This document shows positions 1 through 64,000 of a DNA stretch of 64,000 nt, piece after piece. Below the pieces are notes generated by a model that ran no database searches, was not told the origin of the DNA, and was given only the letters and a program-made list of their open reading frames with translations. The DNA lies in IMG/VR virus record IMGVR_UViG_3300027736_000027, positions 1 to 64,000 of that record; one strand, 5' to 3'. How positions within the stretch are numbered: the first letter of the stretch is position 1; each line of letters starts with the position of its first letter. The stretch is from a virus. Both the position numbers and the translations under genes were made by a program.

Positions 1-3000
1 GTTGAGGTACTTGGGCATAAGCCGCTAGTTGAAGATGTGGTATGAATTAGGGTTATTGTGCCAGCACCAGATGTATATGGATTAAACATTGATCCAGTAA
101 TACCAAAACCGCTCCATGAACCTGGAAAACTTGCATAGGCATTTAAATTAACAGCTGCACCTGTATTACACATATCTGGTAATTGACTGGATATGGTTGA
201 CGGTACAAATATCTCAACCGTAACTGTTTTTGTTTGTTGTGAGGAACATGTAGCTGTGCCTATCACATATTGTATAAGGTTATTACCAATAGAACACAGT
301 GATGGAGTTAATACACCATTCAGGTTAAGGTACGGTGTTGTCATCCAACTACCTGTACTTGGTGCAACTGACATTTGTATAAGAGCATCTGAACTACATA
401 CTGGTCCAACCGGGGTAATGTTAGGTACCGGTGGATTAAGTACAGATACGGTAATGGTTCTGCTATCAGGACAAATTGTAGTGTTAGGTGTTGAACTTGT
501 ATTGTAAGTTAGTACATAACTGCCTGTACCCAAGCCAGCTGGGTTAAATGCGTTTTGACTAATACTCATACCCGACCAGGTACCCGTTGTATTTTGAACA
601 ATAGACATTAGGTTAAACTGATTATTGGTAACACACATATTAGGAACTACTCCAGTTAATGAAGCTGTATTATAGGTTGATGGAAAAATAGCAAAGGTGT
701 TTGTATTTACACAAGGTCCAACTTGAACCATATATCCAACAATACTACTTGATGGAGAAGATAGGGACGGCGTAACAATACCTAAACTACTAACAGCTGA
801 GTTATTAGACCAGGTCCCGCCAACTGGATTAGCCGCCAATACAAAAGAAGCTGTGTTATTACAAAATGGACCAGCCGATGTCATGGTAGGAATAACCGTA
901 TTTGTTACGGATATGTTTAATTGTGTACTTGATGGACAAACAGTAGGATTGGGCGTTGAACTTGTATTGTATGTAATATTATAAATGGCCGTGTTTAAAC
1001 CGGCTGGCGAAAAAGATCCGCTAGAGACTCCTGCACCGCTCCAAACGCCTGTAGTGTTTTGTACAATACCCATTAGGTTAACAGCAGAGCCTGTTACGCA
1101 TAGGTTGTTTATACTACCGGTTAAGGCTGAAGTGTTAAAATAAGAAACTTCGTAACTACCGGTATTAGAGGCTGCACAGGTACTGATTGAAATTGCATAG
1201 GTATAACTATTAACTCCGATTACGGTTGGCGATACTACTCCTAATGTACTTACACCAACTCCAGTAAATACTCCACCGGCTGGAGAAGCAATTATTTGAT
1301 ATGGTGAGCTGTTATTACATAGGTTTGGTATTAAAGATAGGGTCGGAGTAGGTGGATTGATTGCCCATAAGTTAAGTGTACGTGTCATTGGACAATTAAT
1401 CGCAGTTGGTGTGATCACAACTGAGTAAGTTATATTTGACTGAGTACCGACCGCAAGATTAGGTATAAGGATTGTTGACTGTTGAGTATTACCTGCTAAA
1501 AAGAGGTTAGGCGTCCAAGAGTAGGTGTATTGTGATAATGACGGTGGAATACTAAATACCACTCCAGCTGCAATACCGCCGCCTGGACATAGTGTCACTG
1601 ATGATGGACTTAGTGTTGGAGAAAACACATGAGTGAGTATGTTAAACGAAGTTGTGTATGCACATGAACCATCAAACACTCTTACCTGATAATTACCAGT
1701 TCCCATATTTCCAAACACATAACTATTTTGACCAGTTGGAGCCAGTGATGCGTTATAAGCAGGTGTATTATTGGAATTCCATACTGAATATGAATTAGCA
1801 CCTGGCGGAGAACCTGATGCAGGAGTTAAGTTAATAGTTCCACTGCCATTTGCCGAGTTTAAACAAACCGACGTAGTTAGTAATGATATACTGCCAGGCG
1901 GAGATGGTATTAGGGTGAATGAAGCAGCTTCGTTACAATTTTGTAGTGAAGTATAGGTTACGGTGTATACCGAAGCCTGTACTGGATTATTTACGGTGTA
2001 TCCCATTGCCACGCCTAATGGAGCAGAGATAGCGGTATTGTTAGTAGACCATTGAACACTATTACCGGTTACACTTAAATAGGCTTGAGCACCACAATAT
2101 GGTTTTAATAGATTTTGTATTTGCGGTGTACCGGTTCCTACTGAGATGGTTGCAGTTGCTGAGCCACAACCAGCATTTCCAAAACCAGTTATTGTTACAC
2201 TATACGTGCCAGGAAGCAGTCCACTTACTGTTGCTGAGGTACCCACTACTGCACTATTTGAATTTACCCAAGTATAGTTATATCCTGTGCCGCTACCGTT
2301 TCCTTGCACCGTGCCAGTTCCACTTGATCCGCCGGCACAACTTGTTCCTGAACCAATACCTGCAATGTTTACTAGAGTAGGCATGATTGTATTGGTTGCA
2401 ATATAAGAACAGCCCGACGGAGAGTTTAACTGAACTGTATACACTGCTCCTGCGATTACTGGACTTATGGTTAGTGTTGGAGCGGTACCTCCTGCATTTG
2501 CAGGAATTGTTCCTGTGATAGGAGCTATCCATTGATATGAAGAGTATCCTAATGGTGCAGCAATAATAGCTTGATTTGAACCAGCACAAAAACTAACAGG
2601 TCCTGCAATGTTTCCTCCAACCCCACCTAATCCCTGACCAACTAATTGACCACCACATCTTGCATCAAAGTAAGCAGTTCCATGATGTCCAGAATAAGAA
2701 CAATCAGAACACGTTACTACAATTCTAATACATTGACCAATGTAAGGAGTTAAATCAATATATTTTGTTTGCCAGTTAACCCATGAAACCCCACTTGTAA
2801 CTTGATAACCAGGAACTCCACTTTGACAACTTTGTCCAGAAGGAGTTAGGCTCACGTTAGCACAAGGTATTGGGATTAATGAACCTGTACAATTATACAT
2901 ATCAATTCTAAAAGCAGGTTGTCCGCAACACTCATGAACGCCATCCCAAGAACCTGCATAACAAAATTGAAATAAGGTATTTGAATTTGAAACTGGAAAT

Positions 3001-3683
3001 TGCGTCATAATTCGAGTCATCAAACCTGTTGGACAAGAGTTTTGTAGTCTTGCAACTCGGTTACCGCCAAGAGGCGAATTAGGTATTGAGACATTGTCAA
3101 TACTAAATCCTGGTGGATTAGCACAACTAGGTGCAGGTAGTATTGGAGTAGCTACAATAGAAAATTCAGGACTACCTGCATTCCAATTAGCAATAGGATT
3201 AGCAACACATCCAGCACCATATGTAGGATTTCCACAACAAATATTAGAAGTGTTTTGTCCACTTTGAATTGTCCATCCTAAAACAGAATTCATTCCACTA
3301 TAAGCTCCAGGTGCAGTAAGCTCAAAGTCTTCATTCACACAAGCATTACCAGGTGAATTAACTGAGTTAGGACCTCCAATCGGTCTGTTATTTGAATTGA
3401 CCGGTAGTAATGGTTTAATACCGTACTTTTGATTTACCCATGCTCTTTTTACAAGAGCAATATAGTTGATGTATTCTGAGCCAAAGACATTTCGTCTCAG
3501 CAACTCAACCCGCATAGAGGCTTCATCGAATCCTTGTAAGGAGTCTCCATAGTAACTTTTATAATCGGTTAAGGAGTTTTTAGAAAGATAGTCACGATTG
3601 TTTATGTATCGTTCTTTGGCTGGTGTTTGTGCAATTACCGTTAAGGTTAATAGTAATAGACAGTAGGTGATTAGTTTTTTCAT
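1..3683 (-). CDS. Large secreted Cys/Thr-rich repeat protein resembling Bacteroidota gliding-motility/T9SS-substrate adhesins (3' end outside window)
   Basis: Absent from the ORF track because it runs off the edge. ATG at 3683 gives MKKLITYCLLLLTLTVIAQ (signal peptide), CVNEDFE, SDCSYSGHHGTAYFDARC and repeated Ig-like units (GTWSG..V...F.PAGL..G...LTYNTSSTP). The same frame reads TITLIHTTSSTSGLCPSTS at the window start. Confidence 0.8.
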   Translation of the reverse strand, partial: MKKLITYCLLLLTLTVIAQTPAKERYINNRDYLSKNSLTDYKSYYGDSLQGFDEASMRVELLRRNVFGSEYINYIALVKRAWVNQKYGIKPLLPVNSNNRPIGGPNSVNSPGNACVNEDFELTAPGAYSGMNSVLGWTIQSGQNTSNICCGNPTYGAGCVANPIANWNAGSPEFSIVATPILPAPSCANPPGFSIDNVSIPNSPLGGNRVARLQNSCPTGLMTRIMTQFPVSNSNTLFQFCYAGSWDGVHECCGQPAFRIDMYNCTGSLIPIPCANVSLTPSGQSCQSGVPGYQVTSGVSWVNWQTKYIDLTPYIGQCIRIVVTCSDCSYSGHHGTAYFDARCGGQLVGQGLGGVGGNIAGPVSFCAGSNQAIIAAPLGYSSYQWIAPITGTIPANAGGTAPTLTISPVIAGAVYTVQLNSPSGCSYIATNTIMPTLVNIAGIGSGTSCAGGSSGTGTVQGNGSGTGYNYTWVNSNSAVVGTSATVSGLLPGTYSVTITGFGNAGCGSATATISVGTGTPQIQNLLKPYCGAQAYLSVTGNSVQWSTNNTAISAPLGVAMGYTVNNPVQASVYTVTYTSLQNCNEAASFTLIPSPPGSISLLTTSVCLNSANGSGTINLTPASGSPPGANSYSVWNSNNTPAYNASLAPTGQNSYVFGNMGTGNYQVRVFDGSCAYTTSFNILTHVFSPTLSPSSVTLCPGGGIAAGVVFSIPPSLSQYTYSWTPNLFLAGNTQQSTILIPNLAVGTQSNITYSVVITPTAINCPMTRTLNLWAINPPTPTLSLIPNLCNNSSPYQIIASPAGGVFTGVGVSTLGVVSPTVIGVNSYTYAISISTCAASNTGSYEVSYFNTSALTGSINNLCVTGSAVNLMGIVQNTTGVWSGAGVSSGSFSPAGLNTAIYNITYNTSSTPNPTVCPSSTQLNISVTNTVIPTMTSAGPFCNNTASFVLAANPVGGTWSNNSAVSSLGIVTPSLSSPSSSIVGYMVQVGPCVNTNTFAIFPSTYNTASLTGVVPNMCVTNNQFNLMSIVQNTTGTWSGMSISQNAFNPAGLGTGSYVLTYNTSSTPNTTICPDSRTITVSVLNPPVPNITPVGPVCSSDALIQMSVAPSTGSWMTTPYLNLNGVLTPSLCSIGNNLIQYVIGTATCSSQQTKTVTVEIFVPSTISSQLPDMCNTGAAVNLNAYASFPGSWSGFGITGSMFNPYTSGAGTITLIHTTSSTSGLCPSTS

Positions 3684-3792
3684 AATTAAGTAGTTATAAT
3701 ATTACTATTATATATTGAATTTTATGAAAAGGGTTCGGTAAATAGTTAATCTAATTATTAGAGTAGATCTTTTAATTATTAAAGAGATTAAT

Positions 3793-4380
3793 TCAGGTTA
3801 ATTTCCGACGGACTTTTGAATTTGGTCGAGAGTCTGAAACCTTTTTGCCTAACTGATTAAATCTTGACTGCACGTCTGATTTTAGGTTCATATACTTCTT
3901 ATCATTTGCCAATCCACGATATTCTTCCATTTCAGTATCTGAAGGAGCTTCGCCGTATTCAACTGTACCGTCTACTACTTGATTAAAAAGGTCAGGTAAA
4001 GGTAAAGTGATAGGTAACTCAGGAATATCAAGTTTATCATGAATACGAATTCCATAAGTTCCATAAGTTGCATCGTACATTGCATGAACAGTATATTCAC
4101 GAGCTGCTAAATCAACACTTATATCAAAATAGGTTTCATCATCCCTAGTTAATTCAGTTTGGATTTGATTAAGTACGTGATCAATCATTGCATTATCTAC
4201 TTCTCCATCGAAATCTTCCATTCTAGCTTCCGTATCTGCATCAGCAGCAAGCTCATCACGTTGAGCATCAGATAAATATCCAAAATTTCGAATTGGTTGA
4301 ACTCCTTTAAGTTTAGCACGTTTAGAACCCATTGATTCATTTACAAATTGCCCAAATCTTTTAACTATTTGATTTTTCAT
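3793..4380 (-). CDS. Hypothetical protein with capsid-targeting-like leader
   Basis: MKNQIVKRFGQFVNE leader; 195 aa. Confidence 0.75.
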   Translation of the reverse strand: MKNQIVKRFGQFVNESMGSKRAKLKGVQPIRNFGYLSDAQRDELAADADTEARMEDFDGEVDNAMIDHVLNQIQTELTRDDETYFDISVDLAAREYTVHAMYDATYGTYGIRIHDKLDIPELPITLPLPDLFNQVVDGTVEYGEAPSDTEMEEYRGLANDKKYMNLKSDVQSRFNQLGKKVSDSRPNSKVRRKLT

Positions 4381-4395
4381 TAGGTTAATTCTTTT

Positions 4396-4860
4396 TTAAT
4401 AATGTTGTTTAGCGTACATAGTTAATATCTTTGTTATGTGTTCTGGACTAGTACCGCGATGAGTATCACTAGATGAAACGGTTTGAGCTAGTTCATCTAT
4501 TGTCATGCTACCGTCATTCACAAACTCATCAACTATCTCTGCTGCGAGCTGGCTTCCAGGGGTAAAGTATTCGTCTTCTAAAATATGTAATAGCTTTTTT
4601 GGATTGTTACGGTAGTATGTTGGAATCCCTAACTGAGAGCCATGGTCAACATTCTTTTCTCTTGAATTTTTAGTACGCATTGCAATTTTTTTAAAGTGAT
4701 CTTTATCGTCATCAGTCAACTTATTAAACTCTGATTCAAAATCAACTGGTTCTGTGTGTTTACCTGTCATGCGGTTATGGGCAGTCCTTAATAAATTATG
4801 AACTGGATTATCTCCTTCGTTTATAAATTGTGTAAATCTTTTAACTATTTGCTTTTTCAT
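4396..4860 (-). CDS. Hypothetical protein with capsid-targeting-like leader
   Basis: Start re-called to MKKQIVKRFTQFINE (ATG 4860), paralogous to the neighbour's leader; GATAAATA at 4887-4894 (-) upstream. Confidence 0.75.
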   Translation of the reverse strand: MKKQIVKRFTQFINEGDNPVHNLLRTAHNRMTGKHTEPVDFESEFNKLTDDDKDHFKKIAMRTKNSREKNVDHGSQLGIPTYYRNNPKKLLHILEDEYFTPGSQLAAEIVDEFVNDGSMTIDELAQTVSSSDTHRGTSPEHITKILTMYAKQHY

Positions 4861-4931
4861 TAGTTTAATTCTTTTTTTAATAATGTTATTTATCTGGGTA
4901 TTCAGGTCAGAACTTAAAATATTGTGCATAT

Positions 4932-5912
4932 TTAGCTAAAGTAGATATTTCCATTAACCGTACAGTTATTCTGTTTAAGTTTTTGGTTAAAAATATTGTG
5001 AATTGACTTAAACAGCATACTATTAGTCGGTCCGGCCGCCGCAGCTTCACGATGTATATTATTAATAATTGTAGATCTTGACACATCAAGGTCTCCACCT
5101 ACTACTAAATTTTTTGGTAGTGTAGTAATGGTACTGCCATCTAACATTAAACTGCCGCTTATTGATAAATTATCTGGAAGAGCGGTAATGTGTCTGCAAC
5201 TGGTTAATTTTAAATCTCCAACTACTGATAAGTTTTCTGGTAATTTTTCTATAGCTGAATTTGATAAAAAAATTGATCTTTTAAATTTTGAATTTTCAGG
5301 TAACTCTTTAATTATACTTCCATTTGCTGTAAATATACCGTTTACTGTTAAATTATTTGGTAACTCTTTAATTTTTGAATATGATATTGTTAATGCTCCA
5401 CGTACAGAAAGATTATCAGGTAAACTTTCTAAACTAGTTCCGTATAACTCTAGATTAAACTGACTATTATTTGGTTCAATATAATTTTTTACACGTTTTG
5501 CATCATGCAATAAATTTTTAAACTGATCGACTGTATAGCTATCAACTACACCGATACTATTTAAGTGTATTAGTTCTTCAATATCAAAATTTATTGGATT
5601 CCAAGTATCCGCATTTTCAAAAATCTTTTCACTATCATTAATATAATCAGAAGAGAGTGTTTCTATTTCAGGATTCTTTTTAAATACTTCGCAAACTTCT
5701 TTTAAAATAGAGGTCACAGTTGAGTATGGATCAATTATTCTATTATCAATAAGTTTTTCAACTTTTTTAAATAACTCATCTGGTATTCGTAAGCGTTTAA
5801 GTGCTCTAAGAAATAATTTGAGTTTAACTGAATGTAACTTAATCATTTCATTTAACTGATCTGTATTTTTTATTGGATCTTTCCAACTTTCATATAGTTT
5901 AATATACTTCAT
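4932..5912 (-). CDS. Leucine-rich repeat protein (divergent, mostly 20-aa repeats)
   Basis: MKYIKLYESW leader; 6-7 repeats such as DLKLTSCRHITALPDNLSISG; retains LNSIGVVD cap motif. Confidence 0.85.
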   Translation of the reverse strand: MKYIKLYESWKDPIKNTDQLNEMIKLHSVKLKLFLRALKRLRIPDELFKKVEKLIDNRIIDPYSTVTSILKEVCEVFKKNPEIETLSSDYINDSEKIFENADTWNPINFDIEELIHLNSIGVVDSYTVDQFKNLLHDAKRVKNYIEPNNSQFNLELYGTSLESLPDNLSVRGALTISYSKIKELPNNLTVNGIFTANGSIIKELPENSKFKRSIFLSNSAIEKLPENLSVVGDLKLTSCRHITALPDNLSISGSLMLDGSTITTLPKNLVVGGDLDVSRSTIINNIHREAAAAGPTNSMLFKSIHNIFNQKLKQNNCTVNGNIYFS

Positions 5913-5917
5913 ATCAT

Positions 5918-6550
5918 TTATCTACAAATTTTGCCGTCTACCGATAAATCCTGAGGTAACTCGCCTAAGCTGGTACAATTATATAAGACTAATTCTCCAC
6001 CAACCGTTAGGCCAGCAGGTAAACTCTTTAGGGACCTACAACCATGTAGGCTTAAGCTGCCATTAACCTTTAATCCAGCAGGTAAACTCTTTAATCCGGC
6101 ACAGCCATATAGGCTTAAGTTTCCGGCAACATTTAAGCCGGCAGGTAAACTCTCTAAACTAAAGCAGTTAGATAAGTCTAAGCTTCCGCTAATTTTTAAT
6201 CCAGCAGGTAAACTCTCTAAGCTGGTACAAGCATATAATTGTAAGCTTCCTCCAACCACTAGGTCATCCGGTAAACTCTTTAAGCCCGTACAGTACTCTA
6301 AGTTTAAGTTTTCTCTAACCACTAACCCATTAGGTAAACTCGTCAAAAGGGCACATCCACCTAGGTTTAAGGATTCACCTTCGCACCAACCTTTAATATA
6401 GTTAATAATACGCTGTTCAGCATCCCTAAGTTTCTTTAGATCGGCTAATTCTTTATCTGAAACTACTCCTATCTCATGAAGCCCTTGAGCCTCAGCAAAG
6501 GTATCGGCTGTTATAGGGTTCCATGATTCATATAGTTTAATATACTTCAT
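5918..6550 (-). CDS. Leucine-rich repeat protein (7 x 21 aa)
   Basis: Leader + AQGLHEIGVVS cap + xLxLxxCxxLxSLPAGLxVxG repeats; 63-nt DNA period (aggtaaactc at 6017, 6080, 6143, 6206). Confidence 0.9.
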   Translation of the reverse strand: MKYIKLYESWNPITADTFAEAQGLHEIGVVSDKELADLKKLRDAEQRIINYIKGWCEGESLNLGGCALLTSLPNGLVVRENLNLEYCTGLKSLPDDLVVGGSLQLYACTSLESLPAGLKISGSLDLSNCFSLESLPAGLNVAGNLSLYGCAGLKSLPAGLKVNGSLSLHGCRSLKSLPAGLTVGGELVLYNCTSLGELPQDLSVDGKICR

Positions 6551-6555
6551 ATCAT

Positions 6556-7302
6556 TTATCTATAAATTTGACCTACTACGTTTAGGTCCTGCGGTAACTC
6601 GCCTAGGGCAGTACAGCCGTGTAAGTCTAAGTATCCGCGAACTTCTAGATCCGCAGGTAAACTCTTTAAACTCGTACAGCCCGTTAAGGATAGAACGCCG
6701 CCGATCTTTAAGCCAGCTGGTAAACTCTCTAGGTCAGTACAGTTATTTAAATTTAAGGTTGAATTAACTGTTAACCCAGCCGGTAAACGAGTTAGGGACG
6801 TACAGCCACTTGCGTGTATGGAGCCTCCAACCTTTAAACCTTGAGGTAACTCGCCTAATTTGGTACAGCCATTTAAATTTAAGTATGATCCAACCACTAG
6901 GTCATTAGGTAAACTCTCTAAGTTTGTACAAAAATTTAGTTCTAAGCCTCCGCTAATCACTAGACCAGCGGGTAGACTCCTTAAATTGGTACAACCGTTT
7001 GCGTATAGGTAGTCTTTGACCTTTAATCCAGCAGGTAAACTCTCTAAACTTGTACAACCATATAAGCCTAAGTTTCCGCCAACCTTTAAGCCATCCGGTA
7101 AACTCTTTAGCAAGGTACAGTCCCGTAAGTCTAGGCTCCCAACTCCAGAGTAGTGGAGAATCTCCCACTCAGTCGCCATAAGTTTCTCTAGCTGGGCTAA
7201 TTCCTGGTCAGAAACAATTCCTATTGAGTGTAGTTCTTGAGCCTCAGCAAAGGCCTCGTCTGACATGGGGTTCCAGTTTTCGTATAGTTTAAGATACTTC
7301 AT
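6556..7302 (-). CDS. Leucine-rich repeat protein (9 repeats)
   Basis: Same architecture as neighbours. Confidence 0.9.
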   Translation of the reverse strand: MKYLKLYENWNPMSDEAFAEAQELHSIGIVSDQELAQLEKLMATEWEILHYSGVGSLDLRDCTLLKSLPDGLKVGGNLGLYGCTSLESLPAGLKVKDYLYANGCTNLRSLPAGLVISGGLELNFCTNLESLPNDLVVGSYLNLNGCTKLGELPQGLKVGGSIHASGCTSLTRLPAGLTVNSTLNLNNCTDLESLPAGLKIGGVLSLTGCTSLKSLPADLEVRGYLDLHGCTALGELPQDLNVVGQIYR

Positions 7303-7323
7303 TAGGGTTATTTATTCAGAATA

Positions 7324-8169
7324 TTATGCCGATTTAATTATTTGAGATAGGGTATTTGCTCTATTTTTAACTTGACCAGCCCATTCAGAGTCCAACATTT
7401 CGGTTGAGGCCTTTTTATAATTATTGGATAAAATATACTTTAGAAAATTATTAAATTTAGATAAGCCGGCCTTTCCTAAATTAAATACCATTTCAGTTAA
7501 AACACCCTGTACTGATAATGGTAGTTTTGGCCAAACTGTTGAAATATTTACCGAACGGTCTTGTGATATTAAGGTCTGTGCATCGTTTTTTGCCTGGATT
7601 AAATCATTGTTTAATAGAGTAGATATTTGAGCATCAGTAAGCTTGGCTTTTCCAGCTTTAATTTTAACCGGATTTGCTCCAACACTTTTAAGTAGTACAC
7701 TTGAATCTTCTCGGTTTAGGTTAAAGCCAACTCCAATCGTTGGATTTTTTTTAGTATCTAAATACTTAATATATTTTTTACCTTCATGCTGAATTACCCG
7801 GTCTTTAATTGAACTAACCACCTGGTCAGTAGACGGCGGTGGAGCAACAAATGTCCCTAAGCTGTTTTGAACCTGGATATTAGCAATATGATTATCAATT
7901 TGAGTTTTATAGCTTTGGTCAAAAATACCAAGTTCACCATTAATTGCATCGCCGACACTCGCATAGGCCCAATCTTTAGTTTTAAAGCCTGAGTTTAAAG
8001 CCTGATTTACCTTATTCATTGTTAATACATCAGGTATTGATAAAATGGCCTTTGCTAAGTTAGGTTCGGTTGTTCCAAGACCAGCACAGGCAACCTGAAT
8101 TTCATTTGCTATTTGATCAGAGGTTAAGGCCTCATTGATCCAACCTTCAAATACTTGTAAATACTTCAT
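7324..8169 (-). CDS. GH24/T4-type lysozyme with N-terminal annexin-like repeat
   Basis: IQHEGKKYIKYLDTKKNPTIGVGFNL (E-x8-D-x5-T triad), MVFNLG, EMLDSEWAGQVKNRA; N-terminal AGLGTTE...INGELG. Confidence 0.85.
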   Translation of the reverse strand: MKYLQVFEGWINEALTSDQIANEIQVACAGLGTTEPNLAKAILSIPDVLTMNKVNQALNSGFKTKDWAYASVGDAINGELGIFDQSYKTQIDNHIANIQVQNSLGTFVAPPPSTDQVVSSIKDRVIQHEGKKYIKYLDTKKNPTIGVGFNLNREDSSVLLKSVGANPVKIKAGKAKLTDAQISTLLNNDLIQAKNDAQTLISQDRSVNISTVWPKLPLSVQGVLTEMVFNLGKAGLSKFNNFLKYILSNNYKKASTEMLDSEWAGQVKNRANTLSQIIKSA

Positions 8170-8174
8170 ATCAG

Positions 8175-8915
8175 TTATCTATAAATTTTGCCGCCAATCT
8201 TTAAGCCGGCAGGTAAACTCTCTAGGCCAAGGCAACCACCTAAGGTTAAGTCGCCATCAACAACTAGATCAGCAGGTAGACTCTTTAAGCCCGTACACCG
8301 ATTTAGGCTTAAGGTTCCACCGACCTTTAAGCCAGCTGGTAAACTCTTTAGCTGATAACAGTCAGTTAAGTATAAGTTTCCTCTAACCTCTAGACCAGCC
8401 GATAAACTCTCTAAACTCGTACAGCCTCTTAAGTCATCGCCAACCACTAAGCCAGCCGGTAAACTCGTTAAGCCCGTGCAGTTTGCTAAGTCTAATTGGC
8501 CACCAACCACCAGGCCAGCAGGTAAACTCGTTAAGGAAGAGCAGCCGAATAAAGTTAAGTCATCTTCAACCTTTAAGTCAGCCGGTAAACTCGTTAAGCT
8601 TGTACAGCCAGTTAGGTCTAAGTAGTCTCCAACAACTAGGCCAGCCGGTAAACTCCTTAAGCCAGTACAGTAATTTAGGTCTAAGAAGCCATCGACCTTT
8701 AAGCCAGCCGGTAAACCCGTTAATAAGGCACAGAAACTAAGATCTAAGTTGCCAAATCCTTTAAAATTAAGTATTTGGTGTTGAGCCTGCTTTAAACTAA
8801 CCAAGTCCTCTAATTCCTGACTTGAAACAACTCCTATTTGGTGCAGTTCCTGAGCTGACTCTAACTCTTGATCAGACAGAGGGTTCCATGATTCATATAG
8901 TTGCAGATACTTCAT
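8175..8915 (-). CDS. Leucine-rich repeat protein (9 repeats, one shortened)
   Basis: Same architecture. Confidence 0.9.
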   Translation of the reverse strand: MKYLQLYESWNPLSDQELESAQELHQIGVVSSQELEDLVSLKQAQHQILNFKGFGNLDLSFCALLTGLPAGLKVDGFLDLNYCTGLRSLPAGLVVGDYLDLTGCTSLTSLPADLKVEDDLTLFGCSSLTSLPAGLVVGGQLDLANCTGLTSLPAGLVVGDDLRGCTSLESLSAGLEVRGNLYLTDCYQLKSLPAGLKVGGTLSLNRCTGLKSLPADLVVDGDLTLGGCLGLESLPAGLKIGGKIYR

Positions 8916-8920
8916 TAAGG

Positions 8921-9973
8921 TTATTTATAAATTTTGGCTCCAACCTTTAGGTCCTCGGGTAACTCGGCTAAGCTTGGACACGATCGTATGTATAGACTTG
9001 CAGAAACCTCTAGACCAGCAGGTAAACTCTTTAGTGAGGTACAGCAGTCGAGGTCTAAGTTGCCGTCGACCTTGAATCCAACCGGCAAACTTTCTAGGGC
9101 CGTACAGCCTTCTAAGTAGACTCCGCTTTCGACCTTTAAGTCAGCCGGTAAACTCTTTATACCGGTACAGCCTTCCATGTCAAGTTGACCGCCAACCACT
9201 AGGCCAGCAGGTAGACTCTCCAAGCCCGTACACCTTTTTATGTCTAGACCTCCGCCAATCTTTAAGCCATCAGGTAAACTCCTTAAGCCCGTACAGCCCC
9301 TTAAGTCTAATTCTCCCAGCACCTCTAAATCTGCCGGTATACTCTCTAAGCTCGTACAGCCATTTAGCTCTAATCGGCCATTGATCTTTAAGCCAGCAGG
9401 TAAACTCTTTAGTAGAGTACAGTAGTCTAGGATTAGGCTGCCAACCCCGTTATATTTAATAATACGCTGTTCAGCATCTCTAAGGATCTTTAGCTCGGCT
9501 AATTCCTGGCTTGACACAACTCCTATTTGGTGCAGCTCCTGAGCACTGGCAAGATCCTCAACGGATACTGTGTTCCAATTTTCATATAGTTTCGGCCCGC
9601 CTATTATTCGGCCGGCTACCTTTAGGTCTTGAGGTAAACTCTTTAAACCAGTACAGCCGTATAAGTATAGGTCACCGCCAACCTCTAGGCCAGCCGGTAA
9701 ACTCTTTAAACCCGTACAGGCAGTTAAGCCTAAATTTGCTCCAACTTTTAGGCCCTGAGGTAAACCAGTTAACAGAATAGTGTAACTTAAGTTTAGGTCC
9801 CCAACTCCTTTATAGTCGAGTATCCGTTTTGAACTGATTTTTAAATCATTTAGATCGGCTAATTCCTGATCAGAAATAACCCCTATCTTGTGCAGTTTCC
9901 TAGTCTCAGCAAAGTCCTTATCAGATAGAGGGTTCCAGTCCTCAAATTTTTCGAATAGTTTAATATACTTCAT
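8921..9973 (-). CDS. Leucine-rich repeat protein, fusion of two array units (3+8 repeats)
   Basis: Internal second leader/cap KLYENWNTVSVEDLASAQELHQIGVVS. Confidence 0.9.
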   Translation of the reverse strand: MKYIKLFEKFEDWNPLSDKDFAETRKLHKIGVISDQELADLNDLKISSKRILDYKGVGDLNLSYTILLTGLPQGLKVGANLGLTACTGLKSLPAGLEVGGDLYLYGCTGLKSLPQDLKVAGRIIGGPKLYENWNTVSVEDLASAQELHQIGVVSSQELAELKILRDAEQRIIKYNGVGSLILDYCTLLKSLPAGLKINGRLELNGCTSLESIPADLEVLGELDLRGCTGLRSLPDGLKIGGGLDIKRCTGLESLPAGLVVGGQLDMEGCTGIKSLPADLKVESGVYLEGCTALESLPVGFKVDGNLDLDCCTSLKSLPAGLEVSASLYIRSCPSLAELPEDLKVGAKIYK

Positions 9974-9978
9974 ATCAT

Positions 9979-10725
9979 TTATCTATAAATTTGGCCGCCG
10001 ACCTTTAAGTCAGTCGGTAAACTCTCTAGGCGGGTACCACCCAAGAGTAAGTCTCTTTTAACCACTAGCCCAGCCGGCAAACTTGTTAAGCCGGTACAAC
10101 CATATAAGTCTAAGTTTCCGCCAACCTTTAGGCCAGCAGGTAAACTCCTTAAACCTGTGCAGTTTGCTAAGGTTAGGTTGCCAACCGCTATGTCAGCCGG
10201 TACACTCTCTAAGCGGGTACAGCCATCTAGGCTTAAGGTGTTGCCAACCTCTAGGCCAGCAGATAAATTCTTTAGGCTGGTACAGCCGTATAGGCTTAAG
10301 TTTCGGTCAACGATTAATCCAGTAGGTAAACTCTCTAGGGACGTACAGCCAATTAAGGTTAAGTCTCTGACCCTTAAGTTAGCCGGTATACTGGTTAGGG
10401 CCGTACAGCCACCTAATGCTAAGTATCCAATAACCTGTAGATCAGCAGGTAGACTCCTTAAGCCTGTACACTTATTTAGGTTTAACATGCCGTTAACCTT
10501 TAAGCCAGCCGGTAAACTCTTTAGTAGAGTACAGCTGTCTAGGTTTAGGTTGCCAACTCCAGGGTATTGAAGAATTTCCCGTTCAACATGCCTAAGTCTT
10601 CTGAGCTCGCTCAATTCCTTGTCGGACACAACTCCTATTTCATGAAGATCCTGAACATCTGAATAGGCCTCATCGGATACTGTTTTCCAGTCTTCAAATT
10701 TTTCATATAGTTTAATATACTTCAT
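9979..10725 (-). CDS. Leucine-rich repeat protein (9 repeats)
   Basis: Same architecture. Confidence 0.9.
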   Translation of the reverse strand: MKYIKLYEKFEDWKTVSDEAYSDVQDLHEIGVVSDKELSELRRLRHVEREILQYPGVGNLNLDSCTLLKSLPAGLKVNGMLNLNKCTGLRSLPADLQVIGYLALGGCTALTSIPANLRVRDLTLIGCTSLESLPTGLIVDRNLSLYGCTSLKNLSAGLEVGNTLSLDGCTRLESVPADIAVGNLTLANCTGLRSLPAGLKVGGNLDLYGCTGLTSLPAGLVVKRDLLLGGTRLESLPTDLKVGGQIYR

Positions 10726-10730
10726 ATACT

Positions 10731-11234
10731 TTATCTATAAATTCTACGGCCGACCTTTATGTCTTGAGGTAACTCGCCTAAGCTCGTACAGCGGAATAGG
10801 TTTAAGTCGCCGTCAACCACTAGCCCAGCCGGTAAACTTGTTAGCGAGGTACACCCGTTTAAGAATAGGTCTCTGCCAACGATTAAGCCCTGAGGTAGAC
10901 TCTTTAAGCGGGTACAGCCATATAGGCTTAAGCTGCCGCTAACAGTTAACTCATCAGGTAAACTCTCTAAGCTGTTACACCAATTTAGGTTTAAGTCTCC
11001 GCCAACCTCTAGGCCAGCCGGTAAACTTTTTAGCAGGGTGGAGTCAGCTAGGTCTAGGCTGCCAACTCCAGAGTAGTGCAGAATCGCTTGTTCAGCCCTC
11101 ATCAGTCTCTTTATCTCTCTAAATTCCTGATCTGAAACGACTCCTATTCCATGAAGCTCCTGAGCACTGGCAAGGTCCTCAACCGATACGGTTTTCCAGT
11201 CCTCAAATTTTTCATATAGTTTAATGTATTTCAT
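10731..11234 (-). CDS. Leucine-rich repeat protein (5 repeats)
   Basis: Same architecture. Confidence 0.9.
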   Translation of the reverse strand: MKYIKLYEKFEDWKTVSVEDLASAQELHGIGVVSDQEFREIKRLMRAEQAILHYSGVGSLDLADSTLLKSLPAGLEVGGDLNLNWCNSLESLPDELTVSGSLSLYGCTRLKSLPQGLIVGRDLFLNGCTSLTSLPAGLVVDGDLNLFRCTSLGELPQDIKVGRRIYR

Positions 11235-11241
11235 TATCTTT

Positions 11242-11820
11242 CTATCTTAAAATTTGGCCGCCTACCCTTAGGTCTTGAGGTAACTCGGCTAGGGAGGTAC
11301 AGTCTCTTAAATTTAAGTCGCCCATAACCACTAGTCCAGCAGGTAAACTCGTTAGTGAGGTACAGCCGCCTAGCGATAAAAAGCCTAACACTTTTAACCC
11401 AGCCGGTAGACTCCTTAAGCCCGTACACCCGTTTGCATAAAAGTCTCCCATCACTTTGAATCCAGCAGGTAAACTCCTTAAGCCTGTGCAGTCAACAATA
11501 TTTAAACCTCCTCCAGGTTTTAAACCAGCAGGTAAACTCTCTAATCCAGTACAGCCGCTTAGAGTTAAGTAGCCAGTAACGGTTAAGTCGGCAGGTAAAT
11601 GTGTTAGACCCGTGCAGCCTCTTAAATTAGCGGACCCATTAACCTTTAATCCAGCGGGTAAACTCTTTAGCAGGGTACAGCCATCTAAGTTTAAGAAGCT
11701 CGACCCGAATTCAACACAGTTACGAAGTTGTTCCTCAGCCGCTTTTAGTTTTTTAAGCTCTGCACCTTCCACAGCTTCGGTAATTAAGTTAAATGAACGA
11801 TATGGGGTTAGGTACTTCAT
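11242..11820 (-). CDS. Leucine-rich repeat protein (7 repeats)
   Basis: MKYLTPYRSFNLITE leader; same repeats. Confidence 0.9.
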   Translation of the reverse strand: MKYLTPYRSFNLITEAVEGAELKKLKAAEEQLRNCVEFGSSFLNLDGCTLLKSLPAGLKVNGSANLRGCTGLTHLPADLTVTGYLTLSGCTGLESLPAGLKPGGGLNIVDCTGLRSLPAGFKVMGDFYANGCTGLRSLPAGLKVLGFLSLGGCTSLTSLPAGLVVMGDLNLRDCTSLAELPQDLRVGGQILR

Positions 11821-11824
11821 GGTT

Positions 11825-12778
11825 TTAAAAAGAATAACTACGATTTACCATAACGTTTTCTTCAGCAACCGGATCATATATAGAAAATTCAATTTTACCA
11901 CCATGATAAAGTTGATAATCGACGTTATAAGTTGGATTAATTTCTTTTACTTTTATGTCTGCCACAAACGCAACATTATTTAAATACTCTCGAGGCTCTT
12001 CTTCAGGAATAAAAGAGTCTGCAGCCTGTGACCATGCATCGCTTAATATTTCGTCAAATGTATCTTCAGAAATATCAAGATTTTCTTTTAATAGCCTACG
12101 ATATCTGCGTGATACAGTTTCGGTTACTGAGTCTGTAAGTAATGGGCTGGTTGGGTCTACTATAAAATAAAAGCCGGCAGCCGCAAACTCGCCGCGGTTC
12201 ATTGGTATTTCGGTACCATCAATACTCGCTCCACCTGGAAATAGTGTAATTAGGCTAAGTGCCTTTTTGCCATTGGTTAGTGTACCTAGTTCAGCAGTAA
12301 TTAAATTTACTCGGCTGGTTGGTTTTCTTTTACCTGGGGCTATTTTAACAGCCTCTTTTCTTCCATCGGGCATTGTGTAATCCTGCATCATAGCTACTTC
12401 CTCTGGCCCGGCCTTTGCTACACCCATTTCTCCAACCTTACCGCCATTAGCGGCTAACCATTTTACTCGGCCACTGGCCTCTTCGGTTGGTGGAGTATTA
12501 AGTAATTTTTTAGCAACCTGTCTAAGGTCTACACCGGTTTTGAATAATGAACCTGGTTTTGCCCCATCTAAGTGTCTTTCCGCAATATGACCGGCTGTCT
12601 CTTCAGAAAAAAGTAGGACAAAATTATCTGCTTCAATTAGGTCTGACCCGGTTGCTTTTACTTTACCTTTTAAAAATTCATTTTTGTCTATTAGAGCCTG
12701 GATCTCTTGTGAAATATCTGCGGCTTCAGTATGTGATTCATTGATATATTGACTAAACAATTTAATATGTTTCGGCAT
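11825..12778 (-). CDS. Leader-bearing protein, possible RNase-toxin-like domain
   Basis: MPKHIKLFSQYINE; HIAERH...PGSLF...LITLFPG; GATAAATA at 12797-12804 (-). Confidence 0.65.
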   Translation of the reverse strand: MPKHIKLFSQYINESHTEAADISQEIQALIDKNEFLKGKVKATGSDLIEADNFVLLFSEETAGHIAERHLDGAKPGSLFKTGVDLRQVAKKLLNTPPTEEASGRVKWLAANGGKVGEMGVAKAGPEEVAMMQDYTMPDGRKEAVKIAPGKRKPTSRVNLITAELGTLTNGKKALSLITLFPGGASIDGTEIPMNRGEFAAAGFYFIVDPTSPLLTDSVTETVSRRYRRLLKENLDISEDTFDEILSDAWSQAADSFIPEEEPREYLNNVAFVADIKVKEINPTYNVDYQLYHGGKIEFSIYDPVAEENVMVNRSYSF

Positions 12779-13007
12779 GGGTTCTTATTTTTTTATTATT
12801 TATCTTCTTTATTGCCCAGGTTCTGGCTCTTTTTGTGCACATAAACACAGGTGCGCGCCTACCCTTACAATATAAAATATACCTAAACTATACACTATAC
12901 CAGGTCTACCTATCAGAAAAAAAAAAGAAATATACCAGGCTACCTAGCCAGGTACCAGACCCTCAACCCTATTCAAGATACCCGTCTACACTAGCCTGCA
13001 GACCGGG

Positions 13008-13249
13008 ACTAGGGAGTACCTGGTACCTGTATAGAACAGACTCTAACCGGACCCGGCCCAGTGGGACTAGGGAGTCCCGGCCAGCCCGGACCAGCCGGCC
13101 CAGGAGCAATCTGCCCAGGTGGGACTAGGGAGTAAACCGGACCCTTGCCCCGGCCACCGGACCCCAACCTGACCAGGTGGGACTAGGGAGTACCCCGGCC
13201 GGGCTCTGTCCTGTGGGTACCAACCCGGCTTGCTCAAAGACTAGGGAGT
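13008..13249 (+). repeat. Five ACTAGGGAGT motifs at exact 58-bp period with dissimilar GC-rich spacers
   Basis: Motif starts at 13008, 13066, 13124, 13182, 13240; first four extend to GGGACTAGGGAGT. Confidence 0.95.
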
Positions 13250-13389
13250 ACGGTGGCCCTCGACTCCGCGGCTCTACCGGATTCCCAGGGGTCTCGAGAG
13301 GGCCCGGCAGTTGGACACTAGTAGCAGGCTGCGGGACACGGGCAGGCCAGGCTTCCCGACAGGTAGCCGAGGCCCAGATAGATAAAACC

Positions 13390-14025
13390 ATGGAAGAAGA
13401 AGAAATAGGGTCCCTGAAGCCTTTTCCGTCAGGGGAGTTGATGTATAAGAAGGATGCAGCCAAGTTTGCTGGGGTCTCGTTGAAGACACTGGAGGGTTAT
13501 GTAGCTAAGGGTGTAATAAACAAGTGGAAGAATATTGTAAACGGCCGGACCTACTATGACAAGCAGGAGCTCTTGAAGATGATAGGCAGTCGCTTGCCGC
13601 AGAAGAGGCTCGTGATCGCCTACTGCCGGGCAGCACCGTTCCCGGATCGAGGAGCGGCCGGGGTTTCGGTACTGGCCAGGTTACAGGCACAGACGGACCG
13701 GGTACTCGGATATTGTACCGCAGCTGGGGTCCGGGTTGACGAGATAATCCAAGATACGGGTAAGGCTGGTAGCCTAGCTGGCCGATCAGGTCTCGATAGG
13801 CTCTTTGAGACCGTGCTTCGCAAGCAGGTAAGTATGGTTATAGTTGAGACTCCGGACCGGCTGGCCAGGTTTGCAGGTGCCGAGATTCTAGAGAGATTCC
13901 TGACCTGGCACGGTGTTGAACTGCATATAATACAGAAAGGATTACATCTAGAAGAGTACAGGGAAGAATTAAAAGAGGATCTATCTTATCTTATATTAGA
14001 GTCAAGAGCCCTGATTGGGGATTAA
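13390..14025 (+). CDS. IS607-family TnpA-like serine recombinase (MerR-like HTH + resolvase domain), catalytic Ser apparently replaced by Ala
   Basis: KKDAAKFAGVSLKTLEGY HTH; IAYCRAA in place of YARVS; GRSGLDRL; ETPDRLARF; EELKEDL. Start re-called to ATG 13390; no tnpB adjacent. Confidence 0.85.
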   Translation: MEEEEIGSLKPFPSGELMYKKDAAKFAGVSLKTLEGYVAKGVINKWKNIVNGRTYYDKQELLKMIGSRLPQKRLVIAYCRAAPFPDRGAAGVSVLARLQAQTDRVLGYCTAAGVRVDEIIQDTGKAGSLAGRSGLDRLFETVLRKQVSMVIVETPDRLARFAGAEILERFLTWHGVELHIIQKGLHLEEYREELKEDLSYLILESRALIGD

Positions 14026-14051
14026 CCGGATTTAGGAAATATTCTTTTTAT

Positions 14052-14504
14052 TTATAAAAATTTCAAACATTTAACTTTACCGTCAGTCGTTGTGTATATT
14101 ACAAAGTTTACACCATTACCATCATAAAATCCAATACTCGGACTTTCAGGATTATAATTATTATCAGCTGGAGTTTTCTTTATTTCCGTAAACATATTTT
14201 TTGCAGTCTCACTAATAATGTCACCCGCTACCATAAATTGTGAGTTAATTATACCTGGAACGCCAGTACAATCCCATACATAATTAACACCATTAAACGT
14301 ACCTCCAAAACTGGAGGCGTTATAGTTTCCCTTAAATTGTTCGGATGACATCATTGCAGGTGTTACATTTTTTATTCCCTCAGATGCAACTTTATTTATA
14401 ATAGGTTTTATATTTTGGTTTACGGCCTGGTCGGTTGGCTCCGCTGGCATGATAGCAGCTTCAAATCCTTCATTCACAAACTGTTCAAATAATTTTAATT
14501 TCAT
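14052..14504 (-). CDS. Hypothetical protein with capsid-targeting-like leader
   Basis: MKLKLFEQFVNE. Confidence 0.75.
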   Translation of the reverse strand: MKLKLFEQFVNEGFEAAIMPAEPTDQAVNQNIKPIINKVASEGIKNVTPAMMSSEQFKGNYNASSFGGTFNGVNYVWDCTGVPGIINSQFMVAGDIISETAKNMFTEIKKTPADNNYNPESPSIGFYDGNGVNFVIYTTTDGKVKCLKFL

Positions 14505-14525
14505 TTCTATATTTGTTTTTTTTAT

Positions 14526-14903
14526 TTATTTTTGGAAAATTTGTGGATTTAACCGGCCGTACTCTCTGAGTATTACGGCAGCCTGACTGTTAGCCTCGTT
14601 CTCAATTGTAGATCCATCTGCTCCATCCAGTGTCTGTCCACTGTCGCGCTGGGCATGGTGTACCAATTCATGAGCCAAGGTTCGGTACCAGTCTGCTGTT
14701 AAACGATCACCTCGCAAGACCCTGATCTCTCCGGTACGGGGATTAAATGCTCCCATTGACTTTACGGACTCGGCCTCGGCATGGTCATCAGTTACAATAA
14801 TAACTGGTTTAGATGTCCACTGTAGTTTACTCCAGCAAAATTGACAAAACTGTTCAACTTCTGTTGTTGCCTGCCACTCACTTGACTCCTTGATATATTT
14901 CAT
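14526..14903 (-). CDS. HExxH zinc metallopeptidase-like protein
   Basis: TLAHELVHHAQ...ENEANSQA. Confidence 0.75.
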   Translation of the reverse strand: MKYIKESSEWQATTEVEQFCQFCWSKLQWTSKPVIIVTDDHAEAESVKSMGAFNPRTGEIRVLRGDRLTADWYRTLAHELVHHAQRDSGQTLDGADGSTIENEANSQAAVILREYGRLNPQIFQK

Positions 14904-15109
14904 ATAGATTAAATATTTAGCGTGCCACCTGGCTGACGTCTGCTGTAACTTATTTATGTTATTTATATCCCATAAAAACCCGTTTTGTTTATAAATTCAC
15001 ATAGCGAACCTGGTCCGGAGTTCTCCCCAGCTCGAGCGGAGGTCCAGAACCCATGGGGGTCGGCACGGGCCCGGGGCTGCAAACTGTAGTCCACTAGCGG
15101 ATAGAGCCC

Positions 15110-15135
15110 AAAAAAGGGAACCATTACGGTTCCCT
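15110..15135 (-). terminator. Intrinsic terminator
   Basis: AGGGAACC-5nt-GGTTCCCT stem with U-tract on minus strand. Confidence 0.8.
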
Positions 15136-15164
15136 CTTCATTGCTAACCAATTAACCAATTAAC

Positions 15165-16280
15165 CTAGATAGCAGCTAAGCTTGCGTGTTCAAGGTCCCA
15201 GCTCTTTGCAAAAAGATTTCCACCTTCTACTTTAAACTTTTTAGGGGCTTGAAAATTAAATGTTGTTGCATGACTTCCAATCCATGTTAACTCGTTAACC
15301 AGATCCCAAACGCTTGAGTCAGTTTTGATAAACTTTTTCTGAGCATCGGTTAAGAACTGTGGATTGTGGCCATTTTTAAAAATTCGTTTTGATGTGATAT
15401 CAAACTCTGGAAAGAACTGTTGTTGAGCGGCTCTGATATAGTGCGACTCGACATTTACATCCTCATCATGAATTTGACCAATTACAGAGTTCATTACTCT
15501 TTCAAGTTCTCCATAGCTTGCCTTTGTTCGGATTGCGCCTTCAAGACGGGTTTCAAAAGTTCGTGGTACAAAACCGGCTTTAGACCAACCTGTCATACTC
15601 TCTAATAGTTTACGAAAGGCATCTTGACCTTGGCCAAATTCAAAAGCCGTATTTAAGTTACGGGCGACCGCACCATTTGCACAACTTAGTCTCAAGAAGA
15701 AGTCATCCACTCTGGAATTTGTTGCTGAATTTACCAGTGATACTCCAAATCTGAATACCTCGTCCTTACCGATTTTATCGAAACCTACTTGACTGCCATG
15801 GATAAGGTTTATACTTACACCTCCACCACTATTGTCAATTGACTCAACATGCATATCAGGTACTTCATTAAGAATAAGCCCAGCCGTATCGAATAGGGTT
15901 TCATTTGATAGTCTGTGATACTTATCAGCCTTTACAATATTGGTTACTTCTTTTGCATTACCATCACCGATTAACAAAAACTCTTTGTCACCGTCACGAG
16001 TCTCTGAATAAGACTTTACGGCCTGCAATAATTTTGTCTGTACTGAATGATCGGCATTCTTGTCCATTCGATTTAATAAACTTGTCTGTAAGTTTACAAC
16101 TTGGCCAAGTCTGTTAAAAAATTTGTTTGAGACTGGGATCTTTGAGTCCCCAATCAGGATATTACCTGTCTTTAAGGAGTTATCATCTATCTTGATATCA
16201 GATAACTTTACCTTTTTAATTAGTGGATCTTTTCCGCTACTGTCGGCTTTCGCCTTGTCAAATTGCTCTTGTGAAATCAT
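15165..16280 (-). CDS. DUF932-like protein
   Basis: FGVSLVNS...FFLRLSCANGAV and SVWDLVNELTW motifs. Confidence 0.65.
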   Translation of the reverse strand: MISQEQFDKAKADSSGKDPLIKKVKLSDIKIDDNSLKTGNILIGDSKIPVSNKFFNRLGQVVNLQTSLLNRMDKNADHSVQTKLLQAVKSYSETRDGDKEFLLIGDGNAKEVTNIVKADKYHRLSNETLFDTAGLILNEVPDMHVESIDNSGGGVSINLIHGSQVGFDKIGKDEVFRFGVSLVNSATNSRVDDFFLRLSCANGAVARNLNTAFEFGQGQDAFRKLLESMTGWSKAGFVPRTFETRLEGAIRTKASYGELERVMNSVIGQIHDEDVNVESHYIRAAQQQFFPEFDITSKRIFKNGHNPQFLTDAQKKFIKTDSSVWDLVNELTWIGSHATTFNFQAPKKFKVEGGNLFAKSWDLEHASLAAI

Positions 16281-16328
16281 GGTTATCTTGGTTTTTTTGG
16301 TTTATATTAATATACTATTTAGTTAAAC

Positions 16329-17429
16329 TTATTGGCTGATGATAGGCTCAGAGTCAGAGTCAGTATCCGGTTCTTCAACCTCAGCTGGTCTGCCAACTGA
16401 CATAAAAAGATCAGTAAACTTGGACTCAAGTTCAGAACGCTTGTCCCTCTCTTGGTCGGCCAATTCGGCAACTTGGGTCTCTTGTCTCCATGAAGTTGCA
16501 TCCCAACGTACTTCACCTTCTACTAGGGAGTAGTATAGTCGCTTACCGATTAGGCTGCCTCCACGACGGTTCTTCGAGAACTCTACATATCTTCGACCGG
16601 CATCATCAAACTTAATCTCCATCATTGATGTTGTTGCATGTTTAAGGTAGGTACTTCCAACATATTGACCGCCTTTAGTCATGTGCTGAATTGCAAAGAT
16701 TGTTTTGCCTTTCTTATCAGCGGCTTCAATAATTAAGTTAGTTAACCAGGTCATGGCTCTGGTACTTTTCCAGCCAAGGATATCTGCTAATTTTACAATA
16801 ATATCTTGATGCGAGTCAATTAAGATAACATCATAGTCACCATTAATTGTGTCCTCCAATATCTTATCAAAGCGACCCATAACATAGTCCATCACGAGTA
16901 AGGTTGGCACATTTGCAATAATAGGGGTTTTTTGATAATAGAAGTAGAGGTCATTACGTGTCATCTCACTAGAGATATAGAGTATCTTTGCCTCAGGCTG
17001 AACTCGCTTAATCTTAGCCAAGATATCAAGTGTGACTGTTGATTTACCAACACCACTTTCGCCGATTACAATATTTGCAGTACCTGAATAGATACCACCG
17101 TCTTCCGTATGGTCAGAAAATAACTGGTCAATAAGATCGCCAGATTTCCAGGCAGTAAATGGCGGAAACTCCATATTGCCAATTTCAATTACTTCAGCCA
17201 CCATTTCGGTTGGTATAACTGGTTGAACCGGTACTAGGGAGTTCGGCTCGGTGCCGTCTTTTAACTTCTTTACAACTCCATTAAAGAGACCATAACTTAC
17301 CCCGGTCTCGGTTGAGGTTGTCATATACTGAGTATATAACTGTTGAACACTGCGGTCATGTGGTACTTGACCTTCATAAGCTTCTGTAAAGAATGCTCGT
17401 ACATCTAATTCTTTTTTGCCGATTTGCAT
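16329..17429 (-). CDS. RadA/Sms-like RecA-family ATPase (no Zn finger or Lon-like domain)
   Basis: Walker A GESGVGKST, LYISSEM, Walker B LIDS, HMTKGGQYVG, KNRRG (cf. RadA KNRFG). Confidence 0.85.
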   Translation of the reverse strand: MQIGKKELDVRAFFTEAYEGQVPHDRSVQQLYTQYMTTSTETGVSYGLFNGVVKKLKDGTEPNSLVPVQPVIPTEMVAEVIEIGNMEFPPFTAWKSGDLIDQLFSDHTEDGGIYSGTANIVIGESGVGKSTVTLDILAKIKRVQPEAKILYISSEMTRNDLYFYYQKTPIIANVPTLLVMDYVMGRFDKILEDTINGDYDVILIDSHQDIIVKLADILGWKSTRAMTWLTNLIIEAADKKGKTIFAIQHMTKGGQYVGSTYLKHATTSMMEIKFDDAGRRYVEFSKNRRGGSLIGKRLYYSLVEGEVRWDATSWRQETQVAELADQERDKRSELESKFTDLFMSVGRPAEVEEPDTDSDSEPIISQ

Positions 17430-17549
17430 AGGTTTTCTGTTTTGGTTAATTGGTTTATACTATATTATTATACTACAGTTTGCCACAATTGGCTTAAGTA
17501 CTTCAGTTTTTATTATTTATTCGACATCAGTACTAGGGAGTCCAACCGG

Positions 17550-17765
17550 CTAGAAGTCTTGGCCTAATATATCGGTTACTTCAAAGGTAAACGTGTCAAA
17601 GTTGTCGTTTAACATGTCATAGTCAAAGCCGAAATCCTCGCCGGCCATGTAGTCAATAATTGCCTGTTCAGCATGGTCCAGCGTTTCGTTCATTGAATGA
17701 ATTACCAATGGGGACTCTAGTGTATCGTCAATAGACGTAATCACTGTACAAAATAATCTTTTCAT
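17550..17765 (-). CDS. Hypothetical early protein
   Basis: 71 aa acidic ORF behind promoter cassette. Confidence 0.7.
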   Translation of the reverse strand: MKRLFCTVITSIDDTLESPLVIHSMNETLDHAEQAIIDYMAGEDFGFDYDMLNDNFDTFTFEVTDILGQDF

Positions 17766-17838
17766 AATCTATAGGGGTTAGTTGGTTAGAGTAAATATAA
17801 GTATAATTTTTGACATCTAAAAATAAAGTTATTAACAA

Positions 17839-18096
17839 TTATCGGACCTCACCGCTAGTAATAATTCCTTCAAAGGTTGTGAGCTTCTTAAACTCTTTAG
17901 TTGGAAAATAGGCTCTGCCGTCTTCTAAATCAAAGTTTCCATTAAAGTTTTCAAGAATTGCTTCAACATTATCTTTATCTGACTCTATTACTAAGAACCT
18001 GGAACCTGGAACAGGAACATCGTCGTCACCTAATAATTTTTCAATAAGATCGCTGTCATCAGTGATCTGAAATACTGAGAATTTTTCTATTTTCAT
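17839..18096 (-). CDS. Hypothetical early protein
   Basis: 85 aa behind promoter cassette. Confidence 0.7.
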   Translation of the reverse strand: MKIEKFSVFQITDDSDLIEKLLGDDDVPVPGSRFLVIESDKDNVEAILENFNGNFDLEDGRAYFPTKEFKKLTTFEGIITSGEVR

Positions 18097-18158
18097 AATC
18101 TATAGGGGTTAATTGATTGGTTAAATATAAGTATAATTTTTGACACCTGACAATTTAA

Positions 18159-18455
18159 TTAAATTAAATCATCAAAATAAAGAGTAAGGGCCCGGTTCTG
18201 GCCGGTTGAGATGTTTATATTATTACTGCCGATTTCGTATCTATTACCTTTTTTAATTAGGCGCTTTGCTCGGGTAAGTCGGGACTCAGTCAGCTGGTCA
18301 TTTACTGGGCTGCGAGGCGCTACATGATACGATGTGGAAGTATATTCTCCACCGCAACCACATCTGCAATGGGCATCTTTGCCGATATAGGTTTGTGATA
18401 TTTGACTTAAGTTAAAGCCTAAAAATTGGTCAACTGTGATTAGCTCAGGTTTCAT
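18159..18455 (-). CDS. Hypothetical early protein with CRCGC motif
   Basis: YIGKDAHCRCGCGGEY. Confidence 0.7.
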   Translation of the reverse strand: MKPELITVDQFLGFNLSQISQTYIGKDAHCRCGCGGEYTSTSYHVAPRSPVNDQLTESRLTRAKRLIKKGNRYEIGSNNINISTGQNRALTLYFDDLI

Positions 18456-18680
18456 TTGATATAGGGGTTAATTGGTTAGAGTAAATATACCAAATTTATT
18501 TGACACCTGACAATTTATTTTCATAAAGTTATTAACAATTTGGCTGTTAACAATTCCCTAAATATGTCGTAGGTCGGAGTCTACCTCCCGCTCCTGGTTT
18601 GGACCGTCCCGTCTAGATTAGTTGACAAGGTAAATATAAGTATAATATTTGACACCTGACAATTTATTTTAGAGAAGTTA

Positions 18681-18908
18681 TTAACAATCTTCTTGCACAG
18701 TAAAATTTACCGGGCCAACTGTTACTCGTTTGCCTATGAGGTCGTCTATACAATATCTCTCATCTGCCGGTCCGCGAAAGATTTGATCGTCTGTCCAATC
18801 GTCCGAATTAAGTAAGAGTTTAAGAGTTTCCCGAGTTGAATACGTCGATTGTCTTCCCCAATTGTCTACGGTCTCGACACAGTCGATAATTTCTATTGAT
18901 GTTTGCAT
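18681..18908 (-). CDS. Hypothetical early protein
   Basis: 75 aa; stop lies inside downstream cassette box. Confidence 0.7.
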   Translation of the reverse strand: MQTSIEIIDCVETVDNWGRQSTYSTRETLKLLLNSDDWTDDQIFRGPADERYCIDDLIGKRVTVGPVNFTVQEDC

Positions 18909-18928
18909 AATTTAATTTTTTAAAAGGG

Positions 18929-28336: not shown

Positions 28337-28600
28337 TTATAAGACCTTTTTTAATTTAATTCCTTTATTAAATTTAGCGGTATCTAATAAATCGTAAGTA
28401 GTATATACTTTACCATTTATATTTAAAAAAGCCAATCCATTGTCTTCGTCGTATTCAACAACTTTAACAACATCTCCTTTCTTAAGCTTGTATATTTTAC
28501 CTCCAATTTCAGCATCAACTTCTAACGACTGTGTCATTACATAAGTCGACATTGCTGGCTTAATTTTAGATTCTTTAAGTGGTGTATATTGTTTGGGCAT
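28337..28600 (-). CDS. Hypothetical protein (possible SH3-like beta barrel)
   Basis: LKKGDVVKVVEYD. Confidence 0.65.
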   Translation of the reverse strand: MPKQYTPLKESKIKPAMSTYVMTQSLEVDAEIGGKIYKLKKGDVVKVVEYDEDNGLAFLNINGKVYTTYDLLDTAKFNKGIKLKKVL

Positions 28601-28611
28601 GGTTAAAGTTT

Positions 28612-28917
28612 TTAGGAGTTGGTTAAGTATGGACCTGGACTAAATTCTCTGCTCTCGGTTTCGTAGTAGTTGACGGCAGACGTCTTTAATTTCGCTTTAT
28701 CTTTTCGCAATGACTCACCAAGGCTCTGCACCGCACTGGTAATATCTGAGCCGCGCATGACATCATAGCCGTCTCGATGCTCGTTGTGGGTATTTTCATA
28801 GGTGACCGCTGCTTGTAGCTTTGCATAGTTGCGCTTCTTTAGCAGTTTTTGCCAAAAGGCTAGGTCTGCTGCTTGGATCGCTAGACCCTGTTTTACTGTG
28901 AATTCTTTTTTTGACAT
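28612..28917 (-). CDS. Hypothetical protein
   Basis: 101 aa. Confidence 0.65.
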   Translation of the reverse strand: MSKKEFTVKQGLAIQAADLAFWQKLLKKRNYAKLQAAVTYENTHNEHRDGYDVMRGSDITSAVQSLGESLRKDKAKLKTSAVNYYETESREFSPGPYLTNS

Positions 28918-28968
28918 AGTTGATCAGGTTTAGGTATTGGTTAAGGTTAATATACTATATACTCGGGA

Positions 28969-29154
28969 CTAGGGAGTCGTCTGGTTATTGAGTTTAGAGA
29001 CTCGTTGCCAAAACTCGTTAAATCCGGGTTGGTTGTCGGGTATCACTGAGCTCTGTAGCCGTGGACCAGTGCCGTACTCTAAGTTTACTGGGGTTCCAGC
29101 CGTCTCGACCTGGCCGAGTAGGCTCTTAATAAAGGTTGCAATCTGCTTCTTCAT
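28969..29154 (-). CDS. Hypothetical protein
   Basis: 61 aa; stop codon lies inside an ACTAGGGAGT site. Confidence 0.65.
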   Translation of the reverse strand: MKKQIATFIKSLLGQVETAGTPVNLEYGTGPRLQSSVIPDNQPGFNEFWQRVSKLNNQTTP

Positions 29155-29156
29155 GG

Positions 29157-29372
29157 TTATCGGGTTTTTGGGATAAGATGGATTAATGAGTTAACCAGTA
29201 ATTGTGGATCCTCGTCATAGCGGCCGTGCACCCAGGAATTTACATAGCTCTTTAGTTCTTTTGAGTTGCGGGTAGTTATACCTGAAGCCTCGGCTGCCTG
29301 GACTGTCTCGGCTGGGATCTTGCACCAGGTCTGCATTTCCAGAAGCATTGATGATAGTGTGGTAGTTGGCAT
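29157..29372 (-). CDS. Hypothetical early protein
   Basis: Start re-called to MPTTTL after cassette. Confidence 0.65.
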   Translation of the reverse strand: MPTTTLSSMLLEMQTWCKIPAETVQAAEASGITTRNSKELKSYVNSWVHGRYDEDPQLLVNSLIHLIPKTR

Positions 29373-29460
29373 CGTTAGTTGGGTTAGTTGGTTGGTTAAA
29401 TATAAGTATAATTTTTGACACAAAAAAATAAAGTTATTAACAGTTCGGGACTAGGGAGAC

Positions 29461-29622
29461 CTACCTGTTAAATGCCTTGGCCTCGGCTATCATTTCTTTT
29501 GCCTGTTCTTTTACAGATTTAATATCTGCATGTGGAGCTCGTGCCTTAAAATAGCTAACGACTTCGGATACTTTCATTTTGCCTGACTCGGCAATCATTT
29601 CTCTAATTTGATTAATTGTCAT
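29461..29622 (-). CDS. Small hypothetical protein (53 aa)
   Basis: Read manually: MTINQIREMIAESGKMKVSEVVSYFKARAP...; behind cassette. Confidence 0.65.
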   Translation of the reverse strand: MTINQIREMIAESGKMKVSEVVSYFKARAPHADIKSVKEQAKEMIAEAKAFNR

Positions 29623-29719
29623 GGTTAATTGGGTCTAAGGGGTTAGTTAAATATAAGTATAATTTTTGACACGGAAAAATAAAGTTATAGACAATATCAC
29701 TAGGGAGTAGTTGCGGACC

Positions 29720-30232
29720 CTATACCCCGATTGGGGTAAAGGTCTCGGCAAAGTCTACGGTTGTCATTGCAGCTTTTACTCGCTCCAGACAAACCGGTCC
29801 CATTGCAGTATTGATACTTTCAGGATGGGTTAATGGCAAGCCACATTTGCAGCAGGTCCCATTATGGAATAGACCAACTCGGGTTCCTAAAATAGCTGGG
29901 TTCTTGATGGCGGCTACCACCCAGCCCAGAGCCTGTGCCAGTCGCGAGTTTGGTGTAACACCTTTACCCAACTTGTAGGTTAAGGACTCGGAAAAAACAG
30001 TACCGGCAAACTGATGTCCGCTACGTCCGTCAGCCAAGAGGGAGATATTGACGTAGTAAATGGGCAGCATTTTCTTGCGATCCTGCTTGTCGCGTAACTG
30101 CTTGATCCGCACGTTCATGTGGGTAAGTTGCTCATTATTGCGGAAGGTGATATTGGCTCTTCCGGCAAGTGCCAAGGTCGGTAGCGACTTTGGATTAAGG
30201 TTTGGGCGAGCTGCCCGGATTTGGGTCGACAT
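29720..30232 (-). CDS. DUF6011-like Zn-binding protein
   Basis: HNGTCCKCGLPLTHPESINTAMGPVC. Confidence 0.75.
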   Translation of the reverse strand: MSTQIRAARPNLNPKSLPTLALAGRANITFRNNEQLTHMNVRIKQLRDKQDRKKMLPIYYVNISLLADGRSGHQFAGTVFSESLTYKLGKGVTPNSRLAQALGWVVAAIKNPAILGTRVGLFHNGTCCKCGLPLTHPESINTAMGPVCLERVKAAMTTVDFAETFTPIGV

Positions 30233-30384
30233 AGGTAGTTGAGTTAATTGGTTGGTTAAATATAAGCATTATATTTGACACTAAAAAATTTATTTTCATA
30301 AAGTTATTAACAAAGTTATAAACAGGCCAGACTGTAGTGCAGGTCGGAGTCTACCCTCTGCGATCCCGGCCAGGAATCGAACCT

Positions 30385-30407
30385 AAAAAAACCGGGCGAA
30401 CCCGGTT
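30385..30407 (-). terminator. Intrinsic terminator
   Basis: AACCGGG-TTCG-CCCGGT + T-run on minus strand (UUCG loop). Confidence 0.85.
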
Positions 30408-30425
30408 CTGATAGTGGGTTGAGGT

Positions 30426-30569
30426 TTAGAACTCGAACGCGGCCGTTGAGGTATTGCTACCCGCTACCGCATTTATGATTACGACCGCGATTCCAATAAT
30501 TGCGATTCCAGCTAGACACACGGTCCAGGTTTGCAGTGCACGTAGTGCGATCATTTCAGTTTTGCTCAT
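30426..30569 (-). CDS. Small membrane protein (47 aa)
   Basis: Read manually: MSKTEMIALRALQTWTVCLAGIAIIGIAVVIINAVAG...; between cassette and terminator. Confidence 0.65.
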   Translation of the reverse strand: MSKTEMIALRALQTWTVCLAGIAIIGIAVVIINAVAGSNTSTAAFEF

Positions 30570-30649
30570 GGTTGATTTGGTTAATTGGTTTATATAGAGT
30601 AAATATAAGCAATTAGTTTGAACTAAAAAAATTTATTTTCAAGAAGTTA

Positions 30650-30880
30650 TTAACAATCCTGGCCCAACCAACTGCGTAACTTTTCTCCGAATTCCTGGTC
30701 ATTTGGATACTTAACCATGATCTCGACAACTCGGTCTAAACTCCGGGCCGGTCGGAAGCGGGCCGTTTGATAACGTTGGATTGGCCAAGGCTCTGCAGTG
30801 GATATAAAGTTTCTGGCCTGCTTGCCGAATTCAGAATCATTGTGCTGGTCTCGAGAAAGTTGTTGTAATGTGGGTAACAT
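30650..30880 (-). CDS. Hypothetical protein with duplicated NDxEFG motif
   Basis: Start re-called to MLPTLQQ; HNDSEFGKQAR / PNDQEFGEKLR. Confidence 0.65.
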   Translation of the reverse strand: MLPTLQQLSRDQHNDSEFGKQARNFISTAEPWPIQRYQTARFRPARSLDRVVEIMVKYPNDQEFGEKLRSWLGQDC

Positions 30881-30917
30881 ATGTTTTATATTTCTTTTTT
30901 TATTATTATTATTATAG

Positions 30918-31445
30918 CTATTCAAAAAATACCAGTCCATGCTGGGCTCCAAGCCGGAAGTGCACGGTCAAGACCCCCATTATCTCTAAAAAATCTTCGG
31001 CATCCGGTTGTAGTACTCCGCCCAGTGCCTGAGCCTGGTAATCAGAAAGTAGATGAGCCTTAAATATTGGAGCCAGTCTTTCTAATTCTCGAGCCAAGAC
31101 ACCGCAGGTTCGGGTACTAAATCCGCAGCCTGAATCGGTATGGTCCAGTAGTGGAGCAAGTTTATGTGGCTGCCCGGCCAGGGTTGCCGAACACAGTTCT
31201 GCACAGTACCTGCGCCAGCGGTGCCAAACACTATAGCTGCAGAGCCTGGCTCTTGACTCCTCGGAACCAGGTGTCTGGAACCAGGTTCCGGGTTTTAAAC
31301 CGTGCCAGTGCCTGGCTGAGTGCTCATCCAGGTCAAGTATCTCAACCAGCTGGCCGACTCCAATCTCTTCAACCAGCCTGAGCGCCGCCATTCGTTTATC
31401 TCGTGCCTCTATGCAGTTGCTCACTGCCCATATATCAAGTCCCAT
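30918..31445 (-). CDS. Hypothetical protein
   Basis: MGLDI...CSYSVWHRWR...LLDHTDSG; GC-rich. Confidence 0.7.
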   Translation of the reverse strand: MGLDIWAVSNCIEARDKRMAALRLVEEIGVGQLVEILDLDEHSARHWHGLKPGTWFQTPGSEESRARLCSYSVWHRWRRYCAELCSATLAGQPHKLAPLLDHTDSGCGFSTRTCGVLARELERLAPIFKAHLLSDYQAQALGGVLQPDAEDFLEIMGVLTVHFRLGAQHGLVFFE

Positions 31446-31468
31446 TTCTTATCGCTTTTTTTGATCCC

Positions 31469-31497
31469 AAAAAAGGGCCGTGCCTACAGGCCGGCCC
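31469..31497 (-). terminator. Putative intrinsic terminator
   Basis: GGGCCG...CGGCCC stem with U-tract on minus strand. Confidence 0.65.
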
Positions 31498-31524
31498 AAT
31501 CTATTAAGGTGGTGTCTGACCGGA

Positions 31525-31761
31525 TTATCCAATCAGGCTTGAGTTACGGATACGTCCGCGAGTCATATCGTATGCTCTGTTTAAGATACGACTGTTTGTG
31601 CCTAGGCCAGCTAAGACTTCGCTTGTCCAGTTTGGACTGAAACCTGTTGCTGTTGCTACTCGGCTTACATCACCGTGACGTTTTCTCGAAGCGACTACTG
31701 CTAACTTTGCACCTGTGCTTAACTTGCGGTATTTCATACCGATTTTGCTTGCATTTTTCAT
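31525..31761 (-). CDS. Small basic helix-turn-helix protein
   Basis: GDVSRVATATGFSPNWTSEVLAG (Cro/Xre-like). Confidence 0.65.
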   Translation of the reverse strand: MKNASKIGMKYRKLSTGAKLAVVASRKRHGDVSRVATATGFSPNWTSEVLAGLGTNSRILNRAYDMTRGRIRNSSLIG

Positions 31762-31795
31762 TGTATATATTTTATTTTGTTTAATTATAAGGTAC

Positions 31796-32068
31796 CTAAC
31801 CTTTATCCGATTTGGCCTGCCCGGTCGGGGCGAGACTTCTGGGAATCAATAACTGAGCCAGTAGGATAAGTCCCCAGGCCTGGGCAACACTGATCTGAAT
31901 TCCACCGAATATTCCCGGTACGAGCCAGTTCCATAACCATTTTACTGGCCAGGCCAGGATAATACTTGCAACAAAGGCAACTGTTACTGTCAAGACTAGA
32001 GTAGATAGTGTTTGAGCCAGCCCGGTCTTACGGCCTGCTGAGCCTCCTAATTTAGGTAGATTTTTCAT
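31796..32068 (-). CDS. Membrane protein
   Basis: WLWNWLVPGIFG..ISVAQAWGL. Confidence 0.7.
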   Translation of the reverse strand: MKNLPKLGGSAGRKTGLAQTLSTLVLTVTVAFVASIILAWPVKWLWNWLVPGIFGGIQISVAQAWGLILLAQLLIPRSLAPTGQAKSDKG

Positions 32069-32095
32069 TGTTATATTTCTTTTTTTATATTATTA

Positions 32096-32401
32096 TTATA
32101 CCGATAAACAGTATCGGTGGCCGTACCTTGTCAACACCTCTGCCCATTCATACTCACCGTGCTCCACGGCCTGCTCAACCGTCTCTAAGAAGAGGCTACT
32201 GATTCTCGACCTTAACCAGACCCGGTACTCTGCAGCCCAAGGCTCGGTACCTATACCCCGTTCCAAGTCAACAATATATTGTCCGACTGCCCGGTCCAGT
32301 AAGAGCCAGTCGCGACCGGCGGTCTCTAACCTGATCAGCAACTCGGTCCGCATCTGGGCCAGGTCGCCTAATTCTAAATACTCATTGTAATCTGCTTTCA
32401 T
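32096..32401 (-). CDS. Hypothetical protein, UvrB/C-like C-terminal motif
   Basis: Start re-called to MKADYNE; AVEHGEYEWA. Confidence 0.6.
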   Translation of the reverse strand: MKADYNEYLELGDLAQMRTELLIRLETAGRDWLLLDRAVGQYIVDLERGIGTEPWAAEYRVWLRSRISSLFLETVEQAVEHGEYEWAEVLTRYGHRYCLSV

Positions 32402-32467
32402 ACCTATATTATATCCTACCTGCAGACTAAGTTTTAGCCCTACTCTCGACTGGCCAGCCTGCAGCCA

Positions 32468-32668
32468 GCCTACCTGGCCTGCCTGGATAGAGCCTACCTG
32501 GCCTGCCTGCCGGCAGCCTGTACCGGCTCCTGGCCAGTACCCCTGGCTAGCCCTGGCTGCTGCCTGGATAGAGCCCGGCCTGCTGCCAGGGTCACTCCTG
32601 GAGTCAATACCAGGCAGCCCTGGGACCACTCCTGGAGTCAGCCAGGGTCACTCCGGGAGGTGCCCCGG
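32468..32668. repeat. GC-rich short repeats with CCNGG phased at ~11 bp
   Basis: CCNGG at 32529, 542, 552, 563, 574, 586, 597, 610, 619, 631, 642, 653, 664; duplicated GCCTACCTGGCCTGCCTG and CACTCCTGGAGTCA. Confidence 0.85.
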
Positions 32669-32740
32669 TAGTGAACTATGCCCCTATAAAAAAAGTCTCC
32701 AGGAGCAGAACTCATGACTTTTTTATATTTTACCTGGTGC

Positions 32741-32955
32741 CCCCAGGTCCAGGAACCGTCTCAGGAGCAATTTGCCCTTTTATCGGGCTCGTGGATCTTC
32801 CCCCAGGTACGGGGACTCTTCCGGGTTAATTTGCCCTTTTATCTGGTTCGGGGATCTCCCCAGGTACGGGGCCTCTGCCTGGCTAATTTGTCCTAAGTGC
32901 TGGTTCCTGGATTCCCCCAGGTCCAGGGCCGGTTTGGAACTAAATTTAGCCAGGT
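32741..32955 (+). repeat. Four imperfect tandem units of 57-60 bp
   Basis: CCCCAGGT(A/C)C at 32741, 32801, 32858, 32915; AATTT(G/A) element at 32769, 32828, 32885, 32943. Confidence 0.85.
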
Positions 32956-32964
32956 CTGTTGCTG

Positions 32965-32972
32965 TATAAATA
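32965..32972 (+). promoter_or_regulatory. T4-type late promoter TATAAATA (representative)
   Basis: Also (T/G)ATAAATA on + at 36037, 36602, 42454, 49599, 54224, 61878 and on - at 4887, 8922, 12797, 42436, 53412, 61856. Confidence 0.7.
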
Positions 32973-32998
32973 AATTTATAAAAAAGTAGAAAAAAGTT

Positions 32999-33589
32999 AT
33001 GAAGTTTACAAAGGAACAAGTTGAAGCTGCCGTAAAGGCTAAAGGTTATGCCTGGTTTGAAGGCGCAGAGGACTATGACCTTAATATTGTAGGGGTCCGA
33101 AATGCCTCAACTGGCCAAGTTGTAACCAATGTATTTGATGACGTGCTAACCGTATCCTATAAAGTTGCCGGGGTTTGGAAATTTGAGAGCTGGCCAGCAA
33201 CAACTGACCCAGGTAAAAAAGGTGTCTTGGAATATCATAATGCGGCCGGGGTTGCCCGACTGGTTGAAGGCCAGTACCGGGGATCTCATACGATTAGATT
33301 GCATCAAGGCAAATACGAGGCTCTGGGGCAGGCCAAAAACGTAAAAGTATATCGTGACTCAAACAAGGATCTTACCTATAACGAGGATACCATCCAAGAA
33401 GGTATATTTGGAATCAATATTCATAAAGCGGGTGCCGACTCTACCTATGTTGAAAACTGGTCCGAAGGCTGTCAGGTATTTAAGAGGTCTGCTGACTTTG
33501 ACAAGTTCATGGCAATTTGTAGACTTGCAGCCTCAATCCATAAAAACTCTTTTAGCTATACCCTAATCCGGTCAACTGATATCAAATAA
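32999..33589 (+). CDS. Putative cell-wall enzyme with L,D-transpeptidase-like His/Cys motif
   Basis: LNIVGVR...TTDPG...GINIHKAG...ENWSEGCQVF (H...SxGC). Confidence 0.65.
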   Translation: MKFTKEQVEAAVKAKGYAWFEGAEDYDLNIVGVRNASTGQVVTNVFDDVLTVSYKVAGVWKFESWPATTDPGKKGVLEYHNAAGVARLVEGQYRGSHTIRLHQGKYEALGQAKNVKVYRDSNKDLTYNEDTIQEGIFGINIHKAGADSTYVENWSEGCQVFKRSADFDKFMAICRLAASIHKNSFSYTLIRSTDIK

Positions 33590-33602
33590 ACAATAAACAA
33601 CT

Positions 33603-34076
33603 ATGAAACACATTAAACTATTTGAAGGTTTCTCTAAAGAAGAGAATATGGCTAAGTCATATACATTAGAATTCCTGCCTAAATTCTGGGAGGATCTGGG
33701 TATTAAACGACCTGCTTTTGGTGCTGAGGCTGGTCATAGTCTTCTCAATAGAGACAATACTATAAAATTAACGGTAGGGAATGATCCAACTATTATTTAT
33801 AGAAGAGATACTCGTATGTATGATGATAAAGGTCGAAAGGCAGGTAGAGATGATGATAGTATATGGTATTCGATTAATTTATACAAAACTCCCAATGGCT
33901 TTATTTCCAAATCTGATAATAATATGCTAAAATATTCTCTTGATTTTCAAGAGGACAAAGATGCTAAGATAGGTGGTAATATGAATTTGATACCAATAGG
34001 TGTAGGAGAATTCGCATCAGAAGAAGTCGGTAGTATGGATAATAGGGAATTTTTTAAGATAGTAGCTGTTGACTAA
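33603..34076 (+). CDS. Hypothetical protein with MKHIKLFE leader
   Basis: Leader shared with next three genes. Confidence 0.75.
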   Translation: MKHIKLFEGFSKEENMAKSYTLEFLPKFWEDLGIKRPAFGAEAGHSLLNRDNTIKLTVGNDPTIIYRRDTRMYDDKGRKAGRDDDSIWYSINLYKTPNGFISKSDNNMLKYSLDFQEDKDAKIGGNMNLIPIGVGEFASEEVGSMDNREFFKIVAVD

Positions 34077-34089
34077 AAATAAATACAAT

Positions 34090-34560
34090 ATGAAACACAT
34101 TAAACTATTTGAAGGTTTCTCTAGAGAAGAGAATAGCTTAATATTAGAGTTTGATTATGAAAAACATAAACAAGAAGATCTAGACATAATTGATAGATTT
34201 ATTATCTCTATTAATCCAGGTACGGCTGATGTTCTTGAAGTGGAAGGACTTTTAGCAAGGACTAAACACCATAAGTTAGTATTTAAACCGTTAACCAATA
34301 CCAAGATATTTAAAAGTTCTGATTCTAGAAAACTACTCAAAGATGAGGAAATTAATTTGAATCAGGCTAGTCGAAACACAGATAACGCGGTAAACCATCT
34401 AAACACCAATATCAACAACTGGTTAGCTATCAAAACTGATTATGATAATTTAGTTCATGAAATACGGGTTGGTAAAATTATAGATGTTGCAGGATATGGA
34501 ACTTCTACTATCGGTGGTTTAAACTGTATATTTAATACTATAAAATTTGATAAAATATAA
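34090..34560 (+). CDS. Hypothetical protein with MKHIKLFE leader
   Basis: Start re-called to ATG 34090. Confidence 0.75.
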   Translation: MKHIKLFEGFSREENSLILEFDYEKHKQEDLDIIDRFIISINPGTADVLEVEGLLARTKHHKLVFKPLTNTKIFKSSDSRKLLKDEEINLNQASRNTDNAVNHLNTNINNWLAIKTDYDNLVHEIRVGKIIDVAGYGTSTIGGLNCIFNTIKFDKI

Positions 34561-34573
34561 AATAAATACAATT

Positions 34574-35155
34574 ATGAAACACATTAAACTATTTGAAGGC
34601 TTTGTTGATGATCACGAAAGAATCTATAATAAGATTAGCCATTCACCAAGTAAGATAACTATAGAGTTAACTGAAAAGGGCAAAGACCTTATAGAAGGCC
34701 TACTACACGGTTGGGTGGAATCGTCAAGACCTGCTATTCAAACCGGCGGTTATAAACCACATACTATTATAGATATCAAAGATGCGGTAACAGTCTCAGC
34801 AAGTTATGGTGATGATGATAATAGTCGTCGTACTGTAGTGATTGGTCAGATTGAAATTAGAGGTAACTATGATAGTTGGGAGGGTATCTCACCGTTAACT
34901 AAATTATTACCAGATGAAAGTGGTAAAGAATACACAACGGGGTATTTCCAAATCTTTGTTAAATATTACCCGTTAGAAGATGAAGCTAGGACAGGAGCGA
35001 GTATAAGTATTCTGCAAGGTCTTAGGGCCAGTGAGAAGGATCAATATAAAGAACTAAAGAGAGGAAAATACCCTAAATACAATTGTGACTTTGATAAGGT
35101 TGAACCCGGCGAAGTAGATGATAGAGGTTACTTTAAGATAGTAGATATAAAATAA
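34574..35155 (+). CDS. Hypothetical protein with MKHIKLFE leader
   Basis: Start re-called to ATG 34574. Confidence 0.75.
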   Translation: MKHIKLFEGFVDDHERIYNKISHSPSKITIELTEKGKDLIEGLLHGWVESSRPAIQTGGYKPHTIIDIKDAVTVSASYGDDDNSRRTVVIGQIEIRGNYDSWEGISPLTKLLPDESGKEYTTGYFQIFVKYYPLEDEARTGASISILQGLRASEKDQYKELKRGKYPKYNCDFDKVEPGEVDDRGYFKIVDIK

Positions 35156-35169
35156 AATAAAGGATAATT

Positions 35170-35949
35170 ATGAAACACATTAAACTATTTGAAAGTTTCT
35201 CTGAAGAGTCAGGGTCAAGTCCAATTGAGGATTTTTATAAAAAGTATTATCCATCATCTTTAACGGCATCGCTAGACCCAAACTCCCAAGAAGCAAAGGA
35301 TCTACTGCTATATATTGACCTAAATTTAGGTCGACTAAGATCATCCGATGACACTGAGTTTTTACAAATACAAAAGAAATCTGGCTGGGGAGATATATTT
35401 CCAACCTATACAGAAATATTGAAAACTGATGATGCAGAACTTACTAAACTGGTTGATAACATTTATAAAAATGAAATTGCAGCCGTTAAGTCAATTTATA
35501 ATAACAAAAGCGATACGCAATTAACTGAAAGTTTTGATTTATCAAATGATAGCTGGAGAAATTGGGCTATTAGTAAAACTAAAAATCTGACATATGATGA
35601 TTTAGATAGTCATGAACAATCTTTTGTTGACCAAATATCTGATTTTATTAATGATACCTATTCTTATAAATTTCAAGAGTATAATGTTAATAGATATTCT
35701 AACGCGCCGCCCGCTGGGTTTAATAAACAATTGTTAAGGGTTGAAAATGGGCTAAGCCGAAAAGATATCGTTAATTTATCTGAAGATCTTGATACACGGT
35801 TTAATAAAGATAAATTTCTAACAATAGATGAATCTGGAACTCATTTTATAAAACTCGAACAAATTCTTGGAGATTACTATAAGTTGATATTAGACCCGCT
35901 TTTTATAAAAAAATATGAAAAAGAAGCCAAAGACTTTTATCGTAACTAA
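35170..35949 (+). CDS. Hypothetical protein with MKHIKLFE leader
   Basis: 259 aa. Confidence 0.75.
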   Translation: MKHIKLFESFSEESGSSPIEDFYKKYYPSSLTASLDPNSQEAKDLLLYIDLNLGRLRSSDDTEFLQIQKKSGWGDIFPTYTEILKTDDAELTKLVDNIYKNEIAAVKSIYNNKSDTQLTESFDLSNDSWRNWAISKTKNLTYDDLDSHEQSFVDQISDFINDTYSYKFQEYNVNRYSNAPPAGFNKQLLRVENGLSRKDIVNLSEDLDTRFNKDKFLTIDESGTHFIKLEQILGDYYKLILDPLFIKKYEKEAKDFYRN

Positions 35950-36054
35950 CCCGGTTCCTGTCACCTGGCCCCTGGGCCCCCTTAAATTATTATCTGGTCC
36001 CGGCCCAAAACTTTAAGGATTCGGCGCGTATAGTTTTATAAATAACTCTATACT

Positions 36055-36273
36055 ATGGAACTACTTACGCAATTGGCCCTACTGTGGCCCCAGCTCTTGA
36101 CACTTGCCGCGATTGGTGTAACTATATCGCTCTTAATTGGGTGGGCCAGACGTCAACCAGAGTCTATTGAGTTCATTGACTCGGGTGATATGACCCGTAC
36201 TGAAATTATATTAACTGTACTTGTTGCACTTGGTGCTGGGCTGTTTACTGCCTGGCTCTTTTGGATTATTTAA
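36055..36273 (+). CDS. Two-TM small membrane protein (holin candidate)
   Basis: Two hydrophobic helices; TATAAATA upstream. Confidence 0.55.
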   Translation: MELLTQLALLWPQLLTLAAIGVTISLLIGWARRQPESIEFIDSGDMTRTEIILTVLVALGAGLFTAWLFWII

Positions 36274-36298
36274 AAAAACTTAAAAAAACCCATACGCT

Positions 36299-36592
36299 AT
36301 GATTGGTTCACTATACTACAAAAAAGGCAAACCCTGGATTAATTTCGGCGATGATGACTCAATTGCAGTGACACCTGGCGAATTTGATATCTCAAATCTT
36401 AAACCGGGTATCTTGGTCCGGTTTGCAGTGGTTACAAATCTAAAAGGCAAACGCTCGGCCTCTATTATCGAGGTGTTTTACCGAAACCCAGAAGACGACT
36501 CTACCCTAATAGGCCTGGTTAAAAACTGGTTCAAGACCATAAACTGGCACCTAGGTAACATACTAAACCGTGGCTTTGGCCCAAAGTCATAA
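36299..36592 (+). CDS. Hypothetical protein (cold-shock/OB-fold-like)
   Basis: LKPGILVRFAVVTNLKGKRSA. Confidence 0.55.
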   Translation: MIGSLYYKKGKPWINFGDDDSIAVTPGEFDISNLKPGILVRFAVVTNLKGKRSASIIEVFYRNPEDDSTLIGLVKNWFKTINWHLGNILNRGFGPKS

Positions 36593-36640
36593 ACTGTACC
36601 AGATAAATAACTCTACAAGTTTATAAAAAAAGAAGATACC

Positions 36641-36988
36641 ATGACAAATAGAATAATTAAAGATTTTAGTGGCTGGAACCACATTACTGAAACCAGTGAT
36701 ATGGCTGATACTGCACCAGTTGCAGCCCCGGCCACTACTACTGGAACCACTGGAACCACTACACCGACTACACCAACCGGTACAGCTGCAACTAATGGAT
36801 CAGCTGGAACCTCTGGAACCGCTGGAACGGGTGGAACCTCTGCACCCGCTGCAACCTCTGCACCCGCTGCAACTAATGGATCAGCTGGAACTGCTGGAAC
36901 CTCTGCACCCACTGGTGTTGTTTATAATGGTGGAGCCCCGCCGGCTCAAACCCCGGCTCCTGCACCATACAGTCTACTTAGACAGTAA
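36641..36988 (+). CDS. Low-complexity Gly/Thr/Ala/Pro protein with leader
   Basis: MTNRIIKDFSGWNHITE then GTSGTAGTGGTSAPAATS repeats. Confidence 0.75.
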   Translation: MTNRIIKDFSGWNHITETSDMADTAPVAAPATTTGTTGTTTPTTPTGTAATNGSAGTSGTAGTGGTSAPAATSAPAATNGSAGTAGTSAPTGVVYNGGAPPAQTPAPAPYSLLRQ

Positions 36989-37032
36989 GTTAAAGAAGAC
37001 TAATTAAAGAGTTTATAAAAAAGAAGATAAAT

Positions 37033-37638
37033 ATGCCAAATAGAATAGTTAAAGACTTTAAGAACTGGAACCTCATTACTGAAACCACTGATATTGTTGG
37101 TGCTACACAGGTCCTAGGTACTGGTACAGTTGGTGGTGGTTCACCCGGTTCCGATATTCCTACCGGTGGAGCCGAGGTAAAGGCTCCTGCTGGAACGTCC
37201 GGAACGTCTGGAGGATCCAACCGCGGTACAAGTTATCAAGCGGTAACGGCCGGAACTGATGGAACTGCCGCAACTTCTGCCCAGTTATTGCCGGCAGCGG
37301 TTGATAAACTGTCAAAAGAAATTGCTGAAATGATTGTTGCCTTATTTGCAAAGACTAGAGCATTTTGGGCTGGACAAAATGACCTTAACCTAAATGCAAC
37401 CGGTATGGTTGATGACAATGAAGAAACTGGAGTCAAAATATTTGAGGACTATTGGACTAAAAATATTTTACCAAAAATTTATATGCTACCTGTAGAAAAT
37501 AAAAATAAAGCAAGTCTTACTGCTCTCAAGACTCAAATTTCAGCTGCGATTACTGCTAGAAACACGAGTTTTACGTTTCAAATCTTCACAAGTGCAAGTA
37601 ATATTCCTACCAGCTACACAATAAACCCGGATTTTTAA
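37033..37638 (+). CDS. Leader-bearing protein with GTS repeats
   Basis: MPNRIVKDFKNWNLITE. Confidence 0.75.
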   Translation: MPNRIVKDFKNWNLITETTDIVGATQVLGTGTVGGGSPGSDIPTGGAEVKAPAGTSGTSGGSNRGTSYQAVTAGTDGTAATSAQLLPAAVDKLSKEIAEMIVALFAKTRAFWAGQNDLNLNATGMVDDNEETGVKIFEDYWTKNILPKIYMLPVENKNKASLTALKTQISAAITARNTSFTFQIFTSASNIPTSYTINPDF

Positions 37639-37653
37639 AAAATAATAAATAAT

Positions 37654-38952
37654 ATGTCAAATAGAATAATTAAAGACTTTAAAGGCTGGAGCCTTATTCA
37701 TGAAAATAAAGGTCCAAATCCTGGTCCAAATCCTTTTCCACCCGGAACCAAAGATTGGGAGGATTGGCAAATGAACGTAGGAGGTGATGTTGAGGACGCG
37801 AACAGAACAGCAGCAGAGGCAGAGGTCGCGAAACAAGCAGCGGCAGAGGCAGAGGCTGCAAAAACTGCCGCTGCAAAAACTGCGGCTGCTGCTGGAACCT
37901 CTGGCACGGCTGGAACATCTGCTGTCACGAAAGCAGTCACATCAGTACCAGCTGCCCCGATTGTACCAACACCGGACTTAACAAAAGCAAATGCGGCTGC
38001 CTTAACTCGTAATGACTGGGCTGCAATACAAACTAAACTAAATGCGGCTGAACTAGCTTTACAGCAGACAACTCTAGTTAACCAGAGTAATCCTGCAAAT
38101 TTTAGTTTTGATAAAAAACCTAACCTAAATCCATTAATTAAAGAGTCTAGGTCAATGACTAAGCTATATGAAGAGCAATTAGTACCAGACGGCTTAGTTG
38201 GCCCAAAAACTTTATCCGCAATTGACACCTTTGTCTCCAACTATAATTCAAATCCGATAAATACCACAAAGCTCCCAGCCGATCCACTTAAGGATAAAGC
38301 GACGGCTACTACAATTAACCCGCTAGTATTAGCTGCAATTATTGCAGCAAGTACCGCACCAACTACTCAGCCGCCATCCGGACCAACCGGACCGGCCGCT
38401 ATTGCAGGTTCAGTATTTGGACCATCTGCAAATATTACAGAGGCTGATTGGGAGCCACAAATGACTAAAGACGCTCAAGGTAAGGACCAATCTACTTATT
38501 TAGAACCTACTTCACTACTACTCCAGGCCGCTAAACTGTTTATCTCTTCAACTTATAAACTGCTTGGCACGAACGAGGACAACATAATTAAAATTATTGA
38601 AAAGTGTGGATCCGCATCTGACTTTTATAAACTTAATGCACTAATATTTCAGTATTTAACTGTAACAGCTAAAAAGGCAGGTATGGATATTGCATATATA
38701 ATAAATGATGAGCTAGAAGGTGATAACAATGACGAAATTAAATTAATTAAAGATGCACTTACTAAATTAAATGTGCAATCGAGTTATGAGCTATATGCTG
38801 AAGGAACCGCTGAAGAAGGGTTTAAAAAGAATAGTTTTAAGATTACTATACCGTCAGGATCTGATCCAGAAACGGTATTACCGACTGCTGTGTATAAAAA
38901 ACTTGAGACTCAATACTTTAATCGGACAGCATCAACTGATATATTTTTATAA
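37654..38952 (+). CDS. Leader-bearing protein with peptidoglycan-binding-like and annexin-like motifs
   Basis: MSNRIIKDFKGWSLIHE; DGLVGPKTLSAI; LLGTNEDNIIKII...INDELEG. Confidence 0.7.
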   Translation: MSNRIIKDFKGWSLIHENKGPNPGPNPFPPGTKDWEDWQMNVGGDVEDANRTAAEAEVAKQAAAEAEAAKTAAAKTAAAAGTSGTAGTSAVTKAVTSVPAAPIVPTPDLTKANAAALTRNDWAAIQTKLNAAELALQQTTLVNQSNPANFSFDKKPNLNPLIKESRSMTKLYEEQLVPDGLVGPKTLSAIDTFVSNYNSNPINTTKLPADPLKDKATATTINPLVLAAIIAASTAPTTQPPSGPTGPAAIAGSVFGPSANITEADWEPQMTKDAQGKDQSTYLEPTSLLLQAAKLFISSTYKLLGTNEDNIIKIIEKCGSASDFYKLNALIFQYLTVTAKKAGMDIAYIINDELEGDNNDEIKLIKDALTKLNVQSSYELYAEGTAEEGFKKNSFKITIPSGSDPETVLPTAVYKKLETQYFNRTASTDIFL

Positions 38953-38965
38953 CCCAATAAACACT

Positions 38966-40573
38966 ATGAATTACTCCCCAATAATTAAAAGTTACACCAG
39001 TTGGTTAAATGAAAACCTGTTAATAACAGAAGCTGGCGAAGTTGATATTGATCAACTATATAGAGATGGAAACAGCTCAGCAATTATAGACTCTACAGTT
39101 GCCGCAGCCTCTGCTCAAGTTAAAGCTCATCCGGCCTATGCCGAGACACTGAATTGGTGGCGACGCGGTGGCGGAGATACTAATTTATTTCAGTCAATTT
39201 TTAAAAAGCCCTCAGCCCGCAAAAGTGACCGAGCCAATTCATTAAAATCTGCATACTATTGGGCCGGTTCAGGTTCAAATGTAAATATGGGTGCTCAACT
39301 TGCAACATTCTATAAAGTAGCAGACTCAATTATTACAAATGGTGCAAAACTTGGACTTGACGCAACCAAGATAGCTGGTCTCAGCTCTGCGGTTACCGGT
39401 TTAAAACAGGATCAAGCTGCTGGCTTTTTACTTAAAACCACTAGTTTACTTGGAGCATTTATTCCACTGCCGTTGGTTAAAGGTACAGTTACGGTGAGTG
39501 ATGCTGGCCAAGTTGATGTTGCAGCCTCTCTTGCCTCAGCTACACCAAATGCATTTATTTTAAGCCAACTAAAAACCTGGCAAGTTGCAGCAAACGCTGA
39601 TCCTGAACTAGCAAAGGATCCAGCAACTTCATATAAAACTTTAAAATCATATCAAGCAGATCCAGCTAAACTTAACAGCACCTGGCAAGGTAGTTTAAAC
39701 CTAACCGATCCTCAAAGATTAGAAATACTTGATGCTATTAGTGTCAAAACCGCTAATTATATTAAAAAAAATCCAACAATTGAATTAGCTAAGGCCATCT
39801 CAATTGCAACCGACCTGTACATTGTACCAAGGGCCCAGGAATTTAATATACAGCAACAGGCTGCTCAACCAGCGGCAGCTCCAAAAGTAATAATCGCTTC
39901 TTATCCTGGGATTCCAAAGGCTACAGGCGATCCAAATGTACAAAGTGGGCTTAGTTTTTTTCCAGATAATGGAATTACCGTAACTCCAGCAGCCTTGGCT
40001 GGAATAAATGAACTTATTAAAACCGCACTTGCTACCATCACACAAGCTGGTGGAACAATCACTGCGGTTAAAACATATGGTAAGTCATCAACTAGTAAAG
40101 TTGGAACAGATTATAAGTCAGCTTCAGGCACCGGCAATCCAGCTCTTGCAACTGACCGACTTGCTTCAATTAATACTGCTCTCGCTAATGCCCTAACTGC
40201 TAATGGTGTAACGGTTGCTCCAACTATTAATACCGCAGAGAATTTAGCAAAGCCTAACCAGGGACCTGACTGGACAGACAAAGATAAGACTGATCCTAAA
40301 TTTGGTAAACCTGGTGCCAGAACACCTGAATATGATAAGATATATGGTCCATATCGTTTTGCAATGGCATTTATTGAATTAACATATACGGTTCAATCGA
40401 CCGACCCGACTCAACCTGAAGTTACTGCAACTGCAAGTGGCACATGGAAAGTTTATATGAAGTGGGACAATGAATCTATTGAAATAAAATGGCCGCCTAT
40501 TCGAATTGGAGAGTGGCACGTTACTTTACCTAAACTAGGATCAATTGTGGTAGATGCATGTCCAATATTTTAA
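38966..40573 (+). CDS. Leader-bearing protein with OmpA-like C-terminal domain
   Basis: Start re-called to MNYSPIIKSYTSWLNE; FFPDN...YGKSS...NPALATDRLASINTAL. Confidence 0.65.
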   Translation: MNYSPIIKSYTSWLNENLLITEAGEVDIDQLYRDGNSSAIIDSTVAAASAQVKAHPAYAETLNWWRRGGGDTNLFQSIFKKPSARKSDRANSLKSAYYWAGSGSNVNMGAQLATFYKVADSIITNGAKLGLDATKIAGLSSAVTGLKQDQAAGFLLKTTSLLGAFIPLPLVKGTVTVSDAGQVDVAASLASATPNAFILSQLKTWQVAANADPELAKDPATSYKTLKSYQADPAKLNSTWQGSLNLTDPQRLEILDAISVKTANYIKKNPTIELAKAISIATDLYIVPRAQEFNIQQQAAQPAAAPKVIIASYPGIPKATGDPNVQSGLSFFPDNGITVTPAALAGINELIKTALATITQAGGTITAVKTYGKSSTSKVGTDYKSASGTGNPALATDRLASINTALANALTANGVTVAPTINTAENLAKPNQGPDWTDKDKTDPKFGKPGARTPEYDKIYGPYRFAMAFIELTYTVQSTDPTQPEVTATASGTWKVYMKWDNESIEIKWPPIRIGEWHVTLPKLGSIVVDACPIF

Positions 40574-40587
40574 AAATTAATAAATAC

Positions 40588-41235
40588 ATGAAAACTTTTA
40601 AATTTTTATCAATTGCCGTACTTACTATACTGTTGTTTACGGATTCAGTTAAAGAAGCTAGTCCAATAAAATTAGAACACAAAGGCTACACTGCATATTA
40701 CAGTAAAACTCTACACTATTCGGTTAATATTGAATGGTGGGATACCCGAGCCAGACTTGTTTGCCCAGAGTCAAAGGTTCCTAGAAAAGATGCATTTGCA
40801 CCTGATCCATTACTGCCTGCTGAAACTGACCTAATGGGCGACTATAAAGGTTCTGGATTTGACCGAGGTCATATGTGTCCAGCTGCAGATAATCAGTGCA
40901 GTTCTGAATTACAAGCAGAGTGTTTTTATTTTTCAAATATGTCACCACAATACCATTCACTAAATGCTGGTATCTGGAAAACACTAGAGTCTAGAACTCG
41001 TGAACTTGCTACCCAATTTGACTCAGTTAAAGTTTGGTGTGGATCGTTAGGTAGTGCTGGTAAAATTGGAACAGTTACAATTCCAACTCATTGCTGGAAA
41101 GTGATTTTTATTAAAAAAACCAAGGTTTGGGAAGCTTATCTTTTTGAAAATACTAAAGTTCAACCTAAAGACCTAGAGAGTAAATTAACACCGCTTTCAA
41201 AAATCGAAACAATTACCCGTATTAAATTTAAATAG
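40588..41235 (+). CDS. Secreted DNA/RNA non-specific endonuclease (NucA/Serratia family)
   Basis: Signal peptide MKTFKFLSIAVLTILLF; GFDRGHMCPAAD, FYFSNMSPQ..LNAGIWKTLE. Confidence 0.9.
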   Translation: MKTFKFLSIAVLTILLFTDSVKEASPIKLEHKGYTAYYSKTLHYSVNIEWWDTRARLVCPESKVPRKDAFAPDPLLPAETDLMGDYKGSGFDRGHMCPAADNQCSSELQAECFYFSNMSPQYHSLNAGIWKTLESRTRELATQFDSVKVWCGSLGSAGKIGTVTIPTHCWKVIFIKKTKVWEAYLFENTKVQPKDLESKLTPLSKIETITRIKFK

Positions 41236-41257
41236 TAGAGACTAAACTCCCCTAATT

Positions 41258-41294
41258 AAAAATGGGTCAGTATTTTTTAGATATTGACCCATTT
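41258..41294. terminator. Terminator between convergent genes
   Basis: AAATGGGTCAGTAT...ATATTGACCCATTT. Confidence 0.75.
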
Positions 41295-41316
41295 GATATT
41301 TTAAAAGAAGTGTATT

Positions 41317-41952
41317 TTACTTTTTACCAGATAAAAATGCAGGTTTTCCGCCTTTTAGTGGCATTTTATTAGTTTCAGGCTTTGCAGATTTAACTGGCTT
41401 ACCGAATAACATTTTAGGCTTCATTGAAGATTCTTCTTCCTCTTCTTCTTCCATTTCCATGTTCTTCTTTGTCATTGGCTTCATTGGCATAGACTTCTTT
41501 GCTGGTTTCATTTTTGCAAATTTCTTGTCAATTGCATCAAGTGCCTCAATTTTTTCCTGCTTCTTAGCCTCAGATAATTCGCTAGCTGACATATTATCCA
41601 TTCTACCCATATTATGTCTGTCGATTTGACGATCTATTTTAGACCGTTGATAGGCATCTGCTTGACCATATAAGGTACGATCCATTTGACGTCCCATACC
41701 CTCAGGCTCTCCACATTCTATACAGTCACCATTATCATCAAACTTATAACAGTCACATGTTGCTAAATCATTACCTTCGTCATCATATCCACTTTCTAAA
41801 TCATTACCTTCGTCATCATATCCACTTTCTTCATAGCGATCATAACGGTTTTGCTTAGGTAACATATTATCATCTCCAGCATTTGGACTAAACATAGAAT
41901 CATGGTGACCTTCATTTACGAATTGACCAAATCTTTTTACTAAATTTTTCAT
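41317..41952 (-). CDS. Low-complexity leader-bearing protein
   Basis: MKNLVKRFGQFVNE; 33-nt tandem duplication (ESGYDDEGNDL x2). Confidence 0.7.
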   Translation of the reverse strand: MKNLVKRFGQFVNEGHHDSMFSPNAGDDNMLPKQNRYDRYEESGYDDEGNDLESGYDDEGNDLATCDCYKFDDNGDCIECGEPEGMGRQMDRTLYGQADAYQRSKIDRQIDRHNMGRMDNMSASELSEAKKQEKIEALDAIDKKFAKMKPAKKSMPMKPMTKKNMEMEEEEEEESSMKPKMLFGKPVKSAKPETNKMPLKGGKPAFLSGKK

Positions 41953-41981
41953 TTTATTTTTATTTTTTTTTTAATTTTATA

Positions 41982-42416
41982 TTATGGCTCAATATCCTCA
42001 GCCTCTATTCCAGGAATTTCAACTCCTAATCCTAGGGCTTCATCATTAAATTTATTAAAAGCAGCCTCAGCATCTTTCATTGTTTTATTTAATATAATAA
42101 GCGAGTCTTTAAGGGTTTTAACCTTTTCTTTGTCTTCATCAGTTACTGGAGACTTACGAGTTTCAACATCAATTGCCAAAAATTCTTTTTGTTTATCTTT
42201 AAACGCCTTTACTGCAGTTTTACGATCCTGATCTAATTTTTGAAATTTACCGATTTCAGTAGTTTCATCAAATGTTTCAAGATCAGCAGCCGGTGGTTCA
42301 GATTCCATAGAATCGCTAGGTACAGCAGGTACAGCAGGCTGAGCTGCTGGGTCCATTACTGGTGGAGCCTCAACTGTTTCAGATTCTTTAATCCATTCGG
42401 AATATTTATAAATCAT
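41982..42416 (-). CDS. Coiled-coil leader-bearing protein
   Basis: MIYKYSEWIKE; GATAAATA upstream. Confidence 0.7.
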   Translation of the reverse strand: MIYKYSEWIKESETVEAPPVMDPAAQPAVPAVPSDSMESEPPAADLETFDETTEIGKFQKLDQDRKTAVKAFKDKQKEFLAIDVETRKSPVTDEDKEKVKTLKDSLIILNKTMKDAEAAFNKFNDEALGLGVEIPGIEAEDIEP

Positions 42417-42470
42417 TTTAACTTGACTTTTTATTTATTTATCCAAGAACTTTTATAAATAATTTAGAAT

Positions 42471-42815
42471 ATGAAACATATTACTCTATTTGAAAATTGG
42501 AATACCCAGATTCAGCCAAGTGTGGCCAGTGATAGACCTCTTCGTAAATTAAGTGAATTAGGTATTAATCGACTCTTTAAAGATGAACGCTATGAATATG
42601 AACTATTTCCTAGATTTCGTAGACTGCAGCTTCAACACGATGAGTTTGAAAAGAAACCTAATTTAGCACAATGGTTTATTATGATGCAGAATTCGGATGC
42701 TGAATTTTATACACTGGTTCAAACTGGAGCTCTTGGTCAACCTGATGTTAGAGAACTATTTAGAGACTTAACTCGTCGACGTGCATCTAAAATGAAAAAG
42801 TATAACTTATCATAA
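42471..42815 (+). CDS. Leader-bearing hypothetical protein
   Basis: MKHITLFENW; TATAAATA at 42454. Confidence 0.7.
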   Translation: MKHITLFENWNTQIQPSVASDRPLRKLSELGINRLFKDERYEYELFPRFRRLQLQHDEFEKKPNLAQWFIMMQNSDAEFYTLVQTGALGQPDVRELFRDLTRRRASKMKKYNLS

Positions 42816-42816
42816 G

Positions 42817-43014
42817 TTAACCAGTAATGGACTTAGTGTAATAAGACCATAGTACTTGACAATACTCATACTTTTCTAATTTTTGAAATTCTTTAATTAT
42901 TGGTAAAATATCAACCCAATATTTAGAAGACGTGCCATTATTTAGCAAGTCCCTATACTTGAGTATAAGTTCTAAATTTAAGTCTTCTTTTTCTTTTTCG
43001 TGAATAGTGTACAT
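42817..43014 (-). CDS. Small hypothetical protein, UvrB/C-like motif
   Basis: Start re-called to MYTIHE; LEKYEYCQVL. Confidence 0.5.
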   Translation of the reverse strand: MYTIHEKEKEDLNLELILKYRDLLNNGTSSKYWVDILPIIKEFQKLEKYEYCQVLWSYYTKSITG

Positions 43015-43972
43015 GAGAATTTTTATTTTTTCTAGGTTTAACCTCAAGCCGGTAGTCAATATTAATTCCAAGTAGCCGATTAATACATGCAACTAAATCA
43101 TAAGTATGTAAACTTAAGACTGTTGTATAGTCATCGGATCGGTATCCACCAAATAGGGCACATGAAACTGGTAGTGGTCGCCCTAACTTTTCATCCATTA
43201 CTTTTACCCAAGCCCAAAAAAAGTCAGCACATTTAGTCCAATACTCAGTACTACACTGATGGCCTAATTCATCGTCACAATGCGAATCTGCACCATGACA
43301 CCAAACTACATAGCTAATTTTACCCGATAAAATAGCTGGTTCCAAGGTATTTTTAATAAAGTCTACTAAATTTTCATAATATGAATAGTCAATTCCAGTT
43401 GGATTAAAATTAAAATTCTCTGGAATAGCCTCATTTATCTCAGGCTGAAATTCCCGACTGTCCTCTATTGAATTACCGAAGTGGCCGTCTAGGTCTAAAT
43501 AACAACCTCTTTTATTAAATTCTCTCCATATTTTAACTGATGCAATTACCTGTCCACTAAATGTACAAAATCCACTACCACCAGTTGGTCTAGCATGGTG
43601 AAACCCGCTGGTTGGACTGAAACTAACGGTTTCCGGCTCCACTATTGAATTTTTTATAGCTGAATATAGAGAGGCATTTGTGTATCTAACTGAGTTAGCA
43701 AATTGCGGACTCCATTCTAAGCCGTTTGATCTAGATAAGTATCCTCCACTAAAAAAATCATCAACATAATTATCGGTATGGGCTAATTTAAAATCAGCAT
43801 TACCGAATATATTAAAATTTTTAGTTATTGAAAAGTTACTTAATAAATTATTGTCTCTAAGATATTCAATTAATAATTTTGGTTTTAGCGGGCTCTTACT
43901 AAAATTTAAACTGGAATTATTTTCTAAAACCTGTTTTTCGTTATAAAATATTTTAATTAGGTTATTCCTCAT
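42953..43972 (-). CDS. Histone deacetylase (HDAC/AcuC) family Zn-dependent deacetylase
   Basis: SGFHHA...GFCTF, YLDLDGHFGN, GADSHCDD, FGGY. Confidence 0.92.
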   Translation of the reverse strand: MRNNLIKIFYNEKQVLENNSSLNFSKSPLKPKLLIEYLRDNNLLSNFSITKNFNIFGNADFKLAHTDNYVDDFFSGGYLSRSNGLEWSPQFANSVRYTNASLYSAIKNSIVEPETVSFSPTSGFHHARPTGGSGFCTFSGQVIASVKIWREFNKRGCYLDLDGHFGNSIEDSREFQPEINEAIPENFNFNPTGIDYSYYENLVDFIKNTLEPAILSGKISYVVWCHGADSHCDDELGHQCSTEYWTKCADFFWAWVKVMDEKLGRPLPVSCALFGGYRSDDYTTVLSLHTYDLVACINRLLGINIDYRLEVKPRKNKNSHVHYSRKRKRRLKFRTYTQV

Positions 43973-43986
43973 AGTATTATTATACC

Positions 43987-44021
43987 AAAAAAAATGAGCT
44001 AATTTGAGTTAGCTCATTTTT
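43987..44021 (-). terminator. Terminator after dnaK
   Basis: AAAAATGAGCTAA-6nt-TTAGCTCATTTTT. Confidence 0.8.
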
Positions 44022-44040
44022 AATTACTAAAAAAGTTATA

Positions 44041-45909
44041 TTATTTTACCTCTTCAAAATCGGCATCTGCAACTGGCTCATCAGCAGTAGGCGAAGTAGG
44101 TTCGGCCTGATTGGCTTTATACATATCTTCACTGGCTGCTGTCCAGGCTGCATTTATTGCAGCTAGAGCAGAGTCAATTTTTGAAAGGTCTTTAGCTGAA
44201 TACGCCTCCTTTAACTCAGTTAAAGCGGTTTCAATACCTGTCTTTTTCTCGGCAGGTATTTTATCTCCATATTCATTTAACTGTTTTTCGGTTTGAAAAA
44301 CCATACTATCAGCTTCATTTAATTTCTCAACTTCTTCTTTTACTTTTTTATCAGAATCTGCATTCATTTCAGCCTCACGTTTCATGCGATCAATTTCTTC
44401 TTTGCTTAAACCGCTTTTTGCCTCAATCCTGATATTATGTGATTTACCGGTTGCTTTATCTTTTGCACTTACATTTAAGATACCATTTGCATCAATATCC
44501 AAAGTAACTTCAACCTGAGGTACACCTCTTTGAGCTGGCGGAATTCCATCTAAATTAAATTCACCTAACTTTCTGTTATCTTTTGCCATTGGTCTCTCAC
44601 CTTGAAAAACAACTATTTGAACTGATGGCTGGTTATCCGCCGCTGTACTAAAATCTTGCGATTTTTTAGTTGGAATAGTTGTATTTGACTCTATTAATTT
44701 GGTAAATACTCCACCAACGGTTTCAATACCTAATGATAATGGAGTAACATCTAATAATAATACATCCTTTACATCACCAGATAAAACTCCTCCTTGAATT
44801 GCGGCGCCTAGTGCAACCACTTCATCTGGATTTACACTTCTATTTGGGGCTTTACCAAAGAATTTTTCAACTGCTGCTTGAATGGCTGGAATTCGGGTTG
44901 ATCCACCGACCAGGATAATTTCATCAATATCAGCCGTTGATAAACCTGCATTTTTTAGAGCAGATTTACATGGTTTAATTGTACGCTTAATCAAACTATC
45001 TGATAACTGTTCAAATTTAGCACGAGTAAGTGTTTTAACTAGGTGTTTAGGTATTCCATTTACCGGCATTATATACGGTAAATTAATTTCGGTACTGGTT
45101 GAACTAGATAATTCAACTTTTGCTTTTTCGGCCCCTTCCTTTAATCGTTGCAGAGACATTGGGTCGTGACGCAAATCTAAACCTTCTTCTTTTTTAAATT
45201 CATCGGCTAACCAGTCAATAATTACCTGATCAAAATCATCTCCACCTAGGTGAGTATCTCCATCGGTACTTTTAACCTCAAATACTCCATCACCTAGTTC
45301 AAGAACAGAAACGTCGTGTGTACCGCCTCCGCAATCAAACACAACAATTTTCATCTCTTTGCCTTTTTTATCCATACCATAGGCAAGAGCTGCAGCGGTA
45401 GGCTCATTGATAATTCGCTTTACCGTTAAACCTGCAATTTCGCCGGCCTCTTTGGTTGCCTGACGCTGAGCATCATTAAAGTAAGCAGGTACAGTAATAA
45501 CCGCTTCAGTTACTTCGGTTCCTAAATATTCTTCGGCTGTTTTTTTCATTTTTTGTAAAATGATAGCCGAAATTTCTTGAGCCGTATATTTTCTATCGTC
45601 AATTTCTACACGTGGGCTATTGTTTTCGCCTTTTACTATTAGATAAGGAACTTTTGCAATTTCCTTTACAATCTCAGCATACGTGTGGCCCATAAAACGT
45701 TTAATTGAATAAACTGTTTTTTTAGGATTAGTGATTGACTGTCGTTTTGCTGGATCTCCAACCTTACGTTCGCCGCCTTCTATAAAGGCAACAATTGAAG
45801 GCGTGGTACGTTTTCCTTCATTATTTGCAATAACCACAGGTTCATTACCTTCCATGACTGAAACACAACTATTAGTTGTTCCCAAGTCTATTCCTATTAT
45901 TTTTCCCAT
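44041..45909 (-). CDS. dnaK: Chaperone DnaK (Hsp70)
   Basis: [47 protein letters not shown]. Confidence 0.99.
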
Positions 45910-46082
45910 TTTAATAAATTATTTTTAAGTAAATGTACTTTAACTTTAATAAAATTGGCAAGCCTGCCAAAATTATAAGCCACTTTTTTTAATTTTTGAT
46001 TTTTTGTTGATTTTTGCATAATTTGTCTTTTTAATATACTATATAACAAATTCTATGCCAGTGTATTAAATATGACAAATTG

Positions 46083-46790
46083 TCATGCTTCTTTAAAATA
46101 TTTGTCAATATCGTCAATCCATGAAAATAATTCAGAAACAATAATTGGTCCACCTGTATTAACGGATTGAAATTCTTCTGGATGGTCTTTTATCTTGGTA
46201 AAGGTAATACTATTTGTTATTTGAGAAAAAATACAAGAAAGAGCCTCATATAGGGTCCATTGAATTATTCCTTCAAATTCAACCTCATTTTTTTCGGTAT
46301 CCATATACTCTAAATAGTCATCAATCTGTATAGTTAAGGTACACCAGTCATCAAACTTAATATCAGTTAATGAGTACAGAACATCTTCATCACCAGTCTC
46401 GCCAATCACCTCTAATCCCATTAGAGTTGGATAGCTAATAATATATGGAATCGATATTTCAGATTTTCTAATTTCGCCTAACTTAATTAAATACAGTTCA
46501 GTTGGCTCAATTAAACTAAGCCCAACCGGCTTATTAATAATTGATAAAATTTCATCAAATGGTACAATTAATAGAGATTTACTAAATGCAAACTCTAAGT
46601 CTTCTTGATACTGTGCAAAAAGTAATAATAAGTCAGTAATGGTTAAAAATTCTTCAATTTCTATACTATATTGAAAATACCAAGTAATTGGTAAATCTGA
46701 ATCAGAGATAAGTCTATCATTCCAGGAGAGGGTAGATTCATCCCAAAATGAAAAATATAGACCTGATTTTTTTATTATAATCTTTTCCAT
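46083..46790 (-). CDS. Hypothetical acidic protein
   Basis: 235 aa ORF. Confidence 0.7.
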   Translation of the reverse strand: MEKIIIKKSGLYFSFWDESTLSWNDRLISDSDLPITWYFQYSIEIEEFLTITDLLLLFAQYQEDLEFAFSKSLLIVPFDEILSIINKPVGLSLIEPTELYLIKLGEIRKSEISIPYIISYPTLMGLEVIGETGDEDVLYSLTDIKFDDWCTLTIQIDDYLEYMDTEKNEVEFEGIIQWTLYEALSCIFSQITNSITFTKIKDHPEEFQSVNTGGPIIVSELFSWIDDIDKYFKEA

Positions 46791-46878
46791 TCTATATTAT
46801 TTATTTAGTATAACTATATTACACCAATTAATATTAAAGATCTCTTAAATAAATAAAACAAATAAATATATTAATTAT

Positions 46879-48843
46879 ATGATAAATTCATTTATTGAAT
46901 TAGTTAATGAATCAAATACACCTACTGGTCTAGTTGATGAAATGGGGATTAAAAGGGTTGAACGATTAAGCGGCAGCGACATGGGTGCAATGAGACAGGC
47001 CTCTCTTGATTTACGTAATAGACAACCGGTTAAGCCTAAAATATTTGAAGAAGTTGCTGGTGAATTAATATTAAAATTAAGACAAATTAACAGGTCTGAT
47101 ATTATAGTTGAGCCTATTTCAAATACTCGAAACTATTATATTAAATTTCCAACTGATATCGTTGAGTTAATGAAGTCTCTTAAATCAATTAATGAGTCTA
47201 AATTTGTTGATCTATTTGGAAAATGGAGAGATGTATTTCCAACCTATTCAGATGCAATTAAATTTAAAATTGATGATGAAGACTCATTTCAAAGAAGCCA
47301 TTTTCCCGGTGGAGGAATTCCACCTTCATTACGAGGTATTGGTCTAGGCTATAAAATGTACAGACAAGTATTAAAAACACTTGGCTATATTTCATCAAAT
47401 CCATCTGGCTCAACTGAAAAGGATAAGGCTTGGGGTTCTCTACTTTCATTTAAAGGAACCAATGGTATTGCAAATGAAGATGATGCTCATGCAATAATTG
47501 GAGTAAGAAATTGGTTAGCAATGGACAAAGCCTTGCCAACCGCTAAAAAAATTAAAGTTGCTGACTCTTTTATAGCTTCACTAGGTGGAACCAGCAGTAC
47601 TTCACCAACTAAATTTGATATAGATGATGAGCTATTAGAAATTTTACCAAATACTGTATTAGTTAAATTAAACAGTGACTATATTCGATCGCTAGTTACA
47701 GATTCACGAATATCTAGAGAAAAGGCTGAGCAAATTGAGTCAAGTAGAGATGAAGCGGATCGCCTTGCTCAAGAACGCCAAGCTAGACAACAGCAAGTCG
47801 ATCGAGAGAGACAAGCTAGAGAAGAAGTGGAAGTTCGCGAAAGACTTGCTGACCGAATCAGACAATATGGTGCTGATCCAGATGCAGATTGGGATATTGG
47901 TGATTTTATTGTTGTGAAGACCTATCTATACGATGCAAACTATTCAGGGCTGCCAATTCGTAGAGTTGTTTCCAGAAATAATACAGAGTATCGAGCTGCC
48001 AAAATATCAGATGCAATCAGAATAGATAATGGAGAAATTACTCCAACTCAATCAAATGATTCCAGAACAACAACCACAAAATCTTCATGGGTTAAGGTTA
48101 ATATTAATCAAATACCTGACCTAACTAGAGTTAATTTATCAACTGCTGAAATTAGATACGTTGAGGCCCTATTAAATCCAGAACTGGTTGCAGCTAGACA
48201 GGCTGAAGTAGAAGCGGCAACTGCCCGTAGATTAGAGACCGAGCGTACTCAAAATGCTGAGCGTGCTCAAAGTTTAGCTACATTTGGAACATTTCCGCCA
48301 ACTGGTGCAGAACTTAAGCGCGACATGGCAAACCGGTCAGCGCTTAGAAATTTTGAACTAGTAAAGAAATTTAAGTCACAAGATTTTACTAGAAATTTAC
48401 AGTTTATTGTATTAGGCCCAGCACAAAGAGACATGTTTAGAAATAATTGGGGAATTCCAGTTTTTATTCCATGGAAAGGATCACAATATAACCCTAGACC
48501 AATTAGCAGCCTGGCTGAATTAACTGAGTCTAATGCTCAAAATATTACACTAACCAATCCAGTAAATGGAGTTACCATAAATTATCCGTATGTTGGACTG
48601 GGTTTAACTGGCTATCAATTAAGTGAAGTTACAATGGATGATAAATTATCTGCAAGATCTGGTCAACACTATTATATTGCAGGTCACCAAAATGCATTTG
48701 GAATTATTGCGAAAAGTGAGTATGGTGCACGAAATACATCTGATCAGAAATTTATTTATGTAAAAGCATATGGTTGGGGAGATCGTAGCGTGTCAGTTAG
48801 ACTTGATCTACTTAGAAAGATTGGCGAGCCTATTCAAATTTAA
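46879..48843 (+). CDS. Large leader-bearing protein with GNAT-like acetyltransferase domain and coiled coils
   Basis: MINSFIELVNE; IPPSLRGIGLGYKMY (acetyl-CoA motif A)...AWGSL. Confidence 0.7.
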   Translation: MINSFIELVNESNTPTGLVDEMGIKRVERLSGSDMGAMRQASLDLRNRQPVKPKIFEEVAGELILKLRQINRSDIIVEPISNTRNYYIKFPTDIVELMKSLKSINESKFVDLFGKWRDVFPTYSDAIKFKIDDEDSFQRSHFPGGGIPPSLRGIGLGYKMYRQVLKTLGYISSNPSGSTEKDKAWGSLLSFKGTNGIANEDDAHAIIGVRNWLAMDKALPTAKKIKVADSFIASLGGTSSTSPTKFDIDDELLEILPNTVLVKLNSDYIRSLVTDSRISREKAEQIESSRDEADRLAQERQARQQQVDRERQAREEVEVRERLADRIRQYGADPDADWDIGDFIVVKTYLYDANYSGLPIRRVVSRNNTEYRAAKISDAIRIDNGEITPTQSNDSRTTTTKSSWVKVNINQIPDLTRVNLSTAEIRYVEALLNPELVAARQAEVEAATARRLETERTQNAERAQSLATFGTFPPTGAELKRDMANRSALRNFELVKKFKSQDFTRNLQFIVLGPAQRDMFRNNWGIPVFIPWKGSQYNPRPISSLAELTESNAQNITLTNPVNGVTINYPYVGLGLTGYQLSEVTMDDKLSARSGQHYYIAGHQNAFGIIAKSEYGARNTSDQKFIYVKAYGWGDRSVSVRLDLLRKIGEPIQI

Positions 48844-48846
48844 CCT

Positions 48847-49593
48847 TTAGATAATTGGATGTAGTTTGTAAAATTTAGCAAGACGTTCCCTAAATTTAAA
48901 ATAATATTCCTTCATTTCACTAGGACTAATTGAAAAGTGCTGAGGCTTATCAGTAACCTCATTTGATATCCAAATTTTACAGGTGGTAGATTTAATATTA
49001 AGTCTATCCCAAATTGCAACTGAATAGGCTGCAACTTGATGTTTATAATCCTCTATCCATTTCTCGTCCTTTGGTTTTTTTGCAGTTTTAAAATCAACTA
49101 CTCCAATATCTCCAGTTATTAACTCGGATACATTATCGACTGTTCCAGCATAGCCGCCATCCCTAGAGGTCCATAGAAATTTTTCTTGAGCAATTACTTT
49201 GTGAATTTCATTAAATGAATTGGCCTTGATAAAATTGTAAAAGAGCATTCCGCCAACAATCTTAGCTCGGGTATCAAATTTTTCAATTTCGTCATCTAGT
49301 CTTGAAATTGATAGAGTCTCATCTAATCGGTCTTTTTGGCTTAGCGAACTTGGTAAATTTAGATAGAGTTCGCATAGTCTGTGCATCACAGTACCTCGAT
49401 TTGCTGCATCCTGGCCAATTTGGTCAGCTTTTGCATGGCCAATTCGGTCTCTCCATTGATTGAGCCCGGTTTTGTCAGAGGTTTCCCCCAATACTGTTGT
49501 AACACTAGGAAAGGTTCCAACTATTCCAGACTCATTAATTACTTGATAATATCTGAATCCGTTTATTACTACTCTTTTTATTTTGTCGGCCAT
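48847..49593 (-). CDS. PD-(D/E)XK exonuclease
   Basis: PSVTTVL...RGTVMH...YAGTVD...VDFKT...QVAAY. Confidence 0.88.
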   Translation of the reverse strand: MADKIKRVVINGFRYYQVINESGIVGTFPSVTTVLGETSDKTGLNQWRDRIGHAKADQIGQDAANRGTVMHRLCELYLNLPSSLSQKDRLDETLSISRLDDEIEKFDTRAKIVGGMLFYNFIKANSFNEIHKVIAQEKFLWTSRDGGYAGTVDNVSELITGDIGVVDFKTAKKPKDEKWIEDYKHQVAAYSVAIWDRLNIKSTTCKIWISNEVTDKPQHFSISPSEMKEYYFKFRERLAKFYKLHPII

Positions 49594-49650
49594 GTGTTGA
49601 TAAATAGATATAATTAATACTCTAATACAAAAAATATAGTTAAAGTTTAT

Positions 49651-50013
49651 ATGCTTAAGAAATTTGATGAATTTAATCAGGAATTAAATGAAGGATTTTG
49701 GGATTGGTTAACTGGAAAATCTGAAACAGGTGACGCTAAAAAACCTAAAAAGAGCAAGGACGATGGCCCCGGTATAACCGATTCAACTACTAACGACTAT
49801 TATAAAACACTACAAGACTTTGCTGATTCAGGAAAGTCAATCGCAGTTCAAAAATATGGCAGTATGGAATATTCTAAAATGGTTGAAGATATTCAAATTG
49901 CTCTGAAATTTTTAGGATATCCACTTCCCAAATATGGAGTAGATGGATACTTTGGTAAAGAGACATTTGACTCAATTGCTAAGTTTAACACTGATACTAT
50001 AAGTAAAAAATAA
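49651..50013 (+). CDS. Peptidoglycan-binding domain protein with leader
   Basis: MLKKFDEFNQELNE; VEDIQIALKFLGY...VDGYFGKET. Confidence 0.8.
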   Translation: MLKKFDEFNQELNEGFWDWLTGKSETGDAKKPKKSKDDGPGITDSTTNDYYKTLQDFADSGKSIAVQKYGSMEYSKMVEDIQIALKFLGYPLPKYGVDGYFGKETFDSIAKFNTDTISKK

Positions 50014-50022
50014 ATAAATTAA

Positions 50023-51273
50023 ATGATACGCAGTTTTAGCAAATTTATAAAAACACTTAATGAGTCAACCCTAATGTCACCATTGCCTGTCTTTAATGTA
50101 ACTCACCCATTTGGAGAACCCAGGACATCACGTCCGCATAATGGTGTTGATTTGGCGACATATAGAGATGGAAAAATTGCATCTGGAGTGCCAGTTACTT
50201 CACCAGCTGACGGAGAGGTAATTGTTGCTAATATAAATGGTAATAGTATGTGTGGCGGAACTATTAGAATTAAACATGCTAATAATATTGTAACCGGTTA
50301 TTGTCATATTAAACAAGTTGATGTAAAAACCGGGGACCAAGTTAAACAGGGCCAAGTTATTGGATTAAGCGGTGGTGGAGCTGGTGATATAGGAAAAGGC
50401 AATTCAACCGGACCGCATTTACATTTTACCGTTACTGTAAATAATGAGGTGGTTGATCCAGCTGAATATATTGATAAACTTAATTTGCCACAATCTACTG
50501 AAAAAGTTGATGATAACACTGTATTAATTAATGCTGATTTAATTAACAGATTAATTAAAAAGTTGAAGGAGAAGAATTTTAGCCAAAGCGATTTAAGCGC
50601 CTATTCTAAATCTAGCGATTCCAAATCTAGTGGTGGATCACAGTCTACTGGTAATATTAATATTAGTTCTGGAAACTTTGACACAAATCAAAAAGAAAAT
50701 ATTTCATTATTAATTAGTTCAATGACAGCTAAAGGAATAACTGATCCACTTACCCAAATAGGTATATTATCCGTAATTTCAAAAGAGTGTAATTTTAAAC
50801 CTAAAAGTGAAGTTGGATATGACACAACCTCAAACTCAAGAATTAAAGGAATATTTGGAAGTAGAGTTAGCAGCTTATCTGATTCAGAATTAGATGCTCT
50901 TAAGAGTAAGCCTGAAGATTTTTTTAATTTGGTTTATGCAAATATTATTGGTAATGGACCAGCGTCAAGTGGAGACGGTTGGACATATAGAGGTCGTGGA
51001 TTTAACCAGTTAACCGGTAGAGCTAATTATAAAAAATACGGAAATATAATAGGTAAAGACCTAGTTGGCAATCCGGATTTGGTAAACGATCCTAAAATAG
51101 CTGCAGATATTGCAATAGCATTTGCAACAAAAGGAAAACCTGCATCAAACTTTCCAACCTTTACTGATAAAACTGCCGCTGCTGAATTTTTTGCAGATAT
51201 TAACGCAGGCGGCGGAGTAAGTAGCCATCGAAGTCATGCAGTTGCTGCCACTAATAAGTTTAATATTGCATAA
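50023..51273 (+). CDS. M23 peptidase + GH19 lysozyme fusion with leader
   Basis: HNGVD, YCH, STGPHLHF (M23); GDGWTYRGRGFNQLTGRANY (GH19). Confidence 0.9.
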   Translation: MIRSFSKFIKTLNESTLMSPLPVFNVTHPFGEPRTSRPHNGVDLATYRDGKIASGVPVTSPADGEVIVANINGNSMCGGTIRIKHANNIVTGYCHIKQVDVKTGDQVKQGQVIGLSGGGAGDIGKGNSTGPHLHFTVTVNNEVVDPAEYIDKLNLPQSTEKVDDNTVLINADLINRLIKKLKEKNFSQSDLSAYSKSSDSKSSGGSQSTGNINISSGNFDTNQKENISLLISSMTAKGITDPLTQIGILSVISKECNFKPKSEVGYDTTSNSRIKGIFGSRVSSLSDSELDALKSKPEDFFNLVYANIIGNGPASSGDGWTYRGRGFNQLTGRANYKKYGNIIGKDLVGNPDLVNDPKIAADIAIAFATKGKPASNFPTFTDKTAAAEFFADINAGGGVSSHRSHAVAATNKFNIA

Positions 51274-51377
51274 TATTTAGTATTTCAGATACTATTCCAA
51301 TAACTACTACCGTAATCATTAATGTAATACCGATACAGTCAACTGCTTTATTTAGGAAAGTTTTCATATGTTTTTTA

Positions 51378-51737
51378 TTAAAGATTAATTTCTCTCCATG
51401 GAGTCTCTTGACCGAACCATTCCCGAATCTCTCCAGGTTTAGGCTGCGAACTTTCATAATTTGACCGCTCTTTATCTAAATATTTTTTTACATTAGCAGC
51501 TTTCATTGATTCAGAAATAGTGGTCCAAGTATTAGCCAGGTCAGCCAATACAGAATCTTCAAAATTATATAGTAGACCATCTCGGTCAATCAGCACCCAT
51601 TTTGCTGAATCTAATATAGCCCATCTGGTTGAAGTGGTTACCCCATATAAAAATAGCATACGCGACTCTTCAAGTTCACCGTGCTCTTTAACTAGTTGAG
51701 TGAACACTAAGTTCCCCAAGTCTATTAAGTCCTTCAT
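51378..51737 (-). CDS. Hypothetical protein
   Basis: Start re-called to MKDLID. Confidence 0.6.
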   Translation of the reverse strand: MKDLIDLGNLVFTQLVKEHGELEESRMLFLYGVTTSTRWAILDSAKWVLIDRDGLLYNFEDSVLADLANTWTTISESMKAANVKKYLDKERSNYESSQPKPGEIREWFGQETPWREINL

Positions 51738-52329
51738 TATGTTTCTGTATTGTTTGTTTAACCCATTCAAAATTTACTGGCGTATAATCCGTCAAGCAGG
51801 TACACACTGAATAGGCATTTTTTATTGGGTGCACAATTGTGTGTGAGTGACCGTATAAATGATATGCACCATGGTGCTTTCCATTAAATTCAAGAATTGG
51901 ATAGTGGAATAAGACAATTCTTCGATAACCAATTTGTTGGTCAGAATCAGGAAAGAAAATCTCATCATACTCTTTAAACTCTATAATCTTTGCGGCTTCA
52001 CTAAGTTCTCTAAACCACATGTCGGTTATATGAGTATCGTGATTACCCTTTAACCAAATAATATTTCCATTAAGCTGACTAAAAATCCATTTAAGATAAC
52101 TCAATTTAATTCGATACATTGAAGCATCACCTAGGAAAAAAACAGTATCGTCTTCCTGTACAACTGAATTCCAACGAGCAATTATTTCAGTATCATGCTC
52201 TTCAATTGACTTAAAGTTATGGAAACCTTCCTCAAATCTTAAAACATTACTATGATCAAAATGTGGATCACTTATAAACCAGGTCTTGGCTGGGTCGTAT
52301 ATTTTATTGGGCGGTATTTGTATGCTCAT
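51688..52329 (-). CDS. Calcineurin-like metallophosphoesterase
   Basis: SDPHFDH, GD, GNHD, HYP, GHSH. Confidence 0.9.
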   Translation of the reverse strand: MSIQIPPNKIYDPAKTWFISDPHFDHSNVLRFEEGFHNFKSIEEHDTEIIARWNSVVQEDDTVFFLGDASMYRIKLSYLKWIFSQLNGNIIWLKGNHDTHITDMWFRELSEAAKIIEFKEYDEIFFPDSDQQIGYRRIVLFHYPILEFNGKHHGAYHLYGHSHTIVHPIKNAYSVCTCLTDYTPVNFEWVKQTIQKHNEGLNRLGELSVHSTS

Positions 52330-53390
52330 GCTAGTTTTTTACTAACATACTCAAAAGCGGTTTCGGCATCACTCATAACCTTAGCTCGTTGTTGATGGGC
52401 TAGATCAGTTTCAGCCTTATTATATTTAGACGAAGACGTGTGCTTGTCTATTTTTATTTTGTAAATATTAACGACTTCCTGTAAGAATTCTTGAGAGTTC
52501 TTGTATTTAGATTTAGGCAGCTCAAATGTACCATTTTGCTCTAGCGTTCTGGCAAATCCCAAAATACCATTGCAAATCTGTTCAAGACTTAATGCAGTCA
52601 CATCAATACCAGGGTGCTGTTGCAAGTATTGATCAAGCTGAACTGCTCGCTTCTCTCCACGCGTAAATTCATCAGTGAATTCTGCAAGCTGGGCTAGGAA
52701 CCGGTTAAAATCTCTGGTGACAATTCTCTCTTCAACTCCCTTACGTAATAATGGATTAACCAGCTCTCCGCCTTTAATCTTGGCAACAACACCTCGATCA
52801 GTTACCGAAACATCAAGCGCATTACCAAATGCTTGATATAAGAAACCTACAACAAATCCTTTAATACCCCGAATTGGCGTATATCTGGCTTTTGCCCAAT
52901 CTGATGAGTAATTAAATGTTGAAATAATATCGACTTGTACAGGTCCATCCTTTAAATTTATGACTAACTTAAGGGTACCTTCAGAGATGGCACTGGTTTC
53001 TTCTTTATCTAGGTCAGGTCGAGTTGTCTTGGCTAACCACTGTAAAAAAAGACCATTATATTTTTTAAGAGTATCAATTTCAGCTTGACGGCCTTGAGGC
53101 TCATTGAGCGGATACATTACAATAATATCAACATCACCATATGCCTTTTCAGGATTCTCTTCAAGATCCTTTTTGAAATAGACGCCTGATCCGCCAGGAC
53201 CAACTACGGTTAATGAATCAAATCCATGAGCCTGTGCCCATTGATTAAAATCGTTAAAAATATTTTCAAGAACCCCAATTGCCTCCTGTAAAACAGCCGG
53301 CGTTATTTTGGTTCCCTGCGTTTTAGTTGTTGCCCAGCCACCCATTTCATTTATTTGTAAAAAGTCAGTAAATGATTTAATATTCTTCAA
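52326..53390 (-). CDS. Pol-beta-superfamily nucleotidyltransferase-like protein with leader
   Basis: MKNIKSFTDFLQINE (TTG start); GS...YGDVDII...VQVDII. Confidence 0.7.
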   Translation of the reverse strand: MKNIKSFTDFLQINEMGGWATTKTQGTKITPAVLQEAIGVLENIFNDFNQWAQAHGFDSLTVVGPGGSGVYFKKDLEENPEKAYGDVDIIVMYPLNEPQGRQAEIDTLKKYNGLFLQWLAKTTRPDLDKEETSAISEGTLKLVINLKDGPVQVDIISTFNYSSDWAKARYTPIRGIKGFVVGFLYQAFGNALDVSVTDRGVVAKIKGGELVNPLLRKGVEERIVTRDFNRFLAQLAEFTDEFTRGEKRAVQLDQYLQQHPGIDVTALSLEQICNGILGFARTLEQNGTFELPKSKYKNSQEFLQEVVNIYKIKIDKHTSSSKYNKAETDLAHQQRAKVMSDAETAFEYVSKKLA

Positions 53391-53414
53391 AACTCTTAAT
53401 ATTCTTTTTGTTAT

Positions 53415-54221
53415 TTATCGCTGAAGAGTTGGCACCCAATGTGTAGTACGGCCATCTAGAGTCTCTTCACGAATAACAGTATTTCCGTTGAGATCGGTCT
53501 TTTGTGCATAGACCTCAAACTCAAAAGTAAATCCTCCAGTTTCTCCATTTACTTGTCGATAATTTCTAATACTTGCTCCGCCTTGATCATATGAAGCCTG
53601 CATTATTAATTTACCCCAATTCCATAATTGACAAATCTCATCTTGTGTTAAATCTTGCACCAATCGATGTGGCGATATCAGGCAGCGATAAAGCATTTCA
53701 CATTTAATATAGTTACCTATACCAGCAAATAGAGACTGGTTCATTAGGGCTTCAGCAACCGTTTTTTTCTGAATTTTAGGAATCTCAACTTTTCTAATAA
53801 AATCATAAATGCTCGAAGTTTGATCGTTTAACATATCTAGTCCAAGACTTGACAGTTTTTTTGAAAGCTCTGACTTCAGTGTAAACTTTAAGGTGCCAAA
53901 TCGGCGCTGATCAACAAAGTACAGAGAAGTATCATCGTCAAAACCTATTCGGAAATGACTATGTGGTTTAAGGCCGGTTGACCAATAACCGCTCATGCCC
54001 AGTGTTATCCACAGGCAAGTCTCGTCACTAAATTCCAACCAGATAAATTTACCTTTAACTCCTCCACCGCTCACACGGACTGGCACTGATGTTTTAACCG
54101 TAAGATCTGGTGCCCTTTTTAAGAAACGGCCACCAAGTACCTCAAATTGAGAAATTGTTTTATTTTTAGCGAATTCTGAGATTCCCTCATAAACTCGTCT
54201 GCATTCCGGTCCCTCAGGCAT
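53415..54221 (-). CDS. Fpg/Nei family DNA glycosylase (zincless finger)
   Basis: Start re-called to MPEGPE; KGKFIW, LGMSG, DQRRFG, H2TH GIGNYIKCE, GRTTHWVP. Confidence 0.93.
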   Translation of the reverse strand: MPEGPECRRVYEGISEFAKNKTISQFEVLGGRFLKRAPDLTVKTSVPVRVSGGGVKGKFIWLEFSDETCLWITLGMSGYWSTGLKPHSHFRIGFDDDTSLYFVDQRRFGTLKFTLKSELSKKLSSLGLDMLNDQTSSIYDFIRKVEIPKIQKKTVAEALMNQSLFAGIGNYIKCEMLYRCLISPHRLVQDLTQDEICQLWNWGKLIMQASYDQGGASIRNYRQVNGETGGFTFEFEVYAQKTDLNGNTVIREETLDGRTTHWVPTLQR

Positions 54222-54257
54222 TATATAAATAACTTTATAAAAATATACCAAAAACAA

Positions 54258-54725
54258 ATGAAAAAATACGTTGAAATTTTTGAAAAGTTTGAAAAAGCTT
54301 TTGACAATATGCCAATTAAGAAAAAGAAGGTTGATCAAGATGCAGATGGTGATACTGATTTTATTGATGCAAAAGTTGCTCAATATCAAAAGGGCGGTAT
54401 GACAAAAGGGCAAGCAATCGCAAAGGCAAAACAGTTTGCAAAAAAGAATAACATCAAGGACTCTAATAAGTCAGTAAAAGAGGGCCTTTTTAATAGATTT
54501 ATGAAACCTTCTATTGATCAAGCCTCTGATGATTCAGTAAAGGGTCAAGGACACAGCCACCGAGGTAATGATGATTTTGCTACACCCGCTGGAGAATATA
54601 TTATGTTCAACGGTCAAAAATTTAGCCAAGACGAAATTGATTATGCTGATTATAACGATCTTGGCAAAATTCCTAGAGTTGAAGATGGCATGTTAATTAT
54701 TGCCAATCCAAATTGGAATAATTAA
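54258..54725 (+). CDS. Leader-bearing protein with DxDxDG Ca-binding-like loop
   Basis: MKKYVEIFEKFE; DQDADGDTDFID. Confidence 0.7.
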   Translation: MKKYVEIFEKFEKAFDNMPIKKKKVDQDADGDTDFIDAKVAQYQKGGMTKGQAIAKAKQFAKKNNIKDSNKSVKEGLFNRFMKPSIDQASDDSVKGQGHSHRGNDDFATPAGEYIMFNGQKFSQDEIDYADYNDLGKIPRVEDGMLIIANPNWNN

Positions 54726-54778
54726 TTTAAAACTGGTTAGCCGTTTCAAGTAAAACATATCAAATCAAAACTTAAAAT

Positions 54779-54976
54779 ATGTATTATTTAGCAAAACTAC
54801 GCTTTGAGTCAGAAGATGACAATGGCAAAACAAAAAAAATTAGAGAACAATATTTGGTACAGGCCTCATCAGTTGGGGAAGCTGAACAAAAATTAATGGA
54901 TCGATTTGGTCAAGGAATTTCGCCTTGCCAATTAGAGGCAGTTCAGGAGTCTAAAATATTAGGACTAATTGAGTAA
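54779..54976 (+). CDS. DUF4494-like protein
   Basis: DNGKTKKIREQYLVQASSVGEAE. Confidence 0.75.
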   Translation: MYYLAKLRFESEDDNGKTKKIREQYLVQASSVGEAEQKLMDRFGQGISPCQLEAVQESKILGLIE

Positions 54977-54978
54977 TT

Positions 54979-55004
54979 AAAAAAAGGGACGTAAGTCCCT
55001 TTTT
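54979..55004. terminator. Bidirectional terminator
   Basis: A7-GGGAC-GTAA-GTCCC-T5 between convergent genes. Confidence 0.85.
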
Positions 55005-55017
55005 AAGTTTTTAAAGA

Positions 55018-55290
55018 TTACCATAATGGAGTTTCTCCGATTTGATCAAGTGCACAGTGAAAGCCTTGAAGCCGAGTTTTTGCTTCTAAAAAACAGCCAC
55101 ACAGTTTACATCTGGTAAATGTTGAGTCAAAGTGATCACACGTTTTACAAATAGAAAGCCTATGATTTTTAGTAGATTCTGAAACAAATACCTTATTTAT
55201 TATTTTAGAAAGAATTGTTGGCTGTGGAGTCTTTATTGCTGAAGAGCCACCGCATCCGCAGTCTTCAGTCGTTGTGTTAGTTGTATCCAT
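55018..55290 (-). CDS. Small Cys-rich protein (DUF6171-like)
   Basis: RLSICKTCDHF...CKLCGCFLEAKTRL...C. Confidence 0.7.
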   Translation of the reverse strand: MDTTNTTTEDCGCGGSSAIKTPQPTILSKIINKVFVSESTKNHRLSICKTCDHFDSTFTRCKLCGCFLEAKTRLQGFHCALDQIGETPLW

Positions 55291-56265
55291 TTAGGATTGA
55301 TTTTTTTCTAATATACTTTTATCATCAAATGGTAAATAGGTTTCACGTAGATTTGCAAAGTACATTCGATATTTAATTAGGGCAAGGTCTTTCATTTTAC
55401 ACTCAAGCTCGATATCAAACGTACGGTTATAGGTATTTATTTGTTCATAAATATAGTCCGCATGAGACCGCGCAATTACTGATGCATCTTCGTAGGTTTT
55501 TTTGCAACTTGAATAATGAGTTAATTGAGTAGCATTACCCCAAGTGGTTGAGGCTAGAATTAAAGCCTCTTCTTCAGTAAGCCCGCTGGTATTAAATCGG
55601 TGATGGTGAAAGTCAAAGGTAATTGGTGTTGATATTTTTTTATAAATTAAATTATATAGGTCAACTACTGAATATTGAGTTTCTTTATCATCATTTTCAA
55701 CAACAAGCCGCTTTTTTGTATTGGCTGATAACTTTTCAAAGTTAATACAGAATCGCTCAGCTGCTGCCTCTTTATCACCATACGTGCCGCCAACATGGAT
55801 ATTAATTGGAAACTCATGAGTTAACGGCAAGCCCATCAGATCCATAATTTCACAGTGCTGATCCAGATCCTTTAGCGTTTTTCTAACAACTGACTCGTTT
55901 GGAGATGGTAATACATCAAATTGACCAGGGTGCATTGATATGCGTATACCATTTGCGGTAACAAACTCGCCAATCTTTTGTAAATCCTTTAAAATTTCAG
56001 AAAAATTAGGAAGCTTTTGAATTTCATATTCTGACATCCATGGAAAAATATCGCTTGATATTCGATATACATAGATTTCATGTGTTAGATTCCAGCTTAG
56101 AATTGCAAGAACATCTTTTATATTTTGGTGTGCTAATAAACTACAGTAGTCTTGACCTTTTGCCTGAAAGGTCCTCTTAATCATTCCACGATTTGCTGTA
56201 ATTTTTCTACTGGCTAATGATAAATTAATACAACAATAGCCCAAACGTACATTATTATCTTTCAT
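55291..56265 (-). CDS. uvsE: UV DNA damage endonuclease
   Basis: RLGYCC, YRISSDIFP, SMHPGQF, NIHVGG, VENDD, FDFHHH, HADY, ECKMKD. Confidence 0.95.
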   Translation of the reverse strand: MKDNNVRLGYCCINLSLASRKITANRGMIKRTFQAKGQDYCSLLAHQNIKDVLAILSWNLTHEIYVYRISSDIFPWMSEYEIQKLPNFSEILKDLQKIGEFVTANGIRISMHPGQFDVLPSPNESVVRKTLKDLDQHCEIMDLMGLPLTHEFPINIHVGGTYGDKEAAAERFCINFEKLSANTKKRLVVENDDKETQYSVVDLYNLIYKKISTPITFDFHHHRFNTSGLTEEEALILASTTWGNATQLTHYSSCKKTYEDASVIARSHADYIYEQINTYNRTFDIELECKMKDLALIKYRMYFANLRETYLPFDDKSILEKNQS

Positions 56266-56289
56266 AATATTATTATACTACAAAATATA

Positions 56290-56922
56290 TTAAATTTGAC
56301 CAGTTGATTGGTAATCGGTAGTTGCAGTTCTGATAACTCTAACCACATCTAGTGCATCTTGCAGAGCCTCATGGGCTACTTTACGTGTTAATTTACATCG
56401 ATCCATACAGGTCTGTAAATTAGGTAAACTTTTATCAACCTGCCAATCCATTAATAAGATTGCTGGATCTATAATTCGCTGCCGGATTTGAATTTTATTT
56501 GACCAACCTGATAATTTTTCTAAAAATAATTTATCAAAAGTGGCAAAGTTTTTGCCAGCAACGGTTATACTAATTTGACTGGCGGTTTCATTGACTGGGC
56601 CTAACCCATTTGAGTTTAGCCACATTGAAAAAGACTGGACAACCAGTGATTCAGGTAAAATATTATACTCACTTCTAATTGCAAGACGATCCTCTTTATT
56701 TGAAGTTTGTAATTTTGCTAGAATTGATAAAATAGGTTGATTCATATCTAGAGCAAATGCCTGCCCAGTATATTTAGCGTGCTCAACAATACACTTAAAT
56801 TTAGGCAGTTGATCAAACGGTACCACATTTAAGGTATCTTCAATAACTGCACCAATTTGAAGAATTTGACAATATTCTGGATCTAATCCAGTGGTCTCAA
56901 TATCAATACTAACAAACCGCAT
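56290..56922 (-). CDS. DEDDh 3'-5' exonuclease
   Basis: SIDIETTGLD, GKNFATFD, HEALQDA. Confidence 0.9.
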   Translation of the reverse strand: MRFVSIDIETTGLDPEYCQILQIGAVIEDTLNVVPFDQLPKFKCIVEHAKYTGQAFALDMNQPILSILAKLQTSNKEDRLAIRSEYNILPESLVVQSFSMWLNSNGLGPVNETASQISITVAGKNFATFDKLFLEKLSGWSNKIQIRQRIIDPAILLMDWQVDKSLPNLQTCMDRCKLTRKVAHEALQDALDVVRVIRTATTDYQSTGQI

Positions 56923-56931
56923 GGTTATATT

Positions 56932-57333
56932 CTAAAAAGGTAAATCATCATCAGTTAACTCATCAAGTAGAGTTGTTGATTTAGTGATAGGTGCTGATGT
57001 ATGAATATCATCAAAGTCGGTATCATCAGAAGAGTTTCCAATTTCTGCTCTTTTTTGACCACTAATTCTCCAAGCTTCAAGAGTTGTGAAATATTTTACT
57101 TGACCCGTTTTATCAGTCCAGTCGCGGCCCTTTGGGTTAAATGATACAGTAACAGTATCTCCGATACCAAATGACTCCAGCATATCGCATTTTTCTTGTA
57201 CTAATTGAAATAGTATTTTTTGTGGGTACTTATCCCCTGTCTCAACGACAAATTCGCGTTTACGAAATCCTTTGTTAAATGTTTGGGCTGGAAATGCCTC
57301 AATGATTACCCCTGTTAATTCAAAATTGCTCAT
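56932..57333 (-). CDS. DUF3127-like single-stranded DNA-binding protein
   Basis: FRKREFVV...YPQ...GRDW...YFTTLEAWRI; acidic DDLPF tail. Confidence 0.85.
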   Translation of the reverse strand: MSNFELTGVIIEAFPAQTFNKGFRKREFVVETGDKYPQKILFQLVQEKCDMLESFGIGDTVTVSFNPKGRDWTDKTGQVKYFTTLEAWRISGQKRAEIGNSSDDTDFDDIHTSAPITKSTTLLDELTDDDLPF

Positions 57334-57334
57334 G

Positions 57335-57817
57335 TTAAAAGTTTTGATTTGTTATTTTTATATTATAGTTTTTAAAGTTTTTAAAATCTTCGCGATCAGC
57401 CTCGAGTCTACGCTCAACTGAATCGCCTGGCATTTTTCTCTCCAGTAATCTCTGTTTTCTTACCTCTTCATCAATGTCTAAATAAATTACAGTTGATGTT
57501 TTTCTATCATCTTCGGATAATTGATTTAGACCAGACGGTGTCATAATAAAAATATCATCATTATAAAACTGCTTTTTAGTTGTTCCATAAATCCATCCAT
57601 TAAATGCAACCCATTCATAAAATTCGCATTTATCAATCATGTCCTGCGCATCAGGCTGTTTAATAAAAAAATAATCTTGACCGCCTATTTCATCTGGTCT
57701 TGGAGGTCTAGTTGTATAGCTCACAGCATATTTAAAACCTTGAGCCTCAAATGTTTTACGAATATAGTCTTTGCCACTTGCAGCCTTACCTACTAATATT
57801 ATTCGTTTGTGTTTCAT
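57335..57817 (-). CDS. gmk: Guanylate kinase
   Basis: GKAASGKD, SYTTRPPR..E..GQDYFF, YGT. Confidence 0.9.
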   Translation of the reverse strand: MKHKRIILVGKAASGKDYIRKTFEAQGFKYAVSYTTRPPRPDEIGGQDYFFIKQPDAQDMIDKCEFYEWVAFNGWIYGTTKKQFYNDDIFIMTPSGLNQLSEDDRKTSTVIYLDIDEEVRKQRLLERKMPGDSVERRLEADREDFKNFKNYNIKITNQNF

Positions 57818-57821
57818 ATTG

Positions 57822-59117
57822 TTAAAATTCTCTAGCCTTTCCGTATATACCTTTGAATACTGGAAATCTTAATGAATGTGCACCGTGTTGGTCGGTTGTT
57901 TGTTCAAAAAATTGTACCGTTATTATTTTACCTAAAATTTCATTTGGGTTTTGGTGATAGTATCTGCGCTGTTCAAGATTAAAACCTGAACCTACTCTTA
58001 CCGTATTACCCTTATGCTCTACCATTACGGCCTTTAGCATAACCTCTTCAACCTCTTTACCTGCATCAATTATACGATTGACATCTGAATCTAGTCCAGT
58101 TACTGTATACTCAGCATCGTGCATCTTTTTAACTTTTAACAGATTTTTTGAGCGACGGCCTTCATAACCAACATCATGTCTAATCATTATACCTTCATAG
58201 CCCATTGCTGATGCATCAGCTACTAATACTTCAAAATGATCACGACTCTCTACTTTAAACTGATACAGTGGCTCGGCAAATTCAAGTTCTACCTCTTCAA
58301 ATAGTGTACTTATTATTACAAGCCTGGCGGTTAATGATATTTCGCCGGAACCTTTTTCAAATTCATCAAGCGTTAATAGGTCAAATATATGATATTTTGG
58401 CGACTTAATTACGTGATCTTTTTTACCAATTTCTTTTATTACACCCTGAAAATCTTCAAGACCAGACTCTTGCATTAGGCAAACTTCTCCGTCCAGCACA
58501 GTTGACCTTAAGCCTAATTTTTTAAGATCAGTAGCTAGATTAGCCAAGGTTAAAAACTCTTTACCTTGTCTGGAAAAAAACTTTATTTCTCCAACCTTAT
58601 CAATAACGGCAATACACCGGACTCCATCAAGCTTACGACTTGCCCACCAGGTTTGAGTCTCAAAGTCTATCTTTTTTTCAGCAGATTCAAATTTTTCAGC
58701 CAAGGCTACATTAAAAGTTGGAACTGTTCCAGGTAAAACTGAATTAATTAGGGTGGCCGTTGCTCGGGTTTTTATATTACGATCAACAATATCATAGATG
58801 ACATCTGAGAACTCCGGATATGTTGCAATAAAACCATTAACACACTGAATTGCAGTGTGGCCAGTCACATGCTTATCGTTTAGATCATCAAGTAACTGAA
58901 ATAAGTCATTATAGTTATATACTAAAGTTAGATCTGATCGCTTTTTAAGATTAGCAGAGGTTACATGGTACTGTTTAAATGGAGAATATGTATATTCAAA
59001 TATTTTTCTTAAGAACGGAGAATCATATTTTAATAGAATCTGCTTCTTTATAAGGACTGAAGAGTTAGATTTCATCTCTTCAATAAAGTTTTGTAACTGT
59101 ATAAAATCATTTTGCAT
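57822..59117 (-). CDS. ATP-dependent DNA ligase
   Basis: KLDGVR, LDGE, EGIMIR, LLKVK, VGSGF, SLRFPVF. Confidence 0.95.
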   Translation of the reverse strand: MQNDFIQLQNFIEEMKSNSSVLIKKQILLKYDSPFLRKIFEYTYSPFKQYHVTSANLKKRSDLTLVYNYNDLFQLLDDLNDKHVTGHTAIQCVNGFIATYPEFSDVIYDIVDRNIKTRATATLINSVLPGTVPTFNVALAEKFESAEKKIDFETQTWWASRKLDGVRCIAVIDKVGEIKFFSRQGKEFLTLANLATDLKKLGLRSTVLDGEVCLMQESGLEDFQGVIKEIGKKDHVIKSPKYHIFDLLTLDEFEKGSGEISLTARLVIISTLFEEVELEFAEPLYQFKVESRDHFEVLVADASAMGYEGIMIRHDVGYEGRRSKNLLKVKKMHDAEYTVTGLDSDVNRIIDAGKEVEEVMLKAVMVEHKGNTVRVGSGFNLEQRRYYHQNPNEILGKIITVQFFEQTTDQHGAHSLRFPVFKGIYGKAREF

Positions 59118-59140
59118 AAAACTATTATACTAAATAAAAC

Positions 59141-59169
59141 AAAAAAAGCCGAATTTCTTCAGCTTTTTT
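59141..59169 (-). terminator. Intrinsic terminator
   Basis: A7GCCGAA-TTTC-TTCAGCT6. Confidence 0.7.
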
Positions 59170-59189
59170 AAAAATTTATTTAAGTAAAA

Positions 59190-60692
59190 CTATTTTTTGT
59201 AAAAATCATTAAACGTTTTTAGTCGAGTAAAGTTAATAGATTCAGTAACTGCAGTGAATCCGCCGGTACCGCCTTGATCAGCTTGAGATGCTTCCTTTTG
59301 CATGCCTTGAGAAATCTTGTCAACTTGTCCAGCGAGAGGTCCTGATCCTGTAATACCTGCCCAATAACCGTTACATAGAGAAAGCATGTCTCCACTAATT
59401 TCAGAAGAAACACAATACTCGTAAAAGTCTCCGTCTTCTCCAAAATTCTTAGCCCATGATTGCATAACCGCCTGTGCTGTTTTTGGACTAAGTGTAGTAA
59501 TCATGAATGTGATTTGTAATTCATTACTACCGTCTGTATAACCTTTTGCTAATTCTTTGATTTGCGTACAAAATGCAAATGCTGCATCTTCTGCTGTAAA
59601 GTTTTGAACTTCTTGTTGTTCTGGATCCTCTGAGGCGGCAGCCGCTAGTCCTTGGCCAGCCGCGAGGCCTGCACCTGCACCTGCACCGATTTTTGCACCG
59701 ACTTTTGCAAAATAACCTGCCTTAGTTATTGCTGAGAAACCTGATTTTGCTAGGTCAGCGTCCTTTGCACCCTTTGCGAGCGTTGCAACGTTTGCCGCTC
59801 CGTTAATTCCAACCCCAGTTACTTTATTTGTTCCTTTTGCTGCAGTTAAGCCGCTTCTAAACCCTCTGAGACCGCCTTTTAATTTATTAATTGATCCAGC
59901 TGCTCTAACCATTTTGGCTCCACTAATAAGTCCTCTAGCAGCGGCACCAACTCCAAATGTACAGAGTCCAATTGCAACGTCTACAACCAATGATTGTAAA
60001 AAATCTACACCTATTGCTGCTGAAATTTCTCCATCGGTAATGGTATCACCATAAACTGCCCGAGCTAAAACTTCAGGAGTTCCAGAGAAGTCTGCTTCAA
60101 CTGCGTCCATTAGAGACTCATTGTATGCGCTCTGATATGCAGTACCTAATGCTTTAAATATTTCAGGTATATCCGCGTTTTTGTCATAACCAATACGATA
60201 AATTGCTCCAGCTAGTGCACCAAGTTTATCTTCATCTGTTCCAAAATTTAATCCAAAAATTGAACTTCCTTCAACTCCTTTTCTAAATTGAGTTGCTAAG
60301 AAATTCATATCTAGTCCTTCAATTACCCGTGCCGTTGAATCAAAATCAATATAAACTCCAGATTTTCCATCTGCTGTTTTACCACCAGCTACATAGATTG
60401 AAATTGCGTATTCTTTATCTCCGATTTTTATAGTAAGTCTATTTGGGCCAGGCGAACGTGCTTCTACTAGATTTGCTGCCTCAGTATTAATTTTTAAAAA
60501 TTCTGGATCTTGAACTGCCTTACCTGCGTTATCAATAATTAATTTCTTAACTGCCTTAACTTCAGGAGAATCCGATTCTTGAATTGAAATAGTGTTTGTA
60601 CTTACGTCACCAGCCGCTTCATTTAGCGAATAGTAGCCTAAAGATTTGTTCTCGTGTAGTAGTGCGTAATTTAATAGGTTAATCTGTTTCAT
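59190..60692 (-). CDS. Annexin-like repeat protein with central hydrophobic Gly/Ala-rich region
   Basis: FGTDEDKL...AYQSAYNESLMDAVEADFSG; second repeat GSNELQI...VSSEISGD. Confidence 0.7.
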   Translation of the reverse strand: MKQINLLNYALLHENKSLGYYSLNEAAGDVSTNTISIQESDSPEVKAVKKLIIDNAGKAVQDPEFLKINTEAANLVEARSPGPNRLTIKIGDKEYAISIYVAGGKTADGKSGVYIDFDSTARVIEGLDMNFLATQFRKGVEGSSIFGLNFGTDEDKLGALAGAIYRIGYDKNADIPEIFKALGTAYQSAYNESLMDAVEADFSGTPEVLARAVYGDTITDGEISAAIGVDFLQSLVVDVAIGLCTFGVGAAARGLISGAKMVRAAGSINKLKGGLRGFRSGLTAAKGTNKVTGVGINGAANVATLAKGAKDADLAKSGFSAITKAGYFAKVGAKIGAGAGAGLAAGQGLAAAASEDPEQQEVQNFTAEDAAFAFCTQIKELAKGYTDGSNELQITFMITTLSPKTAQAVMQSWAKNFGEDGDFYEYCVSSEISGDMLSLCNGYWAGITGSGPLAGQVDKISQGMQKEASQADQGGTGGFTAVTESINFTRLKTFNDFYKK

Positions 60693-60724
60693 TAGTTATG
60701 TAAGATTTTTTTAATTTTTTTTGA

Positions 60725-61801
60725 CTAGACTGGTTTATTAATATAGATAAAACCGTTTGTACCGGCTGTACCGGCTGTGCCTGCCGTACCTGCAGTACCG
60801 GCAGTACCGGCGGTACCTGCTGTACCAGAGGTACCAGATTTGGTTAACTCAGAGGCATCCCATATTTCTGGTAATCTATTATTACCTGCTGGCTTGCTAG
60901 TTGGCACTAGTAATTTAACTAGTGTACAGTATTTAGCAAGTTTTTCTAGATCAGCGGCTTCAATTGAATTATGTGGAGTATTTAACTTATCATCAAGTAG
61001 AGCACCATATGCCAGTGCAGTTTTTGGTCCGTATGTTCCGTCTGCTGAACCAAGTATAGCTGAAAGTTTTAGATCAGGCAGGGCTTTACTAAATTCAGGA
61101 GCTAATAATATTAACTGAGCAAATTTTACTTCTCTACCCTTTAATCCAGACTTAGCAAGTGTACCGATATTAGGAACACCTTTACTTAACAGCTTATCTT
61201 TTAAAAATGCAAGTACATCAGCATCGGCTGCTGGTAATACAATAGGATCCTTTTTATTTTGATCATCCTTCTTTTCCTCTTCTTTTATTTTTTCCTTATG
61301 CTCTTCCGTTTTAGGATTAACCTTTTGACCGTCTACAACCAGCTTATCCATATCAGTATCTAACCAGACATTTATACCACCAGGTTTCAGATACGGCGGT
61401 ACATTAGGGACCTTTGCCATATCAAAACGATCAGCCATTCTAAACGATAGTACTGCTCTTAATATCGCATTGTCATTATTAAATATTTGAGGTATAACTC
61501 CTCTTTGTTTGAGTGTATCTACTGTAATAAACACAAAGGTACCGGTTGCTGCCTTTTTAAATTTTTCATCACTTGCTAAATATGTTTCAAGATGTGTTTT
61601 AACTAGTGCTAGTGCTTGGTCTTTCGTTGCCTCATTTGGTGGATTAATTTTTGCAACTACTGAAAAGTTAGCTGTCTCACCGGCGTTTTTATCTGGTGTA
61701 TTAAGGTTGAGTTTTACAACTTCGTCTTGTTTTTCGTTAATCGGTGAAAAACTTGCTGAATTTGATTCAGTTAGGAATTGACTAAATGATTTAAATATCA
61801 T
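60725..61801 (-). CDS. Leader-bearing protein with peptidoglycan-binding-like motif and (GTA)n tail
   Basis: MIFKSFSQFLTE; GREVKFAQ...ADGTYGPKTALA; GTSGTAGTAGTAGTA... Confidence 0.7.
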   Translation of the reverse strand: MIFKSFSQFLTESNSASFSPINEKQDEVVKLNLNTPDKNAGETANFSVVAKINPPNEATKDQALALVKTHLETYLASDEKFKKAATGTFVFITVDTLKQRGVIPQIFNNDNAILRAVLSFRMADRFDMAKVPNVPPYLKPGGINVWLDTDMDKLVVDGQKVNPKTEEHKEKIKEEEKKDDQNKKDPIVLPAADADVLAFLKDKLLSKGVPNIGTLAKSGLKGREVKFAQLILLAPEFSKALPDLKLSAILGSADGTYGPKTALAYGALLDDKLNTPHNSIEAADLEKLAKYCTLVKLLVPTSKPAGNNRLPEIWDASELTKSGTSGTAGTAGTAGTAGTAGTAGTAGTNGFIYINKPV

Positions 61802-61892
61802 AAATTTATTTACTTTTTTTATAATTAACTAAATAATATATTAGTTATACATAGTTATTTATATAGCATACATTAAGGATAAATAACTCTAT

Positions 61893-63020
61893 ATGAAATA
61901 TCTTTTTGAATTTGCAGAATATTTAGAGTCAACTGCACCGGATCAATCATTTGGAATACTTGGTGATGCTGGCACAGACTCTCAATTTGGTGAACAAACT
62001 GGTTATTTTAAAGAGTTAATTCAGTATGCAGCTGACTCAGGCGTTGATGCCTTTGTATTTACTGACTTTACCTCAACCGACTGTACGGCCTGGACCCTAG
62101 CTAATGATAACTGGACCTCATCCGTTAGAGGATTACCTGCGGTATTTTACGATAGAAGCTTTAAAAATAAAACAGATAAAGGTAAAACTTCAAATACCCG
62201 ATTTTTATTAAATTGTGGGTGTACTCCATTAAACAGTCCAGATTTTAGAAAAGTATCACTTGATAAATATTTAACCCATGAAACCTTAATAAATGAAGAC
62301 CTTGGAAAATTAAAGATTCCATATACTCAAAAATACAGTAAATCAAGTCTTATTAAGTTTATGAGTAATTATCCTGAAGCTATTATTAAACCTAGATTTG
62401 GCTCAGGCGGTAAAGGTATAATTAAGGTATCTAAAAACAAGTCAGGCTATTTAATTAACTATTTAGATAAGTCAACCTCTGCGACTGACTTAAATTTAGC
62501 AAATCGCATTGATGAAGTTCGTAAAAGCATGAGGTCCAATGGCCGAATTTATATTATTCAGGAGTGTATTGCGCTACCTCAATATAATGGTGGAGTATTT
62601 GATGTTAGGGTAATGTATCAAAGGGATAAGGCTAAAAAACCAGTAAGAACCGGCATGGCAGTTAGACTTGCTGCTCCCAGTAAAATTACAGCAAATTTAC
62701 ATCAAGGCGGCAGTAAAGAAACCCTAAGTAATATTTTAAAATCAATATTTAATCAAGACATAGACGGTCCCATTGCCCAGTCAATTAGAGATGCATCACA
62801 GGTAATATTTGATATTTTAGATAAAAAGTGTGGACCGATTGGAGAAATTGGATTGGATTTTTTAATTGATCAAAGCGGCGAAATCCACCTACTAGAGGTA
62901 AATTCAATTCCAGGAAGGAATTTATTTAAAATATTACCGGATATTAGAAAAACTGCAATTCAAAGGCCAGTTGACTATGCCAAACGGTTGTTAAAGGATC
63001 TTACCAAAAAAAGCCGCTAA
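61893..63020 (+). CDS. YheC/YheD-like ATP-grasp protein
   Basis: DKY, IKPRFGSGGKGI, YIIQECI, FDVRV, ANLHQGG, EIGLDF, LEVNSIPG. Confidence 0.85.
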   Translation: MKYLFEFAEYLESTAPDQSFGILGDAGTDSQFGEQTGYFKELIQYAADSGVDAFVFTDFTSTDCTAWTLANDNWTSSVRGLPAVFYDRSFKNKTDKGKTSNTRFLLNCGCTPLNSPDFRKVSLDKYLTHETLINEDLGKLKIPYTQKYSKSSLIKFMSNYPEAIIKPRFGSGGKGIIKVSKNKSGYLINYLDKSTSATDLNLANRIDEVRKSMRSNGRIYIIQECIALPQYNGGVFDVRVMYQRDKAKKPVRTGMAVRLAAPSKITANLHQGGSKETLSNILKSIFNQDIDGPIAQSIRDASQVIFDILDKKCGPIGEIGLDFLIDQSGEIHLLEVNSIPGRNLFKILPDIRKTAIQRPVDYAKRLLKDLTKKSR

Positions 63021-63031
63021 TGCGGCTTTTT
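63006..63031. terminator. Bidirectional terminator
   Basis: A7GCCGC-TAAT-GCGGCT5. Confidence 0.85.
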
Positions 63032-63050
63032 AATTTAAAATAAAACGATG

Positions 63051-63254
63051 TTACATTAGTTTAATTGTATTATAGAGTTTAAGTCTATTTTTAGCATTTC
63101 CATTTGAATATTTATCCCAAATAACAGAGGACTCAGTATCCATAAAGGAATAGGCATCAGCCGCAGTCATGTATTTTTCAAATAATTCATGGCTAGATGA
63201 AGCTGCTGCTAATTTAATTAAGTCAATATCTAATAATCGCCTATGATATCCCAT
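63051..63254 (-). CDS. Hypothetical protein
   Basis: 67 aa, MGYHRR; coupled to upstream gene. Confidence 0.65.
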   Translation of the reverse strand: MGYHRRLLDIDLIKLAAASSSHELFEKYMTAADAYSFMDTESSVIWDKYSNGNAKNRLKLYNTIKLM

Positions 63255-63778
63255 TAATTAGAGGCTGGGGTGGTTTCAGTTTCTCGTAATTTTGCAATTT
63301 CAGAATCTAATGATTTCATTTCCATAATTACAGTATTTAAAGCAATTGCAATTCTAAATACACGCTGTGCAGTATCTAAGCCAGAGCCTTCATATCTATT
63401 TAAAATTAAGGCACAGGCTTCAATTGCAGATGCTGATAAATTTGCAGTAGGATTATCAATTCCACTATTAGTAGCTGCCTCTAGTGTTCCAATTGCAGAC
63501 GAAAAGCCTAAATAGCAAGTCATTAACATAAAAGCCTCATTTGGACCAATAAATGGAAATTTGTTATTACAGCCATTTTTAATCCATTTTAAATCAGTTA
63601 AGTCTAAATTAATAGCCCAATATCCAGTACGCTTATTAATTAATTTGTCAAGTTCTGACATTTCTTTAGCCTCAGGCTCAGTGGTAGTTTCAGTAGATGG
63701 TTCAGAGCCTGCAACTATTTCAGTATCAGGTGAATCCATTACTAGTGAATCAGTAATTAAGTCGGTTGTTTTTTTCAT
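63254..63778 (-). CDS. Hypothetical protein
   Basis: 174 aa. Confidence 0.7.
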   Translation of the reverse strand: MKKTTDLITDSLVMDSPDTEIVAGSEPSTETTTEPEAKEMSELDKLINKRTGYWAINLDLTDLKWIKNGCNNKFPFIGPNEAFMLMTCYLGFSSAIGTLEAATNSGIDNPTANLSASAIEACALILNRYEGSGLDTAQRVFRIAIALNTVIMEMKSLDSEIAKLRETETTPASN

Positions 63779-63829
63779 AAATTATTTGGTTTGTATTTAG
63801 ATTATCTTACTAAAAAAAATAGGCAAGTT

Positions 63830-64000
63830 TCAGGAAATTCTATCTAAAATTATTCTTTGAGCCGAGGCTATTTTAGAATAGGCTAGCTCAATATCAATAA
63901 ACCCAGCCCAGTCAATTTCGCCACTTTGTAATTGTGATTTAGGCACAGTTAAACCAGTTAAGCCAATTTCAGATAGGCTATTGATATTACAAATTAAATA
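63830..64000 (-). CDS. C-terminal fragment, possibly NUDIX hydrolase
   Basis: Read manually: ...QLQSGEIDWAGFIDIELAYSKIASAQRIILDRIS*. Confidence 0.45.
   Translation of the reverse strand, partial: YLICNINSLSEIGLTGLTVPKSQLQSGEIDWAGFIDIELAYSKIASAQRIILDRIS

Follow-up and report, generated by a model that had tools for sequence, protein, structure and literature searches.

[quoted passage not shown] The CTS is 10–20 residues long, and T4 cleavage sites include ITE-6 and LTE-619 (PMC5694885); in T4 the CTS reads MKTYQEFIAE and has a single protease cut (PMC8442874). Cargo of the T4 head includes anti-restriction proteins (PMC3012670, PMC8442874, PMC5694885). In phages of the SPN3US type, processing takes place after Glu in a three-residue motif, and protease removes the propeptides of ejection and inner-body proteins (PMC5694885). 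Virions of phage Goslar contain proteins in which a shared N-terminal module is combined with LRR/beta-helix or carbohydrate-binding domains, with a proposed role in host recognition (bioRxiv 10.64898/2026.04.21.720040). We found no paper describing leader-tagged LRR arrays in phages.

The window analysed here (64,000 nt) lies on a 111-kb genome fragment from an uncultured jumbo phage of fresh water. TerL matched T4 gp17 with an E-value of 3e-44 and, judged by this gp17-like terminase sequence, the phage is a T4-superfamily jumbo phage. The fragment encodes a baseplate wedge, tail fibres, giant fibre proteins and a DnaK. The gp21-type prohead protease PF03420 (Peptidase_S77) had no match in the fragment (G000, 41% complete) or in the related fragments G001–G003, and a gp23-type capsid gene was not found in these four fragments either (all 14–46% complete). 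The same search detected the T4-type PF03420 protease in Tenacibaculum phage PTm1, a cultured TerL relative; a prohead protease in this lineage is therefore plausible.

The first-pass annotation of positions 4932–11820 had described a row of eight tightly spaced LRR genes with some 63 repeats, 5–11 per protein. We confirmed this row of minus-strand genes (Table 1), although it is interrupted by a leader-tagged lysozyme gene and LRR4 is a fusion of two units. Spacers along the row are 5, 5, 21, 5, 5, 5, 5, 7 and 4 nt, so the 4–7 nt spacing holds save for one gap. Tandem Repeats Finder reported 63-nt periods throughout the array. LRR1 to LRR7 carry 7, 9, 9, 11, 9, 5 and 7 canonical 21-aa repeats; these 57, with the degenerate repeats of LRR0, fit the earlier count. 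The leader and the AQELHxIGVVS cap, attributed to most of the genes, were indeed found in most, except that LRR0 and LRR7 lack the cap and LRR7 has a different leader. LRR0 also lacks the Cys ladder, and its GC content is 28%. The lysozyme additionally matches endolysin, tail-lysozyme and internal-virion-lysozyme PHROGs.

Table 1. Features of the LRR locus and its flanks (positions in the window)
Feature	Position	Strand	Description
Two leader-tagged genes	3793..4860	minus	..IVKRF.QF(V/I)NE..; flank of the array
LRR0	4932..5912	minus	Divergent, 326 aa; leader MKYIKLYE; about 5–7 degenerate 20–21-aa repeats
LRR1	5918..6550	minus	210 aa; leader, cap, 7 repeats; C-terminal KICR
LRR2	6556..7302	minus	248 aa; leader, cap, 9 repeats; C-terminal QIYR; modelled protein
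Leader-tagged lysozyme (GH24/phage lysozyme domain)	7324..8169	minus	PF00959, 28.8 bits
LRR3	8175..8915	minus	246 aa; 9 repeats
LRR4	8921..9973	minus	350 aa; 3-repeat unit fused to 8-repeat unit
Relic internal leader KLYENW	9575..9592	minus	LRR4 residues 128–133
LRR5	9979..10725	minus	248 aa; 9 repeats
LRR6	10731..11234	minus	167 aa; 5 repeats
LRR7	11242..11820	minus	192 aa; 7 repeats; no cap; different leader (MKYLTPYRSFNLITE)
Leader-tagged 317-aa protein	11825..12778	minus	No known family; other flank of the array

A typical LRR protein of the array is a small single-domain solenoid with a helical cap, 5–11 repeats of 21 residues each and, last, a half-repeat that closes with IYR. The hallmarks of the LRR superfamily (20–29-residue LxxLxLxx(N/C)xL repeats; a curved solenoid with a parallel beta-sheet face) were all found, and by its repeat sequence the family is of the short bacterial type with Cys at the Asn-ladder position. 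Pfam LRR_EndoS exceeds its cut-off in three array members; no other Pfam domain was detected in the LRR proteins, and their chains stop right after the last half-repeat. The AlphaFold2 model of LRR2 (pLDDT 93.9) has three N-terminal helices followed by a solenoid, with the first residues at low confidence outside the fold. The closest solved structures in Foldseek and PDB-profile searches were all LRRs (8z5u, RPP1 7crb, XopL 4fcg and SspH1). Framework positions L2, L4, C7, L10, L13, P14, L17 and V19 have column entropies of 0.1–0.75 bits; the highest values, 3.0–3.4 bits, belong to strand positions 1, 3 and 5, followed by position 20 (2.9). A near-constant framework with variable strand positions had also been noted in the first pass. 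The exposed strand residues, at repeat positions 1, 3, 5 and 6, vary between paralogues. The data support the view that the array products are LRR solenoid binders with their most variable residues on the beta-strand face.

A short amphipathic leader, with [L/I/V]-x-E at its end, opens nearly every gene of the locus. The leader (MKYIKLYE...) or a related form was found on ~29 of 131 genes, compared with 0.6% of internal windows, and is not restricted to LRR genes: ~20 non-LRR genes bear it, among them genes for the lysozyme, an M23-peptidase/lysozyme, an ATP-grasp enzyme and many small proteins. All 29 leaders have [LIV]-x-E with Glu at residue 6–17, as do 17% of internal windows, a comparison that is partly circular because the leader set was chosen partly by a Glu-containing pattern. 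The leaders divide into several sub-types, and those of different groups diverge at synonymous sites, which indicates conservation at the protein level. The locus combines the traits of T4-type CTS cargo, namely a shared leader of 10–20 residues, a terminal (L/I)-x-E (subject to the same circularity) and a variable cassette locus. By analogy, the leader resembles the tags that target T4 proteins to the capsid and are cut by the prohead protease, from which we infer, reasonably in our view, that the LRR proteins are packaged and injected. Similar LRR arrays of other phage lineages have a family-specific N-terminus, which was not seen on their non-LRR neighbours; this counts against packaging.

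Our preferred reading, to which we give about an even chance, is that the region belongs to a hyperplastic cassette locus in a jumbo phage of the T4 superfamily, and that its leader-tagged LRR binders would be packaged, cleaved and ejected into the host. If it works like the T4 capsid-targeting sequence, the leader would steer its protein to the core of the prohead and would then be removed by the prohead protease. The LRR proteins would leave the head together with the DNA and enter the host, where every one of them would have its own protein partner, plausibly a defence or takeover target; that they neutralise host defence proteins, as proposed in the first-pass annotation, is pure inference.

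Isoelectric points of six of the eight LRR proteins fall between 4.4 and 6.2, and LRR7 alone reaches 8.1; T4 internal proteins are highly basic (PMC8442874), a difference that speaks against packaging. The trait ‘small, highly basic’ of IPI–III, though no strict requirement, is not matched by the LRR proteins. Acidity would suit proteins that are synthesised in the infected cell and never packaged, acting there as host-takeover or anti-defence binders, an alternative that we consider unlikely. The leader would then have another role, such as a DnaK/Hsp70 recognition tag, a translation-initiation or stability element, or a recombination handle. With basic residues around a hydrophobic/aromatic core it presumably resembles an Hsp70-binding peptide, and the phage has its own DnaK. 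The tagged ATP-grasp enzyme is not obvious virion cargo, and metatranscriptome contigs match several LRR genes at 99–100% identity, with DNA carry-over possible. Such roles fit poorly with a leader whose length, position and terminal Glu match those of the T4 CTS and its cleavage site, which occurs on cell-wall hydrolases (typical virion-borne entry enzymes) and which, conserved as protein, is missing from replication, repair and packaging genes.

In relatives L073–L091 the LRR sets and leader-tagged cassettes differ from those of the window though the flanks are 90–98% identical; comparison across strains, proposed in the first-pass annotation, thus did reveal differences in array content among close relatives. 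Genes of the array are gained, lost, fused and truncated. The LRR3 counterpart in L088 is truncated to 143 aa. The second unit of LRR4 is a stand-alone gene in L073, L079 and L081, and the relic leader lies in a predicted disordered linker (pLDDT <50 at residues 128–132). The leader of LRR7, MKYLTPYRSFNLITE, starts a non-LRR protein of 405–418 aa in L083 and L085, which identifies LRR7 as a chimera. LRR0 is the steadiest member (92–94% identity in L080, L084, L086 and L088), and LRR6 has many orthologues among lake metagenomes. At the flanks, other leader-tagged cassettes occupy the slot of the 317-aa protein gene in relatives; both genes of the opposite flank, the second of which probably starts at an internal Met at 4860, are missing in L086. 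The repertoire shifts between strains through duplication, loss, fusion/fission, change of repeat number and recombination at the shared leader, and in this the locus is like the hyperplastic loci that encode the internal proteins of T-even phages. Since close strains have different gene sets, the LRR proteins are probably injected binders of host targets.

Strain-to-strain turnover is typical of receptor-binding genes too. The leader, alone or together with the helical cap, could be a docking peptide that fixes swappable LRR heads on the virion exterior (fibres, whiskers or head decoration) as alternative host-recognition adhesins. The Goslar proteins, with their shared N-terminal module before LRR/beta-helix domains (bioRxiv 10.64898/2026.04.21.720040), speak for this; a protein of >1,227 aa that carries a signal peptide adjoins the array, and giant fibre proteins are encoded on the fragment. 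We nevertheless regard this arrangement as quite unlikely. At 167–350 aa, the LRR proteins are acidic monomeric solenoids in which each repeat buries one Cys, and they lack trimerisation and fibre domains. The leader is also carried by a lysozyme, a peptidase, the ATP-grasp enzyme and many small proteins; it ends in a protease-type site, and a relic copy is kept within a fusion protein.

The first-pass annotation had likened the array to an antibody-like library and had proposed per-site dN/dS as a check. Between orthologues, dN/dS was 0.13 for the framework, 0.42 for other variable positions and 0.74 (95% CI 0.46–1.25) for strand positions, with 1.05 at the single strand position 3. The strand value is higher than that of other variable positions, but not above 1: the framework is under purifying selection, strand positions are near-neutral, and an arms race is not demonstrated. 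The antibody-like library is not supported. Active diversification in the manner of antibodies or VLRs, with programmed mutagenesis or cassette assembly aimed at the strand positions, would account for the peaks of entropy and dN/dS there, yet every LRR family has variable strand positions and we consider such a system very improbable. Reverse transcriptase PF00078 had no match in the incomplete 111-kb fragment, with the controls positive. Repeats compared with each other have pS of 0.5–0.7, i.e. synonymous sites are saturated and the repeats are ancient; similarity within a gene (0.619) is no different from that between genes (0.617), so no within-gene homogenisation was detected. Variants from other lake samples are scattered over many repeat positions with no preference for 1, 3 and 5. 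The absence of a reverse transcriptase match, the old repeats and dN/dS not above 1 already largely refute active diversification; programmed hypermutation is not how the repertoire changes.

Further contigs of huge phages hold arrays of 7–23 genes with the repeat type of this locus, which suggests a widespread phenomenon. If the leader is a true capsid-targeting signal, the phage would deliver an unusually large, modular protein cargo. LRR scaffolds would then constitute a new class among the proteins that phages inject, offering testable anti-defence binder candidates as well as a natural, compact and evolvable binder scaffold, and the ‘cargo’ of uncultured jumbo phages could be read straight from sequence. 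A bolder version, possible but rather unlikely, has dozens of leader-tagged head proteins, strain-specific LRR ‘effectors’ among them, released by the protease and injected as a general strategy of huge phages. Each effector would bind a different immune sensor or takeover target, and cassette content would therefore set host range; in the fused LRR4, the prohead protease would also separate the two units from each other. The locus would then be a phage counterpart of type III secretion LRR effector repertoires, and the arrays elsewhere would make the strategy general for large phages.

Several known systems share parts of this architecture. The best profile and fold matches, to LRRs of the plant TIR-NLRs RPP1 (7crb) and Roq1 (7jlv) and of the Vibrio polar flagellar motor (8z5u), with E-values of 9e-20 and 2e-17 and Foldseek ranks 1–2, share the short C/N-x-x-L-x-x-L-P type repeat. 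The likeness is limited to the scaffold: the array lacks TIR/NB-ARC domains and any flagellar context, and its cap and IYR end differ. Bacterial DUF6745-LRR proteins (Anatilimnocola, other Planctomycetota, Chloroflexota and Acidobacteriota MAGs) have the same 21-residue Cys-type repeat, with 35–45% identity over the repeats, but carry a C-terminal DUF6745 (PF20530, without a match in any protein of the window) and lack the leader, cap and IYR end. Lamprey VLRs and targets of diversity-generating retroelements likewise have a constant scaffold and residues that vary on the binding face; diversity of the array, in contrast, is germ-line, old and due to ordinary recombination, and assembly or mutagenesis machinery was not found in the fragment. 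The type III effectors XopL (4fcg), SspH1 (4nkh) and YopM (1g9u) are structural matches and small bacterial-type solenoids that enter the target cell and bind host proteins. Delivery of the array products would be by phage head and tail, and the array proteins have neither the NEL/E3 ligase domain of the IpaH/SspH type nor a T3SS signal. The phiKZ-like giant phages (SPN3US gp53/gp54) also have paralogous head cargo with conserved N-termini (PMC5694885), but their propeptides are mostly >100 residues long with the motif A/S/G-x-E, and no LRR cargo is described. Compared with T-even phages, the putative cargo is a multigene family of LRR proteins, which are mostly acidic and not basic; there are ~29 tagged genes in 111 kb and several leader sub-types. 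Still, IPI, IPII, IPIII and Alt share with the array a short leader ending in (L/I)-x-E on otherwise unrelated proteins, and the T-even internal-protein loci share with it clustered cassettes that vary between close relatives, along with a T4-type terminase.

We found that the LRR gene row at 4932-11820 is genuine: an ordered multigene family coding for LRR binders, set in a hyperplastic locus that is made up of leader-tagged cassettes. The eight genes, numbered here LRR0 to LRR7 by position, the close spacing and the 63-nt repeats described in the first-pass annotation were all borne out; Tandem Repeats Finder gave 63-nt periods across the whole row. All eight are on the minus strand, with spacers of 4-7 nt save one of 21 nt; the row is interrupted by a leader-bearing lysozyme gene, so it is not an unbroken tandem of LRR genes. 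Seven genes contain 7, 9, 9, 11, 9, 5 and 7 canonical 21-residue repeats (57 in total, anchored on the LP motif). Together with the degenerate repeats of LRR0 this agrees with the earlier count of about 63, at 5-11 per protein. One of the proteins joins two units. GC content is 40-46% in the canonical LRR genes (5918-11820) vs 28-35% in LRR0 and the flanking tagged genes.

Features of the window, with positions and properties
Feature	Position	Properties
Protein exceeding 1,227 aa	3-3683	Open at window edge; Bacteroidota-style signal peptide; borders cassette locus
ORF with leader	4396-4929	
LRR0	4932-5912	Low GC; about 5-7 degenerate repeats without Cys
Lysozyme gene in mid-row	7324-8169	PF00959; same leader as LRR genes
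LRR3	8175-8915	
LRR4, fused LRR gene	8921-9973	3-repeat unit plus 8-repeat unit
LRR7	11242-11820	No cap; leader of different type
GC-rich island with IS607-like serine-recombinase gene	13125-14025	At edge of cassette locus
Tandem families of leader-tagged paralogues	33603-35949 and 36641-38952	Four MKHIKLFE(G/S)F genes, three.NRI(I/V)KDF..W genes
Phage-encoded DnaK/Hsp70	44041-45909	60-68% identical to DnaKs of published 460-735-kb huge phages
YheC/D-like ATP-grasp enzyme	61893-63020	PF14398, E = 2e-55; leader-bearing

The repeat consensus is x-L-x-L-x-x-C-T-x-L-x-S-L-P-A-G-L-x-V-x-G. Column entropy is 0.1-0.75 bits in the framework and 3.0-3.4 bits at positions 1, 3 and 5, the highest of all columns; the constant framework and variable strand positions noted at first pass are therefore genuine. 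Most members have the leader, the cap (AQELHxIGVVS...) and the end (K/Q/R)-I-(Y/L/C)-R, which is the last half-repeat, x-I-x-R; LRR7 departs from this description, and the leader is not an LRR-specific feature.

An AlphaFold2 model of a 248-aa member (alignment of 28 sequences) had a mean pLDDT of 93.9 and pTM of 0.88. Residues 1-5 are below pLDDT 50, and residues 2-9 are modelled as a leader helix. Next come the two helices of the cap and a regular solenoid, whose short strands fall on repeat positions 2-3 and 18-19. LRR domains were the sole matches both with Foldseek and when PDB sequences were searched by profile; InlJ is absent from the profile hits and from the Foldseek matches listed. 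The Vibrio polar-flagellar-motor LRR protein 8z5u, plant TIR-NLRs RPP1 and Roq1, Bacteroides ovatus LRR protein 4fs7 and the LRRs of type III effectors XopL and SspH1 are the best matches.

Judging by its terminase, gene content, DnaK kin and metagenome occurrence, the source is a jumbo phage from fresh water that has not been cultured and belongs to the T4 terminase supergroup; Bacteroidota are weakly indicated as candidate hosts. The 110,950-bp IMG/VR record, whose first 64 kb make up the window, has a CheckV completeness of 41%. Its large terminase matches T4 gp17 (E = 3e-44) and PHROG terminase families; the closest cultured relatives (∼31-32% identity) are Sphingomonas phage PAU, Tenacibaculum phage PTm1 and T4-like cyanophages. 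Other genes encode a DnaK, with its closest kin in published huge-phage genomes, a DNA ligase, an M23-peptidase/lysozyme and a glycosyltransferase, as well as a baseplate wedge protein and proteins of the tail fibres. Near-identical DNA is present in many freshwater and lake metagenomes (2017-2025); megablast against phage records and a scan of viral contigs with a single protein gave no match.

Selection was difficult to assess between repeats: saturation of their synonymous sites (pS 0.5-0.78) left repeat-against-repeat dN/dS, the test put forward at first pass, without power. Nucleotide identity of repeats is 0.619 within a gene vs 0.617 between genes; therefore, there is no concerted evolution. 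We then used 23 orthologue pairs (Nei-Gojobori; non-independent, as the window is the common reference). Whole-gene dN/dS was 0.20-0.73 for LRR genes; the lysozyme gave 0.15-0.39, and five genes of the flanks gave 0.06-0.26. By repeat position, dN/dS was 0.13 in the framework, 0.42 at other variable positions (bootstrap CI 0.31-0.57) and 0.74 at strand positions 1, 3, 5 and 6 (CI 0.46-1.25), with 1.05 at position 3. The strand face is therefore the fastest-evolving part, near neutrality (the CI spans 1), on a strongly constrained scaffold. With these values, no concerted evolution and no reverse transcriptase found within the 111-kb fragment, antibody-like diversification, the strong form of the first-pass inference, is not supported. 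Among 40 variants listed from four lake runs (too few to carry weight, and possibly mixed with paralogue mapping) there was no concentration at positions 1, 3 and 5. Synonymous divergence of orthologues was 0.08 in framework codons vs 0.14-0.16 in other repeat codons and 0.24 in leader plus cap.

Array content differs among strains, as read from assembled metagenome contigs of close relatives (L073-L091; several lake samples) in which the flanking genes show 90-98% protein identity. L073 has LRR6, an additional LRR6-like gene, LRR3 and, as a separate gene that bears a leader of its own, the second half of LRR4; L075 has an additional short LRR5-like gene. In L080 an LRR5-like gene is followed directly by LRR1 and LRR0, without LRR4, LRR3, lysozyme and LRR2. 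L086 lacks LRR1 and the two tagged genes beyond LRR0. LRR3 is 143 aa in L088, an LRR2-like gene lies upstream of the lysozyme in L091, and the odd LRR7 leader is found in L083 and L085 at the start of a non-LRR protein of 405-418 aa. In the stretch that separates the array from the conserved IS607-like island, the relatives carry differing sets of other leader-tagged genes. Because this island has the same position and is conserved in relatives (L077, L085 and L090; 98, 86 and 86% protein identity), it is a fixed feature of the lineage and did not insert recently; the limit of the hyperplastic region may lie here. The large border protein is kept in L084 (98%) and replaced in L088 by a 59%-identical protein of 1,549 aa. 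Alternative joints from four lake runs (e.g. 8405 to 6115, three runs) were set aside; they were called at 90% likeness, so that relatives or repeats may be their source. Depth and uncovered bins of these runs carry no information.

A related amphipathic leader starts ∼29 of the 131 non-overlapping ORFs of the record vs 0.6% of internal windows; the ligase, whose start fits the loosest pattern, was left out of the 29. Sub-types are MK(Y/H)(I/L)KL(F/Y)E.(F/W), ..IVKRF.QF(V/I)NE(S/G),.NRI(I/V)KDF..W..I(T/H)E and ..SF..F(L/I)..(N/T)ES. The bearers include lysozyme, the M23-peptidase/lysozyme, the ATP-grasp enzyme (an unusual candidate for virion cargo) and many proteins without known family; DnaK, terminase, baseplate proteins and most small early-module genes have no leader. 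All 29 leaders contain [L/I/V]-x-E with Glu at residue 6-17 (vs 17% of internal 18-residue windows), a figure that is partly circular because the selection patterns contained Glu. The ORF at 4396-4929 was listed 23 codons 5′ of an internal Met, from which a typical leader (MKKQIVKRF.QFINE) begins; its real start is probably at 4860. Scanned members of the tandem paralogue families had no Pfam or PHROG family. By its look the leader might be an Hsp70-binding peptide.

The model of the LRR4 protein has two separate cap-plus-solenoid units, and a relic leader, KLYENW (residues 128-133), sits in the linker at pLDDT <50. This motif is kept in every fused homologue seen, as would be expected of a still-active processing site; a recent fusion could also explain it. 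Protein searches turned up metagenome homologues that have 3-9 repeats and in which the same fusion joint leads into varied second halves.

Most array junctions read TATAGATAAAT, overlapping Arg-stop codons. Within 5913-11241 they are mostly ..ATT TAT AGA TAA ATG AT ATG.., where Y-R-stop codons plus spacer make TATAGATAAAT; the exact T4-late-promoter-like TATAAATA occurs at two junctions. Since the motif overlaps Y-R-stop codons, DNA-level constraint could act on part of the conserved IYR end as well. The T4-late-promoter-like ATAAATA is only weakly enriched upstream of tagged genes (10/29 vs 15/102, p = 0.03), an apparent association that we take as no more than a lead.

Repeats of the array's type are also found in bacterial DUF6745-LRR proteins and in many other viral contigs, where 7-11 consecutive small LRR genes have another N-terminus in common, MEKETLKNIFDFLE..., and the same G-x-I-Y-R end. 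Such arrays in five contigs of other huge-phage lineages (L006, L019, L036, L039 and L046) end in FIKGKIYR; L019 has five tandem DNA-methyltransferase-like paralogues upstream. The largest array of those examined, 23 consecutive genes of 108-173 aa with their own conserved N-terminus ..CSQEALDSFGSL.., is in a 260-kb contig (IMGVR_UViG_3300034012_003212, 335-10489). The 55-aa leader-plus-cap module is lineage-specific, having 10 representatives among 1.84 billion proteins, and that search gave no functional lead. A literature search found no paper on LRR arrays in phages or on LRR proteins as head cargo.

The most likely reading, holding about half of our belief, is that LRR proteins would be packaged in the head, processed by protease and ejected, with targets in the host. 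Its weak points are that LRR proteins are acidic, that ATAAATA is only weakly tied to tagged genes, and that searches of the record and three related sequences, all of them fragments, for prohead protease (PF03420) and gp23-type capsid (PF07068) were empty; the same protease search was positive in PTm1. RNA-library contigs match LRR genes, possibly by DNA carry-over. We consider it rather improbable that the leader docks interchangeable LRR heads on the virion surface, a rival reading prompted by a Goslar study in which, in fibres with a proposed role in host recognition, LRR/beta-helix domains follow a shared N-terminal module (bioRxiv 10.64898/2026.04.21.720040).

Head packaging has its model in T4, whose capsid-targeting sequence, MKTYQEFIAE, undergoes a single cut by the prohead protease and brings fused cargo into the head (PMC8442874). 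T4 leaders span 10-20 residues, and the cleavage sites of Alt are ITE-6 and LTE-619 (PMC5694885). No such leader was seen in the PTm1 structural region, which carries no weight either way. The leader of the present phage is similarly short and ends in [L/I/V]-x-E like these T4 sites. The architecture of the locus, varied cassettes behind a common leader, resembles that of the T-even internal-protein genes, diverse proteins in which the conserved targeting sequence is the sole common part (PMC3012670).

What the first reader, a model, noticed from the sequence alone, without database searches (positions are those of the whole stretch)
13008..29708. Candidate new system: catalytically dead IS607 transposase plus 13 same-strand ACTAGGGAGT sites across the early module
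Seen: the asymmetric 10-mer occurs at 13008, 13066, 13124, 13182 and 13240 (upstream of the TnpA-like gene) and at 16522, 17233, 17532, 24113, 24361, 28968, 29450 (9/10) and 29699. All are on the + strand and inside the early module; by eye I found no copy outside it or on the other strand. Three lie inside coding sequence (RadA-like gene twice, sigma gene once), and several abut promoters (29450, 29699, 24361, 17532, 28968). Known: IS607 TnpA binds short repeated motifs through its HTH and oligomerises to bridge DNA; mycobacteriophage L5 uses oriented 'stoperator' sites to silence transcription. Inference: a domesticated, non-cutting TnpA nucleates on the array and silences, loops or condenses the early region. 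Alternatives are T5/phiKMV-like programmed nick sites or polar signals for DNA entry.
Basis: partly seen in the sequence, partly recalled or inferred. Interest (0 to 1): 0.92.

Follow-up and report, generated by a model that had tools for sequence, protein, structure and literature searches.

The report
Dead transposase with one-way DNA sites
An uncultured T4-like jumbo phage and a whole clade of its relatives keep a transposase-derived DNA-binding protein that lacks its cutting serine, next to a strictly one-directional 10-base DNA word found only in the adjoining gene block. The word is most likely the protein's docking site, a reuse of a jumping-gene enzyme that I could not find described in the literature.

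Summary
ACTAGGGAGT occurs 12 times exactly and once at 9/10, all on the + strand, all in 13008-29708. There is no other copy on either strand of the 110,950-bp record.

It is not a quirk of this phage. In 22 related loci, ACTA[G/C]GGAGT occurs 174 times on the strand of the TnpA-like gene and never on the other. In a complete 270-kb relative, all 10 copies lie within 8.2 kb beside that gene.

Sites inside the RadA-like and sigma genes are frozen at the nucleotide level while neighbouring codons drift. Array spacing is quantised at 57 or 58 bp.

The 211-aa protein has the IS607 TnpA architecture and fold, but no serine is conserved at the nucleophile position. It is single-copy, has no tnpB, and carries a T4-late-type ATAAATAA just before its ATG.

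Best reading (0.55): the word is the docking site of a domesticated, non-cutting TnpA that marks or regulates the early/replication block. The exact effect (silencing, bridging or insulation) is not settled. A strict stoperator logic is weakened, because site polarity follows the TnpA gene and not the local gene direction.

This scan has already flagged the same system on other DNA (e1-5955733, e1-5955747, e1-5343116, e1-5990500). No publication was found.

The parts
13008..13249 (+). Array of five exact ACTAGGGAGT copies at exactly 58-bp period. Spacers are GC-rich and not conserved. Four copies are preceded by GGG.
   Evidence: The 57/58-bp spacing recurs in relatives (57 bp 19 times, 58 bp 8 times). 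No RNA structure signal on either strand (z +1.59 and +0.10).
13377..13389 (+). T4-late-type promoter-like element (GATAGATAAAACC here; G/T-ATAAATAAC in relatives) directly before the ATG of the TnpA-like gene.
   Evidence: ATAAATAA is invariant in seven aligned relatives. The same element precedes 12 non-early genes in this genome. In G001 it precedes 28 of 281 ORFs outside the block and 0 of 27 inside it. The phage is T4-like (gp23).
13390..14025 (+). 211-aa IS607 TnpA-like protein: N-terminal HTH_17/MerR-type DNA-binding domain plus a resolvase catalytic domain. It reads Y-C-R-A-A-P where canonical enzymes read Y-A-R-V-S-S, followed by a Pro/Gly-rich insertion.
   Evidence: Pfam PF00239 3e-12 and PF12728. 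phrog_6620 transposase 2e-26. PDB 3lhf and 6dgc at about 1e-9. The AF2 model matches 6dgc, 3lhk, 3ilx and 3lhf at TM about 0.7. Alignments. Single copy, no TnpB.
16522..16531 (+). Site inside the RadA-like gene (antisense). It encodes Y-S-L-V on the minus strand.
   Evidence: It sits at alignment column 358 in 10 lineages with invariant TAC TCC CTA, while the adjacent K, R, L and Y codons vary synonymously.
17233..17242 (+). Second site inside the RadA-like gene, in a variable linker. It encodes N/D-S-L-V.
   Evidence: It sits at alignment column 69 in seven lineages, embedded in an indel-rich and otherwise unconserved stretch.
17532..17541 (+). Intergenic site, 9 nt past the stop of gene 17550-17765 and upstream of the RadA-like gene's promoter region.
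   Evidence: The orthologous site is present in L019.
24113..24122 (+). Site inside the sigma-factor gene (antisense), encoding N-S-L-V.
   Evidence: Same position and frame in L010 and L018, with synonymous variation around it. Sigma70 r2/r4 domains.
24361..24370 (+). Intergenic site upstream of the sigma gene's promoter cassette.
28968..28977 (+). Intergenic site whose TAG is the stop codon of gene 28969-29154.
29450..29459 (+). 9/10 copy (ACTAGGGAGA), 8 nt upstream of a promoter cassette on the minus strand.
29699..29708 (+). Intergenic site 6 nt upstream of a promoter cassette on the minus strand.
16329..17429 (-). RadA/DnaB/KaiC-like P-loop ATPase. It is always syntenic with the TnpA-like gene and always carries one to three sites.
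23536..24258 (-). Phage sigma-70-family factor with one internal and one upstream site.
32594..32705 (.). Possible partner element at the far boundary of the block: a cluster of palindromes ACTCC-N-GGAG(T) sharing the GGAGT half-site with the 10-mer, inside a GC-rich, CCWGG-rich divergent intergenic region.
   Evidence: An equivalent cluster lies 2.7-6 kb beyond the last 10-mer in G001, G002 and G003. The link to the system is an inference.

Best explanation
ACTA[G/C]GGAGT is a selected cis-acting DNA site. Most likely it is the docking site of the adjacent serine-less IS607 TnpA-like protein. A former transposon left end (direct repeats next to tnpA) and its transposase appear to have been domesticated by an ancestor of this T4-like jumbo-phage clade.

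Proposed mechanism:
- The protein, probably made from a late-type promoter, nucleates through its N-terminal HTH on the 57/58-bp-phased array beside its own gene.
- It also binds the dispersed co-oriented sites in and between the genes of the neighbouring early/replication block, notably the RadA-like ATPase gene, the sigma gene and several promoter-proximal gaps.
- There it keeps the non-catalytic activities known for IS607 TnpA: cooperative binding, spreading and capture of a second DNA segment. It thereby marks, insulates or shuts down that block.

Shown here: the motif statistics, polarity, confinement, conservation, nucleotide-level selection and quantised spacing; the protein's family and fold; the lack of a conserved nucleophile; single copy; perfect co-occurrence.

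Inferred: that this protein is the binder, its late timing, and the regulatory or architectural outcome.
For: 1. Non-random and confined. There are 12+1 copies on one strand and none elsewhere in 110,950 bp. In the complete 270-kb relative G001, all 10 copies lie in 8.2 kb; in G002, all 12 lie in 11 kb.
2. Clade-wide. Across 22 distinct loci (445 kb) there are 174 copies on the TnpA strand and 0 on the other, against about 0.66 expected per strand. This extends to relatives with only about 30% protein identity, which use ACTACGGAGT.
3. Selection on DNA rather than protein. In the RadA-like gene, TAC TCC CTA is invariant in 10 lineages while flanking codons vary synonymously. Two further sites sit in an unconserved, indel-rich linker. 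The sigma-gene site behaves the same way.
4. Physical link to the gene. An array or site cluster lies 130-510 bp upstream of the gene in the lineages examined, or within and just downstream of the gene in the L024/L025/L061/L062 lineages. Nearly all relatives have another site inside the gene at the L-G-S codons.
5. Quantised 57/58-bp spacing with unconserved spacers fits a protein-DNA architecture, and the array has no RNA structure signal.
6. The protein is an IS607-type TnpA by domains, sequence and fold. Such proteins bind short direct repeats next to tnpA, spread and bridge DNA without needing catalysis (PMC6188088).
7. No serine is conserved between beta-1 and helix A. The P0027/L017 lineage has none there, yet keeps the full site system.
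8. The gene is single-copy and syntenic and there is no TnpB (with a valid control), so it is not an active insertion sequence.
9. The palindromes ACTCC-N-GGAGT at the far boundary share the GGAGT half-site, as expected for a DNA-binding protein and not for an RNA signal.
Against: - Binding was not and cannot be tested here.
- The RadA-like ATPase and the sigma factor co-occur with the motif just as perfectly as TnpA does, so co-occurrence alone does not single out TnpA.
- I found no residue in the HTH recognition helix that tracks the G/C variant of the motif, and both variants coexist within genomes.
- A simple DNA-binding protein does not obviously need 174:0 co-orientation, so some polar process remains unexplained.
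- Known IS607 end motifs are spaced about 10-11 bp apart, not 57-58 bp (PMC6188088).
- In many family members a serine sits two residues before helix A (S92 here), so residual chemistry in some lineages cannot be strictly excluded.
Confidence: 0.55

Rival explanations
1. Stoperator-like polar roadblock in the strict sense. The protein binds the asymmetric sites and stops RNA polymerase only when it approaches from one side, silencing early transcription and blocking read-through into the neighbouring late genes.
For: In the window all sites have one orientation relative to the minus-strand early genes. Intergenic sites sit between a gene end or terminator and the next promoter. The five-copy array lies exactly where early read-through would enter the antisense of the TnpA gene and the late-type genes beyond it. 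L5 stoperators are 13-mer asymmetric sites whose function depends on orientation (PMC9283540).
Against: In L027 a site lies 23 nt upstream of a late-type promoter of a gene on the TnpA strand and still has the global polarity. A paralogue on the other strand has the site in the opposite relative orientation. Polarity therefore follows the TnpA gene and not local transcription. There is no homology to L5 gp71, and the sites are confined to one block rather than spread genome-wide.
Confidence: 0.2
2. The word is read by another factor of the block rather than by TnpA. One candidate is an oriented loading or guidance signal for the RadA/DnaB-like ATPase (KOPS- or Chi-like polar signal). Another is an element read by the phage sigma factor.
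For: Strict polarity is typical of signals read by translocating motors (my own knowledge of FtsK-KOPS and RecBCD-Chi). The ATPase and sigma genes always co-occur with the motif and carry sites themselves.
Against: The array always flanks or overlaps the TnpA-like gene, not the ATPase or sigma gene. Polar motor signals are normally spread genome-wide with skew, not confined to 3% of the genome. No second conserved element lies at a fixed distance, as a sigma promoter would need. No T7-type RNA polymerase was found, though that search had no positive control.
Confidence: 0.12
3. RNA-level signal. The word works in transcripts, either as ACUCCSUAGU in early-strand mRNAs (a nuclease or RNA-binding-protein target, by analogy with T4 RegB) or through antisense pairing between plus-strand array RNA and early mRNAs.
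For: 174:0 strand specificity is what an RNA signal predicts. In the window every dispersed copy lies in the sense strand of an early transcription unit.
Against: - The exact 57/58-bp phasing has no RNA rationale, and the array shows no structure.
- The late-type promoter lies downstream of the array, so the array is probably not in the TnpA mRNA.
- Copies in the TnpA gene, and the L027 site upstream of a plus-strand gene, would be on the wrong strand for an early-mRNA signal.
- The boundary sites are palindromic.
- No Rfam family matches.
Confidence: 0.08
4. Programmed single-strand nick sites (T5/phiKMV-like), possibly serving in a T4-like phage as fixed clamp-loading points that activate nearby late promoters.
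For: The sites are on one strand only. In the distant clade many sites lie 1-25 nt upstream of T4-late-type ATAAATAA elements. T4 late transcription is activated from nicks, which is established knowledge recalled from memory.
Against: No nickase is linked to the word, and the adjacent protein lacks a conserved nucleophile. Known phage nick sites are spread along the genome rather than confined to one block. Sites also occur deep inside coding sequence, far from any late promoter. Read-level data could not be obtained.
Confidence: 0.05
5. Replication-origin iterons or a partition centromere, with the TnpA-derived protein acting as initiator or centromere binder (a special case of TnpA binding).
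For: A phased direct-repeat array sits beside the gene of its presumed binder and next to a replicative-type ATPase. Further copies are scattered nearby, as with plasmid control iterons.
Against: The spacers are GC-rich, which opposes melting. Spacing of 57-58 bp is unlike iterons. GC skew gives no origin signal at the array in the complete relative. The gene looks late, not early. The distant clade has no regular array.
Confidence: 0.08

Closest known systems
IS607-family TnpA serine transposases and their subterminal direct-repeat motifs (IS607, IS1535, ISC1926; PDB 6dgc, 6dgb, 3ilx, 3lhf, 3lhk; PMC6188088)
   Same: The domain order is the same, with an N-terminal MerR/excisionase-type HTH and a C-terminal resolvase core, and the fold is the same. 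Short, directly repeated motifs lie next to the gene. The documented abilities to nucleate on the motifs, spread and capture a second DNA do not require catalysis.
   Different: No conserved nucleophile serine, and a roughly 10-residue insertion after the Y-x-R. The gene is single-copy, syntenic and vertically conserved, with no tnpB and no sign of mobility. Motifs are spaced 57-58 bp apart instead of about 10-11 bp, and extra copies are scattered over 8-17 kb, including inside other genes.
Cluster A mycobacteriophage (L5) repressor gp71 with operators and stoperators (PMC9283540)
   Same: There are many copies of one asymmetric 10-13-bp site in intergenic gaps and genes, with a striking common polarity, bound (there) by one phage HTH protein that stops transcription.
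   Different: The protein is unrelated. L5 sites are spread over the whole genome and flip with the direction of transcription. Here they are confined to one block and keep one polarity even next to a gene on the other strand. L5 has no phased array, and it is temperate, whereas this is a T4-like phage.
Iteron/Rep and centromere/ParB-type repeat arrays of plasmids and phages (from general knowledge)
   Same: A regularly phased direct-repeat array sits beside the gene of a DNA-binding protein, with additional scattered copies.
   Different: No Rep or ParB homology. The spacers are GC-rich, the period is 57-58 bp, the promoter is late-type, and all copies share one strict polarity.
Polar motor-guiding words (FtsK KOPS, RecBCD Chi; from general knowledge)
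   Same: A short asymmetric word with extreme strand bias.
   Different: Those words are genome-wide and skewed rather than exclusive. Here every copy lies in about 3% of the genome, and a phased array sits next to an HTH gene.

Membership tests
IS607-family TnpA (serine transposase) | N-terminal HTH DNA-binding domain followed by a resolvase-type catalytic domain | tested here: met
   PF12728 at residues 21-65 and PF00239 at 97-187. phrog_6620. The AF2 model matches 6dgc, 3lhk, 3ilx and 3lhf with TM 0.69-0.76 on the target.
IS607-family TnpA (serine transposase) | Catalytic serine nucleophile in the Y-x-R-V-S motif at the end of beta-1 | tested here: not met
   The window reads Y-C-R-A-A-P plus an insertion. 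In alignments with Helicobacter IS607 TnpA and ISCbt4 OrfA, the canonical S-S aligns to A-G. No serine column is conserved in the family, and P0027 has no serine in that segment.
IS607-family TnpA (serine transposase) | Part of a mobile element: several or variable copies, variable location, usually with tnpB | tested here: not met
   One copy in G000 and one in the complete G001. The position relative to the RadA-like gene is the same in all relatives. No TnpB domain in three genomes, while the control rang in 8 of 14 known genomes.
IS607-family TnpA (serine transposase) | Short directly repeated motifs adjacent to tnpA that the protein binds | tested here: inconclusive
   Direct repeats are present upstream of the gene in the lineages examined, or within and just downstream of it in L024/L025/L061/L062. 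Binding was not testable, and the spacing differs from the 10-11 bp of IS1535 (PMC6188088).
L5-type stoperator system | Many copies of one asymmetric site whose orientation follows the direction of transcription | tested here: not met
   One polarity throughout (174:0). In L027 the site before a plus-strand gene keeps the global polarity. Only this one informative case was found.
L5-type stoperator system | Binder is a gp71-type immunity repressor of a temperate phage; sites are genome-wide | tested here: not met
   The candidate binder is a resolvase-fold protein. Sites are confined to 8-17 kb. The phage is T4-like.
T5/phiKMV-type programmed nick sites | Physical single-strand interruptions at the consensus in virion DNA | not testable with these tools

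The most novel reading that the evidence does not exclude
A transposase that has lost its chemistry but kept its paired-end synapsis now acts as a phage domain organiser. Made late, it would polymerise on the phased direct array at one end of the early/replication block. It would then capture the co-oriented internal sites and the GGAGT palindromes at the other end, folding the whole 14-19-kb block into one polar nucleoprotein structure. That structure would switch the block off or shield it from replication, recombination or packaging. In effect this would be a transposon-end complex turned into a chromatin-like switch in a T4-like jumbo phage.
Probability: 0.2. Interest if true: 0.85.

Novelty: new variant of a known kind. 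Interest (0 to 1): 0.7.

Why it matters
Domesticated transposases are well known in eukaryotes but rare and poorly documented in phages. I found no report of an IS607-type serine transposase kept without its nucleophile as a core gene.

Here the domestication comes with its cis sites still readable. One 10-base word is under nucleotide-level selection even inside other genes, has absolute polarity, and is confined to about 3% of a 270-kb genome, across phages whose proteins have diverged to 30% identity.

That makes a directly testable protein-site pair: one small soluble protein and one 10-mer. It could expose a new way for large lytic phages to control or fold their early/replication module. 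It could also be used to study the non-catalytic synapsis step of IS607 transposition in isolation. The unexplained absolute polarity is itself a puzzle worth solving.

Tried and rejected
- Homodimer prediction of the protein: no verdict, so it is not used as evidence either way.
- Array as structured RNA: folding of both strands is no better than shuffles. No Rfam family matches except a sub-threshold SorX hit at 31470-31545. No tRNA was found.
- Origin of replication by GC skew in the complete relative: uninformative, because skew follows gene strand.
- T7-type RNA polymerase as reader of a T7-promoter-like ...TAGGGAG...: no hit, but the control did not ring either, so this is uninformative.
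- Covariation between the HTH recognition helix and the G/C variant at motif position 5: none convincing, and both variants coexist in several genomes, so position 5 is simply S.
- Pattern scan of 185,579 prokaryote genomes for two motifs 46-49 bp apart. It found only a 254-kb contig of the same phage clade binned in a Bacteroidetes MAG (a weak host hint) and four unrelated chance or tandem-repeat hits.
- Cultured or annotated phage relatives: none. The best hits in 50,697 phage records are ordinary IS607 copies at about 30% identity.
- Literature search for the 10-mer: it only hits papers printing the Widom 601 nucleosome sequence, which happens to contain it. Searches for domesticated or inactive IS607 or serine recombinases in phages found nothing relevant.
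- One reverse-oriented copy exists in relative G005, at the 3' end of a small gene before a terminator. I treat it as a single exception.

Full report
**Observation.** The 10-mer ACTAGGGAGT occurs at 13008, 13066, 13124, 13182, 13240, 16522, 17233, 17532, 24113, 24361, 28968 and 29699. A 9/10 copy lies at 29450. All are on the + strand. Dinucleotide-preserving shuffles give a mean of 3.2 matches at up to one mismatch, and none of 100 reaches 13. The window is the first 64 kb of a 110,950-bp virus record. That record holds no other exact copy on either strand and only one unrelated one-mismatch hit. The first five copies are exactly 58 bp apart, and the spacers between them are GC-rich and dissimilar. 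Every plausible gene from 14052 to 32068 is on the minus strand. The word therefore reads ACTCCCTAGT on the coding strand of that block. The only plus-strand gene is the TnpA-like gene at 13390-14025, which converges on the block.

**The protein.** The 211-aa product has an HTH_17/MerR-type domain (residues 21-65) and a resolvase domain (residues 97-187). Its best PHROG is a transposase family. It matches the solved catalytic domains of IS607-type TnpA proteins by sequence (3lhf, 6dgc; E about 1e-9). An AlphaFold2 model (mean pLDDT 78) matches 6dgc, 3lhk, 3ilx and 3lhf first.

Canonical enzymes read Y-A-R-V-S-S, as in Helicobacter IS607 TnpA and Clostridium ISCbt4 OrfA. The window protein reads Y-C-R-A-A-P followed by a Pro/Gly-rich insertion of about ten residues. 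More than 60 homologues at 48-98% identity show the same change. No serine column between beta-1 and helix A is conserved. The lineage of P0027/L017 has no serine there at all, yet keeps the whole site system. A serine two residues before helix A (S92 here) is present in about two thirds of members. I read it as a helix cap, because it is replaced by G or A in others, but residual chemistry in some lineages cannot be excluded. The gene is single-copy in this genome and in a complete relative. No TnpB domain is present, and that search had a valid positive control.

**Relatives.** Searching IMG/VR with the protein family gave 23 loci. Searching with the neighbouring RadA-like ATPase gave 29. 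Several contigs are 253-271 kb and CheckV-complete. They carry a T4-type major capsid gene. Four assemblies of one phage start at different points, which suggests a circularly permuted genome.
- Every locus that extends far enough has the TnpA-like gene, the RadA-like gene on the opposite strand, and the word on the TnpA strand only.
- Relatives at 43% protein identity and above mostly use ACTAGGGAGT.
- One 48% lineage (L023) and all lineages at about 30% identity use ACTACGGAGT. Some genomes mix both, so position 5 is S.
- The tally over 22 distinct loci (445 kb) is 174 copies on the TnpA strand and 0 on the other, against about 0.66 expected per strand.
- In the complete 270-kb genome G001, all 10 copies lie in 8.2 kb. 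In the 253-kb G002, all 12 lie in 11 kb.
- A single reverse copy exists in G005.

**Selection acts on the DNA.** In a codon alignment of the RadA-like gene the sites occupy three fixed columns, always in the frame xAC-TCC-STA-GTx. At column 358, ten lineages keep TAC TCC CTA without change, while the preceding K, R, L and Y codons vary synonymously. The ACTACGGAGT-type phages have lost this site and read Y-Y-K-L or Y-Y-T-L. The sites at columns 69 and 95 lie in an indel-rich, otherwise unconserved linker, where only the motif-encoded D/H-S-L/V-V persists. The sigma-gene site shows the same pattern in three lineages. Most relatives also have a site inside the TnpA gene, encoding the L-G-S of the conserved LLGSRL. 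The window has lost that one (GATAGGCAGT at 13581-13590).

**Architecture.** Among adjacent site pairs, 57 bp occurs 19 times, 58 bp 8 times and 56 bp once. No shorter spacing occurs. The 57/58-bp pairs persist even in lineages where they lie inside or downstream of the gene (L024, L061). The about-30% clade has no regular array. The core extends weakly to [G/T][G/T]-ACTASGGAGT-[A/C]C, and no second conserved element lies within 20 bp on either side. The array is not a structured RNA on either strand.

The gene and its upstream region are GC-rich in all lineages: 0.48-0.56 for the gene against 0.37-0.46 for the locus. Seen on the early-gene strand, intergenic sites sit after stop codons or intrinsic terminators and 1-36 nt before promoter elements. 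Twice the word forms part of a terminator stem.

**Timing (inference).** ATAAATAA lies 5-14 nt before the ATG of the TnpA-like gene and is invariant in seven aligned lineages. The same G/T-ATAAATAAC element precedes 12 genes outside the block here. In G001 it precedes 28 of 281 ORFs outside the block and 0 of 27 inside it. It matches the T4 late-promoter consensus TATAAATA, which I recall from established knowledge. The block's own genes use a different cassette (GTTAATAAC ... TGTCAAA ... CTTATATTTA). The protein is therefore probably made later than the genes that carry its sites.

**Far boundary.** At the other end of the minus-strand block (32594-32705) there is a GC-rich divergent region. 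It holds three to four copies of the palindrome ACTCC-N-GGAG(T), which shares the GGAGT half-site with the 10-mer. An equivalent cluster lies 2.7-6 kb beyond the last 10-mer in G001, G002 and G003. This is a lead, not a demonstrated part of the system. It does fit a DNA-binding protein better than an RNA signal.

**Mechanism.** IS607-family ends carry short directly repeated motifs. TnpA dimers bind them cooperatively through the N-terminal domain, spread onto non-specific DNA and capture a second DNA in a paired-end complex. All of this happens in a chemically inactive conformation (PMC6188088). The arrangement here is direct repeats beside the gene and a protein with that fold but no conserved nucleophile. 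That is what one expects of a domesticated left end plus transposase that kept binding and bridging and lost cutting.

I put 0.55 on the word being this protein's docking site. Within that reading, the outcome is open:
- The strict stoperator version (orientation-dependent block of RNA polymerase; PMC9283540) fits the window. It conflicts with L027, where a site upstream of a gene on the TnpA strand keeps the global polarity.
- An origin or centromere role lacks support from composition, skew and timing.
- The absolute polarity remains unexplained. It may reflect parallel synapsis with the array or an unidentified polar process.

**Rivals outside the TnpA reading:**
- Another reader of the word, such as the RadA-like motor or sigma.
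- An RNA-level signal.
- Programmed nicks.
Each explains the polarity, but not the phased array beside the HTH gene, nor the confinement.

**Comparison and novelty.** The protein meets the architecture and fold criteria of IS607 TnpA. It fails the nucleophile and mobility criteria, so it is a derivative and not a working member. I found no paper describing such a protein or this word and no cultured relative. Earlier agents of this scan reached similar readings on other genomes of the clade. These are not independent evidence, but they show the system is recurrent. I checked their main claims here on this window.

- the codon-level test;
- the 57/58-bp quantisation across lineages;
- the S at position 5;
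- the late-type promoter contrast;
- the counter-example to transcription-linked polarity;
- the far-boundary palindromes.

The host is unknown. One 254-kb contig of the clade is binned in a Bacteroidetes MAG, which is a weak hint only.

Noticed in passing
window 32594-32705, within the GC-rich region 32420-32998: Cluster of palindromes ACTCC-N-GGAG(T) (GGTCACTCCTGGAGTCA twice, plus variants) at the divergent boundary of the minus-strand block. It shares the GGAGT half-site with the 10-mer. Equivalent clusters occur in G001 (244476-244575), G002 (188140-188205) and G003 (67506-67561).
   Followed up: partly
window 13332-13358: Hairpin between the array and the TnpA start (CGGGA...TCCCG). The stem changes by compensatory substitutions in relatives (GGGACA/TGTCCC in L015, GTAGACA/TGTCTAC in L023). 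About 50 nt further upstream of the hairpin (window about 13286-13302) lies a conserved element, GGGTCT(C/A)GAG(A/G)GGGCC. Function unknown.
   Followed up: partly
window 17550-30650, minus strand: About 17 near-identical promoter cassettes (GTTAATAAC ... AAAATAAATTTTT ... GTGTCAAA ... CTTATATTTA), roughly one per small gene. They are distinct from the G/T-ATAAATAAC element used by genes outside the block.
   Followed up: partly
window 30340-30400, minus strand: A sequence resembling the 3' half of a tRNA (GGTTCGATTCC T-loop followed by an acceptor-like stem) sits upstream of gene 29720-30232. ARAGORN calls no tRNA in the window. A related AGGGTAGACTCCGACCT box recurs upstream of 18159-18455.
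   Followed up: no
window 33603-35949; L027 7900-9604; L030 7879-9578: Family of small paralogous genes with a shared N-terminus (MKHIKLFEGF...). In the window they lie just beyond the far boundary. In the distant clade they flank the TnpA-like gene, each preceded by a motif copy and a late-type ATAAATAA.
   Followed up: no
L019 11324; L024 2881: In two relatives the word forms the stem and loop of an intrinsic terminator on the early strand (GGGACTCC-CTAGT-GGAGTCCC followed by a T run).
   Followed up: no
window 13581-13590: The window's own TnpA gene has lost the internal motif copy that nearly all relatives keep at the L-G-S codons (GATAGGCAGT here, encoding M-I-G-S).
   Followed up: yes
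window 4932-11820: Run of minus-strand genes built from 63-bp (21-aa) tandem repeats (TRF rows at 6007-11027).
   Followed up: no
window 15165-16280: Conserved 371-aa protein between the TnpA-like and RadA-like genes, with no Pfam or PHROG match. Its homologue in L027 is 391 aa.
   Followed up: partly

Follow-up and report, generated by a model that had tools for sequence, protein, structure and literature searches.

Introduction

Domesticated transposases are well known for DDE enzymes. The literature that we searched contains no paper on the family of Ser-less proteins discussed here, and no description of a serine transposase that became a core gene of a viral lineage after losing its nucleophile. 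The closest described relatives are the TnpA proteins of the IS607 family. Canonical members recognise short direct repeats next to their own gene and, ahead of any chemistry, bring two DNA segments together in a paired-end complex (PMC6188088). The TnpA of IS1535, for example, nucleates on four 9-bp direct repeats in the left end of the element and pairs the two DNA ends (PMC6188088).

For the DNA sites at this locus the closest described parallels are the nick motifs of certain phages: WACTRTGAC in tf and Rembedalsseter, CGACxxxxxCCTA/CTCCGG in the phiKMV-likes and, as a further case, those of T5 (PMC3517423, PMC11780129). In the tf group the motif is present in 13-14 copies, clustered on one strand at conserved positions, and virion DNA is nicked there; the nicks of phiKMV lie in the non-coding strand, and the genes responsible for nicking in T5 have been mapped to its late region (PMC3517423, PMC11780129).

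The gene considered here occupies positions 13390 to 14025 (+ strand) of a 64,000-nucleotide stretch of viral DNA, positions 1 to 64,000 of IMG/VR record IMGVR_UViG_3300027736_000027, which we call the window. It encodes a 211-aa, Ser-less IS607-TnpA-like protein, hereafter REC, and is accompanied by an asymmetric 10-bp word, ACTA(G/C)GGAGT.

Results and discussion

Domain structure and fold of REC

The REC frame (13390-14025, +) is open over its 211 codons, and lies in an island of 65% GC in a phage genome of 38% GC. Its assignment draws on the ORF, on Pfam, on profile matches to the PDB and on an AF2 model compared with known structures using Foldseek. The Pfam Resolvase family (PF00239) matches with an E-value of 3e-12, the alignment beginning at profile position 15, past the catalytic Ser, and there is a sub-threshold match to HTH_17 at residues 21-65. 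The latter lies in an N-terminal MerR/excisionase-type helix-turn-helix (HTH) of residues ~17-66 (13438-13587, +), for which the AF2 model has the elements E17-19, H20-27, H31-39 and H58-66. An N-terminal MerR-type HTH followed by a C-terminal resolvase fold is the inverted domain order of IS607 TnpAs. A profile of the REC family matches the IS607-type TnpA catalytic domains 3lhk, 3lhf, 6dgc and 3ilx in the PDB, and the best Foldseek matches of the model are again IS607-type catalytic domains, 3lhk and 6dgc (probability 1.00, TM(target) 0.75-0.77, rmsd 2.1-2.5). The pLDDT of the model is 82 overall and about 66 in the former active-site loop; a homodimer prediction scored 0.38, against a mark of 0.42. 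By its resolvase fold REC belongs to the serine recombinase superfamily.

The original prediction, made from the sequence of the window, had read codons 13621-13635 as YCRAA in an open frame, and translation of the ORF confirms this: the residues are Y78-C-R80-A-A, followed by PFPDRGAAGVSV. It had also taken the HTH, GRSGL, DRLARF and the C-terminal helix to be intact, which is borne out by Pfam, the alignment and the AF2 model, with GRSGL at residues 134-138, ETPDRLARF at 153-161 and the helix at 188-209. Its description of REC as the only convincing + strand gene from 3.7 to 32.9 kb can stand: a single long + ORF competes (20001-20750), and this is the antisense of a Thr-rich minus-strand ORF. 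Two further frames were discarded: an ORF from 13177 is an artefact of GC richness, and an N-terminal extension of REC translated through the upstream array (see below) is rejected since the 58-nt period shifts the frame and the TAG of the motif stops one frame.

Loss of the nucleophile

In serine recombinases the catalytic Ser lies two residues after a conserved Arg (Y-x-R-x-S), and REC has no Ser there. Alignment with canonical TnpAs (YxRVS[S/T]xxQ) places Ala82 at the nucleophile position, as had been predicted, and reveals an 8-residue insertion between the conserved Arg and helix A. The former active-site loop, from Y78 to R97 (13621-13680, +), combines YCRAA with this insertion and contains no conserved Ser. 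Of 103 distinct family proteins, 92 have Ala and nine have Ser at position 82. The downstream Ser of ‘GVSV’, whose reach to the active site the original prediction proposed to model, is a poor candidate for a stand-in: this residue, Ser93, is the best Ser column of the loop but is Ser in just 68% of the 103 members, and 11 of them have no Ser anywhere in the loop. Because the serine that forms the covalent link to DNA has been lost, REC presumably no longer transposes or recombines.

The remaining pocket residues are strikingly well kept. Y78, R80, Q101, D156, R157 and R160 are each 100% conserved in the 103 distinct relatives, and R80, D156, R157 and R160 are the equivalents of R8, D67, R68 and R71 in the Arg/Asp pocket of gamma-delta resolvase. 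The last three belong to ETPDRLARF (13846-13872, +). Such a pocket leaves room for residual chemistry, nicking being one example.

The invariance of the pocket could also be taken to mean that REC is still an active recombinase, using a displaced nucleophile (a loop Ser or Thr, or Tyr78) to excise or shuffle early-gene cassettes. The sites described below do resemble minimal core sites, with ACT/AGT arms and an asymmetric core containing an invariant GG, and IS607 ends and targets likewise carry GG (PMC6188088). Cassette-shuffling variants are also seen, namely changes in array unit number and a joined form in an RNA contig. We nevertheless consider continuing recombination very improbable, given that no loop hydroxyl is conserved (two of the 103 members have neither Ser nor Thr there) and that some sites are embedded in essential conserved genes, parts of which recombination would remove; the rearrangements seen are explicable by ordinary recombination between repeats.

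Retention and vertical inheritance

A word-index search for REC retrieved 63 close cluster representatives of 48-98% identity, and wherever the source of a REC relative carries a taxonomic name, it is viral. The frame is open in 58 of 58 complete copies. Values of dN/dS among homologues (Nei-Gojobori; pairs with dS of 0.07-0.5) range from 0.02 to 0.31, indicating strong purifying selection rather than neutral decay, the comparison by which the original prediction had proposed to be judged. REC adjoins homologues of g14526, g15165 and g16329 in all 25 of the IMG/VR loci compared, its neighbours including a DnaB/RecA-like ATPase gene, and its sequence identity falls along with that of these neighbours (70/67%, 45/49% and 32/32%) over a range from 98% to about 30%. 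Approached from the other direction, starting from g16329, a REC-like gene is present at the syntenic spot in all relatives with enough flank. There is one Resolvase match per genome, including a 100%-complete record of 270 kb. In cultured phages, a nucleotide search for the REC locus gave no match, and a protein search (tblastn) picked up just ordinary IS607 copies at about 30% identity.

These features are not those of a mobile element. An IS607-family TnpA is expected in multiple copies or at variable sites, between transposon ends and often with a tnpB, and REC shows none of this. The predicted absence of tnpB is confirmed for the record itself and for two near-complete relatives, in which a search with Cas12f1-like_TNB found nothing while the control worked, matching in eight genomes. 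REC is, then, an old gene that has been passed on vertically, in single copy, within a clade of freshwater T4-like jumbo phages with genomes of ~250-270 kb. It lacks two defining features of IS607 TnpAs, the nucleophile and mobility, and classifying it as a transposase would therefore be inappropriate.

At first sight the missing catalytic Ser and the missing tnpB might suggest a decaying remnant of an IS607 insertion, an idea to which we attach practically no credence. It is excluded by the low dN/dS, by the open frame of every complete copy, by the invariant residues of the family and by a synteny fixed over deep divergence. The original prediction had the protein retained for ‘DNA binding or synapsis rather than transposition’. 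Retention and the loss of transposition are both upheld, by the lack of any conserved nucleophile, purifying selection, single copy number and fixed synteny; the binding or synapsis half of the statement we infer from the intact HTH, the precedent of the IS607 TnpAs and the motif array.

A phased array upstream of REC

Upstream of REC lies an array (12993-13260, +) of five copies of ACTAGGGAGT, at 13008, 13066, 13124, 13182 and 13240, exactly 58 bp apart. It is separated from a late gene on the minus strand (11825-12778) by a divergent control region of AT-rich composition (12779-12992), in which GATAAATA is found 18 nt upstream of the minus-strand ATG; homology with close relatives begins at about 12780. 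The array has been kept in about 40 distinct loci, with 2-5 copies at a period of 57-58 bp (50-51 bp in one locus) and the last copy 132-151 nt upstream of the REC ATG. These direct repeats, spaced 57-58 bp, may correspond to those that IS607 TnpAs bind beside their gene. The spacers are GC-rich and C-skewed, but their sequence is not conserved. The number of units differs between strains, with breakpoints within the motif.

Two other interpretations of the array were rejected. It does not behave as an RNA element, there being no Rfam match at gathering or E<=1 thresholds, no tRNA or tmRNA according to ARAGORN, and folding z-scores (+0.55 and +0.77) no better than those of shuffles. Nor is it a fixed genome end, since five ~270-kb assemblies of one phage type begin at different places.

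Between the array and REC, 4 nt before the ATG, is a T4-late-promoter-like box, GATAGATAA (13377-13385, +), the lone AT-rich island in an otherwise GC-rich leader. In an alignment of 17 upstream regions a (G/T)ATAAATAA box is found 4-7 nt upstream of the ATG in all clades, and [TG]ATAAATA occurs 6-31 nt upstream of other ORF starts in the window. Because of this conserved (G/T)ATAAATAA box, REC is probably expressed late.

The arrangement invites comparison with an iteron-type replication origin, REC being the initiator in the manner of lambda O. The AT-rich stretch would then be the unwinding element, the G-rich minus strand would favour an R-loop primer, and the more distant copies of the word, described in the next section, would serve for copy control or handcuffing. 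In keeping with this are the repeats both upstream of REC and inside the linker of its coding sequence, the abutment of the AT-rich block (12779-12990) on the GC-rich, C-skewed array, and the DnaB/RecA-like ATPase gene among the neighbours. Against it, a spacing of 57-58 bp is atypical for iterons, the box before REC is of late rather than early type, and a spread of co-oriented sites over 8-22 kb is not a feature of origins; Pfam and PHROGs scans moreover give REC no Rep or initiator family match. Overall, we find an origin improbable.

Distribution and orientation of the word

Beyond the array, the window contains eight dispersed copies of the word, seven exact and one matching at 9/10 bases, all on the + strand between 16.5 and 29.7 kb. 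Two lie within g16329, one (16522-16531) encoding Y-S-L-V on the minus strand and the other (17233-17242) N-S-L-V in the N-terminal linker, where distant relatives have a copy at the same position. Another is intergenic, upstream of g16329 (17532-17541), and one is inside a phage sigma-70-family gene (24113-24122, within 23536-24258 on the minus strand). Of the remainder, 24361-24370 is intergenic and upstream of an early promoter, 28968-28977 is intergenic, and 29450-29459 (the 9/10 copy, ACTAGGGAGA) and 29699-29708 are upstream of early promoter cassettes. The motif occurs nowhere else in the 111-kb record, and such a count was obtained in none of 100 shuffles.

The one-sidedness of the word extends throughout the clade. 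Of 332 exact sites in 82 distinct loci, 331 share the orientation of REC and a single one has the reverse. Eleven related records contain the word 9-16 times on one strand and zero times on the other, its copies always starting at REC and running for 8-25 kb from it into the early module. In two near-complete records (270 kb, complete; 253 kb, 94% complete) it is found nowhere outside this REC/early-module cluster. The most distant g16329 relative (G011) has neither a REC-like gene nor the motif. One-mismatch variants are fewer than those of a reversed-pattern control in five records (28 vs 66), but a general avoidance of CTAG confounds this comparison. Metatranscriptome contigs, which show neither strand nor absence, span g14526 to g16329 in four studies and reach the 3' half of REC in two; the array is in none of them.

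The intergenic copies occupy the gap from a terminator to the following early promoter, but their distance from the -35/-10 elements varies, which means that the word is not a promoter box. Downstream of it there is no conserved -10. A MotA-box-like or sigma promoter element was discarded for these reasons. A T7-like promoter, the motif resembling ...ACTATAGGGAGA, was likewise set aside as there was no match to PF00940, a weak argument because the control matched nowhere; sequence conservation also ends about 13 nt along.

Alternatively, the reader of the word might be a different factor of the phage or its host, such as the phage sigma-family protein or an early protein, and REC might simply be among the genes regulated through it, with an unrelated DNA-binding or structural role of its own. 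The link between REC and the motif is, after all, positional and phylogenetic, other conserved early genes (the sigma gene and g16329, for instance) have copies in or ahead of them, and there is no clean covariation of HTH and motif. We think this quite unlikely, however. The only phased tandem arrays are those at REC, with their register fixed to its ATG and with copies in its coding sequence, and binding to direct repeats next to the gene is established for IS607 TnpAs (PMC6188088). The variable -35/-10 distance and missing -10 speak against the motif as a promoter box, and no T7-like RNA polymerase was matched, with the caveat on the control just given.

Selection on the word as DNA

In most clades there is an extra copy of the word in the REC coding sequence itself, CTA CTA GGG AGT, encoding L-L-G-S in the linker after the HTH. 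One clade has two such copies 57 nt apart, the second encoding A-V-L-G-S directly after YCRxA, and the former Ser position of the most distant clade is covered by GGGACTACGGAGT, which is read as A-G-T-T-E-S. In these last two cases, therefore, the word occupies codons that once coded for the nucleophile.

The sites in g16329 are still more informative. At both, Ser-Leu is always written TCC CTA in all motif-bearing genomes, while synonymous changes are seen in the Arg, Leu, Tyr, Gly and Glu codons around it, and one of the two is an island within an otherwise unalignable linker. Furthermore, the amino acid tracks the motif variant, CTA giving Leu and GTA giving Val in the ACTACGGAGT clades. 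Since TCC CTA is fixed amid synonymous variation and the encoded residue follows the variant, the word is functional as DNA: it is held by nucleotide-level selection inside coding sequences.

A lineage with flipped sites

One lineage, G006, has the gene order and gene strands of the other records, yet all 16 of its 16 ACTACGGAGT copies lie opposite in strand to REC and the early genes. Its g16329 carries an inverted copy at the corresponding place in the linker, encoding G-G-T-T-E-S against D-S-V-V. Its REC-like protein, of 197 aa, reads YVRVG... and has Cys in place of D156. The conserved feature is consequently the mutual co-orientation of sites within each genome, whichever way they face with respect to transcription. 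A polar roadblock to transcription, or a role tied to promoters, is hard to square with this, which speaks instead for synapsis between parallel sites or for a ‘one strand only’ rule. That G006 keeps its 16/0 cluster although D156 is lost is easier to explain by binding than by catalysis.

A ‘one strand only’ rule brings to mind localized nicking, the foremost alternative to a role in DNA binding or bridging. The copies of ACTA(G/C)GGAGT might be sites of single-strand nicks in packaged DNA, with REC the late-made recognition subunit or the nickase, its conserved Arg/Asp pocket making use of water or a loop hydroxyl instead of the missing Ser. The sites would all be on one strand, the other holding the genome together, and the choice of strand would be arbitrary, so that a set flipped whole yet still unidirectional, as in G006, is natural. 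The word does have the signature of the published nick motifs, being exact, asymmetric, clustered and confined to one strand at conserved positions, with 9-16 copies per record. Also in favour are the pocket residues, invariant in 103 close family members, the late-type box of REC, and the GC-rich 58-bp spacers, which would presumably keep closely spaced nicked segments annealed. In addition, five of 60 contig left ends fall within 3 nt of a motif start, but contig ends there can also be explained by strain differences in array unit number with breakpoints in the motif.

Several observations are nonetheless hard to reconcile with nicking. The motif cluster of G006 persists although Cys has taken the place of D156. 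The known nicked phages have no REC-like gene, the tblastn matches in cultured phages being ordinary IS607 copies. We know of no hydrolytic or nicking relative among the serine recombinases, and to our knowledge tandem arrays of nick sites have not been described. We therefore judge the sites rather unlikely to be nick sites of this kind, and the fuller proposal, that the word marks programmed nicks in the packaged genome and that the Ser-less IS607 relic is the nicking enzyme or its targeting subunit, decidedly unlikely.

A probable role in DNA binding or bridging

The explanation that we prefer as the most economical, and hold to be true with somewhat better than even confidence, is that REC, a TnpA derivative made late, carries out no recombination and binds or bridges DNA at specific sites. 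It would have kept the HTH, the resolvase fold and the arginine pocket of its ancestor, together with site recognition and multimerisation, and lost the chemistry with the serine. Because IS607 TnpAs bind direct repeats by their gene (PMC6188088), REC would be expected to bind the repeats by its own, and its most likely job would be recognition of the asymmetric ACTA(G/C)GGAGT; that REC reads this word is suggested by their positional and phylogenetic link. The protein would assemble on the 57-58-bp-phased array before its own gene or, in some clades, inside it, and would also occupy the co-oriented copies across the neighbouring early module. In this way it would bridge or mark early-module DNA without cutting it. 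A likely consequence would be that the early region is closed down late in infection, or insulated from the late genes to its left; alternatively, the early region might be organised for replication or packaging.

Not everything fits a binder or bridger comfortably. Covariation between HTH residues and the G/C at core position 5 is not clean and is phylogenetically confounded. The array spacing of 57-58 bp contrasts with the roughly 10-bp, helically phased repeats of IS1535. A perfect Arg/Asp pocket would seem to exceed the apparent needs of a pure HTH-plus-dimer scaffold. In G006 the sites are inverted relative to REC, so their geometry towards its gene is not fixed. The GC-rich spacers are left unexplained by simple binding, and this too counts against the explanation.

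Significance and comparison with known systems

REC and its word constitute a concrete, testable protein-site system in uncultured jumbo phages. If REC only binds and bridges, it would represent a new kind of phage genome-organising or early-shut-off factor. The nicking enzymes of nick-motif phages are mostly unidentified; were it true that REC nicks, the puzzling localized nicks of phage DNA would gain an enzyme class that has so far been missing, a serine-recombinase fold having been converted from covalent strand exchange to site- and strand-specific nicking. Nicking, if true, would also explain the strict unidirectionality of the sites, their wholesale flip in one lineage and the GC-rich 58-bp spacers.

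Among known systems, REC is closest to the IS607-family TnpAs (IS607, IS1535, ISC1926 and ISC1904; PDB 6dgc, 6dgb, 3ilx, 3lhf and 3lhk; PMC6188088). It shares with them an HTH followed by a resolvase fold, the Y, R, Q and D-R-x-x-R pocket residues, and short asymmetric direct repeats just upstream of the gene; sequence identity is about 27-32%. It differs in having Ala for the nucleophile Ser, an 8-aa loop insertion and a shorter region past helix E; in being a single-copy gene of fixed synteny without tnpB or transposon ends; and in repeats that are 57-58 bp rather than about 10 bp apart and are also scattered over 8-25 kb. Tn3/gamma-delta resolvase, which represses at res, offers another parallel, since it too has the serine-recombinase fold and several sites in its own divergent control region. 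Unlike REC, however, it is catalytically active, has the opposite domain order and uses three dimer sites only, with no genome-wide unidirectional site set such as the REC clade possesses.

As regards the sites, the word is like the motifs of tf, phiKMV and T5 in being an exact 9-10-bp asymmetric sequence in about 10-16 copies, clustered on one strand at conserved positions. The nicked phages are small podoviruses or T5-like, with neither a REC-like gene nor a phased tandem array, and their nicks have been shown in virion DNA, whereas in the REC clade, seen here in assembled contigs, nicks would be a prediction. Iteron origins (lambda O/ori and plasmid Rep-iteron systems) similarly have repeats beside, and inside the linker of, the gene for a DNA-binding protein, with an AT-rich neighbour, but REC differs from them in its lack of initiator homology, its 57-58 bp period, its late-type box and its many distant co-oriented copies. 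Finally, the cassettes of T4-type phages known as PeSLs (PMC2839356, PMC4122927) also consist of repeated regulatory words between small early genes with cassette-shuffling variants, and their setting, a T4-like hyperplastic region, is comparable. PeSLs are promoter-plus-stem-loop units, whereas the word described here is a 10-mer that has no fixed relation to -35/-10 elements, lies inside conserved coding sequences and is phased at REC.

Strain variation at the motif

Close strains, whose Ser-less IS607-TnpA-like proteins (REC; window 13390-14025, + strand) are 86-98% identical, vary in the array upstream of REC, which in the window consists of five copies of the one-stranded word ACTA(G/C)GGAGT: at its left edge they differ by entire units of 58 bp. 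This emerges from comparison of window positions 12960-13020 with the corresponding regions of three relatives (L033:1975-2200, L040:1020-1210 and L038:2040-2250). The additional units hold a degenerate motif copy, GGGACTAGGGCAAGG, and the breakpoints of the differences fall within the motif. Five independent metagenome contigs (L044, L052, L056, L060 and L057) start within 3 nt of the start of a motif, reading GGGACTAGGGAG... or ACTACGGAG... there. These starts may reflect assembly that broke off at repeats varying between strains, or they may mark physical ends of the DNA at the motif.

Variation is also visible in the GC-rich intergenic region at 14904-15164, which contains a strong minus-strand terminator (15108-15140) and where the motif is reduced to a degenerate remnant, CCACTAGCGGATAG; at that position, immediately past the terminator, four relatives have an exact copy. 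One RNA contig has 76 nt of this region (14911-14988) replaced by 27 different nt.

Other features of the early module

A second GC-rich island, at 32550-32960, occupies the opposite end of the early module, the early-gene region adjoining REC. Its repeats have a period of around 60 bp, and it contains three near-palindromes, two of ACTCCTGGAGT and one of ACTCCGGGAG, all sharing the GGAGT half of the motif. The island is closed by a TATAAATA box, ahead of the first + strand late gene (32999).

Among the early-module genes is one for a full sigma-70-family factor with regions 1.2, 2, 3 and 4 (23536-24258, - strand). One motif copy, at 24113, lies within its coding sequence in a position kept in a relative, and another, at 24361, lies upstream. 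A Thr/Ser-rich protein of the early module with TTTT(S/I)... runs is encoded at 19685-20479 (- strand); the long + strand ORF at 20001-20750 was rejected as spurious, arising as the antisense of this gene.

Wider Ser-less proteins

The canonical Ser is also absent from a broader group of HTH-resolvase proteins from viruses, at around 30% identity (P0077-P0089 and L138:9393-9986), many of which have additionally lost the D-R-x-x-R motif (TKCRL, NWSRL). In these sister lineages, phage-borne IS607-like proteins seem to have moved further along the path to losing their chemistry.

A partial duplication and a joined pair of cassettes

Some 2.2 kb upstream of REC, one relative (L038:74-273) has part of the AT-rich control region in a second copy. 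This copy resembles window 12796-12882 and is fused to a duplicate of REC's final ~105 nt (like 13921-14025; 83% identity). In a metatranscriptome contig from RNA run X20, the promoter cassette at ~17.8 kb (17792-17837) is directly joined to GTTCGGGACTAGGGAGACCTACC, found in the window at 29.44 kb (joined stretch ~29440-29470). A variant genome thus carries the two cassettes joined. The joined form suggests either deletion between repeated early promoter cassettes or shuffling like that of the PeSL promoter-terminator cassettes of T4-type phages.
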